Position numbers and translations under genes: made by a program
Shown here: positions 1 to 64,000 of the stretch, piece after piece
How the letters are laid out: each line of letters opens with the position of its first letter
Position numbering within the stretch: position 1 is the stretch's first letter
Assembly (NCBI GenBank): GCA_973895155.1
Contig: OZ316891.1
Coordinates: forward strand, 3,547,801-3,611,800
From: Marsupella aquatica
Taxonomy: Eukaryota; Plantae; Marchantiophyta
Reading direction: 5' to 3'
Length of the DNA stretch: 64,000 nt
Notes under the pieces: generated by a model
Databases searched by the model: none
Told to the model about the DNA's origin: nothing
What the model saw: the letters and a program-made list of their open reading frames with translations, nothing else

Positions 1-646
1 TCTTAAGAATAAAATGAAATATTGTATATAGGTCAAATTGATATTTGTCCTTATAGTCTAAGCCTTGGAACTCTATGCAATGCTCTAAACTTTGGTTCTT
101 AAGAATAAAATTAAATAATGTAATCTTTTTGTCTTCACACATAGTGACTGAGGCAATATATTGTACAGTATTCTTGGCATCTCTATAGTTATTATTATTA
201 TGTAATTATACAGCCCCTTAAACTGGGCTATTGCATCAAGCATTTGAGTTTAATAAAGTTTTGAAACCAGGAGTTGGGCAGTTTGTTGTCCACAGCTAGC
301 CAGACAGGTTTTGCACATGCAATATATGTCATAAGTGGAGAATTCCAATAAGCTTTTGAGTTTTGTAATTTATGCTAAATAAGGAACTGCCAGTTTGCAG
401 GCTTGCACAAATCTAATTCACTTTTGTCCACAACTATCCTGACAGGTTTTACTTATGTCATTGTTGGGCGGCTCCTCATTTTGTATCTTTACTAAACCAA
501 ATGATAAAAAAACAGTGTGAAGCTATCAATTCAGGATCTCATGTAATGCCAAACAGTAGGATCAATTCAGGAGCTCATGTCATGCAAAACAGTAACTCAA
601 ACCAAATTAATTCCAATGGAGAATTGGGTCCTCATTGGGTCAATCT

Positions 647-926
647 CTTGGGGGTTTCACTTCCACAAAAATGGCACACCACATGCGACAAAAGATAGGG
701 TCATTTTATTGGTTCTAAGTGAAGACATAAGAATTTTTTCAGAAGAACAATAGGATATTTTTAATCCAATTTTGAGACTGATAGGTGCATTAGGGTTTTT
801 TTAATCAAAATTTTGGGATATTCTAACTTTATAGGGGTCCAAATTTTTTTTAATTTACATTGTAGGGGGTTTGAGGCCTAGAAACATGCAGGTGATGGGG
901 AAGCCTCATATAGTGAGACCCCCAAG
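647..926 (+). mobile_element. MITE, CTCGGGGG-TIR family, copy 1
   Basis: Ends CTTGGGGGTTTCACT...AGTGAGACCCCCAAG. Perfect 8-bp TSD GTCAATCT at 639-646 and 927-934. Internal sequence matches five other copies in the window. Confidence 0.95.
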
Positions 927-2293
927 GTCAATCTCTCCAGGGTTTACAACAAAAAGAGGATCTACCTTAACTCTTCAGATTCACAACCAAAATAGGAGAG
1001 TTATAGTTATTGTCCTCTGTGGAATGATGAATGGTATCTGACTGGTCTGATATGTCACAGGTTAGGTAGGTGAGCACCATATTGGGTTGTCCAACATCAA
1101 AATTAAAACAATGTAAGTTGTAGTAAGTGATATCAGATCTAGTAGAATCAATCAACTAACAATTAGTACAATAATTTGTTTAATTTCATGTCTTAGTTTG
1201 TAGTATTATCTCACTCTGTATTCCATGTTAGTCATGCTCTTGTGATGATAACTCATTCTTGATGCCTCCATTACTTTGCCTTTCATTGTCAATTCCAACT
1301 GCAAAATCCATCCTGCGAATGTCCTTATTTAAGTACATGCAATTCCATTCTATTCGGATCGATCAAGAGATCAAACCTTTGAAACATGCTAAAAATACTC
1401 ATGTTATGGAAGAAGGATCCAGCCTGCTGAAGGCTGATGCTGACCAGAGTAACAACTTCATACCGAATACCTTTCAACGTACCTGGAATTTTGTCATGCA
1501 CTGCTATGGAGCCTCATGGGTCCAATGGATCCCTTTCCATGTCTATTCTCCATTACCGGGTTTGCTTAAGTCTTGCCAACTGTACGTTCTTTAATTCCAT
1601 TCAACAGGTCTCTCATTGTTACCATTCCAAGGTTTAGGTGCCCCCAAACGATGACTATGAAATTTATCACGAAGTACTTGTCACAAAAACAGTCAGATGA
1701 AAATACTTAGAACAAGTACACTACATAAAACTGACAAATAATTAAAGTACTTGTTTCAATAAAGGATAATCTTATATGTATGTACAAGATGACATTCCAT
1801 AGATTCAAACCATTAAAAACTATACAAGGTTTTGGAAGTCATTATCATGAGGACAGCTCCCATCCTGTCCCGGATATTATTGTATACCCGGATCATCAGC
1901 TTTCACCAGAAGAAAACATGGCCCTTTATGACCAACCGCCCAATGACGGAAATGCATAAATGACCTAAATTCTCAATGACACAAAATGAATGACCGGAGA
2001 ATGACTGTCCAAATTGACCAATAGACTGAAATGACAAAATGATTGTTTTTGCGTCATTTTGTAAAATGTTTGTAATGACTAATATGACCAAAATGACACA
2101 ATTTTCTTAAAATGGTCAATTTAGACATATGTCCTAAATGACACAACCAATCACCACAATGATAAATCAGTGTTTAGCACCATTGTAGTCACTTTGGACA
2201 ATGATTAAAATGACCGAAAACCTATTTGGGTCATTTTGGACAACAATAATAAATGACAAAAAACCTGTTTGTCATTTTAACCGACGGTGCTAA

Positions 2294-3010
2294 ATGACTA
2301 AATCTATGGTCAATCAAAATATCAAGATATATCAATGTTTACAACAATATACAGTCATTATAGACTTGTCTCATAAATGACTAAAGCTAATGTCAATCAA
2401 AAACTCTTGATATATCAGTGTTTACAACAACATACAGTCATTATGGACTTGTCTCATATATATGACTAAATCTAAGGTCAATCTAAAAATTAGGATATAT
2501 CAGTGTTTATAACAACATAGAGTCATTATGGACTTGTCTTATATATGACTAAATCTAAGGTCAATCTAAGAATTAGAATATATCAGTGTTTACAACAACA
2601 TACAGTCATTATATATGGACGTGTTTCATAAATGACTACTGTCTTGTAGAGTCTATCTAAAAATCAAGATATATCAGTGTTGATGACAATATATTGTCAT
2701 TACAGACTTGAGTCATAAACCTTGGGCCCTCAGTCTTAACTAATACGTGGAGGACGTGCGAATGCTCAAAAGATAGTTTTTATTCATTTTGAACTAATAG
2801 TTATAATTATTACTGGTAATAAGGGAACTTTTAATGGTAAAATGGAAATAACAAGGGGTTAAACATGAAAATGGCCTGATCGTAAGGGGTCCACTTCTTT
2901 TACATGGAGTGAGGGCCCAGGGGTCATAAATGACTACTTATAGATACATTAAGCTATGTTGGATATATCAATGATTAAAATATTGTATAGTCATTGCAGA
3001 CATAGGTCAT
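2294..3010 (+). repeat. ~84-bp tandem repeat (about 5-6 units) in the CACTA left subterminal region
   Basis: Unit ATGACTAAATCTAAGGTCAATC...GATATATCAGTGTTTACAACA...CAGTCATTATGGACTTGTCTCAT starts near 2294, 2378, 2462, 2545 and 2632. It is interrupted by the MITE at 2720-2922. Confidence 0.9.
2720..2922. mobile_element. 203-bp MITE of a second family with an 8-bp TSD
   Basis: TIRs CCTTGGGCCCTCAGTC and GAGTGAGGGCCCAGGG. TSD GTCATAAA at 2712-2719 and 2923-2930. Confidence 0.88.
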
Positions 3011-3049
3011 AATTGTAGAGTCATTGAAGAATGCCAATGACTACATTAA

Positions 3050-6000
3050 GGGCAATATTGGCTGTCATATTAGATGTCATTTTGACCAAATGACTGCATA
3101 TGTCGTCATTCAAGACATCCCTCATGGTGTCATTATGGAAAAGCAAAAATGACCATTTTTGGTCTACGAGCTTAAGGTGGGCCCGAGTGTGCCATGGGCC
3201 CTACATAGAGGTGAAAAACTCTCCACTAGGTGCGGGACACTACACTCATCATTGTCCAACCACTAGTTGCAGCATAAACACTTTGGACACATGTTTTTCC
3301 GTTTACTTAAGGCATGATGCACCTTTGGGGAAATCACTCCCAAGTCATACGACTTTGGAGTGATTTGCCAAAAGTGTCACCATGGATGCATACCATCACA
3401 TCCAAACGCAAACAAAAGTGGTATTTTTGTTCTCTAAGAGAGAGTGCAACACCAATAGAATGGGTGTGGTTGTTGTGCTTCCCTATATGGTGTGTGTGCG
3501 GGTTTAGGGTAGAGGAATATTCTAACCTTGCAAGGAATCTAAAGCAGGCTCTTTGTGGAGGTACTAGGGCCTTTATTGGGTCATTTGTGAACAATGGTCT
3601 GTCATAAATGCCAATGACTAAAAGGAGGGTCATTAAAATTGTCATATGGGAAGTCATATAAGTCAAGTGACTGGGCTTGTGGTCATTTGTGTGGTTCCTC
3701 ATGCAGTCATTAAAGAGAAGCACAAATGACCAGTTTGGGACTAGGGACTTAAGGTGGGCCCGAGTGTGCCATGGGCCCTACATAGAGGTGAGAAACTCTC
3801 CACTAGGTGCGGGACACTACACTCATCATTGTCCAACCACTAGTGGCGGCATAAACACTTTGGACACATGTTTTTGCGTTTACTTAAGGCATGATACACC
3901 TTTGGGGAAATCACTCCCAAGTCTCCATGGATGCATGCATACCATCAGTTCCAAAGGTAAATGAAGCCATTTTTTTTGTCTCTCCAAGAAGTCGCGCAAC
4001 ACCAATGGAAGGTTGTCATACGTTTTAGGAACGTGTCATGTTTGTGCCAGTGTTTGGATGGGGAATACTCCATTTTGCATACGAATAGTGTCGGGGCATT
4101 GTGAGTAGGTGTTGTAATCTTCATTGGGTCATTTTGGAGGAATAGAGTGTCATTAATGCCAAAGACTACAATAAGGGTCATTTTGGCAGTCATTTTTTAG
4201 GTCATTTTTTAATGTGCCAAATGACGGCATATGGGGTCATTATAGAGGTCCCTCATGGTGTCATTATGGACCAACAGAAATGACCATTTTTGGTCTAGGA
4301 GCTTAAGGTGGGCCCGGGTGTGCCATAGGCCCTACATAAAGGTGACAACCCCTCCACTAGGTGCGGGACACTATACTCATCATTGTCCATCCACTAGTTG
4401 CGCCATAAACACTCTAGACACATGTTTTTGTGTTTACTTAAGGTATGATGCACCTTAGGGGAAATCACTCTCAAGTCATACGATGTTGGAGTGATTTGAC
4501 AAAAATATGACCATGGATGCATACCATCGTATCTAGCAAATGGAGCCATTTTTTGTCTCTCCAATAAGTAGCGGGACTTTGATTTAATTGTGTCATGTTT
4601 GTGTTGGTGTTTGGATGGGGAATATTCTATTTTGCAAATGAAGAGTAACGGGGCTGGTTAAAGGTAGTAATGTAATCTTTATTGGGTCATTTCTGAAAAA
4701 TTGTGTCATAGGTTAATGCCAATGACTACAAGTAGGGTCATTAAAATAGTCATATGGTAAGTCATATAAGTCAAATGACTGGACTTCTTGTCATTTGAGG
4801 GGTCCTTCTTGCAGTCATGAAGTAGAAGCACGAATGACCAGTTTGGGGCTAGGGGCTGGAGGTGGGCCCTAGAGTGCCATGTGGCCCCACATAGAGCTGA
4901 CAACCCCTCCACTACGTGCGGGACGCTATACTCATCATTGTCCAACCACTAGTTGTGCCATGAACATTTTGGAGTTATCTTTTTGCGTTTACTTAAGGCA
5001 TGATGCACCTTTGGGGAAATGACTCCCAAGTCATACGACTTTGGAGTGATTTGCCAAAAGTGTCACCATGGATGCATACCACCATATCCAAAGGCAAATG
5101 GAGCCTTTTTTTTGTCTCTCCAAGAAGTAGCACAACACCAATGGAAGGCTGGACATCATCCTTTGATCTAATTGTACATGTCATGGTTGTGCTGGTGTTT
5201 CAATGGGGAATATTCTATTTTGCAAATGAATAGTGGCGGGACACTCCAGGAGGTAGTGTAATCTTTATTGGGTCATTTATGAGAAAAATTGTGTCATAAA
5301 TGCCAACAACTACAATTAGGGTCATTAAAATGGTCATGTGGGATGTCATATAAGTCAAATGACTGGACTTGTGGTCATTTGAGGCGTCCCTAATGTTGTC
5401 ATTTAGGAAAACTAAGCAAAAATGACCAGTTTGGGGCTAGTGGCTAGAGGGACGCCCTAGAGTGCCATATGGCCCCACATAGGGCTTGCAACCCGTCCAC
5501 TAGGTGCTGGACACTCTACTTACTATTCTCCAACCACTACTTGCACCATAATTAATGTTGAGCCATGTTTTTGCGTTTAGCTAAGGCATGATGCAGCTTT
5601 GGGGAAATGACTCCCAAGTCATACAACTTTGGAGTGATTTGCCAAAAGCGTCATCATGGATGAATATCTTATATTCCAAAGGCAAATGGAGCCATTTGTT
5701 TTGTTTGTCCAAGAGTTAATGCAACACCAATGGAATGGGCATGGTTGTGGTGCTTCCATCTATGGTGCATGTGCGTGCAGGTTCAAGGTAGAAGAATATT
5801 CTAATTTTGCAAGAAATCTAGGGCGGGCTCTTTTTGGAGGTACTAGGGCACAAGTTGGTCATTTATAAAAAATGGTGTCATAATTGCCAATGACTACAAG
5901 TAAGGTCATTAAAACAGTCATCTAGGATGTCATATAAGTCAAATGACTGGACTTGTGGTCATTTGAGGCATCCTTTGTGCAGTCATTATCAAGAAGCACA

Positions 6001-6720
6001 AATGACCAGTTTGGGGCTAGGGGCTGGAGGTGGGCCCTTGAGTGCCATGTGGCCCCACATAGAGCTGACAACCCCTCCACTAGGTGTGGGACACTTTACT
6101 CATTATTGTCCAACTACTAGTTGCGTATTGAACACCTTGGAACCATGTTTAAATGCGTTTACTTAAGGGATGATGGAACTTTGGAGAAATCACTCCCAAG
6201 TCATACAACTTTGGAGTGATTTGCCAAAAGTTGCACCATGGAAGCATACCATACTATCCAAAGGCAAACAAAACATATTTTGTCTCTCCAAGAGGAAGTG
6301 CAACACCGATGGAATGGGCGTGGTCATGGTGCTTCCCTCTATGGTGTGTGTGGATTCAAGGTAGAGGAATATTCCACTTTTTTCAAGGAATCTAGAGAGA
6401 GCTCTCTTTGGAGGTACTAGGGTAGTCATTTAGGAGAAGCACAAATGACCAGTTTGGGGCTATGGGCTGGAGGTCGGCCCTACATAGAGCTGGCAACCTG
6501 TCCACCGGGTGCATGACACTCTACATACTATTCTCCATGCACTACTTGCAACATAAACACCTTGGAATATGGGGGTTCTCTTTTGGAGGTACTTGTGCTT
6601 CATTGGGCCATTGATGAACAATGCTAGGTCATAAATGCCAATGACCTTATATACTTAGTGTCATTGTGGCTATGAGGAGAGAGGTTAAAATGACCAAATT
6701 GGGCCAGGGCTAGAGGTCCT
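3050..6720 (+). repeat. Satellite-like array of ~570-bp units (about 6.5 copies) inside the CACTA element
   Basis: Marker (C)TCCACTAGGTGCGGGACAC recurs near 3221, 3798, 4352, 4907, 5495, 6075 and 6500, spaced 554-588 bp apart with the last unit truncated. The look-alike short ORFs here simply reflect the repeat. Confidence 0.93.
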
Positions 6721-7779
6721 ATACTTGACAGTCGCCCAAACTATTATTTTACCCAACAAATAGTCTCCCTTATGAGGGTTTGCGTCCTCCATTCTACAAA
6801 ATCTCCCTTATGAGGGGTTGCGTCTTCCATTCCACACTGTGATTTGTGGCCATGAACAATTTTCTAAAAATAATGCAACATTGGTGGGATACCATGTTTT
6901 AGACTTTGTCATGTAGATCATTTAATTAATGAGCAGGGTAATAATAAATCCTTTGTGAGGGAAAATCGTAGGTCTTCTAGCAATTTGGAAGTGTTTACAT
7001 TGACTATGAAAATGGCAAACAATCACACAACTTGACTTACAAATCTTAAAAGGGATGGAATTGCTGTTTACACCTCCTTTGCACCCCATTTACAGCTGGT
7101 TTATAGGGTCTATAAGTCAAGACTTCCTCTATTGTAAATATACTGGCTACTTCTCCTTTCTAACTTGACTTTGGAATTCAACTTTTGCTTTCACGGTCAT
7201 CCAAATTGACTGGGGTGTCAGTCTACTAAAACCAACCCTTACACTACCTAGCTTTACACTGGTTACCGTCAATCTACCGGTCCATAAGGAGTGATTATAG
7301 TGTAAAACGGCTTCTACTACTTGCCTTTGTATTTTCAAAATCCCCACTCATGGGAAACGTCACGCGCGCTCGGATCTTGGGGTGCTGCCATACTTTCAAG
7401 CTCCCGAGCGTGCTCCCAAGCTGTGGAGACTGGACTTAATGTCCTATCACTCCGACATGTTCACTGCATCACAACAAATTTGCTCATTGTTCTGTCCTCT
7501 AGATGATTCCATGGCTTGATCCGCATTCTTTAGAATGTTGCGAGATTTGTTTCAACTAATGATTCTTCCTCTACTCCATTCGACTACGCGCTTTCAATTT
7601 GACTTCTTTCCCATCTTTCCTGGCAGGCTCTTGCAAAGATAGGCCGCCGCTTCAATTTGTATCAATGTTCCCTGCTTCGTCATGCTCTCCGCAACCAGCC
7701 GTTCGTTGCAATGTCCAAAATAGCTGCCTTTAATTTTTGCTCTGCCTTACTTCGCAAATTTCCAATTTGATCTTGGGGC

Positions 7780-10700
7780 AGACAGACTGAGTTTATGTAT
7801 GAATACATGAATCAGCAGCGGCGGTCTGAGAAGTTTCCGTGACGTTCAAAAAGTTGCGAGCCTCAATGGAAGGAGTGCCACTCAGGTAACACATTGTTCA
7901 CTTATTGTGGCTGTGAGAAATCTTCAAAGCTTTGCAGATGGTTCACGTAAGCTTTTCTACGCACAAGGGCCCTAGTCTTACTACTTGGTTAGTAGTTAGA
8001 AGTCAATTTTCCTCCTCGACAAGCGTAGGACGAGTTTCTCTTGCCCAAGTGCCTGGGTAGTGCACTCGGTTTCAACAGGGGCTGCAGATTGATGAGAGAT
8101 TGATATTGATTTAAGAGTTCACACAAATTGGGGGATCAAATGCTGATGATCTTGAAAGAGGTTTTGTGAGAGTTCTTGTTAAATACGTCCCCATTCTAAA
8201 TTTCTGTTATCTAATCTTCTGATCCTTCTATGCCACGCGTATGCAAGTCTTGAGCTTAACATTGTTGGTCGTGGGCTTAAGGAATAATTGTTTGGATAAG
8301 TACTTTAAAAGTTGTAGTATTCCACTTGTGAGACCGTGCAGCCAGTCTTTTGCAATGAGATAAATTCAGAAAGGTCTTACGTATTGAGCTTTTTGACTTT
8401 GGCAGGATTGTTTTCTAATAACCTTTGCTGAGTACAACAGCAACAGAAATGACACACTCCACGGTAGGTTTGATTCTATTTTAATCAATTGGCTGGCTGC
8501 AGCTGTGAGTATCTTGCTATTGCACCCCAAGGTCACTAGTTTGCAATTGCATCGAGGTATCTCCGTCTGTTTTCTCCAGGCAGCTGCTGCCTTGGTTTTG
8601 ACCTCACAGATTTCAGAGGAAACTGGGAACATGAACAAACTACAGTACAATACTTTGGCGTGGACTATTGAAGGGGAAGCTGCCTTCCAGGGTTTAAGGT
8701 TTCTTTCTGCCTCCCCAGCGTTCCATGACAATGGCAGAGCACGTTGCCAAGAGAAGAATGCCTTTGGGTACGTTGCTGAGTGCTCATCCATTAAGTGCGC
8801 ACCTCCATTTGTCTGGATTGGGGAGAAAGGGAAGCTCTTAGTGCCTGAAGAGTATCTTACATTCCTCACAGTCTGCCAATAAAAAAATTATTTGTGAGGG
8901 CAAAACCAACATGGATGGCAGATGTTCAATTAATCAATCCAAACATACACAAGAAACTAGGAAACTTACCGGAGGCCACTAGAAGCTTGGGAACTGACTG
9001 TAGGCCACTAGAACGGAAGAAAGTCACATTTTTGTTTGGACGGTAGAGTCTCGAGAAGTGGAAATATTGCAGTATCCTGGGGCGCCAAAGATTTAAAACT
9101 ACCAAGAAATAACATGGCAGATGCGTAAGAAATCAGAAGCAGCACTAGTCAAAATCAAGGACAAGTTACGCTTGTCTACGATAGAGTTGGAGAATAAAAT
9201 AACAAGGAGTCTCCATTTGAGTCACTAGAGGCCCCTAAATAAAGCGAAAAGGTATCCCTAGAGGCACCTAGAAGACAAACCAAAAGGTTCTACCTTTGGG
9301 CATATATACCTGTTTAGAAGAAAAGTACGTGATTGTCTGGTCCTCACTATGCCGACGGGTTGTTTGAATTTGTGGTGAATTTGTGATGGATATTTACTTC
9401 TGATCATTTACATCTCTGCCAACATCAACAGTCTTCAGTTTGACAACTCACTCGTTTGACCCAGATGAAACATTTTGAGAGAGTAAAGACGTAGATTAGC
9501 TCGCAATCATTACCTTGCTATTGAAGTGTAGGATCCTGAATATATAGAACAGGGTATCTGATTGTGCTTTCTCAAAGTGTCATTAAATGTGTAAAGTGTT
9601 TCTGCCAACATCAACAGTATTCAGTTGCCTGGGCTTTTATACTGATCGGATATATATCATCAAGATTCCTCCATGTCGGAGAGAAACGCCTGTTTATACG
9701 ACTCACGTATAATATTCAACTCTTAACGCCCAAAAGAGGTTGGACTCATCTCTTTTTCAGCCTGGGACACTTTCTCGTCTCCCCATACTTCTTCCCCGAC
9801 TTCTTCAAGTCCTGCTCAGTTCGTGAATGATCTTTCTTGCCGCCTGCACTTATCTACATTTGCCTTGCTTTCAGACAAGTTACACTTTTATTAAAGGTCA
9901 TCTCTCTTTATTGTATTGCTTTTCCATTTAAGACAGCATTGTCCCCACTACTGCTTGTCTCCCGGCTGAGCTTCTTTATTGCCTGTTATAATTTATATAT
10001 TTTTTTTGCTCACCTGCATGAACTTGTTGTTCTGGATTTATTGTCGAGCCTTCTGCCTAATAGGCTAGCTAGCTACACGGTCTGCCATATTTCTTGTCCA
10101 CAAGTTCAGCTTTGAATAAATGGCGTCAGAGCATCTCTACTGTAGTGATCTTCTCTTTTTCATAGGGAATCAAAAAATTCTCTATCTTCATTGGCTTTTT
10201 GAATGGCTGGCGATGAAACTTCATTATTGACAAGTTCTCTTTCTCTCTACTTTCCCGTTTTCTTTATATAGCGGGCTCATTGTTTGACGTAAAGTTGTTG
10301 GCATTTTCAGCTTGAGTTAATACTGAACCTTGCTCCTATGGATGTCATGTCCTACAACAGGTTATATTGATGGTGACATTGGTCAAGAGCTGGACTCACG
10401 CCTTTTAAGATAAATAGGATTGAAGAACGTCAAGGCAATGAGGTAGTGCTTAAACTCTTTTAGCTAAGTGCTCTCACATATAGATTGCTTTATCTAAGCC
10501 TGGAAGAATACTGTAGATCTGAGCTGTGAGAAGACTCTACTATAGAGATTTGATTCAAACACGTTTGTGATTATTCAGTTCAAGAACAGTTGTGGAAGTT
10601 AATAATTACTGACTAAAACCTTTCCCAGTTATATCTCAAGTTATATGAATGTGAAGTTTTGACAATTGCTAGGTCCCTTGTTTGCTTGACTATTTGTGTC

Positions 10701-11670
10701 CGCTAAGCTGACTTCAGGTTATGTTTAATATGGAGTCAAATAAGTTGCGGATATGGTACCTGGCAAGCCTTGTTACATTCTGACTGGAATCATTCTATAT
10801 TTTTTTAGCAAAGCCAACGGAGGATCCCTTTGAGATCAAGAAGGTGCATAAGATGCTGGGAACTTTACCTGTTGGAAAGGTTGATACCCTCAGTGGAGGA
10901 AAAGTTGAATTGCATCCTCGATAAACATAAGGTGACTACCCTCAGTATTGTTTTCAAAGAAATAGATTGATAGACTTGAAGTTCAGTCACTGTTATAAAA
11001 ATACCAGACAATGTACTTTAATTATTTAGTATGGTATAATTAAGGAACTCTAGGATTTGGTTGATGAAATGGATCAGTTCTTAAAGATTGAAGGTTAGAG
11101 GACATTGAAAGTTTAGGGCCAGCTATAAGTGTCAGACTTAGGAGTCTTCTTGGTCGAGGTCAAGCTCTTCTCAACAATTAATCTGCTTGTATTTGGTGAA
11201 TCTCTATATATATATATCGATATAAGGGACAACTACTGCCTCTGACTTCTCCTCCTGTCTAATTTACACAGCCATAGTGATGTACTCTATATCATGCATT
11301 TGGAATTTGAGAAAAGTTCTGAGCTCTTCTTGTTTTCCTTTTGCAGAATGATGACATTGTATTATATGCAAGCTCAATTTGAGTCTGATGAGAGTTTGGG
11401 ATGACTGGAAGTCTGCAATGTACGTACAATTTACCAAGAACTGGATCCTTTTGGGCAGGTAGTGTTCATGATTAATGATTAATTGCAAATGAAACAACAG
11501 GACCTCGAGCTTACCTTTTGAACATTGCAAGGTTGCAATTGCCATTATGAGTTTGCAAGCCTAATGAATGACGGGTGCATTTCTAGCGAGTGAGCCAATT
11601 GGAATTGGAGAATTTCAACTCCTCTGTAAGTCTCTGATCGCACTCCCTTGTGTGGTATGTACGTCTTGGA
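7780..11670 (+). pseudogene. Possible captured, decayed spliced gene fragment inside the CACTA element
   Basis: Several short blocks flanked by polypyrimidine-AG and GT(A/G) signals (about 10311-10442, 10809-10931 and 11347-11458). They contain stops and I cannot identify a product. Confidence 0.3.
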
Positions 11671-13839
11671 ATACCTAGATTACATGGTTTATGGGACTAC
11701 AAATTCACAACCAGCTACGTAGTCTCAATGTGATGCATTTTTTGCTCTGATGCATATGACCTGTATTTTCCATTTGCTGATACAGGAGCGGGAAACTACA
11801 AGCTACCTGACATGAAAGGGACAACCACACTGTGGAATTCCAGATTGCTTAAGAAGCAATAGTTGTAGATTTGAGGGATGCAGCTCCTGTACAAAGTATA
11901 ATCATAACTTTTTTGATTCATTTGTTGATCACAAGCTTGATTGCTGGAGAATAGGATTAGATGCTCAACAGTATTCCAGTGTAGATCATTGATGAAATAT
12001 TGTATGACACTCAAAATGACATTATAAATAATGTGCATTATGATATCCAAAATGAGTCCATCATGTATGACATTCCAAATGAATTTATAAATGACGTGTG
12101 TTGTGACATCATTTTAATGACGCCTTCTCAAGTCATTTCCGTCATTGGAAAATGACATCTTTTATGACTGTCCAAAATGACTAAATGAAATACGTCATTT
12201 TTTACAGATGAAAATGACTAATGAAAATCGTCATTTTGGACAGATCCAAAATGACAACTAAGTATATCCATGTGTATCACACAATGATCCACATGGTGGC
12301 TAATGATTTGTGAGAGCTTTCGTCATATTAGACATGTCTGAAATGACAAGAATTTATTGCCCCATGTTGATTATGAAAGATGCCACATGTCTATGGTTCA
12401 TTTGTTCAAAATATGGGTCATTCTGGACATGTCTAAAATGACATTATTTGTTTAGTGGTTGGACACGTGGCTTTTTTTAATTGGTGACGGTGACCGTCAA
12501 TGGTGAACGGCACAAGACCGTTGATGACACTTTTTTACATCATTTTGGACTGTTGGTCATTTTGGACCTTTGGTCATTTCTAGTAATTTTGGACAATAAC
12601 CAATGACCATGGGATTTTTGCGTCATTTGTCCGATAGGACCATGACGCATTTGTCCAATGCAACGTGTCTGGAAAGACACAAACAAATGCGTCATTGGTT
12701 TGATGAAAAGACCATGTCAATAGTCATTGTTACAGTCATAAATAACCCTGTTTTCTACTAGTGTTTCTTGGTCACCTTTGCCCCACTCTGTCAAGAATTG
12801 CTCAACTTGTTTTCTCTACTCCATTGAAATACCAAATAAAAGTAGAATTCTTGGAACCAAATCAGCTTTGGAAGGATACATAGTACAATTTTGGTCACTT
12901 CCAATGAAGAAAGAACTCACAACAGCTGTTAGCACCTTAGACGTGTACAGATTCTCATCGACAATGCCGTGGTAGCTCGGCAATCTTATGCAACACTAAA
13001 GTTTTAATTTTGTGCATGTTTGCCAGTCTCCTTGTAATCTTTCACCTGGTTCAGGACGCTGTCACCAAGAGAAGGAGATGGCTGGGACGGAAGGATGCTT
13101 TAATTTTTGACTTGGTGAAATTGTTGCAACTTTTTTAGGGGCTTTTATTAGGGGCAGTAGCTCTTCTAGGTTTTTTGGTGAGTTACGGCTCTCTAGACAG
13201 TAGCTCGTTAGACTACTGCCCTTTAGAATGTAGCTGTTCTTCCTGCTATCGTCATTGACCTGTGGTCTGGTGGCTTTTGATGGCCCCTTAGACGTTTGAC
13301 CTTTCCTGCTTTAGGTCCTCTTTTCTTTTTTTCTGACTTCATGTCCCTTGTGTTGCTCGGGGGTCTCACTCCGCGAAAACAGCACATCACGTGCGAGAAA
13401 GTATAGGGTCCATTTATTAGATTATAGGAAAGACTTAAGAAGATTTGTGTAAGAACAATAGGTTCCAATTTATTCATAAACACACTTTAAAGAATGATAG
13501 GATTTTTTGGGGGGTCCACTTCCATGGAATGGGTTGAGGAAAGATAGGGTAATATGCTACAGGAAAAAAGAGTATACACGTGTCACTATGGGATTGGGCC
13601 ATGTGGCACTCATTTCAAATTAGGGGCTACTCGATCGGGTAGTCCACATATTTGAGGTGGCAAGAATTTTGGATGGGGTATATACGTGAGTGGGGCCGGG
13701 TTTCAAGGACCTGGCCACATGTTTAGGGTTTGGGGGCCCGGGACCATTTTGAATATGTCCCATGTTAGGGCGGCTGTTTCCCTCCACTCTTTGTTGGCCA
13801 AGCCCAGTTCATTCCTTGCCTTGACGTTGTCCAAAGGGA

Positions 13840-15270
13840 GTGTTGCTTGCGCTGCTAACGGGAGTGTAGTCCAAAGCGAGTGTTGCGCAGCACCATGAGC
13901 TGTTGCGAGGGAGTCGAGGGAGCCGAGGATGGTGAGTGCTGAGTGTTCCACTCCTGCACTGCTGCCGGGAGCTATTGCTTTGTGAGGATTGCGAGGGAAG
14001 TGAAAGTTGTGCTGTGAGGGAGGCGAGGGAGGCGCTACGAGGGGGGCGAAAGCTACACTGTAAGGGAGGCGCTACAAGGGAGGCAAAAGCTGTGTTGTGA
14101 GGGAGGCGAGGGAGGCGACAGAGGTGAGTGCTGCACTATGATCAAGGGAAGTGTTGCGCTGCTAAGGAGGTGAGTGCTGCGCTGTGAGGGAGGCAAGCTA
14201 GGGTCGGAGTGCTCCGCTGTGAGGGTTGCAAGTGCTGCGCTGCTTGCTCAAACGGAGTGCTGCTCTATCAACTCTGGTATGGGAGTGCTCTTAATTTCTT
14301 GCTTTGACAATCAGGCTTTCTATGGATTGAAGTCATGTTCCAAATCGTAGGCTTAGTCAAGAGGAAGTAAGTTGCTTGCTTTGTTTGTGCTTCTCACTTT
14401 TTGCTGATTGAAATGAAGTGCTTTCGATCAGTTGCAGTTGGGCTGCGAGGTGGGCTACAAGGTGGGCTGCGATCGGGTTGGGAGTTGGGCTGCAATCTGG
14501 TTACTAGGCTGTGACCTGAGCTGGGCTGCATTGTGTTGCAATTTGTGAGTTGCATTGCCTGCAATCCGGTTGAGAGCTGAGCTACGCTGCTGCTGCAATC
14601 AAGTGCTCTTGGACTGCTGTTGCGATTGAGGCTGTTGGAGGATTGTTGCTGCAATTGAGGCCGGTGCTGCGATTGAGGCTGCTGCTGAACTGCTATGATT
14701 CAGAGCTATTGGTGAGAGACTGACCTTCCATTGTTGAGCTACGTTGCTACATTGAGCTACATTACTTGACCTGGTACTTTGCGCTGCGAGGTGGGCTGCG
14801 ATCGAGTTCAAAGTTGTGCTGCAATCTGGTTGAGCTGGGCTGCAATCCGAGCTAGAGCTGAGCTGCGCTAAGTTGCATTGCTTGCTTTGATAATATATTG
14901 TGCTACTCGCTGTGCTACTCGTTGTGCTACTCGTTGTGCTACTCGCTGTGCTACTCGGTGAGGTGATTTTACTTTGAAGATGAACTAAGTGCTATGAACC
15001 GGCTTATTGTAAATGGGATTGTAAAGGAGTTATGATCAAGCTCTAGTGAGCTCTCACAACAATGTTGTTGTTGATCAATGTTGCGCTGTAGCTAGATGCC
15101 ATTGCTTGACGTTGTGCTTTCAGCTGCATTTTCAGTTGCTGGGGTGCAATCAGGTTGAGAGGTGGGCTGCGCTGTAGGGAGAAACACTGGGCTGCCTCTG
15201 GAAATCAGAAAATCAGCTGAGACAACTTCCAAGCCGGGAGATTTCCAGGGAGATTTCAACTACGTTCAGG
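13840..15270 (+). repeat. Low-complexity GC-rich repeats in the element's left arm (GCTGC/GGGAGG motifs; TGCTACTCG(C/T)TG array at ~14900-14958)
   Basis: Degenerate short repeats are directly visible. Possible donor/acceptor pairs suggest a spliced 5' leader for the accessory gene (inference). Confidence 0.6.
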
Positions 15271-16334
15271 TACGGTCATTTTTAGAACTCGCTCCAGAGC
15301 TTAGTCTTCAAGTGAGCAATAGTTCTAGCTCATAGTGGAATAGGATTGACAACTCTTGTTCTACTACGGGGTATCGTTGCAGACTGAGTGATTTGTATTT
15401 TATTCATTGCTTATTGGAACCGAGGCTCAAACCAAAACTTGCTTTGTTTTCAGGCTCCTCTGGCTGTTGGACTGCTGTTGAGTTGCTGAGGGCTAATAAA
15501 AGTGTCCCATTTTTTACACCTCAAAGTGAAATCAAGTATGACTTAGGGGACTCGAACATGTTTGCAACATTAATTGCATGCTTACTAGTCTGGACCAGGC
15601 TCTGGACACTACATTGAAACTTGTTTTGCTTAGCTATCAATTTTGTAAGGACTAGGTCACACATCTTTGTGCGAAAGTGTGTTCATGTTGGGAAATTTTG
15701 ACCAGAACTTGTTGCTGGATAGTTCTTATTGAATGATTCAGTTCACCCTCAGGTAGTTGCAGGGGTACAGGCAAAGCAAGGGGCTGTTGAGGAGCACCTA
15801 TCTTTATGCTTCTGTAACCTCTACTAAAATGTTGAGTTGAGGTATAGTACGGGACCTGTGCTGGTATTAAATTTTACGTCTGTCATTTCCATCCATGACT
15901 TCAACCATTTCTAGTCGAGCAGAAGTTTGTTTAGCTTCAAATGTAGTAGGGGAATTCTAATGTAGTCCATGAAGTTAATTTTGACATGTGGGCAATGTTG
16001 CTTCTATTCACCAGAGTTGATGTTGAGCTGCTGGCGGATCAAACTCTTTTTGAAGTGTGGTGCCTGGAGACGTTGCAAGATTCTTTAGGTCTGTCAAACG
16101 CAGAGGCAGTTGAGGTGTTGCCCCATTCTGATTACTTGTAGACATTGTTACTGGTAGACATTGTTAATTCATCATTTACAAAAAAGTGTCATGGCTATAT
16201 TGAAGATTACCCTAGAGGAGAATTATGAGAAGCTCCTTTTGCAGCATCCAGACGAATGCTGCTGGTGTGAATCCTGTGTCAAGTGCAGGGTTGGCAATGG
16301 CAATTTTTAATGGTTCCATTGCTTTTGCTTGAAA

Positions 16335-17586
16335 ATGCGCGGAAGACTTGTTACTAGGACATACATGGCAAAGAACGGCAAAGTTGTCACACGCCGCTGG
16401 AAGTGCTCTTGTATAAGGCCAACCATTTGGCCTCAAAATGAGTGTCTTTTACGCAAGATTGTCATCCCGGACACGCTTGACATTGTAGTCCCTGATAGTA
16501 TTCCACATATAACTGAGCTTGATATTGTAGCCCTAGATAGTATTCCAGATCAAGCTAAGGTTACAACCCATGGATGCTTGACATTGTAGTCCCTGATAGT
16601 ACATGGATGCGTTGTTCATATATGACTAGGCCTTTGTTTGCAAGGCTGCAATTGTACCATCCATGATATATGAGAATATTTTTCATTCCCATTATGTGGC
16701 AAAGTTTTGCAAGCTGGCATTGTATTTATGTATGTCTTGGTTGGTCTGTGCTCAGGTTGCACTGTGTAGTTGACTTCATCTGGGAGGGAGGTTTGCAGAT
16801 CGTTGGAGCAGGTGCTATGATTAACCTTATCTTTGTCTATGGATTGCCGACTATCATACATGTCCCCCTCATATGTGATGTGCTTTGTGATGATTGCAGT
16901 TGTAACCATGCCGACAAGGAATTCAAACATGAAGAAAGCAACACAGTCCTCTGACAAAGGAGCCTCTTTAGAAGAGGTATTGTGTATTCCGTTGTTCTCT
17001 GAGCAAGAGATTCTACAAACTAGCCCTCATGTTTGTGAAATTTGTGAGCATGGTGGGAAGTTGGTAATTTGTGATGGGCCATGTCACAGGCAATTTCATT
17101 ATGTGGTTGGAGATGAAGCCCCTAATGACTCTTGCCCCTGTGTAGTCCTTCCCCTCCATCGTGGAGGGAAGCCATGGTTTTGCCCAAATTGTAACCAGGA
17201 CCAGGCCATGTGTTATGGGTGCCGCACTGTGGGACCGTCACCTACAATTGTGCGAAAATGCTCTGATCATTTTTGTGTACGATTTTATTGCTTTGGGTGT
17301 TTGGTAGCTGATGCAAAGTCCTGCCCATTGCATACATGTGTGACATGTTATCAGAGTCTTGAGGGTACGTCAGATGGTCAAGAACATGGTACAATGTCTA
17401 CGATGTCCAAATGCCTGGCATACAGATTGTCTCCAAATGATCAAAAGCAAAGGGTTTGCTCATGATAGGGACATCTGGGAACATGAAGCACATGGACAAC
17501 AGCGACAAATGTTTTATTGCCCCCGTCATCCTATTGATCCACACCTCAAGACTCCAATCTGGGACCACATTTCATGGCTCCAATGA
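16335..17586 (+). pseudogene. Transposon-borne EDM2-like (NSD-type) tandem PHD-finger gene, frameshifted
   Basis: 17030-17586 reads VCEICEHGGKLVICDGPCHRQFH...WFCPNC...CYGC...KCSDHFCVRFYCFGC...CPLHTCVTC [frameshift ~17370] QCLRCPNAWHTDCL...FYCPRHPIDPHLKTPIWDHISW. This matches the EDM2 PHD cluster and its YCxxHxIDxxLxTPxxDHI tail as I recall it. The upstream part is decayed and has three DIVVPDS-type repeats at ~16480-16600. The start is uncertain. Confidence 0.8.
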
Positions 17587-19213
17587 TCTGAATAATGAAC
17601 AAACCTATTACTTAGGTTTCAACGTCGTAGTGGAGTATGAGCAAGGCAAATACTTAAGCTGCATCATGGGTGGTAGTACTCAATTTTATTAGTGTTGACC
17701 ATTTGTCATAATTAAGGTCACTAATAGTGCTGCATTTTGATGAGCAGAAGCACTAAACCTCAGGAATTGTTAGAAAACCAGGCGAAAAGGATATTTTGTC
17801 CAAAGATATTTTATCCAACTTTAACGGTATATCATGATTTTCACTCAATACATTTTGCATGTATGATGGATTGCATTATAAAGTGTTTTGGCCTATTAGC
17901 ACTTCTTTTGTTAAAAGTTTGCTGACAGTATGTATATTACATGAGAATGTGTCTGTTGTCATTGCATCTCTTGAAAATCCTAATGTTTTTGCATTGTGTG
18001 TATTTCAAATGTATTTGTGCAGGTCTTCTTGTTATCGACTCCAAAAGCAATTGTGCTATGCATGTTCTAGATTTGTATTGCAATGGCAGCCCCTAAACCC
18101 AACTCTGTGAAATTAATACGCAAAGTTGGGGATGACAAGGCTGATTTACCAATCTGTGTTTTGTCATTCAAAGGACACACCCTACATGATTTTAGGGCTC
18201 GTATTGGCTCTACTCTAGACTTTGACTTTGATTTTTGGGATGAGAGACTTCCTGGTCGAGTGAAACCTGTACATGAGAAATTAATTGATCTGTCTAAGTT
18301 GGATGGAAGAGTTATTGTCACATCATCAGCCTTGGCCTTAACTCGGGCTTCAGCTTTAAACGGGCACCTCCTTCGTAAATATGAGGGTTCGGGCAGGGAG
18401 GGAAGAGCGTAATGCACCTAATTCATGTAAACTAGCGCTAAGTGCGCCTACTGTTAGATACGAACATCTCCTAGGTATGGTTTGTGTTCTGCCGCCGGAA
18501 CGTACCTTAGTCGATAACAGGATCAACCCCGGCTTAAGGACTTCTAAGCCTTCGTGTTGTCCACCTTCGATCCGGATTCTATGATACAGGTCCTCAACCC
18601 GTGCTCGCAACCACATACCCGCAAGCTGCACCCCGTGCACGACTCGGGTAGTGCATTCGGCCCGGCGTTGTCACCTATACACGAGATTCACACAAACATA
18701 CACGCGTACAAGCATACAATCTCGATTTACACGAAGGAAATAATGGGAAAGGATTTTACTACATAGGGGACATGTGCGTACACTTGGTTGACCCGATAGC
18801 TCCGAAATGAACAGGTTCAAGGCCGAGAGAGCATACTACAACGGAGCCCGGCTCCGCACTCGCCCGACGAGCTTAGTCCTACCCCCTCCCCTTGGTACTC
18901 TTTCACTCCCAGAGGTCGGGACTCCCCGCACATACCACGGATGTCCAACTCTGAGACTAAAAAGCCCCCCTGCCTCTATCGAGGGGTGCACTAAATACTA
19001 AGGGCCGGGGAATGGAGTGTCCTCCCGCCTGAAGATTTGCTGACTTAGGTCCTAACTAATCTGACTGTCAAGCCGAAAAACGGCTGTGTCTTATTAGAAG
19101 ATCTTAATCTACGTAGGCTGGACAGCATGGCAGTGCTGCGGTAACTAAGGCAGGTGCCTGTCCCAATAGCCTGACTTAGCTACTCCTAACCCTATTCTAT
19201 TCCTACTCCGCCG

Positions 19214-22103
19214 CTAATGCCTGGCACGCTTGCCAGGGCCGCCCGAGTGGGAGCGGCCATCCCGCTGCTTACGAAGTCTGTCGTTGTCCGCCTTGAGGAG
19301 CTGGACCTGGTCCAGCAGAGATTTGTTCTCTCGCTTCGCCGCGTCTGTCTCCTCTGCTGCCTCCTGGCATGCCTCCTCCAGCTGCTGGGCATCGCTCGTC
19401 AGCTTTCCCGCCAGCTGGTCCTGCTTCTCGGCTTCGGTTTGGAGCCGCGCCACTTCGGCCTGTAGCGTGGCTATCTCCGCAGTGTCTTGCTGGGCCCGTT
19501 CTTCGGCCTCCTCCAGGTCTTTCTACCAGATGACAGTTTGATTCTTCAAACTGTCAATCTGGTTCCGGAGTCGTGCAATCTCGGCCTCGTTACCCAGCTT
19601 TGGCCTGCTCGGCTAGGCGGTAAGGGCATGCGCCTTTGCTAACAAATCATTGGCGGCTGCAACTTTGGGTCGTAGTTGCAGAAGCTCAGCCTCTTGAGCC
19701 GCAACTTCGTTCTTTAAGTATACGGACTCCACCCAGTATCGCTCTATCCTCTAAAGGGCCTCTGGCTGGGCCCGACCTGCCTTTACTGCGGCAACTAACT
19801 CCTGATTGAAGAAACAAGCTACCTTTCGGGCCATGAACTCCCCGGTATCCCGGGCAATTTGATGAGAGAAATCTCCCAGAAGCCCGTTCAGAAATGTACC
19901 CGGTACGAAGAGTTCTGGGTGGTCCAGGTTGTGCCTGTCCGGAGTTGGGCACGGGCAGACGTCAACACGCGCGGGGGCCGGGGTAGTGACATCCAGCCCT
20001 GGGGATCGACGCAATGTTGGAAGGGGCTGGAGTGTCCTCCTGCAGCAATGTTCAGTTTTCTGGAATAGCCACCGGTGGGTCTTTGGGAGACCCGGGCTCG
20101 AGTAAGACCTCCGCTGTACCGACTTCGATACTTAGCCTGTCCTGTTGGATCGCATCTACGGTTGCGATAGCCGACCCATCCGGTACCTCCTTGGTTACGA
20201 CTACAACTACTTGTGGAGGTAGGGTGGATGAAGCTTGCGCGTCCGCTGGACTTCGGGCCTCGGGTTGGGGCCATCTCTCCAAGGCCGGAAAAACCCACCT
20301 AGCTGGGACCAGCTTTGTAACGTTGACACGAGGAAGGGTTTGTCGATCAAACCGAGCGTACCACTCAAGAATGATCTCGATGTGGCTAGCAAAATACGCC
20401 TTCCCGCCAATGTACAGCGTCTTCCTTTGCCGCTCCATCTCTTCATGGAATTTCTTAGCGAAGTACGACGCCCACTTCCTAGGTCGATAGTTCTTGACCT
20501 GGATAACCTGGGCGGCGGAGATCTCCCCCCGGGGTTCCATCATGTGGAGGGCGTACCTTTGGAACTCCAGTCGCTCAGCTATCTCGGGGATGAGGCAGGT
20601 CCTCATCACAAACCCGTTGTCCACTGCTCCCTCTGAGGGAAAACTTGAGGATTGGTACTTGGCTCCCTTGCCCCCGGGAGCCCGTGATTCGACTCGATGG
20701 TCACCTTCGGGTAATCCGAAGATCATCTTGAGCCGTTCTTCCATGAGGGACATATTCCTTCCCCGCAGCCGAGTATGTTGACGTGCGTCATCATAATTCT
20801 TGACGAACTCCGTCATGTCCTCCCGGTAGTACCTGCAAGTGTTCCAGGGGAGAGAGGCGAGGTGCTTGAATCCCTGAGTCTTCAAGTACATCGCATGCTT
20901 GGGATGGAGGATGTTCTTATGCACGTTTTCCCCCATGCGGTGCATAGTCACCTTGGCCACGGCTACCGTGGCCAATGGTAACCCGGATGCAGTGGCGGGT
21001 TTCTTCCTCTTCTTCCCCCATGACTGGCTCGGGGAAGGTGACACCTCCCCATCCTCTCGATCGGGGATAGGTAGTGCTACCGCCGTTAGTATTGGTCCCG
21101 GGGGCCACGGTCACCGTGTTGTCTGCTGGAGCCGCTCCTTGGGTCCGAGCATGGGGAGGGGACGATGTAGTGTCGGCCCCCTGAGTGTTTGCTCCTCTGG
21201 GCCACCTGAGCAAGGGTGGGGTAGCCTCGTCGTCGTCGCTAAGGTCCACAGCGTTGATGACGAAGCGTACTTGTACTGCTGGCGGGGCGATCGGTGGTGG
21301 GGGTTGGCTAGGCTGAGGCTGAGACTGAGGCTGAAGCTGAGCCTGAGCCTGAGTCTGCGTTGGTGCGGGTACGGGTATGGGGTCCACTGGGCTGGCGCCG
21401 GCGGTTGCGGGTCTAGTTCCCATGAAGCTCTGCAGGTGCTGGTAGAAGTTCTCCGAAGCAAGTGCGGACAACCTTGTCGAACGTGTAGTGTTGGACTCGC
21501 TGTTGATGATAGCCCGAACCTGAGCAGGGATGTGGTCAAAGTGATGTCGTTGCAAGTCGATCATACCCGGGATATTGAAGACCTTGTCCAAAAGCCAAAG
21601 CTCGGGGGTCTCACTATATGGGGACCTCCCCATCGCCTGCGACGTTTTTAGGCCTCGGACCCCCTAAAATGTAAGAAAAAAAATTTATTTTTTAACCCCT
21701 ATAAAGTTGGAATATTCTTGGAATATTCTAAAATTTGGATTAAGAAGACCCTTATATTCTTATAAGTCTCAAAATTGAATTTAAAAGACCCTATTGTTCT
21801 TCTACAAAAATTCTTAAGTCTTCCCTTAGAACCAATAAAATGACCCTATCCTTCGTCGCACGTGATATGCCATTTTTGTGGAAGTGAGACCCCCGAGAGC
21901 CAAAGCAATGCTTCCCAGAAACCGATGTATTTGTCTCCGTTGAAGAAGTACCCAGATACCTCTGCTGGTCGATAAAGCTCGCTCTGAGACGGGTAGTCAA
22001 AGTTAAGGATGTAGTGGTGTCGTCCTGCTAGGCGGATGGCTCTCTCGTACTTGCATTCGATTTTGTATCGGCGCGGGTTGGCGTGTTTCAATGAGTCGGC
22101 CAA
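19214..22103 (-). pseudogene. Long accessory ORF of the LTR-type insert: Pro/Gln-rich linker, Athila-ORF1/plant-transposon-protein-like domain, C-terminal coiled coil
   Basis: ORF pieces 21846-22103 and 20917-21633 join once the MITE is removed (GFWEALLWL|LDKVFNIP). 20052-21044 contains EFVKNYD...LRGRNMSL...LKMIFGLP, resembling the EFYAN...VRG...LGLP motif of Athila/Tat additional ORFs. Heptad-rich 19214-19750. Frameshifts and stops present. Confidence 0.65.
21601..21897 (-). mobile_element. MITE, CTCGGGGG-TIR family, copy 2 (nested in the LTR-type insert)
   Basis: Perfect TIRs CTCGGGGGTCTCACT and AGTGAGACCCCCGAG. TSD AGCCAAAG at 21593-21600 and 21898-21905. Confidence 0.97.
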
Positions 22104-22269
22104 GTGTCTTCCGGTAGACCGGAACTGCGTCCAGAATCAAATGGCCGAACTGGAGAGGATCGTGTGCGACATTTAGAGGAGATAGTAGTGGCGACTAAGA
22201 GAGAACGAGAGAGCTGGGGTCGAAGCTGGCACGTGGACTGATGGACTGGTGCACTACAAAGGGTCGGCT

Positions 22270-22283
22270 CCCTTTTTATATAC
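22270..22283 (-). promoter_or_regulatory. TATA box of the insert's accessory gene
   Basis: Minus-strand GGTATATAAAAAGGG about 170 bp upstream of the ORF, followed by a CT-rich leader. Confidence 0.5.
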
Positions 22284-25200
22284 CTTGAGGGCTTATCGAT
22301 CCCCCGACATCTCCTTGTTGCTTATAGGCTGAACCGTTCACGCTTGTAGTGTACCGGCGACTCCGCCGGTCTGAGTCACCGCGTGTCAGTGGATGCCTCC
22401 TGAAGTTTGTTATACGGACCCGAGGGAGGGGCCCCTCCACGCTTGTAACCCGGGCGTGCGAATGGCGACGCGCCACCAGCCCGAACATGAATTTCCCTTA
22501 TTGACTAATGATTTCCTACTCATAATGGCTACCTAAATACTATCGTTATGCTAATCATAGCGGCCTAAGATAACCCTAACGCGCATGCTAAGCACGGTTT
22601 AGACTGAATTACTCATTACTCGCTGTACCGGCGGCGTCACAGTTATTGTTGTACAACAAGAACTTGGAGATGGTGGGAGGATCCCACCAGTACCCTATCA
22701 TCCTTGCACTCCTGCATCATTGGGTCCAAATACTAGGACACCACAACTGGGGCCAACAGCACCAATACCCTCCCCTATAAGGGCTTCTTTTGAGTCACAA
22801 TTGATGGGAGATGTCCCATCAAAGCTATGGAAAGATGAGTGGATGAGGTTAGAGAAATGGGTACATAAGAAGGGTTATGGTGATCACAATTGGAGAAGTC
22901 GTACCTGGGATGAGGGGACAGATGTTTGAGGGCATCTGAGTGTCTTGAATGTAGGGAAACTTATGGCAATGCAGACAACTCTCATAACCCTAAATCCATC
23001 TCCAATTGCTTTAGTAATTTTAAGACCAAACACTTGGTCTTCAATAAGCACAAGGATAACTATTGTCGGATAAGGGGCATTCCTTCTACTTTGGTTCAGA
23101 TAGCAGACATCTCTGAGAAGCCAGAATATGATCATGCAAATGCCATCAAAGTAGGCATTGAGATAGTTCAGCGATTGAATGCGGAGCTTGGGGATGATGG
23201 CAAACTATTCTCTATTGTTCCTGATCCCAGTACTCCTGAGTATGCAAACAGGTCTTTCCTATTTAAGGTTCGTTGTACTGTCTGTGGAATGCTTCACACT
23301 GACTTGTGCCCCAAGAAGCTTACCTTGGAGCCCAATTTGAGGACACACTTAGTGAGTCGAGATCACTTGGATGCATTGGAGACAAGGCATGACACAAAAA
23401 TGCTTGCCTTGAGGTCTGGGAAGAGGGGCAGGCCAAAGAGGACTGATTCTAGGGACCTACATCCTGGTCAGAGCGGGATTTTGAAGTTCTTTAAAGATGA
23501 TGGGTCCCGAACAGGCAGCAGTTCAGGTTCAGGTTCAGGTGTGTGTGAATCTGTTGATCTTGGTCTGAGTTTGCTTTGTTGGGGATTATGGGTAGAGAGA
23601 GGTGTGCCTCGAGTGTTATGGAAGGGTATATCTTATGATATTTCCAGCATTTTGGATGATCAGTCTGGGGGAATTACATGGCATTGTGAGCCAAGTTGTT
23701 GCTTGGATGTTTTCCATCCAAGAAGAGACTGTGTTGTGAGTATAGCAGGCTGTTTTAGACACAAGGATTGCTTGAGGTTATCAGAGAATGGAGGAGGATT
23801 TGAAAATCTAACTTGTAGTGAATGTGATTCTATAACACTAGAAGATGATTTTCGTGGACGGGTGCACAGGGAAGCGGAAGCAGTAGTCCACAGAGGGAGC
23901 CGAACCACTGCTGGTGGTATACGATTGGATTATTTGACCAACCCAGAGTTAAGAGATCCAGTGCACAAGCTGAACTCTGTGCGACGAAAAGAGCGTTGGT
24001 TGTTAGCTTTGCAGGCTCAGAAAGTATGTGCCTTGAGCACCAGGAAAAGAAAACTAGAGGAGTTGTTAGGAGTTGCAACAGACAGGAAGGATTTGAGATT
24101 GTTTCTTAGGAGTATTTTGAATGGACACAGGAATGGTGCATTTGGTGGTAAGGAGGGTTTGTGGGATTTCTTGAAGGATGTAGCTCGCAATTTAGGCAGG
24201 AAGCCAAAAGGTAATCATTACACTCAGTAATAGGACTCGAGCTATTGCTCAGGTTATGTTCCAATTTGGGGGCCGTCAAGTTGCTCATTGTTTTGCACGA
24301 AACTTGACAGCCCCTAGCCTTGTGACCCTAAAACGTGATAGAGCAAAACTCACACCTTTTCAAACCGGGTTACGGAAGGAAACCTTTCAGGAGATTGCTA
24401 GAGTGTTGTCTGCTGCAAAGCACTCATTGGGCATTGAGGGGGATGTGCCTGTTATCTTTGCTGAGGATGAAACAAGGATCAAAGAACGCCCTAGGTAATT
24501 GGAACTGGACGTTTTTCCAATTGTTTTTTTAATGACTTTACAAGTAGCACTTGGCTGGAATTTCTCTGATATTGAAAAATTGCATGTCTGTGTTTCAGGT
24601 GGGAGGCAAAGTATGATACTCTCATTGGTTTTGTGGACCTTCAGAGCAGCATGTATGCTCCTATGGTTTGGAAATTCTAGTTGGTGAAGGTGATGAGGGG
24701 TATGATAAAATTGTAAGTACATTTGAACAATGCCCCAAGTGCATGTATGCTCGAGTTGTGATTGTGAATCCTCTGCATGAGTCCTTACCTAAATTGGTTG
24801 TGTGTGCACTGTCTTCCAACTTGTAATAAGTTCACAGCTTCTTGGGTACGAGAGCATTGGGTCCAGTTAAAGGCTTTTTGGGATGAATATTGTAGAGCTA
24901 TGGTAGGCCCTTTGCTTGGACATGCTAGTGATGGTGATGCACGTCGCCGAAAGTTGATGCTGGAAGATTACAGAGGGCAGAATGGATCATACCCAAGGTA
25001 CGGAGTTGGGTGGGAAGGGTGGGCTTACTCTGTTTCAATTCTACCAAATGGGGATTTGTATGGCTTTGGTGACAAAGACCAACCTCATAATGGAAAAAAG
25101 ATGATAAACCCCTTAGACAGAGTGTCTTCTTTACTGGTGCTAGGAGATCAACATGCATCATTATTTATGTAGCTAATGTCTACAATCATTATCCAATTCA

Positions 25201-27089
25201 TGAACATGGCATGGCTTGGGATGATGTGAATAGGGCTGACCGGCATAATTGGGCAGTTCCACAACAAATAGCAACAAGAAGAGTGCAGCAATGTCTGAAA
25301 GATATGTATGAGAGGAGAGATGTACAACATGAACAAAGTTTAGGAACTCAGTTGTACTTGGAGATTTGTGCAGATAATTACTTAGATATTTTCTTTTCTC
25401 CAGTTCATGACTTGAGGTCCCGTATTGTGTTAGCATCCAAGGTTTCGTTCTTTCTACGGTTGTGGAGATTGTGGTTTAGGTTTGGTGACCATTCAGTGGG
25501 TGGGAACTTTGCAGCACACACTAAGAAAGACATGATGTCTATATTCAGGCCTTTCATGATGTTAACATGTCATGTCATTTCATTGTGTTGTTAATTTGTG
25601 CCTTTCAAGATAAGTTCCCACATCTAGGTGTTCCCTTTCACTTGCTAGGTTTGGATTGTTGTGAGATTTTCTTCAGCAAGGTAGGAGGCATGAGTGGCCA
25701 TGAGCAAAATTATGATTTTGGCTCTCTGTTGGATAGTGCTGTTGGACTGAACCGGCTTGCTGCCCTGGAATATGGACCAAAAGGCTTGAAGATAGGTCGT
25801 TCACATAAGAAGCAAGATCATGTGTGGGGGAAGATTCATCCTATAGGGGAAGGGGAGGAAGCACCAAATCTACTTGACTATTCTCTCATTGAGACTAATG
25901 AATTCGTGGTTGCAACCCTTAAAGAAGGTTTTGTTGCTGCTAAGGATCTTATGCATCAATTGCAGATGTCTCCACAAAGTTCCTTACCAACAGCTAGAAA
26001 GAGATGGTGGACATGTCCTTGGGTTGTGGAAAGTGAGACCTGGCCACTAGAGGTGGTTCTGAAGGAAGCAGTTGTTTGCAATGATTCTGAGGAGCAAGTA
26101 GAGCACCAACCACCAGACATAGGCCCTCGCCCAACTGGAGATTTTCATGAATTGGAAGATCCTGAGGATGATCTGAATAGAATAGATGCATGGTTAACAG
26201 AACCAGATCCCATTGTTGTTCCTGACATGCATTCAGATGATGTACATAGAGATGATATACAGTTTGATGTAGACCCCATAGATGAGCTTGAGACATTAGG
26301 CCATGAAGTTCGGCATATGTTTAGATCAGTTGTCCATGCTGTAACTAATGCGCATAATCGTACCAAGGTAGTGCCTACTGTTACTTATGAAGGCAAGGTG
26401 ATTTACAAATCCACTTTGGTAAGCCAGCTGGTAGGCAATCCACATTTGTCAAAAGATAGGCTGACAAGAGTGAAACAAGTGCTATACTATAGTCCCGACT
26501 ATAGTACTCGCAAGAGAAAAGTGCAAGAAGCCAATCCTAACTCATGTTTTGTTGATGTTGGCACTGATTGTGCAATTGCATTTGAGTCTGATGATAATCC
26601 TGCTCCAAGTACTAGATCTGGAAAAAAAGGGAGGAAAGAATAAAGCTGTGGTGGAAGCAATCTCAGCAGGTAAGAAATATTTTTGGTTGGGTCGGATTGT
26701 CCAAATGAGACAAAAGTATGGTAGTAGGTGGGGCAATTGTCGGTCACCAATTGATTTGATGGATAGGCCAACTCCACTCGCAGGGCAATCAGGTAGCATT
26801 TGTGAACTGTTGTTAAATTGGTATAGTCCTATTGGTAAGAGCAAAAGTGAATTCAGATATGATACCACTGATTTGAAATGGATGGATATTGAAATGGTCA
26901 TTGCTAGTGTTAGCTTAACCATGAAAGAAGGGGTTATGGATCGTATCTATGTCTTGGATCCAATAGATAGACGTGCATTGGATCAGTATCTTCAAACAAT
27001 GGTATGAATGTTATGCTACTGTTTAGTTTTTGAGAGTATATATTTTTTGTTTTGTTTATATTAGTGGGTGTAGTGGGATAGGATAGGGG

Positions 27090-27149
27090 GTGACGGATTG
27101 GCAACTTGAGATCCTTTCTCAATTAGGGGTTCAATTCCCCTCCGTCACA
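27090..27149 (+). ncRNA. tRNA-like (mascRNA-like) 60-nt structure in the transposase 3' region
   Basis: 7-bp acceptor stem GTGACGG/CCGTCAC plus discriminator A. 9-nt D-replacement ATTGGCAAC. 5-bp stem TTGAG/CTCAA with a 7-nt loop. 5-bp T-stem AGGGG/CCCCT with canonical loop TTCAATT. Confidence 0.65.
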
Positions 27150-28325
27150 TGTTACATCTCTCAGCAGAAGTTTTCAATGGAGTATGGATGGAGTATGTGA
27201 TTGGTTTCAAATTGATTGGTGATGGAATGGATTATTCATGTTGTGACCTTAAAGGCCATCCCACTTATGTACGCAAGGTTTATATTGGGATGACCTTTAG
27301 GTACACAATATAAATGATGCATTGAAATGATCAAAGTTTGAGGTCGAAAAAGGTGCAAGAACTGTTGCAGGGCGTGCCATGTCTGACATAACTTCACAAG
27401 GTACTGGCATAGACTTATCTTTTCTTTCTAGGCATTTTTTATTGATATGTGACACCTTACTTCACAAATTATAGGGGCAATACAAATTGGATTTTAGACT
27501 CTTAGAAGAAAGAAAGGGGGAGGAAAAAAATTTCAACTTAATAAGTATGGGGGTCTAGGCATGAAAACGTCGCAGGTGATGGGGGGTCCTCCATATAGTG
27601 AGACCCCCGAGTTGTGTTGTGCCTCTCTTTGATGGGGCTGTCTCCCTCGGGGCCTGGCCCTTGGTCCCTGGCCTTCTGGCCGTTGTTCTGGCTGTTTTGG
27701 CCCCCCTTCCTGTGGGTTTTCACAGGCTTTACTTGAGAAAAAAAATTTAAAATCACCTGGTTCTTCAATGCCTCATAATGTAACCTCCCGTGTAACCTAG
27801 CTATCAAAGGCACCAGGGCCATCCACCTGTCTCCTGTATCAATGAACAAATACATGAACAAATATAATCAAAATCATACTCAGTGTAAAAGTATGACAAA
27901 TTAACACATAAGCAATCCAAAATACATTCACCAACTAGGCATTAAAACATATGCAATTACAATTACATCACAAAATACATTCACGAACTAGGCATTAAAA
28001 CGTATGCAATTACAATTACTTCACAAAATACACTGAACAAACTAAACTAACTTAAGGAATGGGAGAAAAAGCATAAAGAATGGAAAAGGGCACCTCAATG
28101 GTGTTAGTTCAGCCGCATCTATGTTATTTACTCTACTGCTATGTGCGGGTGCATCTTCTTGTGCAAAAGCTATGCACCCACAACTGTCATCCCAACAATT
28201 GGAGTCTGCTCAAGGAGGATGGGAAGTCTATGAGCATGTCGCTCCCCTCTCCTTGTCATCGTGCCCATCTCATAACTTTTGCCTGTCAATTCCTCCAGCT
28301 CCTTGCTCTTCAGGGTACACAACAT

Positions 28326-28793
28326 CATCAGTTATCAGTGACTGATAACTGATATCAGTCGCTGATATCAGTTATCTCAAAAATTTTAGAATCTCAGCTG
28401 AGGAGTTGAGATGGGGCCTTCGAACTTCCGCTCATCTCAGCTGGGCAGCCGAGGTTGATTCAATCTCGGCTGACCTCGCCGAGATGGGCGTACGAACCGA
28501 AAAAAAAAAAATTTTAAAAACCAAAAAAATTCCCAAAAAAAAAAAATTTGAAAAAAAAATTTGAAAATTTTTTCCCCATCTCAGCTGGGCTCGCCGAGAT
28601 AGGTGTCCGTATGGTACGGATGTCTCATGGCGAAAAAATTTGAAAAAAAAAAATTTCCTTCAAATTTTGAAGAAAAATTCAAGAATTTTTTTTTCTTCAT
28701 TTTTTTCTTTTTCGCATCGCAACTTGGCGGCCTCTCTGAGATGAGGTGGCAGCTGATATCAGGTACACTAATGAAAGTGACTGATAACTAATG
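28326..28793. mobile_element. Fold-back / MITE-like element (hAT-like CA termini)
   Basis: TIRs CATCAGTTATCAGTGACT and AGTGACTGATAACTAATG. Internal repeats ATCTCAGCTG and CTCGCCGAGAT plus poly-A/T tracts. No intact TSD found. Confidence 0.6.
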
Positions 28794-30309
28794 AGATTAC
28801 TTATCTCTTGCTCTTCTTATATTGTTGCGTCACTATACTACCCGACCTCTCCAAACATTTCTTTATAATGTATTAGTAATTGAGCTCGTCAACGCCTTTT
28901 TCTTTCCTTGTTAGCCCAAGCACCCGCACCATTAGCAGCTTTAGCAACGTCTAAAGCAATGCCATGTCCTACAGCGTTTTCTCCCACAACATTTGTATCT
29001 ATCGAAAGAACATCCGATACACCGCGTTTTTTTAGCTCTCGTTGTACGGCGGCCCAGGTTCCATCTCCAATACAATAAAAGAAACCTATATGAACAAACT
29101 TGGGTCCTCATCTCATGTCTTTTAGCATTTTTGCAGCCTTATGCTCCTCCTTCCATTTAAGAATTCAGGAGGAAGGTCCCTGGGAAGGTCACAGTCCATC
29201 CTTTCTCCCATCCTTTCTCGTTGCTTCAAGAGGCAGCAAAGTTGATTCATTAGCTGCAACTCCTGTCACTACCACAGGTGAAACACAGATGCTCCCTCCC
29301 TAAGTGGTGGCCTTGGGCTTTGTCTACTTACTGATTTTGCCATTTTCAGCCCACTTACTGGTCTTGTTGCTAGGAGGGCAGGGTAGGCAACTCCCCTTTT
29401 ATAATGACTTTATATTCAATTGACAATGACAAACTTCTCAACACAAGAAATAACTCCTAAAAAATGGAATTTGTTTGATGTGAACAAATGAATTGAGGAT
29501 TGGGTGGTGGGATTCTTTTTTAATTTTAAATTTTGGTAATTGTTGCGCTGAAATTGTAATTGGTGCATTGTTTCAGCAATAGCAAACTGTAACAAATTTA
29601 CTGCAGTTAACCCTGGCTAGATTTCCCACTTCTCTAGACTTGCAAGTACTCCTCAATTGCAAAAACCCTGGGACCCAGGAGGGTTTGCACTTAGGGAGAG
29701 ATAACTGTATCACTGGTCACTTCACGACAATAAGGTACAGATTATTTACAGCATCAAAAAGATGTTGATCGAAATATGGGTTACTATTCTAGCATCCATC
29801 AAATGCATTGTTTGGTTATGCCTACTTCATTTCCTTCACCTGTTGCAAGCATATGTAAAGGCGAGGAGGGGCTTCCCTTTGGATAAGAGAGTGGACCTGC
29901 TACAAAAATACCTTGGGAATTATGTATCAACCTGCCAAAAACTAACAGGTGCCCAACCAGGAGACGTGATCCCAAGTCATGATCCCAAAGGCTAATGGCC
30001 CAATAAGGGAGTTGAGTTTTGAGTTGTTGCTTTTAGGCCTGTGTACAAGTTCACTATTCTGCAAAGGGCCAATAGTGTTGCTCTTATTGCCTTCAAACGA
30101 ATTTTCTTCATCATGGCCCTCCTATGGATATGATTTCCTCATGAACCTTACCGAATGTGGGACTCTCAAGCTTTGTAGCTCTTTGGTCTTCTTAGGTTTT
30201 TCCCTTGTTTTCATCCCTTACTTGGGTCGTCTGCCTTTGGGGAATTGTCTCTAGGGTGGAGGCTTCTTGTTCTTTAAAAATAGCTGTGATATTGTACAAG
30301 GGAGTGCAG

Positions 30310-30480
30310 CTTACCACAGACCCACAGGCACATGTGAGAGGTTCAGCGGATACATGTCTCTTGGACATTGGGGACATGAATGACACAACTTGAGTGAGTT
30401 CGGTTTACCACTGACCTACAGGCACATGTGAGGGATTCACCTGACACCTGCCTCTTAGAGATGGGGACATGAGTGACACA
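30310..30480 (+). repeat. ~95-bp tandem duplication
   Basis: TTACCAC(A/T)GACC(C/T)ACAGGCACATGTGAG...GGGGACATGA(A/G)TGACACA occurs twice, near 30311 and 30405. Confidence 0.8.
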
Positions 30481-31793
30481 GATTGTACGAGTATATTGTA
30501 AGCGGAGGGAGCAGTCGGGATATATATTATGCATCGAAAGTTCTGGATGGAGCAATTGGAGGGTTGATGATTGGCCATTGATACAAGGCCCAGAATTCAC
30601 TGATTGGCTCCAATCTTGAACTGCCACAGTTAGAAAAGAGAGCGATCTGACCCAGAGAGCATCACATACATATAGTATAGCATGCATCCAGGAGAACTAA
30701 ATAACAAAGCTACTGTGGCCCACCGACTTCTTCAGTCATTGGCTCAATGCTTTCAAGGCCGTTCACAAAGTAGAAAACGGGATAATGATATGACACAGGG
30801 AGACTGCTTGGCACAACTACCAGATATTGAGTCACCGCTGTGGGCCTTGACAAAGTAGAGACGCTTCCCTTGAAGAGTGACCATTACGCACACTCGATAA
30901 CAGCATTTTCACCCCAGTGATATTTCAAGACGATCACCCCTAATAAATCAGCTTCCCAGTTTGTGCCTCCTCCTACCGTTTGCAAGAATTCGCTTATCCC
31001 TCCATCAGAAGGGCCCAGGCAGGGTGCAAAAACAGCCGACCGATCATAGAGGCAACGCGCAAGCAAGTGTGGCAAAAGGACATTTAAGAGCTTCAAAAGA
31101 CTCTGTCAGCTGTAGTCAAGTGCTCTCTTCTTGGCAGGAACTGTTAGAAACTGAATAAAATCCCCAACACGATGGATCTCTATCAAAACCTACCTCATGG
31201 ACAGAATGTTAGAATGTTGCAATGCCTGGGAAGTTCATGATAAAAGCTAAGACGAACAATAATAAACGAAACTGAACTGGATAGAAGACTATGCGAAGAA
31301 TCAACGTAATCTTCGGCAAAAACCTTTCCAGTACAGTAAAGCCGGATGCTGTCCAGAACGGAGTAAGAGTAGAAGCCCACACCACCTTGTCTCTTCGTAT
31401 AAGTCCAAAGCATTTGAAAGCGTAGACACATTACCCACATACTAGCATGATTGCAGTTCCACCCAAAAGCCATCTGTTTGGAAGTCTAGGCCTTGCTCCT
31501 GGAAAATTTGAGGAAAAGTCTGTGATGTTGCTGATCATCAATCAGCCTCGGATAACAGAATCAAGAAGGCAAAGGACAACCGAATTCTAGTCTTTGAACA
31601 CCAGGATGATTAATGAAAGAAAGTAACCTGGGTCTCTAACTGCCGTTCTTGGATCACTTGAAATACCCACAAATATAAATCTAGTGTACAAAGGGTGCAG
31701 GATCAGGGAACATTTACAGACATAATTGCCTCGTGTCAACGAAATGGAAGAAAGCATCAATGTGTAGGTACAAATGCAATCATGCCTTTTCAG

Positions 31794-34700
31794 TCAATCC
31801 CACCGTTTAACAGTCCATCTCTGACCTCTAGTTTTAAAGACTCCTGTACCCTGATCACTACTTTCTCCACTACTCTCTGCTCCACTGCCATATGCCATCG
31901 ATTTCTTACGCACTACCCCACTGTCACTAATACTCCCTGTCAGCAAGGGGTCGTCAATTCCTTTGATTAGTTGCCCACGACCTGTTGAAGTTGAAAGCCA
32001 AGAGTCATCTTTGACTATTGTTACTCTCTTCTCGTTCTTTTTCCCATGCTTTGCCCATGGCAATTGACCAAAAGTCTCACTAAATTTTGTCAAACCTTTC
32101 TCCATTGGTTCTACAGCTTGGTGTACTGTCAATCTCATATCTTGTACCACCTGCATCACAACTCAAATGAAGCCTTAGCTCTCGATTTGCCAACCAATAT
32201 CATCCGACTTAACGTTGCTACACTACTGGCACATCTCGTGACAGAAATCGGCCATCTTGATAATCGTTGGGACAATTCTGAAGATTACACACTCATTATA
32301 CGTGATGGGCAAGTTTGCGTGCAGAATTGCCTGCCAGAGAGCCGTAAACACATTCCAGACGACACCAGTGCAATGAAAATTCTATACTAGACTAAAAGAT
32401 CTCTCACTCTGGCTTACACACTTTCCCCTGTGACCAGAACAGAGGACCCACAGCCCAAGCCTCAGTGAGATGCACATAAGGAGTAGCGAACGTTTATCGC
32501 GTTACTTACATGTCCACCTCCAACAACAAGAACTTCTTGTACACTTTCCCTTAAACTCGTCGCTTCTCTTTTCCTATGGTCATCCTTGTTAGAAAACTTT
32601 ATCACAGCTGGCTTCGTGCTTTCCATGACTTCCTCGGGATCCAAAGGAGAATCTATGGCTGCATAATCGGCGAGCACCTTTACACTTCCTCGTCGTCGTT
32701 CATCACCCATCATCTGATAAGGAGTGGCTGGAAAGATATAAATATGAGCGACTGCAGCAATTCCCATCTGTTATCAACACGCAACATAAATGCACGGATT
32801 ACTGACAGTGACTCCAGACGTAAAGAAAACAGTTCCCGTCTAACGTTTTTCTCTCGTGACATTTTGGCATACTACCAAACTATGAGTATTGACTCTAAAG
32901 CATTTGTTCTTAAAAATTCTAGTAAACTAATGCCAGAAATGAATCGTGAACGAAAGGCAAGGTAAGCGGCCAAGCAACTCATACATAGTCTTCACATCGG
33001 CAGCATCTATCAAGAGACCATAGTCCTCACATCGAAACTTCCGATCATCAAAAGTGGCTCTCTCTAATAAGAAGCTCAACAGAACCAAACAATTGAATCT
33101 CATTTATCTGACCACTATAAACCTGACGAATCCTTACGTCAAACTATAAGTAACTATCGAATGTCATTTCCAAAAATGGAAAAGAAGAAAGTAGCTAAAA
33201 TAAAGCATCCATTCACCTTACAAGATTTACGCCATAAACACCCTCGCTGCAAACAGTGCGTTAACCCTGCAAAGATTTTGCAAGGACCTGCTAGGAAGCA
33301 AACATATGGCATCAGAGTTTACCTCAAAGCACACGAGACAGTTCTGCAAAAATGTTTGAAACTTTGCTCCGCTAAATTCGTCTGGACCAAGATTTTTCTC
33401 CACCCATCCAGAAGCAAAAACAAGCGATAAGATCACGCCTTGCCACCAGGTTGCAAACACAATTGACTTGAAGCAAATGAACTTTGCCAGAGGGTTAATC
33501 GCCTTCAGCTCCTCATGTGTCTGAGCATAAAATTGAATGAGACAGTATAGAGCCCATGTTTGACTGAAGTTCAGAACCAGTGTTATGTAAGGATAGCTGC
33601 ACAAGGCCCAATACACAAGGAGCTCTCAGTCCAATGGACACCATCAATTTCACTAGCTTACTTAATGTTTACTTAACAGCAAAATTTAGTCTCATCAATG
33701 TTTCCAGGAAAGTACTGAATATTTGAACTGCCAATCAAGATGAGAATTCATTTGTTATCTCCTCAACGATGGATTACCATTCATCCTTAGGTATAAACTT
33801 ATAGTTCACGTGGCCACATAAACGATGCTATGAAGTTGCTGACGTCCGATACATCAAAACAACCACATGACTTACAAAACAACCACATGACTTACACAAC
33901 AACCTCTCCTCACGTGAAAATGGACAGATGTTGTGGAGACTACTGAGGAATGTTTACCTGTGGCAACTAAGCATAGAATGTGAATGTACTTAGAACCAAG
34001 ACTCTCTAAACTTTACCAATTTAGCAAGACCAAACAAGTGTCTCAGGGTGTCCCAAACCAAATGTGGATTGCCTAGCATCCATCAACTTACCTATTATTA
34101 ATATCGAAATTACCCTCGTCATACAGTCCGAAAGAATCCATAACCAGCGCCAAAATTGCGCACAGAGTCTTCAATATCATCTGCGGACCGAGAACATGAA
34201 GTACTTTTATTTTTATTGGAGCGAAAAACAAGTTATTGGCAGCAGGAGCCATTTATGTACACCGCTAGAAAAGCCATTGACATCTTAAATATACAATGTT
34301 TTCAGCCCGTAACGCCTAACAGAAAACTGACCCCAAACGTTAAACCTATGCATTTCATTGCGAAACTTAGAATGAAGATTAAGGTTCAGAAACTAACATA
34401 TTGAACAATGCCAAACTTTGCAGCAGTGTAGAAGTCCTGACCCAGTTCCCAAGGTTCCATGCACCAACTTAAAGGTACAGGATGTTCTACAGCTGCCCGT
34501 CGTTCTTTTTTTCCTGGATCAGATTTGTCCTCAAGTAACGGAGTGCGAGGGCCCTCCTTACCTTCTCTCTCAAAAAGCTGCACGACTTTGTCTTCCCCCC
34601 CTGCATCCAAATATTGTTCATCCCATGCATAAAACTTCATCTTCAAGATCAGAAGATGCAGTGGAAAAGGGTTTGGAAACATTCAATTTTCAAAACCTCT

Positions 34701-36135
34701 TCTTTCACTCAAACTAATTCGAGATACAGTGACTTGCTTCAAGGTATCTTAAATACACAGAAACATACACAACCCCAAAAACCAGAGTCATCGACCAAAC
34801 TACTAGACCCTAAAGTTTAGAAACAATTCAATGTCTTCAGAAATTGAGGACACGATCAGCTTTGTTTTGCAGAAAATACAAAACAGGGACATAGGATCTT
34901 TGAAGTTTCTCACCTAGACAGGCAATCAGGAAACTTCCAAATGAGTAAAGCGCATAAGCCTCATAACAGTTTCCCAGTATACTACAAGCTAAAGATAGTT
35001 CCGGATGCCACAGTGACAGAAACTGCAAAGCAAATCCAATTTCTGAAAATCAGATGTTACACCTGGTGATTTTAAAAAGTGTTAAGGTGCACAGAAGAGA
35101 CGGACGTTCTCACACCGAGGGAAACCAAGACGAGATAATTACACAAAATCCTAGAGTCAACCAAGATGAGAAGAATACATTACCGAGGAAACCGTATATA
35201 CAGGGACCATAAATATGATTCCAATCAACCACTTCTGCTCCTGGACAATAGCAATGTGATCATTAATAACAACTCAGAATATTTCGTTGAAGACAGTTCC
35301 GTGACACAGAAATGCTTGAGCTAGTTTAGAAGAGTAGCTTTTCCAATTTAGCTGAAGTGTGACTTACAGGTCATCATAATCGACCCAGGCGATTGATGAC
35401 ATATCTCTAACTGATTCCGGTAAGGAAACGGTGTTATTCCGTGCTTCTATTGAGATGATTCCTGAAACAGGCCACTAGCAATCTTCCAGGCTGAACAGAC
35501 TAATGTATGGCGTCTTCTGACAGGTAGAACATAAGACATGGACAGCATCTACGACAAGGATTTGTAAAGCTGATCCATATATCTGTGGACAAACTGAGAT
35601 ATTTAACAATCACAATGCTTCAAACAAAGTCCTCGGGATTGTCAAACATTGCCTAACATTCATCAAGCTATCAACAAAAACTATTCACGACGCCAGGCAG
35701 AATTGGAGTTTCCTAAGGAAAAGAGCGTAGTCATCTAGGAAAGCTCAACGTATCCATTCGTAAATGTTTTGACCTAAATATGCCACGGGGTGTTCTTTGA
35801 GCACACATGCCAAGATTACAGTTTCGGTTTTTTCAAGAATAATGAGTAGCACGACGCAAGCGAGCTCAACCAGAATTGAAAATTTACATTTCTCCAAATT
35901 CAGTACGAATGGCAAAAGATTAGGTGCGACTAGCACATGATTAGAAAAGGGTCCAAACCTCGGGATCCTTATACGAAGTCAGATGCTCAAACATAAGGAA
36001 CGTCGACAGAGCGAGGGCCATGAGGACGAACGCGCCCGCAATAACCACCGCATATGTGTGAACCGCCGAACGTCCCACTAGAGCAGTATCGGCCAGCTGC
36101 AGGTTCTCCAGCAGGATCGACCTACTTATCATCAT
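31794..36135 (-). CDS. LAZ1/TMEM184 family protein (DUF300, organic solute transporter alpha-like), 8 exons, ~507 aa
   Basis: Exons 36135-35959, 35240-35184, 35022-34914, 34600-34398, 34180-34092, 33596-33323, 32767-32510 and 32150-31794, all GT-AG and in phase. Motifs HLTSYKDPEEQKWLIGIIFMVPVY, CYEAYALYSF, KFGIVQYMILK, NFSQTWALYCL, PLAKFICFKSIVFATWWQG, EMGIAAVAH. Confidence 0.95.
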
Positions 36136-37789
36136 GCCCCTCCTTCGCAACAAGGCCCGTCAAGTCCTTCAGTCACAAATCCAGAATCCAAATAAACCTA
36201 CATGAGGCCACCAGTTGTATGCCTATCATTGTGAATTGCATTCCATACCGCGGACCTCTCAACGCACACATCAGAGCCTTCTCAAATCGTACTCATAGCT
36301 TCGCTACTGGGGCATGCCAATTCGGCGATACTGGACACGTCCAGCACCAAAGACCTCCACCTGCTCATGTTTAACTACACTGCGAGCTCCCTTTCTTCTC
36401 CTCCTTATCTAGTAGTTGCCAACTAATCTTCGAGCCCTCTAACCCTGTGCCTTCTTCGGTACTTCTCCCAATCAAATTCTCGCGATATTGCTCCTCCAGT
36501 TCAGCATAGGCGCATACTCCTCTCGACCACTTCCTCCAATACTCAAACTCAAGTTTTATGGCCCCGCTGCCTGTGATTTCTACGGAAATGACTATCCCGA
36601 GCCTCAAATCCAGATTTCAGACCATCCTTTCGAGCAAACGATGTCCTGCGAACAACATAACCATCGCAGCCTCCTCCTCGCTTCTGCAGCCGCTTCCTGA
36701 ATAATCATCTCTCCAGGAATCGAGCGTCAGTTGAGACCGCCCTGTAAGTACGAGCCGTGCAAGAAATCAGCGACTGAGACCCACAATTCTTTCACTTCAA
36801 CCCCTGCTCTCCCGTGGTCACTCTTACTGCCCTTCTCTTATCATCCCGTTCCCCTCTCCTCCCCTCGGCCTTCTACTCAGCTCTCCAGCCAGCAATGAAT
36901 CAAGATTCTCGGATCTCTTGGCCCCAGCCTGTCCAGGAGTCCGTCCGTCTCCCTCCGCCTCTGTTCTCGGCTCAAATTGCTCCTCTCCTCGTCTTTCTCC
37001 GCTCCAATTAAAATTCTCTTCCCTGCAATGGCCAAACAGAAAAGCCTGCTGCTGCCGACGTCCTGCCTGCTCGACTGCCTCCACTCGTCCCGCCCCCGCG
37101 TTGCGATTGTCACCGAGTGTGCCTCTTCTTCCCTCCGAGCATGCAGCATGAAGAACACCAACACCACACCATCAAGACAACAAAGCCTCACTCGTGCACG
37201 CGAAGCACGCAATCAGGCAATCAGGCAATCAGGCGACCAAAGCGAGCGACCAAAGCGGGAGCACAAACTTATCAATCCACCACCGGTGCTTCCAAATGAG
37301 AGTTTCTTCCTTCCGACGGCCTCGTGGAATGCACACTGAGTTGCGAACTGTACTGCAGTGGTAAGCGATCGTTGAGGCGAATGCCGACGTGTGAGTCCTT
37401 CCCAGCAGGAGCCCGACTTTCTCGGTGCCAATTTCGTCGCACTCGCGACGTTCGTTGGTTGCTTTTGTTCGTGGTCACCTCCACTTCATCGACGCAGGAG
37501 TGCAAAACGGTGGAGAGAGAGAGAGAAGGAAAGAACGAAAGAACGAGAGCGATGGCGAAGAAGAAGAGAGCTGATGGGCGATGAAAGGAAGGGACTGGAG
37601 GAGGTGGCGTTCAGGCGTTGCATGACACTGTATTACGTACGTATGACTGCCCCTTTTACGCCTACCCAGTTTGTCCGTTTTCTTGTTTATCCATTACTAC
37701 CGTGATTAGTGATTACTCTTTTCCTTGAGCGATGAGTACTGAAAACAAAATGCACAATCAAGGATTCCATGTATTTCCGGTTTATCCCT

Positions 37790-37995
37790 ATTCCACCTGT
37801 TTCCTGTCTACACCCTCACTTTCAGTAATGCTCCCTACTCCACCTATTTCCTGTCTACACCCTCACTTTCACCCTCACTTTCAGTAATGCTCCCTATTCC
37901 ACCTGTGTCTTGTCTACACCTTCACTTTTCAGTAGTGCCCTCACTAAGTAAATTTTCTGTCTAAACCCTCACTTTCAGTATGCCCTCACTGAGTA
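37790..37995 (+). repeat. Degenerate tandem repeat upstream of the LAZ1-like gene
   Basis: CTACACCCTCACTTTCAGTAATGCTCCCTA(C/T)TCCACCT recurs about 4 times with roughly 50-60-bp spacing. Confidence 0.8.
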
Positions 37996-39051
37996 AATAG
38001 AGATCAGGAGGGAAAAAAACCTTGCAGAAAATGGATTCCATGATATTTCCTCTTTATCTTTGCCTTATCCCTGTTTTTTGTCTTCAAGTATGCTCTCAGT
38101 TAGAGTGAGGTCTAGAGACTTCAAATGGAAACGCCCCTAGACAATAGGCCTTGGGAGCAGCTTTTCATCTGCTTTACTAGTTGGATTATTCTGTTTGTTT
38201 TAGGGAACATAAAATCCACCCGGCAATTAGGAGGCAAAAAAAGACCCTAAACCATATTGTGCAGAGTATTGTCCACCTTATTGTCAAATATAATATTGTT
38301 CAACATATTGTGACCACAGGGCTGTACTATAGTGGTGTTGGATTGACACCTCGCAGCAATCCAACTCAAACTTCTTTTTGCATGGAATTTTTACAAATCA
38401 TATTGTAGCTCTGGGTAGTGACACATTGAGGCTAGCATAATGCTAAGAGGACAAGTTTTCCCTATTTCCATTCATTGTACTTTGTTTTTCCCTGAATTAT
38501 ACATTTTGGTGTTTTCTTTCTCATTTGCAATACGTTTTCATGTAAATTTTGGACAATCTTGTGTGATTACCTTCCGGTACAAAGAGCAATTACCCAAAAT
38601 GCATATGAGATCGATGCACATTATGAGAGAAAGTACTAGGCTAATCTCATACCCAGCATCTGCCAGGATCTATATATTTCAACCACGCAAAAGTCTTGTG
38701 CACTGTCATCAAGCTCCAGAATAGTTACTCTTTTTTAATGTCCTGTCCCCCGATTGTCAAAATCATTACCCTGCTGTCAAATTAACTTATTTATCAGATT
38801 GCCCCCATATTTTATGTGGTTTGGCTAACCAGACTAGACTAACCTAAGCCGGCACTTAATCCAATTGGGAAACATGGAGGCTCATAATTTATCCCCTCTG
38901 CCCACAAAAGCAGTGGAGATGGAGGGTAACCAAATGCTCTCTGAGTACATGTAATGACCATTGTCCTTTATATTCCATAATTATGTTAATAAATCCCTAT
39001 AACAAAAATAGAAAATACCTAATAGAACTTTATGAGGCAATTATGGATAAA

Positions 39052-39577
39052 CGAGCCCTATGCCAGTGCTTTGCACTGTGCAAGGAGGGCAGGTCTCGCA
39101 GGGGTGTCGGGGCCAGGAGGGCGCGAAGCCCTATGCGGAGCGAGGAGGGTGTAAGGAGGGGGGCATGCGAGGCTGCTATAAGAAGGGGGGCGAGCGAGGC
39201 AGCAGCCTCGCAGGGGTGTAGGGGCCAGGAGGGCGCAAAGCCCTATGCGGAGCGAGGAGGGTGTAAAGAGGGGGGCGGGCCCGAAGCCCTATGCGTTTGC
39301 TCCAAAATTGAATGTCTTTTGCCACGCGGAAGGCCTGTCTGCTTCCGTCATTATGAGTGCATGGAAGGGAGCAATTGCACGGTCCTGCGCCTGCCTGCGT
39401 GCCTCTTTCCTGGCATGTGTGCCTCATTGTAAGAGGGTATTAGAAGATCGGACGGTCATGAAAAATAAGATGTTTTAGTTTGACGGTCAATTTTGATTCC
39501 CGCTGGAATTCGAATTCGTAACGGGACGACGGACGAAAATTGGCCAAATGGACGGGATTGCCTATTATAGTGTTAGA
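39052..39577 (-). mobile_element. Small non-autonomous Helitron
   Basis: Minus-strand 5' end TCTAACACTATAATAGGCAATCCCG matches the 5' end of the element at 47388. 3' hairpin CAGTGC-TTT-GCACTG at ~39064-39078, with a degenerate CTCG terminus in place of CTAG. Flanked by A and T. GC-rich internal duplication. Confidence 0.65.
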
Positions 39578-42500
39578 TTCTTCAACTTCTGCTCATCAAC
39601 ATTTTTCCTTTATACTCAACTGGGCTCTCAATCATTTTAAAACTTGCAATAAACCCTAAACCATAACTGAAGGTGTTTGCTGAATAAGATGTGTATACAG
39701 TTCCCGATACAGTTAGGAACTTGAATTCTACATTTAGGAAAATTCAATGTCGTTCATTTTTGGGTTATCACACTATCTCCTCACAATTTCTCAAAAAAGA
39801 AATCGTGAAAAGACTGATAGAAAAAAGCTGAGATCATTCAAACTCTTCTGAATGTATTCTTTCTAGATTTTCACATTAATAAGGGTCTCGAATTCTGTGG
39901 CTAGACAGGTATTGTTTTAGACATAATTAGTAAATGAGTTTTATGGAATCTGACTATGGTAGTACGTCCATTGATCGGTTCTAAATTGTTTGATGACGAA
40001 GCAAACAAATCTTTTCACATTTAAATGTTCAGCCGGGTGCTTGCAGTTGTGACACGTATCACTAAATGTGAGTTGGGTGCAGAAAGCAAGCAACCAGTAC
40101 ACCTTGGGTTAGTTGGGTGGGCCATGAGTGGCCTGCAATCTCCCTTTTGGCCTGGAGAAAAGAGAGACTTGGGCATGAAGGTATGAGACTGCTACAGACA
40201 CCTGAAGGTCCCTCTGACCTTTCGTGGAGTTGTGTAGGACAGCTTATTTCTTTTTGGCTGTTGCAAAGTATGTATAAAAATTGAGTGGAATAAAATACAA
40301 CAGTAGAAATACAACACATGCAAAAAAAAAGTATTTGTTAAGATTGAGTGGAATAAAATCAAGAGTAGAAGTGCACCACATGCAAAGAGATATATTCACA
40401 TATGACCAGGAAAACTACCAGTCTATGGTACAAAGGTGTTGAGAAGTTGTGCACATAAGGTACACATCCTCACTTGCCTCAAGTAATGACACTCAAAACC
40501 ATAAATTAGGAAACAAAACCATGAGGAGAACTTAAAACATGAGGTGCCCACGTTGTTTAAAATCATTTATATCCCTCAGTCACTCATCAGAAGAGATAGA
40601 ATCTCTCCCAATTGTTAAAATTCCTTGGAATTTGCTAAAGGGACTGGATGCACAACATAGAAATGCAAAATTTGTGGGAAAGAATAGCTCTAGGATAGCA
40701 AAGATAAAAAAAAATTCAAAGGGGTGCCAAAATAAAATCTAAATAATGCAAAGGATGCACCATGTTAAGGCACGTTGAAATAAAAATACACTAGTACGGA
40801 ATGCCTGAATAAGACAAAATACTGAAAGATCTGTTAGCCATAAAACAGCATGTTACAGGAAAACTAAGATATAATCTTTACCTAGGAGTTTTTCAAGTTT
40901 CTACCTTGGTCCTTGCTCTCTTTTCCAAGAAATGTGAAGTGCTCCAACATGTGTCCATTTGAGTCAGCAATTTACAACATGCACCTGCAATTCTACTTCA
41001 AAGTTGTGTACAGGGAGAAAGCCTCAGCAGTAGAAGAGCACACTTGTAGGGGGGGCTATGCTGTTGGTGACTTTGATTTTCTTGCCATGGTTGGGGAATC
41101 TTGGGTTTTGTGGGTCTAGGTTCATCCCTTTTTCTCCCGTTTATTGGGTCTCTTGTCTCCCGACTAGGTGCTTTTAGTTCTTTGCCAGTGTGTTGGGTCT
41201 CTTGTCTCCCAGCTAGGTGCTTTTTGTTCTTTGCCAGTGTGCCATATATTTTCATCTATCCATCCATCATTTCGTGAGGTGTAAGCTCTAATGGGATGTC
41301 CCATGAATATTTTAGACTTAGAGAAGATTTTGTTACTTTGTCACACCATTCTAGGTAGTATTGTAGTATATTGTACTATGTAGGTTTGCACATCTAGTAT
41401 ATGTGCTATATGAGCCGATAAGGTTCTATTAGGTTTGTGTGGGAGAGTAGTTCTCCATTGTGAGGCATCAAAAGGTTGTCTTTTGACGTTGAGCCTTGAA
41501 GAGGGCAGCTCGTGTTGTGGCTATGGTGGCTGAGAGCTCCTTCTATGTAACGTGGATTCCTTGAGTGCAAGGTGTGTTGGCTTGACATATGTGTGTGATC
41601 GGATAGGACGGGATTGAGTACGTATCGTTGGCGTTGATCACTATTCAGATCCATTGAAAATTATTGTGAGTTTTGGACATGTGTGGACATGAGTTCCACT
41701 TGTTCTTCATTCTCTTATGTATGAGTGATGTATTCATTGTGCTTAGTTGGGGATATATGTGACAAGCAATGTATGTTGTGTAGCGATGTGTATGCGCACG
41801 ACAACTTCCACGAGGATGGAGCAAACATTCCAAGCAGCTCAGATAAGGTGTTTTTGGTCAAATCCACCCTAGAATCCTCCAAAAAACTACTAAGTTACAT
41901 TGGATTCTACTTTCTATGGCTAGTCCCCCTTATATTCCCATCCAGGGTTAAAATTGCTGACTTTGCACACCCCAATGGTCCTATATCTCCCCCATAGACC
42001 CAAGCACGCATGCCCAAAGTGCCCCTGTGTTAATTTGCGGTGCAATGTAATTTAGGTCAAAATGTCCCACACAATGCATTTTGGGCCTTTACTACACATC
42101 AATCATTCATATTGCAATTGCTGAAATAGGGCCTTGGGCTCAAATAGAAATTTCAGAATTAAACTATGTTTGAACATGCAATATATCCTTATTTTCAATC
42201 TAATGAGACAAACTACGCCTAGCTTGACTCAATCAGGCCTTACTAGGCGTTCTATAAAAACTCACTATACAAAACTCAAGTACAAAGACCAAAGGCTTTC
42301 TATTTGAATAGAACTACCTTGAGGCTTAATATTCAAATACAAGGAACATTCTGAATTCTCAAACTATGTCAAGTAATAGATCAAACATAAGAGTTGGAAA
42401 AAATGGGCTTAAGAAACAAAGATCTAGAAGTTGTCTGAATAAATGCATAAGTCTGCCAAAATTTACCAGTTTACAATTGGCTGATGGGTTTGGAAAACCA

Positions 42501-43803
42501 CTTGGGGCTTCTGCCTCAAAAGTGAAATGGGTTTTCAAAAGTAATTTGTTCATGGACCCAGTGTTCATTGTAATTAGTTTGTGGACCCCCTAGCTACATT
42601 ATTTAGGCCTTGTTTGAGTAAAAACAATCATATATGTAATATTAGCTTTAGCTCAAGTTGTGAGAGGCTATAATGCTCCCTAAGCTTTCTAGTAGCTTAG
42701 TCCGATTTGTAGAAGATTTGTCACCAGATTTTTCAATATATGTACTTTCAAATAATTGGAAATTCTGGAGATTTTACTTAAGTTTGACTTTGGCAAGTTT
42801 TGAATTAGAGATTACTAGCCTCATGACCTTGACGCAACTATTCACCAGATGGAGAAGGGCATAGCTTAAGCTTTGAGAAGTCTGAGTGGGAAGGGAAGAT
42901 GGTAGTCATGTTGTGTTGGACAAGTAGGGTAGATTTTATAGTTTGCATTGTTTAGATTACATTTTCTCATGAAACCCTCGATGAAACCATTGTGGACCCA
43001 TTTAGTGGTGCCTGAGCAGTTTGGCATTCCGTCAATTGCTGCAGGAATACTTTGCTTTGCAGGCCAGACAGCATGGTTATCACAAGCAGTTGTCAAAATC
43101 AGATCCTATTGTTACATGCATTCAAATTCTCAAGCTAAGAGAGTCAAAATTCAATCCATGGCAAGTGCATTTGCACCCAGGCCAACGGCGTGATTATCAC
43201 AAGTAGTTATCAAAATTAGGCCTTTTTGCTACATGCAACCAAATTCTCAAGCTAAGAGTCAAAATTCAAGTGCATTTGAAACAAGATCAATGTTTGATCA
43301 AATGAATTTATTAGTTTGTTGAGTTTGAGTTTGGACCATGGCTAGCAGTTTACCTTAATTGCAAAAGGCCAGAAATCTTACTCCAGGTGCCAATTACCCT
43401 TTAACAAGGAAATTATCAAGTTAGTTGTTAGTCATTGTTTATTATCTGAAATTTACTTTTTAAATCTTTGAATTTAATTATTAAAATTGGATACTTAACT
43501 AAAATGGTTACATAGTGACAGTTTTAATCGTCTTGCTCTTTGCATTTCTAATTTTTTACTTTTCTTTTTACAACATGGCGTCCCAAAATTTACACCCAAA
43601 TTGACACAAACACGAATGAAAACTGTAAGTTTGATTCACAAAACAGACGAGTCTTGTTTATTGCGATTGTTGTTGATGTGGCACGTTGTGGTGCTAGGAA
43701 TTTTGGAAGGGACCTCTCATGGGGGTCCGTAATAATGTTCATGGTTAGTATACCAAAATTACTCAATTTTGAAGAATGGACATGACAAAGGTTTTCTTCA
43801 ACA

Positions 43804-44066
43804 CTTAGAGGTCTCACTATTTGAAGACGTCCCCATCACCTACAACGTTTTTAGGCCTTGGACCCCCTAAATGTAAGAAAAAAATATTTTTTCAACCCAT
43901 ATAAAAATTTGGTTAGACCCTATTGTTTTGATAAGTCTCAAAATTGGATTTAAAAGATCCTATTGTTCTTTTGAGAAAATTCTTAAGTCTTCCCTTTGAG
44001 CAAATAAAATGACCCTATCTTTTGTCGCACGTGATATGTCATTTTTGTGGAAGTGAAACCCCCAAG
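43804..44066 (-). mobile_element. MITE, CTCGGGGG-TIR family, copy 3
   Basis: Ends CTTAGAGGTCTCACT and AGTGAAACCCCCAAG. TSD CTTCAACA at 43796-43803 and 44067-44074. Confidence 0.95.
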
Positions 44067-44101
44067 CTTCAACATATTGCTTTGAAATAGGTTTTGGTTT
44101 G

Positions 44102-44283
44102 GCATGTTCATTATTTACACTCATAGTCATTATTTTCTCATCCTGTCCAATGTCTAGTGATGATCCATTTTTGCGCTAACTCGTAGTGTTGTCAATTTGT
44201 CGCAAACGAGAGGCTTATGGATCATCACTAGACACCAAAAAGGATGAGAAAATAATGACTATGAATGTAAATAATGAACATGC
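44102..44283. repeat. ~180-bp fold-back (hairpin) with ~67-bp arms
   Basis: GCATGTTCATTATTTACACTCATAGTCATTATT...TGTCTAGTGATGATCCAT pairs with ATGGATCATCACTAGACA...AATAATGACTATGAATGTAAATAATGAACATGC. Confidence 0.85.
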
Positions 44284-45003
44284 TAAAATGGGTGCTAAAA
44301 CTGTGGGTGGGAGTGGGATAGCCATTGTTTTCTCTCCTACGTAGCGTTTCACTCTTGATCCAATCAAGCAACCCTCAATGAATTATGTGTGGATACAAGT
44401 GAATCTGCCAAATCATTTAATACGTCAATTAGAAGTGTTTAATTAATTTATTTATCCCCCCTCCTTCTGGCGCCCCCACTCCCAACACACTTTTTGCTTT
44501 TGTTTTTCTTTCACCTGAGTGATCTGTTTGATGAGAGTCATTAGAAAGTGTTATGAAATTTATTTTCTTGAAATCTGTGTAGTGAGCATGTCCCCAAGTT
44601 AGGCACCACCATAAAAAAACTCATTCAACCCAAACTAACTTGAGATGACAAACTAACTTGAGATGACAAAGTTATAATGGCTGAAAAGCTCTTTTGATGC
44701 AACTTAGGATGATGACATGCCTGAGTAGCACAAAAACAGCACCATGAGAACTCAAAAGGGAAATCTGATGAACTTGAGTATCATTAGCTTACCGTCACCA
44801 TTAAGCACCAACATCTAACCTCATTTGTCAATCTCAGAATTTGACGGCTTGTTTGCGCAATTAATTTTGTTACTCGACCTATTGTTTGTTGTTATATGCA
44901 TCTTTGACGGTTTCTGGGTCTAACCAGTAGTGGTGGGCAAACAACTGAACCCATGTTTGGGACTAATAGTGTTGATGTGGCCATATGTGCAGCTAGGGAA
45001 TTT

Positions 45004-45287
45004 CTCAGGAGTTTCACTTCCACAAAAATGACACATCACATGCAACGAAGTATAGGGTCATTTTATTGGTTCAAAGGGAAGACTTAAGAATTTTCTTTGA
45101 AGAACAATAGAGTATTTTAAATCAAATTTTGAGACTTACAAGAATAATAGGGTCCTTATAACCAATTTTTTGGAGTATTCCAATTTTATAGGGGTTGAAA
45201 AATTAAAAAAATCTTTCATTTTAGGGGGTCTGAGGCCTAAAAATGTTGCAGGTGATGGGGAGACATCCATATAATGAGACCCCCGAG
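45004..45287 (+). mobile_element. MITE, CTCGGGGG-TIR family, copy 4
   Basis: Ends CTCAGGAGTTTCACT and AATGAGACCCCCGAG. TSD GGGAATTT at 44996-45003 and 45288-45295. Confidence 0.95.
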
Positions 45288-46651
45288 GGGAATTTGGAAG
45301 GTACTTCTCATGGAGGTCAGTCACCAGTCATTTTACATTTGCAAGGTAGATTGGCTGATGACTTTGTGCTGTCCATGGGGATGGGAAGGGATAACTCTTA
45401 GGTTTCCTTTCTAGTTTTAACTTATTGGGAAAAGGTAAACATCAGTAATATATAATATCCTAAATGAGTATATTAAAAATTAGATGTACAATAAAGTAAA
45501 GATAAGAAAGAAGAGGTCATAAAGAAGCAAAATCATAGTGGAGTAAATAATAATAAAAGTTGACAGGTTGATGAGGAAGATAAAGAGTCAATTGTAGTAC
45601 AAAAGTTCAAGATGGGGAGAGTCAAGTAATATCTAGTTGACTAGTCTGATGCCCGTACGTTGCACACGACATATTTTGAGGAGAGAGCAAGATATCAAGG
45701 AGAGGCAAAGATGTTGAGGCGGAGGCGAGATGTTAAGGAGAGGGCAAGATTTCAAGGCAATGCAAAGATGTTGAGGTGAGGGCAAAATGTTGAGGTGAGG
45801 AAAAGATGTCAAGGTGAGAAAAGGAGGTTGAGGAGAGAAAAGATGGCAGTGTAAGCGGGAATGTAAGAAAAAGATGTAAAGATGAGGAAAAGATGTCGAG
45901 GAGAGAAAAAATGTTGAGGGTGAAGGAAATATATTGCACTGATATGAAGATGTCAAGGTGAGCAAAAGGTAAGATGTCGAGTTGAGGAAAAGATGTCAAA
46001 CCAGGTGAAAAAAGATCTCAAGGAGAGAAAAAATGTCAAAAGTGAAAAATGTCATGGTGAGATTAAGATGTCAATGTTAGAAAAATGACAAGATGAAAGA
46101 AAAATGTTAAGGTAAAATTGTTGTGATGGTGTTTAATAACCTGTGTGCACACAGAAATTGGAGACGCAAGATAACGACCACCGCATCTATTCAACCCATG
46201 TTTATTAGTTTACCCAATTTTTTGGCTTCCCCATTCCACCTCGCCCGGCCCCCTCCCCTCTCCCATCCTCTCCCATTCTTTCCTTGCTTTCCCCTCTTGC
46301 CCTCCTAGTGCGGTTGTCCTTCCTCCTCCCCCTTTTTCTTCCCTTTAACACCATGAAAAAGGTAAAAAAAGGAGTTAAAAATGTGAAGAAAAGACAATTA
46401 ACTTCCAAAAAAATTAATCTCCTTTTTAAGAGTAAAAGCCCAATTAATCCCCTTAGTGCTTGCTCCCTGCCAAAAACCATCATGTGAAATCAATCGATTT
46501 TCACTTTATGTTCCATGCCAAAATGTACTCTAAATAGACCATAAAATAATATGCTTCCACTTTAATGCTCCATGCAAAAAAGTACTATAAGCAAGCTACA
46601 AAATAACTATATTCAAATACTCTATGATGTACTATGTATACCTTGTACTAT

Positions 46652-46936
46652 CTCGGGGGTTTCATTTCCACAAAAATGACATATCACGTGCGATGAAATA
46701 TAGGGTCATTTTATTGATTCAAAGGGAAGACTTAAGAATTTTTTGAGAAGAACCATATGGTCTTTTAAATCCGATTTTGAGACTTATAAGAACATTAGGG
46801 TCCTTGTAACCAAAATTTTGGAATATTCCAACTTTATAGAGGTTTAAAAACAATTTTTTTTCTTACATTTTAGGGGGTCCGAGGCCTAAAAACGTTGTAG
46901 GTGATGGGGAAGCATCCATATAGTGAGACCCTCGAG
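46652..46936 (+). mobile_element. MITE, CTCGGGGG-TIR family, copy 5
   Basis: Ends CTCGGGGGTTTCATT and AGTGAGACCCTCGAG. TSD TGTACTAT at 46644-46651 and 46937-46944. Confidence 0.96.
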
Positions 46937-46981
46937 TGTACTATATACTATAACCTAGGACTAATCTTAGCTACCCATCTC

Positions 46982-47256
46982 CTCGGGGGTCTCAATATAC
47001 GGATGCCTTCCCATCACCTGCGACGTTTTTAGGCCTCGGACCCCCTAAAATGTAAGAATTTTTTTAAAAAAAATTAACCCCTATAAAATTTTTGGTTATA
47101 AGGACCCTAATGATCTTATAAGTCTCAAAATTGGATTTAAAAGACCCTATTGTTCTTCTTAGAAAATTCTTAAGTTTTCCCTTTGAACCAATAAAATGAC
47201 CCTATACTTCGTCGCACGTGATATAATGCCATTTTTGTGGAAGTGAAACCCCCGAG
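46982..47256 (-). mobile_element. MITE, CTCGGGGG-TIR family, copy 6
   Basis: Ends CTCGGGGGTCTCAAT and AGTGAAACCCCCGAG. TSD CCCATCTC at 46974-46981 and 47257-47264. Confidence 0.96.
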
Positions 47257-47764
47257 CCCATCTCACTCAATCCAAGAGCCTGAAATAATTTTAGAAAATA
47301 TTTGATGGCTGAATGTTGTCCCTCCTTTTTCACTTTTGTAACGGGATGACGGACTAAAACTGGCGGGATTGGTTATTATAGTAGTAGATTGAGTTGGTGG
47401 TCATGGCATCCAGGGTGAAAAACTTAGTGACCTAGTGGGTACTTCCATAACTAAATAAATTTTGTTCAGGGTTTCCAATGTCCTTGGCCTACAAGAGTGA
47501 ACAGGGTCCAGGTGTTTGGTTTTAGGGTTCTATTCAAATTCCACTTAGTGATCACTCCAAAGCTTTTCATTCTGCTCTAGTTATCTTTCTCTAGCCATTG
47601 TTTTGGGACTTTTGGGACTCTTGGGCTTTCTGGCTCATTAGTCTTCCCTGATATTTTTGTTTGTTTTCCTCCTTTAATGGGTTTCTTGCCTGTGATTGAG
47701 ATCCTCTCCCCTTGTTGATGCCTTTTCTTCGTTCAGAATTGTATAGTGTAAACTATGGTGTGGA

Positions 47765-48085
47765 GCCTCTGTTGGAACCTAGCCTCATGACCTTTTTTTG
47801 TTGATGGATGTGTGTGGTCTTCTTGTCACTTTGAAAGAGCGGGAAGTAAAACATCAGAAATAATTTTAGGGGATCACCTTCAAAATGGCAGAAAATTAAA
47901 AAATAGGAGATTACCCTCCAACATCACTGGGTAAAAAACAAAGTCCTCTCTTGGAACCTCCCCTCATGACCCTTTTTATCAAAGTGATATACGCTGACTT
48001 CTTGTGTCACTTTGAAAGGGCAAGGAAAAAATTTAGAAATAATTCAAGGGGGTCATCTTCAAATTGGAAGAAAACTAAAAATATA
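47765..48085 (+). repeat. ~180-bp tandem duplication in the FolD promoter region
   Basis: TTGGAACCT..CCTCATGACCTTTTT...TGTCACTTTGAAAG...AGAAATAATT occurs at ~47772 and ~47951. Confidence 0.75.
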
Positions 48086-48527
48086 TACTAAGGGATGAAG
48101 ATCAACTTAGCATAGATGACAAAAAAAAACAAACCCTCCATAGGAAATATTAAAAATTAAATAATGATGACAAACATTGCCTGAGCTGGTCAATTATTGA
48201 TTTAGCCGAGTTCAAATTTTCGTATATTTTACAGTTCTTTGAACTACTGTATGAGTTGCGGTGGTTTCTCTACGTTTTCACGACAAGAGGTAGAATGCTG
48301 AAGTTCAATGCGATCCCATCGAAAGAGGGTGAGTCGCTGGATAATTTACTCCTCACCAGAGGACCAATTAAAAGGTCGAAGGTCATGCTCCAACTGGAAG
48401 AAGATTCATCTGATTTCCCTCGTGACCACCACATCTCCGCAGTCTTGCAGACGAAGAAAGTTTTGCAGTGGTGAGATCTGGAAGAACAGAATAGTGGTCT
48501 CGGTAACATTGTGTGGGGCGGCGAGCT

Positions 48528-50993
48528 ATGGCAGAGGAGGAATCAAAGCTGGAGGGAGCAAAGATCATCGACGGCAAGGCTATCGGGAAACTCATTCATG
48601 ATGGCATTCGGGAGGAGATCTCAGTGCTCAAGGCACAGTATGGCAAAGTGAGAACGATATTCACCTCGCATTTGTTGGATTCATTGTGACTGAATTGACA
48701 CGACTTTAAAGTGCATTCAATGTTTTCTTTCAGGGATGTGTCTCTGCGCATTTGTGCCCAAGAAATGTACAGTTTTTTTATCCTGAGGCTGAGGATTTTG
48801 ATCCGGTGACTCAATTCTCTCCCTCGCTTTACAGGTTCCCGGGCTGGCAGTGGTTATAGTAGGAGCAAGGAAAGATTCGCAAACATATGTGAGGATGAAA
48901 AGAAAGGCGTGTGCCGAAGTGGGTATCAAGTCAATCGATGTCAACTTGCCAGAGGATACTTCACAAGAGGAAATCCTGGAAAAAGTCCTGGAGTTGAATG
49001 CTGACCCCGAAGTTCACGGTAGATTGCATTGTTGTCCCTCTTATTTTTCGTGAAATTCTGCAATGATCAGAGAATCCTCTAGTACTTCAATGTTTGCTGG
49101 AAATGAACTCTTTCCGATTGTTAAAACCTACTAACCTTTGCACAGGTATATTGGTGCAGCTACCTCTCCCGAAGCATGTGAATGAAGAGCAGGTCCTCCT
49201 TTGTATCAGTATTGAGAAGGATGTGGACGGCTTTCATCCCCTCAACATAGGGAACCTCTGTATGAAGGACAGGGAGCCTCAGGCCATTCCATGCACGCCC
49301 AGGGTATTTCTCTGTCCCCGGCCTTTCCCCATCGTGATTGTTGATGATTGACTGTAGGGTTGGATCGACCTCTCAATGTCTCGCAGCTAAGCGCATTGTT
49401 CTGCCTTTCCACGTAGGGGTAAAGATTGGACTAAATAAATAAGCTTAAGATCTTGAGGTTCTTGATATAATACTTAAACCAGCAATAGCACCTTTAGCAA
49501 ACGTTTGCCATTATTCAATTTCATGGTTGCTAGCTATTCTTCGTTGTAATTTGATGGTGGGTCGTGTTGATAGGCTGTGAACGTTTCCTAATTCTTGTGA
49601 AGTATCTGTTTTGCATCGTTTACTACCGTCACTGATGTAGCACTAGTTTACTTGTGTCTTCTTTGTAAGTAGAGTGACATGTTGCTTGAGGTAGTGGAAT
49701 GGGTTGACATAGGCGATCAAATCTCAGCAAGTGCGTGTCTTGGTCAGTTTAAACCCATTTGACCGTATCCGGTGGTGGCTCGGGTTTAAATTATTCGTAT
49801 CTCACAGTTCTGTTTGCTTGTTTTCCCAGGGTTGCATAGAGCTTTTGGTCAGAAGTGGCATTCCTATCTCTGGAAAGAGAGCTGTTGTGGTTGGACGCAG
49901 TAATATTGTGGGAATGCCTGTTGCCTTGTTATTAACCAAGCATGATGCCACTGTGACAATTGTGCACTCTCGCACCAAAGATGCTCAGTCGATTGTCAAA
50001 GATGCAGACATAGTCGTTGCTGCTTCAGGTCGAGCAAAGATGGTAAGAGTTTATAGCGAGCTCCTCTCGGTGTCCCCTTCCTATTTGTGGTATTCTCACA
50101 TCCATAGCTCTTTAATTGCATTGCTGCTCTTGTATGCTTTTCTCTTTTTCTCGTCTGAGCTGAATATGGAAAACATTCAGTGCTTCCTATTCCGAATATC
50201 AGTTGTAACTTCAGCAGAGCATGCTATTTGTGAAGTTCAGCCATGAGACCGCTCTTAGCTTCTGTCGTGGACGCTCATCTATTCATTCGAGATGTTGTTC
50301 CTTAACCCGATAAAGGTCTTAAGAAGAAATTGCGTTTCATGCACTGAAGATTCTCGGTTATTGTGAGGTCGTTTGGATTTTATCGTTCGCTAGGCACTCC
50401 GCTAGTAGCTGTGCTCTCTTAATCCAAGGCATACTGGATTTGCAAATTCCGTTTGTTTCTATTTCCTCTGTGTTTTGCAGTCAAAATGAGAGCATATTTA
50501 GGGTCTTCTAGAGAGCATATGAGAAGAAAATATCATTATGTCTGGGGATTTTATGAGCATATTCTGATTTCTTCTATAAGCACCGGCGTGCTAGATGTCA
50601 ACAAGACCCGGGAACCTGATACAGTGCAATTGTTTCTCCCAATTTATGTCTAGTGCTATGCTGCTCCGATCTTAGAGGTGCAAAGGCCAAAAGGTGTTTC
50701 CCCTTATCCGTATGCCCTCAACTGTTTCTAATTTTCTCAGGATTTGACGGTTGCAGATTAAAGGAGACTGGATAAAACCGGGCGCAGCTGTCATTGATGT
50801 GGGTACCAACCCTGTTGATGATCCAACCAAAAAGGCTGGTTATCGAATTGTGGGAGATTGTGACTTCGAAGAAGTCAAGAAGGTGGCCGGATGGATCACT
50901 CCAGTTCCAGGAGGCGTGGGACCTATGACCATCGCCATGCTTCTACAAAATACTCTTGATAGTGCAAAGCGTACATTCTCGGCGTGCACGTGA
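48528..50993 (+). CDS. FOLD: Bifunctional methylenetetrahydrofolate dehydrogenase/cyclohydrolase (FolD), 5 exons, ~303 aa, probably cytosolic
   Basis: Exons 48528-48647, 48835-49018, 49146-49303, 49830-50042 and 50757-50993, GT-AG and in phase. Motifs [67 protein letters not shown]. An in-frame stop just upstream of the ATG argues against a transit peptide in this exon. Confidence 0.97.

Positions 50994-64000: not shown

Follow-up and report, generated by a model that had tools for sequence, protein, structure and literature searches.

A TIR DNA transposon in the window, by which we mean the whole stretch of 64,000 nucleotides analysed here, carries a stand-alone gene for a triple PHD module 5′ of its decayed transposase. 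The gene belongs to a family of short proteins that is under purifying selection and that groups in our trees with liverwort EDM2-like paralogues, not with EDM2 itself. We regard it as probably a conserved accessory gene of the transposon. The account of its function that we prefer, at a probability of roughly 0.4, is that its protein is an adaptor that would hold the transposase on host chromatin. The original prediction, made from the letters of the window, was of an EDM2-type PHD module that could let the element be transcribed despite H3K9me2, act as a decoy for host EDM2, or steer integration.

The element and its two genes

The element is bounded by a 14-bp TIR core (CTCGGGGGTCTCAC, at 13356 and 27611) and flanked by a perfect 8-bp TSD, TTGTGTTG (Table 1). 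With two or fewer mismatches allowed, the TIR motif occurs 12 times in the window, versus 0.14 occurrences expected, a count that none of 100 shuffles reached. The other copies of the motif mark six MITEs of ~270-300 bp each. Five of the six have a perfect 8-bp TSD, as do six of the seven insertions of the TIR family in the window once the element is counted with them; the family was therefore mobile in the source genome. Four of the MITEs are found inside 3.5 kb, two just 45 bp apart and in opposite orientation, and a 19-bp purine-rich tandem repeat (45661-46107) lies between two MITEs.

Table 1. Positions in the window of the element, its parts, its MITE relatives and the later insertion
Feature	Position	Strand	Remarks
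Whole TIR DNA transposon	13356..27611	+	From TIR matches and TSD; 14,256 bp including the later insertion, ~9.9 kb without it
Left 8-bp TSD TTGTGTTG	13348..13355	.	
Left TIR core CTCGGGGGTCTCAC	13356..13369	+	First ~110 bp of the element match the MITE ends at 74-80%
GC-rich sub-terminal short repeats	13900..14960	.	TGGGCTGC eight times and AGGGAGGC seven times within 13701-15300; tandem units of 9 to 37 bp
Triple-PHD gene	16908..17586	+	Stand-alone, single exon, ~225 aa; leader short and basic; frameshifted once in this copy
PHD1 (C4HC3)	17034..17192	+	
PHD2	17211..17333	+	Shortened; the family's His-to-Cys ligand swap at 17289-17291
PHD3 (C4HC2H)	17337..17529	+	Frameshift near 17376 inside, exact base uncertain
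EDM2-family tail PIDPHLKTPIWDHISWLQ and stop	17530..17586	+	Placed as in relatives
Transposase start, 77-aa N-terminal domain	18083..18315	+	Also found in a Riccia relative; a splice acceptor ending at 18022 likely lies upstream
Later insertion, TG...CA ends, solo-LTR-like	18316..22641	-	4,326 bp; 5-bp TSD GTTAT; splits the transposase frame
MITE within the later insertion, same TIR family	21601..21897	-	TSD AGCCAAAG
Rest of decayed transposase	22647..27007	+	AEDET (24460), ASDG (24924), DQPHNGKK (25077), DRHNW (25238), DCCEIFF (25654)
GT-AG intron of transposase	24495-24598		Junction matches relatives
Right TIR core	27598..27611	-	
Right 8-bp TSD TTGTGTTG	27612..27619	.	
MITEs sharing both ends with the element	647-926, 21601-21897, 43799-44066, 45004-45287, 46652-46936, 46982-47256		

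The original prediction placed a Cys/His-rich tandem PHD cluster with the tail FYCPRHPIDPHLKTPIWDHI inside the TIRs, 5′ of and co-oriented with the transposase, and the TIRs and perfect TSD given above bear this out. The stop, TGA 17584-17586, directly follows the tail as described. The reading frame had been given as 17030..17586, which is right at its end but not at its start: the gene begins upstream, at ATG 16908 or 16929. The transposase ATG (18083) stands ~500 bp past the PHD stop. All 24 zinc ligands of the module are kept (24/24), and these align, as does the tail, with Arabidopsis and Marchantia EDM2. The frameshift near 17376 puts the tail FYCPRHPIDPHLKTPIWDHI in another frame than PHD1-2. 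Outside the element, nearby ORFs (446-546 codons) are intact, which speaks against indel errors throughout the assembly.

The profile search proposed along with the original prediction returns NSD-type PHD matches: Pfam gives PHDvar_NSD at E 4e-8 (above the cut-off) and PHD-1st_NSD at E 2e-5 (below it), and a sequence search of the PDB gives PHD1-3 of NSD2 (residues 651-795, E 2e-7). The predicted structure of one relative (P0002, pLDDT 74) found no match beyond generic PHD structures of PZP and NSD type (best E 2e-4), and these did not point to a ligand.

The transposase frame runs from ATG 18083 to 27007, split by the 4,326-bp insertion, and contains at least five frame changes where homologues back it, with two more read from the frames. 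Its first domain is matched by a Riccia protein (31% over 72 residues); the domain is ubiquitin-like by eye and has no Pfam match. Among 896 candidates the C-terminal ORF has 44 relatives, those with names being from Riccia sorocarpa (two) and Adiantum nelumboides (one). These matches point to a seed-free host plant, probably a liverwort. A 438-aa Cys/His-rich segment (22914-24227) includes a C2H2-like finger, read from the sequence, near 23270-23370; searches with this N-terminal segment gave no Pfam match and no longer relative.

Assignment by motif in an intact relative (P0206) gives a DDE triad with D(2)H: D63, D182, D229xxH232 and E424. The second D and the E lie 242 residues apart, in line with a long insertion domain. 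An Atlas feature score of 0.91 relates the transposase core to clusters in which PF21787/PF21788 are found on 10-15% of members. Searched against Pfam and PDB profiles the transposase had no match, its structure model (pLDDT 47) was too poor to compare, and fold searches gave no meaningful match. By its motifs and its 8-bp TSD the transposase appears P-like, an 8-bp TSD being also produced by hAT and others. The N-terminal transposase pieces gave no THAP match, and so we say ‘P-like’ and not canonical P element. The D(2)H motif and the TSD sizes of the P superfamily are taken from PMC3698922, and the distance from second D to E in Drosophila P, 228 residues, from PMC7776569.

This copy of the element is dead, its PHD gene frameshifted and its transposase split and frame-changed. 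The ratio of observed to expected CpG is 0.31 in the PHD gene and 0.26-0.30 in the transposase, versus 0.62-0.67 in three host-gene segments and 0.85 in the later insertion. We count the CpG loss of the PHD gene, which is like that of the transposase and unlike host genes, as a sign of long residence in the element.

The later insertion has no paired LTRs. Its minus strand has three ORFs (248, 352 and 102 aa, the shortest a coiled-coil) for which Pfam gave no informative match, and it may be either a solo LTR of unusual length or a retroelement with an internal deletion. A CACTA-type terminus, CACTAGTAGAAAA (12751-12763, minus strand), stands some 600 bp to the left of the element, with AT-rich sub-terminal repeats at 11950-12750; it has no partner end within the window, and the count of the 13-mer alone is not above chance. 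Tandem arrays at 3086-6566 (~570 bp unit, seven copies) and 2208-2719 (83 bp unit) are, like the CACTA-type end, rich in ATGAC/GTCAT. Host genes are found at about 31000-37300 (minus), 48500-53000 (plus) and 55800-61700 (plus); their content includes an OST-alpha/TMEM184 transporter exon (PF03619), a FolD exon (PF02882) and long low-complexity ORFs that have no Pfam match.

The stand-alone PHD family and its origin

A word-based search found seven relatives of the PHD gene among 30 candidates (213-239 aa, 43-78% identity). A profile search without length limit gave 522 matches, of which the best 150 were examined. Among 176 proteins, 23 score higher against a family profile, built from ten of the same 23, than against a host profile, and all are 93-245 aa long. 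Fourteen of the 23 reach the tail, each stopping eight or fewer residues past it; six others run into unrelated residues mid-module, one ends at the frameshift of a metagenome copy (L002, below), and two simply end. A fusion of PHD module and transposase was considered and rejected, since the stop after the tail is conserved and no family member exceeds 245 aa among the best 150 of 522 matches.

Several features set the family apart from host proteins. The His-to-Cys ligand of PHD2 is present in 11/11 family members and 0/25 hosts. Further family-specific positions are one Gln, one His and two Args, and the PHD2 loop is much shorter than that of hosts. A leader of 32-54 aa precedes PHD1, and nothing follows the tail. 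The 35 residues before PHD1 contain 2-6 D/E in the family versus 10-18 in four EDM2 proteins. Two residues before the first Cys, where in many PHDs an Asp reads unmethylated H3K4, ten of 11 members have His. Judged from these sequences, histone binding by the family is doubtful.

Twenty of the 23 family proteins were looked up and none has a gene name from an annotated genome, which may reflect poor sampling of bryophyte genomes. Median identity is 44% within the PHD family and 49% within the transposase family, so that the two are about equally deep. A metagenome scan for family DNA yielded only two short contigs (L001 and L002, 1.5-1.9 kb), whose flanks have no match to the element beyond the PHD gene and do not extend far enough to include a transposase or TIR. 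Prokaryote and viral contig collections, scanned likewise, yielded no family member; eleven TIR-motif matches in viral contigs had no PHD, transposase or element match there. Linkage of the PHD family to a transposase is thus observed in one copy only, that of this element.

The PHD family is under purifying selection. For the three DNA copies (window, L001 and L002) pN is 0.33-0.37 versus pS 0.75-0.85 in 3/3 pairs, with 0/500 bootstraps reversed, a result that is silent on whether selection acted inside a transposon. Corresponding dN is 0.43-0.50, with dS saturated. The three are all intronless and, as is common for transposon genes, all broken: the window copy by a frameshift, L001 by a premature stop and L002 by a frameshift. 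A break in a protein from a metagenome contig may, however, be an error of assembly. The original prediction proposed to look in other copies for an intact ORF with dN/dS below 1; purifying selection is seen, with the ORF broken in the DNA copies.

All trees keep the family together. It is on one branch in a fast tree of 161 rows. In a quick tree of 53 rows it has support of 98, and joins six EDM2-like proteins and one long-branch row at 96. In a careful tree of 33 rows, from which four long rows (P0090, P0089, P0020 and P0109), five distant outgroup rows and several near-duplicates were excluded, its support is 100/100, and that for the family plus six liverwort EDM2-like proteins is 97/90. 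AU tests reject, modestly, a grouping of the family with core EDM2 (p 0.028) and its placement with the outgroup, outside the land-plant proteins (p 0.019). The family is on a long branch, and the group of six was defined only after the first tree was seen. The separate clade that had been anticipated is thus found, with 23 members. The label ‘EDM2-type’ stands insofar as the module is stand-alone and of EDM2/NSD type; its sister group, as the trees show it, is the liverwort EDM2-like paralogues and not EDM2.

Those six paralogues are Marchantia Mp1g03210 and Mp4g03050, Riccia R1sor_003797, Calypogeia CAM6087769.1 and CAM6107985.1, and M. paleacea Mapa_015239. In this set (P0021, P0069, P0018, P0019, P0083 and P0026), which includes the 280-aa Marchantia member, the PHD module is C-terminal and the methyltransferase half is absent. 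Like the family, they have the module at or near the C-terminus (0-44 residues follow) and share with it V, W, H and P positions that most EDM2 proteins lack; they differ from it in being host genes, of 280-768 aa, and are only 32-34% identical to it. We found no functional study of them in the literature searched.

EDM2 itself shares the ligand pattern of the triple PHD module and has the YC..H.I...L.TP..DH tail, with 30% identity between the family and Arabidopsis EDM2 over 197 residues. At 1,297 aa, versus ~220 aa in the family, EDM2 alone has the RFD (the AIPP1 contact of EDM2), the acidic tract and the methyltransferase-like half; a DNMT1-RFD profile matches EDM2 at 19-136, and the family has no RFD. 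The family differs also in its shortened PHD2 and His-to-Cys swap, and is not nested in the EDM2 clade.

Three other origins disagree with these results. The gene is not an EDM2 orthologue, being outside the EDM2 clade and devoid of RFD domain, acidic tract and methyltransferase-like (ELP) half. Recent capture of EDM2 exons, which we reject, disagrees with the 30-34% identity, the separate clade, the purifying selection and the AU test (p 0.028). Pack-type passive capture, where cargo is near-identical to host and neutral, disagrees with 30-34% identity to ten host proteins and with a pN far below pS. In the comparison of the window module with these ten, no donor-like host gene exceeds 34%. 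The original prediction was to be given up if the module proved confined to this copy, nearly identical to host EDM2 exons and neutrally evolving, or unlike EDM2 in profile searches; we find many relatives, 30-34% host identity, purifying selection and an EDM2/NSD-type profile match.

Possible functions of the PHD protein

Having neither a catalytic nor an effector domain, the protein can act only by bridging or by competing. According to the bridging account that we prefer, an ancestral P-like element would have captured the 3′ PHD module of a liverwort-type EDM2-like paralogue, stop included; the position of the module, 0-44 residues from the C-terminus in the six paralogues, means that the stop could have been captured together with it. 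Remodelling of the captured module would have followed, giving the shorter PHD2, the His-to-Cys ligand, a new conserved N-terminal motif and the basic leader, which could serve as a nuclear signal. The most likely partner of the protein would be the element's own transposase, whose 77-aa N-terminal domain is a candidate docking site. As a reader it may steer insertion or license cutting on marked nucleosomes, and the mark need not be H3K9me2.

Two points lead us to favour this adaptor. In other TIR elements, namely MULE, PIF/Harbinger and CACTA, accessory proteins bind the transposase (PMC12973397), and the invariant surface peculiar to the family points to a new partner more than to mimicry. 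The selection, the breakage, the CpG loss and the similar depth of the PHD and transposase families fit, but do not prove, a gene that is selected while travelling in the element and lost once a copy settles.

The main rival, which we consider unlikely but take seriously, is the decoy of the original prediction: by taking up the chromatin sites or the partners that host EDM2-type proteins use, an effector-less reader would loosen silencing of the element. The reader module has been kept and every effector part lost. Arabidopsis EDM2 helps to repress the DNA transposon Mu1 (PMC3632883), so that a competitor could de-repress a TIR element, and VANC and TnpA are precedents for element-encoded anti-silencing. 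These two are, however, sequence-specific regulators (bioRxiv 10.64898/2026.08.24.746577, the source for both points), and broad anti-silencing is said in PMC12973397 to be rare in plants. A decoy should moreover mimic the host surface, whereas family and hosts share only 30-34% identity and the family has invariant residues of its own.

It is less likely again that the gene is a passenger, the family consisting of host retrogenes or of cargo of various elements and the element's copy doing nothing for it. That a single linked copy was seen, and that one broken, agrees with this, as does Marchantia Mp4g03050 (280 aa), a short host member of the sister clade by which stand-alone host forms are known to exist. 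Yet Mp4g03050 falls outside the PHD family, 0/20 looked-up members (of 23) are named in an annotated genome, and 3/3 DNA copies are decayed; CpG loss is like that of the transposase, and no donor-like host gene among the ten compared exceeds 34% identity.

An improbable alternative is that the fingers bind DNA, for example the sub-terminal repeats, and not histones, replacing the THAP domain that the transposase appears to lack. PHD-like folds that bind DNA exist, such as the C-terminal domain of piggyBac, and we count these for the idea along with the loss of the acidic tract, the gain of family-specific invariant Args, the short repeated motifs near the left end of the element and the absence of a THAP match in the transposase pieces. 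Against it, the C2H2-like finger that the transposase itself contains near 23270-23370 could do the binding at the ends.

The weakest account is read-through in the style of EDM2, in which the protein would bind H3K9me2 on its own element and favour distal polyadenylation so that the transcript passes the PHD gene to the transposase. The arrangement of the genes suits this idea, as the PHD gene comes first on a strand that it shares with the transposase, whose ATG closely follows a likely splice acceptor at 18022, and EDM2 acts in this way at intronic transposons (PMC7529245 and PMC9910501). Against it, EDM2 works in complex with two RNA-binding proteins (PMC9910501), and the family has neither RFD nor methyltransferase-like domain and is not a descendant of EDM2 itself. 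EDM2, which binds H3K9me2, has ASI1 and AIPP1 as its RNA-binding partners (PMC9910501, PMC7529245, PMC10241880 and PMC8762163). Since the family has no RFD, C-terminal half or acidic tract, H3K9me2 reading and EDM2-style read-through cannot be assumed for it, and its ligand may differ from that of EDM2. Transcription through H3K9me2 is accordingly weakened, and is now the least likely of the three ideas first put forward.

Comparison with known systems

The P superfamily (Drosophila P element, THAP9, Galileo and 1360) is like the present element in its 8-bp TSD, its DDE residues with D(2)H, the ~240 residues from second D to E, and its MITEs. The element differs in having no THAP or other Pfam match, 119 residues between first and second D (73 in P), ~1,500 codons, a second gene and a land-plant host. 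Seven active TIR superfamilies, P not among them, are named in a survey of 1,007 plant genomes (PMC12973397). The full-text literature searched yielded no description of P-like elements in land plants and no report of an EDM2-type PHD gene in a transposon.

RAG1-RAG2 pairs a DDE transposase-type enzyme with a separate PHD protein that ties it to marked nucleosomes. We use it as a working model by analogy. The PHD type here is unrelated, there is no kelch domain, the transposase is of another superfamily, and the pairing is a putative one. It is possible, and we put it forward tentatively, that THAP-less P-like transposons of liverworts and ferns form a two-gene system in which a PHD module from an EDM2 paralogue would be a RAG2-like cofactor, tying cutting or insertion to a mark on the chromatin. 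Should the linkage prove general, the 220-aa protein would be a handle on target choice or silencing escape of a DNA transposon. The analysis also flags an unstudied family of liverwort EDM2 paralogues and a P-like transposase lineage in land plants.

Closer to hand, VANDAL/VANC, Spm TnpA, MuDR MURB, Plavaka PAG1-3 and HarbingerS SET also have a second, non-catalytic or chromatin-related gene between TIRs, the accessory chromatin genes of Plavaka and HarbingerS being described in bioRxiv 10.1101/2025.02.11.637652. As far as the sources read go, none of these is a stand-alone PHD reader and none is in a P-like element, and the main texts of PMC12973397, bioRxiv 10.64898/2026.08.24.746577 and bioRxiv 10.1101/2025.02.11.637652 never use the term ‘PHD’. 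Accessory chromatin genes in TIR elements are thus already known, and their PHD-reader form is probably undescribed: to the DNA-binding anti-silencing proteins and chromatin enzymes that plant transposons are known to carry, the present element would add something new, a pure histone-reader module from the host heterochromatin machinery.

Follow-up and report, generated by a model that had tools for sequence, protein, structure and literature searches.

The question raised by this locus is whether a tRNA-like fold lying just beyond the stop codon of a transposase gene serves the transposon that carries it, or is a passenger there. The window, by which we mean the whole 64-kb stretch of DNA that was analysed, contains one such fold. 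Its letters (27090-27149) read GTGACGG ATTGGCAAC TTGAGA TCCTT TCTCAA TT AGGGG TTCAATT CCCCT CCGTCAC A, and its parts are as follows.

27090..27149, plus strand: tRNA-like fold, with a 59-nt body (27090-27148) plus discriminator A27149
27090-96/27142-48, plus strand: 7-bp acceptor stem, GTGACGG/CCGTCAC
27097-105, plus strand: 9-nt D-replacement loop, ATTGGCAAC, with GG at 27100-01
27106-11/27117-22, plus strand: 6-bp inner stem, TTGAGA/TCTCAA, around the 5-nt loop TCCTT
27125-41, plus strand: T-arm, 5-bp AGGGG/CCCCT around TTCAATT, preceded by a 2-nt linker TT

A preliminary description had reported a 60-nt sense-strand fold with three perfect stems. The acceptor stem, T stem and TTCAATT loop were as described, and all 18 of the 18 stem pairs are Watson-Crick, including 12 of 12 in the acceptor/T stack. 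The inner stem had been given 5 bp but is better drawn with 6 bp and a 5-nt loop (-24.5 kcal/mol) than with 5 bp and a 7-nt loop (-22.1 kcal/mol). In the 7-nt register the loop would be ATCCTTT, with A32 and U37, whereas tRNAs normally have a pyrimidine at position 32 and a purine at position 37. The D-arm is indeed replaced, with the GG retained; the replacement, first described as a short TTGGCA loop, spans 9 nt. A D-stem in this region could have at most a 2-bp U-A helix, which is 4 kcal/mol worse than the open form. The minimum free energy of the fold has a z score of -4.66, with none of 200 shuffles equally good, and the fold persists in a longer sequence context with acceptor pair probabilities of 0.39-0.77.

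A pattern consisting of a TTCRA loop and a 12-bp T/acceptor stack was scanned against the 64-kb window and against block-shuffled (local) windows. The window contained two all-Watson-Crick matches, the fold at 27090 and a true tRNA-Pro, and 400 block-shuffled windows contained none; looser versions of the pattern matched 0.76 times per shuffled window. Given the top half of the structure, the 6-bp inner stem has p ~0.03, and 0.003-0.009 when combined with the GG. No second copy of the fold was found within the window. ARAGORN, run on the window, did not call the fold as a tRNA. The comparison with the Rfam mascRNA-menRNA model that the preliminary description had proposed gave the lowest E-value of any model between 26000 and 28500, exactly on 27090-27148, but at 23.0 bits and E 0.13 this match lies below the gathering threshold of 42.5. 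The tRNA model RF00005 scored 20.8 bits on the fold coordinates, below its cut-off of 29, and at gathering thresholds Rfam returned no match for the fold. As ARAGORN made no call and both Rfam scores were sub-threshold, we conclude that the fold is a real structure of tRNA-like origin or design and not a tRNA gene.

The fold lies in a 14.3-kb P-like transposon (13356-27611) with identical 15-bp terminal inverted repeats (TIRs) and a perfect 8-bp target-site duplication (TSD); the sense orientation and the location inside a TIR element that had been claimed for it are both borne out. The element has the following features.

13356..13370, plus strand: left TIR, CTCGGGGGTCTCACT, with the TSD TTGTGTTG before it
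16821..17465, plus strand: PHD-finger-like ORF (NSD-type), likely cargo (PF23011, E 1.7e-5, 25.3 bits, below the cut-off of 27)
18082..18411, plus strand: likely N-terminal transposase piece (E 5e-4 against the ORF of the homologous locus L002)
18412..22639, no strand: sequence of ~4.2 kb that interrupts the transposase gene and is likely a nested insertion (approximate bounds)
21601..21897, no strand: MITE of 297 bp, with the TIR type of the big element and its own direct repeat
22640..27007, plus strand: main part of the P-like transposase gene, start approximate, with ~7 frameshifts and one premature stop
27597..27611, minus strand: right TIR, 15 bp identical to the left, with the TSD TTGTGTTG after it

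Position 21601 was considered as the left TIR of the element and rejected, as it belongs to the MITE. The transposase gene has a likely GT-AG intron near 24497-24599. The PHD-finger ORF, upstream of the transposase, is either cargo or a second gene of the element. The sequence before the transposase measures ~4.7 kb here, compared to ~0.6 kb in L002. The segment 18412-22639 holds, besides the MITE, a minus-strand 352-aa ORF (20052-21110) without a Pfam match, and paired LTRs were not found in it. Six MITE copies of ~260-300 bp occur in the window (647-926, 21601-21897, 43804-44066, 45004-45287, 46652-46936 and 46982-47256). They are 77-85% alike, share the TIR type of the P-like element, most with 8-bp direct repeats, and constitute a dense non-autonomous family of this element.

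Sequence searches of Pfam and the PDB left the transposase unclassified, and no Pfam family scored above its cut-off. Its class was assigned from a structure model of the closest relative, P0045, whose best matches were 6p5a (Z 14.9) and 6pe2 (Z 14.6), the next row standing at 6.9. The catalytic core of P0045 superposes on the Drosophila P transposase (6p5a) with an rmsd of 3.9 over 255 residues; the Foldseek E-value is 2.4e-3 and the mean pLDDT of the model 63. As the model is closest to the Drosophila P transposase, we class the element as P-like. TIRs with an 8-bp TSD are shared with the P superfamily, and L002 likewise has an 8-bp TSD; the transposase of ~1,500 aa and the bryophyte host set the element apart. 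Our literature search on P elements in land plants found no paper. In the bryophyte P-like transposases (~1,500 aa) the modelled C-terminal domain is BAH-like (P0045 residues 615-762, Z 5-6.9), and such a domain could possibly be a histone-reading targeting module.

The stems had been noted as intact even though the transposase has decayed. They are perfect, but this carries little weight. The transposase frame contains ~7 frameshifts and no stops in 1,265 aligned codons, with one premature TGA near 22927 in the segment adjoining those codons. In simulations, 3% substitution gave 4.3-5.1 expected stops, implying a substitution load of ~3% or less for this copy. At that load the chance that 36 paired bases stay untouched without selection is at least 0.33, and the TIR and TSD pairs of the element, which are unselected, are equally perfect. 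As the substitution load is low, the intact stems are uninformative on selection in this copy, and any selection on the fold acted earlier, in the active lineage.

A metagenome scan gave 36 homologous loci, all distant from the element (mostly 30-50% protein identity). The 20 with a locatable stop were used for the tests of 3' regions and the other 16 were left out; the 20 represent ~13 distinct 3' ends, with 151 nt or more past the stop in every case, and six loci could be read to the right TIR (L002, L003, L004, L006, L028 and L029). None of the 20 distant loci, including these six, carries the fold after its stop in either strict or loose scans. Applied to all 36 loci (206,733 nt), the strict scan returned six rows, corresponding to two distinct AT-rich sequences, none of them all-Watson-Crick, which agrees with an expectation of 2.4. 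Within 1,500 nt past the stop, the loose scan found imperfect matches in 9 of the 20 loci. These were scattered at 183-1447 nt, and we judged them to be chance matches. Rfam, run on 15 of the 36 loci with E-values up to 10, gave no tRNA or mascRNA match. From the absence in these 20 distant loci we conclude that a superfamily-wide RNA feature is refuted; a lineage-specific one is not. Closer protein relatives, P0045 (58% identity) and P0046 (55%), are both on Logan contigs, and two scans of viral contigs found no transposase relatives. A good reference copy for the family is the locus L002:192-6287, where the P-like element is complete: its open frame runs to 1,520 codons, and TIRs and an 8-bp TSD are in place.

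The surroundings of the fold bear on its possible role. The transposase stop is TGA at 27005-27007, a position that agrees with the C-termini of homologues. The fold follows it in sense orientation, confirming the placement in the preliminary description, with 82 nt between stop and fold, and lies 462 nt inside the right end of the element. The flanks contain the following features.

27008..27089, plus strand: 82-nt spacer from stop to fold, T-rich then G-rich, with no A-rich tract
27047-27088, plus strand: weak G-U-rich hairpin ending at the predicted RNase P cut (z -1.0, non-significant)
27215..27333, plus strand: long imperfect hairpin with 47 pairs predicted, starting 65 nt past the fold (z -7.14)

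T-rich tracts do precede the fold as had been remarked, but they are ordinary: the T fraction of the 3' tract is 0.48, compared to 0.24-0.52 in the 20 homologous loci, and a T-rich 3' end is usual for this transposase family. No A-run of three or more occurs in 27008-27089, and the last 30 nt before the fold comprise G15 T8 A7 (50% G), so that protection of the RNA 3' end in the manner of MALAT1 is not supported. The base at -1 of the fold is G, and a T4 run begins at 27171, 22 nt downstream. The hairpin at 27215-27333 is the strongest among 11 examined 3' regions, the next being those of L009 (-6.1), L001 (-4.9) and L011 (-4.5). Its mismatches comprise five of G-U type and two of A-C type, giving no clear strand bias, and the hairpin could be a small-RNA precursor or a DNA-level inverted repeat.

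The closest known counterparts are mascRNA and menRNA (RF01684) of MALAT1 and NEAT1. Like these, the fold has ~58-60 nt, a 7-bp acceptor, a canonical T-arm, a shrunken D region with GG, and a long inner stem with a small loop on the sense strand; mascRNA lies downstream of a long Pol II RNA. The layouts are also close, with acceptor strand 1-7, D 8-16, anticodon-like arm 17-33 and T 36-52 in the fold, compared to 1-7, 8-18, 19-33 and 34-50, respectively, as given for mascRNA (PMC11693755). The earlier label of mascRNA-like thus stands for the tRNA-mimic shape and proportions; it does not extend to membership, with 23.0 bits against a cut-off of 42.5 and without a real D-stem such as the short, base-tripled one of mascRNA. 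In addition, the fold follows a coding gene, within a DNA transposon of a plant, and is known from a single copy, whereas mascRNA belongs to a vertebrate lncRNA. In action the fold would resemble mascRNA or a t-element at most, and it is not a member of RF01684. The cut MALAT1 RNA is described as ending in a genomic A-rich tract (PMC7583470), and no such tract, to form a triple helix with a U-rich loop, lies upstream of the fold.

Other systems share parts of this arrangement. Plant mitochondrial t-elements are likewise non-decoding tRNA-like folds beside mRNAs, and are reported to be cut by PRORP1 to make RNA ends (PMC3858429); the liverwort fold differs in being in the nuclear genome, inside a transposon. 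Plant tRNA-snoRNA genes and the gammaherpesvirus TMERs, the latter described as Pol III hybrids of tRNA-like and miRNA parts (PMC4337559), also place a tRNA or tRNA-like unit before a structured RNA, which would be freed by RNase Z. However, in those the tRNA or the Pol III promoter is complete, whereas the A-box region of the fold is largely gone and the hairpin is 65 nt away. The ENE or dENE elements of transposase mRNAs from plants and fungi (for instance the hAT element TWIFB1) are structured RNAs just after a transposase gene that govern RNA fate (PMC7583470, PMC13541005). As described there, ENEs have a stabilising effect on the RNA and bind its poly(A) tail; the liverwort element has a tRNA-like fold and no ENE. 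A review among these sources describes tRNA-like processing as what distinguishes MALAT1 and MEN-beta from the others, and according to another paper no lncRNAs except MALAT1 and NEAT1 are known to mature via tRNA machinery (PMC12941219). In the literature searched, mostly open-access full text, the elements known from this position are ENEs that bind poly(A), and no DNA transposon was described as having a tRNA-like signal for processing.

Our analysis leads us to read the fold as a family-restricted RNase P/Z cut signal that would end the transposase RNA without poly(A) and free a small RNA and the downstream hairpin, although our confidence in this reading falls just short of even. The parts read by RNase P and RNase Z are kept and the decoding parts lost: the acceptor/T stack, the TTCAA T-loop and the GG are present, and the D-stem and the tRNA-type bases at 32 and 37 are absent. 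PRORP is reported to require the acceptor/T stack, the T-loop and G18/G19, with a dispensable anticodon arm (PMC4975455). According to the same source, PRORP1 does not cleave a substrate lacking the D-loop, stem-loop substrates slow PRORP2 and PRORP3 by a factor of 26 to 67, and a G at -1 may change the rate or site of cleavage. Plant tRNA-snoRNA precursors are described as being split by nuclear RNase P and then RNase Z (PMC3858429), and the elbow formed by GG and the T-loop of mascRNA as recruiting both enzymes (PMC11693755).

Transcription from the transposase would run across the fold, which would adopt an L shape. Nuclear RNase P (PRORP) would then cleave this transcript at 27090, and RNase Z after A27149. 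Three products are predicted: a transposase RNA without poly(A), unprotected and ending in the weak G-U hairpin; a small RNA of ~60 nt to which CCA could be added; and a downstream fragment with the 120-nt hairpin, which could feed small-RNA production. The net outcome would be a brake on transposase output, with the mRNA limited rather than stabilised. As no MALAT1-type triple helix is present, limitation is the likeliest net effect. The fold would have no bearing on the mRNA if polyadenylation took place upstream of 27090. A fuller account is that a liverwort P-like transposon lineage independently evolved a mascRNA-type mimic, that PRORP and RNase Z end its transcript without poly(A), and that the CCA-tailed RNA and 120-nt hairpin so released give element-encoded small RNAs and self-control; taken as a whole, we regard this as rather unlikely. 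RNA mobility had been suggested for this fold; movement via the phloem (PMC13293983) is rejected because the host lineage is likely a non-vascular liverwort. Of the proteins compared with a neighbouring host exon, that of Calypogeia fissa is 88% identical, those of Riccia and Marchantia are 79-80% identical and those of other plants at most 66%; the host is therefore probably a leafy liverwort.

Among the points that count against a cut signal are the single known copy, the reduced D region and the other likely cargo in the element. The main rival is a passive origin, in which this element, or an ancestor not far back, picked up a degenerate tRNA, an organellar t-element or the head of a SINE on a single occasion and derives no function from it; we consider this a sizeable possibility, albeit well below even. 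The absence of the fold from all 20 distant 3' regions agrees with such a capture. Capture also stays plausible in view of the PHD-finger ORF, which resembles cargo, and the element holds a long 5' region as well. The copy is young enough to retain its stems without selection. Searching prokaryote and phage collections for the acceptor GTGACGG/CCGTCAC together with the T-loop consensus gave 128 sites. ARAGORN called tRNAs at 82 of these, which by a count of the listing comprise 46 His, 27 Cys and 9 of other types, so the acceptor does occur in real tRNAs. A G at -1 is typical of tRNA-His, as found at the fold, and the combination of G-1 with the GTG start is only His-like. However, those matches were pre-selected by the search pattern, and by eye none of the 128 matches the inner 28 nt. 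Because the pattern itself chose the acceptor and the inner 28 nt are common to none, no donor tRNA is named. Beyond the T-loop, the fold has no likeness to the tRNA-Pro of the window. Of SINE features it has a B-box, a reduced A-box region and no tail; no convincing TSD or A-tail flanks it, the best repeats being an AT-rich 9-mer and a 6-mer at chance level. Finally, 18 of 18 Watson-Crick pairs with the D-stem deleted around the GG and the loop recoded would be unexpected from random decay. Separately, two phage sequences, L124:301-362 (minus strand, 62 nt) and L157:301-356 (minus strand, 56 nt), have the same acceptor and a full T-arm without a tRNA call and are short tRNA mimics.

Alternatively, the fold could act at the DNA level or form a Pol III unit by itself, its B-box GGTTCAATTCC, which matches the consensus, binding TFIIIC. 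Such a unit might yield a short tRNA-like transcript or a TMER-like tRNA-plus-hairpin transcript, or serve as a chromatin barrier near the right end. The T4 run at 27171 and the strong hairpin after it (z -7.14) fit a Pol III unit, but the run precedes the hairpin and would exclude it from the transcript. The A-box region is mostly deleted, and a B-box alone needs neither a perfect acceptor nor an inner stem. Moreover, the hairpin has no clear strand bias (5 vs 2), and hairpins with z of -4.5 to -6 are also present in L001, L009 and L011. We therefore consider this explanation improbable. A chance fold in a G/T-rich 3' region, with which the low Rfam scores (23 against 42.5; 20.8 against 29) and the frequent loose pattern (0.76 per shuffled window) would agree, is very improbable and already largely refuted by the shuffled-window scan, whose 400 windows gave no all-Watson-Crick match while the sole other match in the window is a true tRNA, and the inner stem and GG contribute p < 0.01.

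If the fold is functional as a cut signal, RNase P/Z 3'-end formation would extend to a nuclear coding transcript, DNA transposons would have a new route of self-regulation, and the 59-nt fold would offer PRORP a naturally occurring substrate of smaller size than the tRNA spacers on which multiplex constructs for plants rely. As cargo, it would be no more than a curiosity. The window contains three further units: a canonical tRNA-Pro(AGG) gene at 52669-52740 on the minus strand; a MITE-like unit at 28325-28794, which has internal repeats between inverted ends of 19 bp and lies ~700 nt beyond the right end of the element; and a tandem array at 3011-6645 of ~580-nt units that are 70-79% alike.
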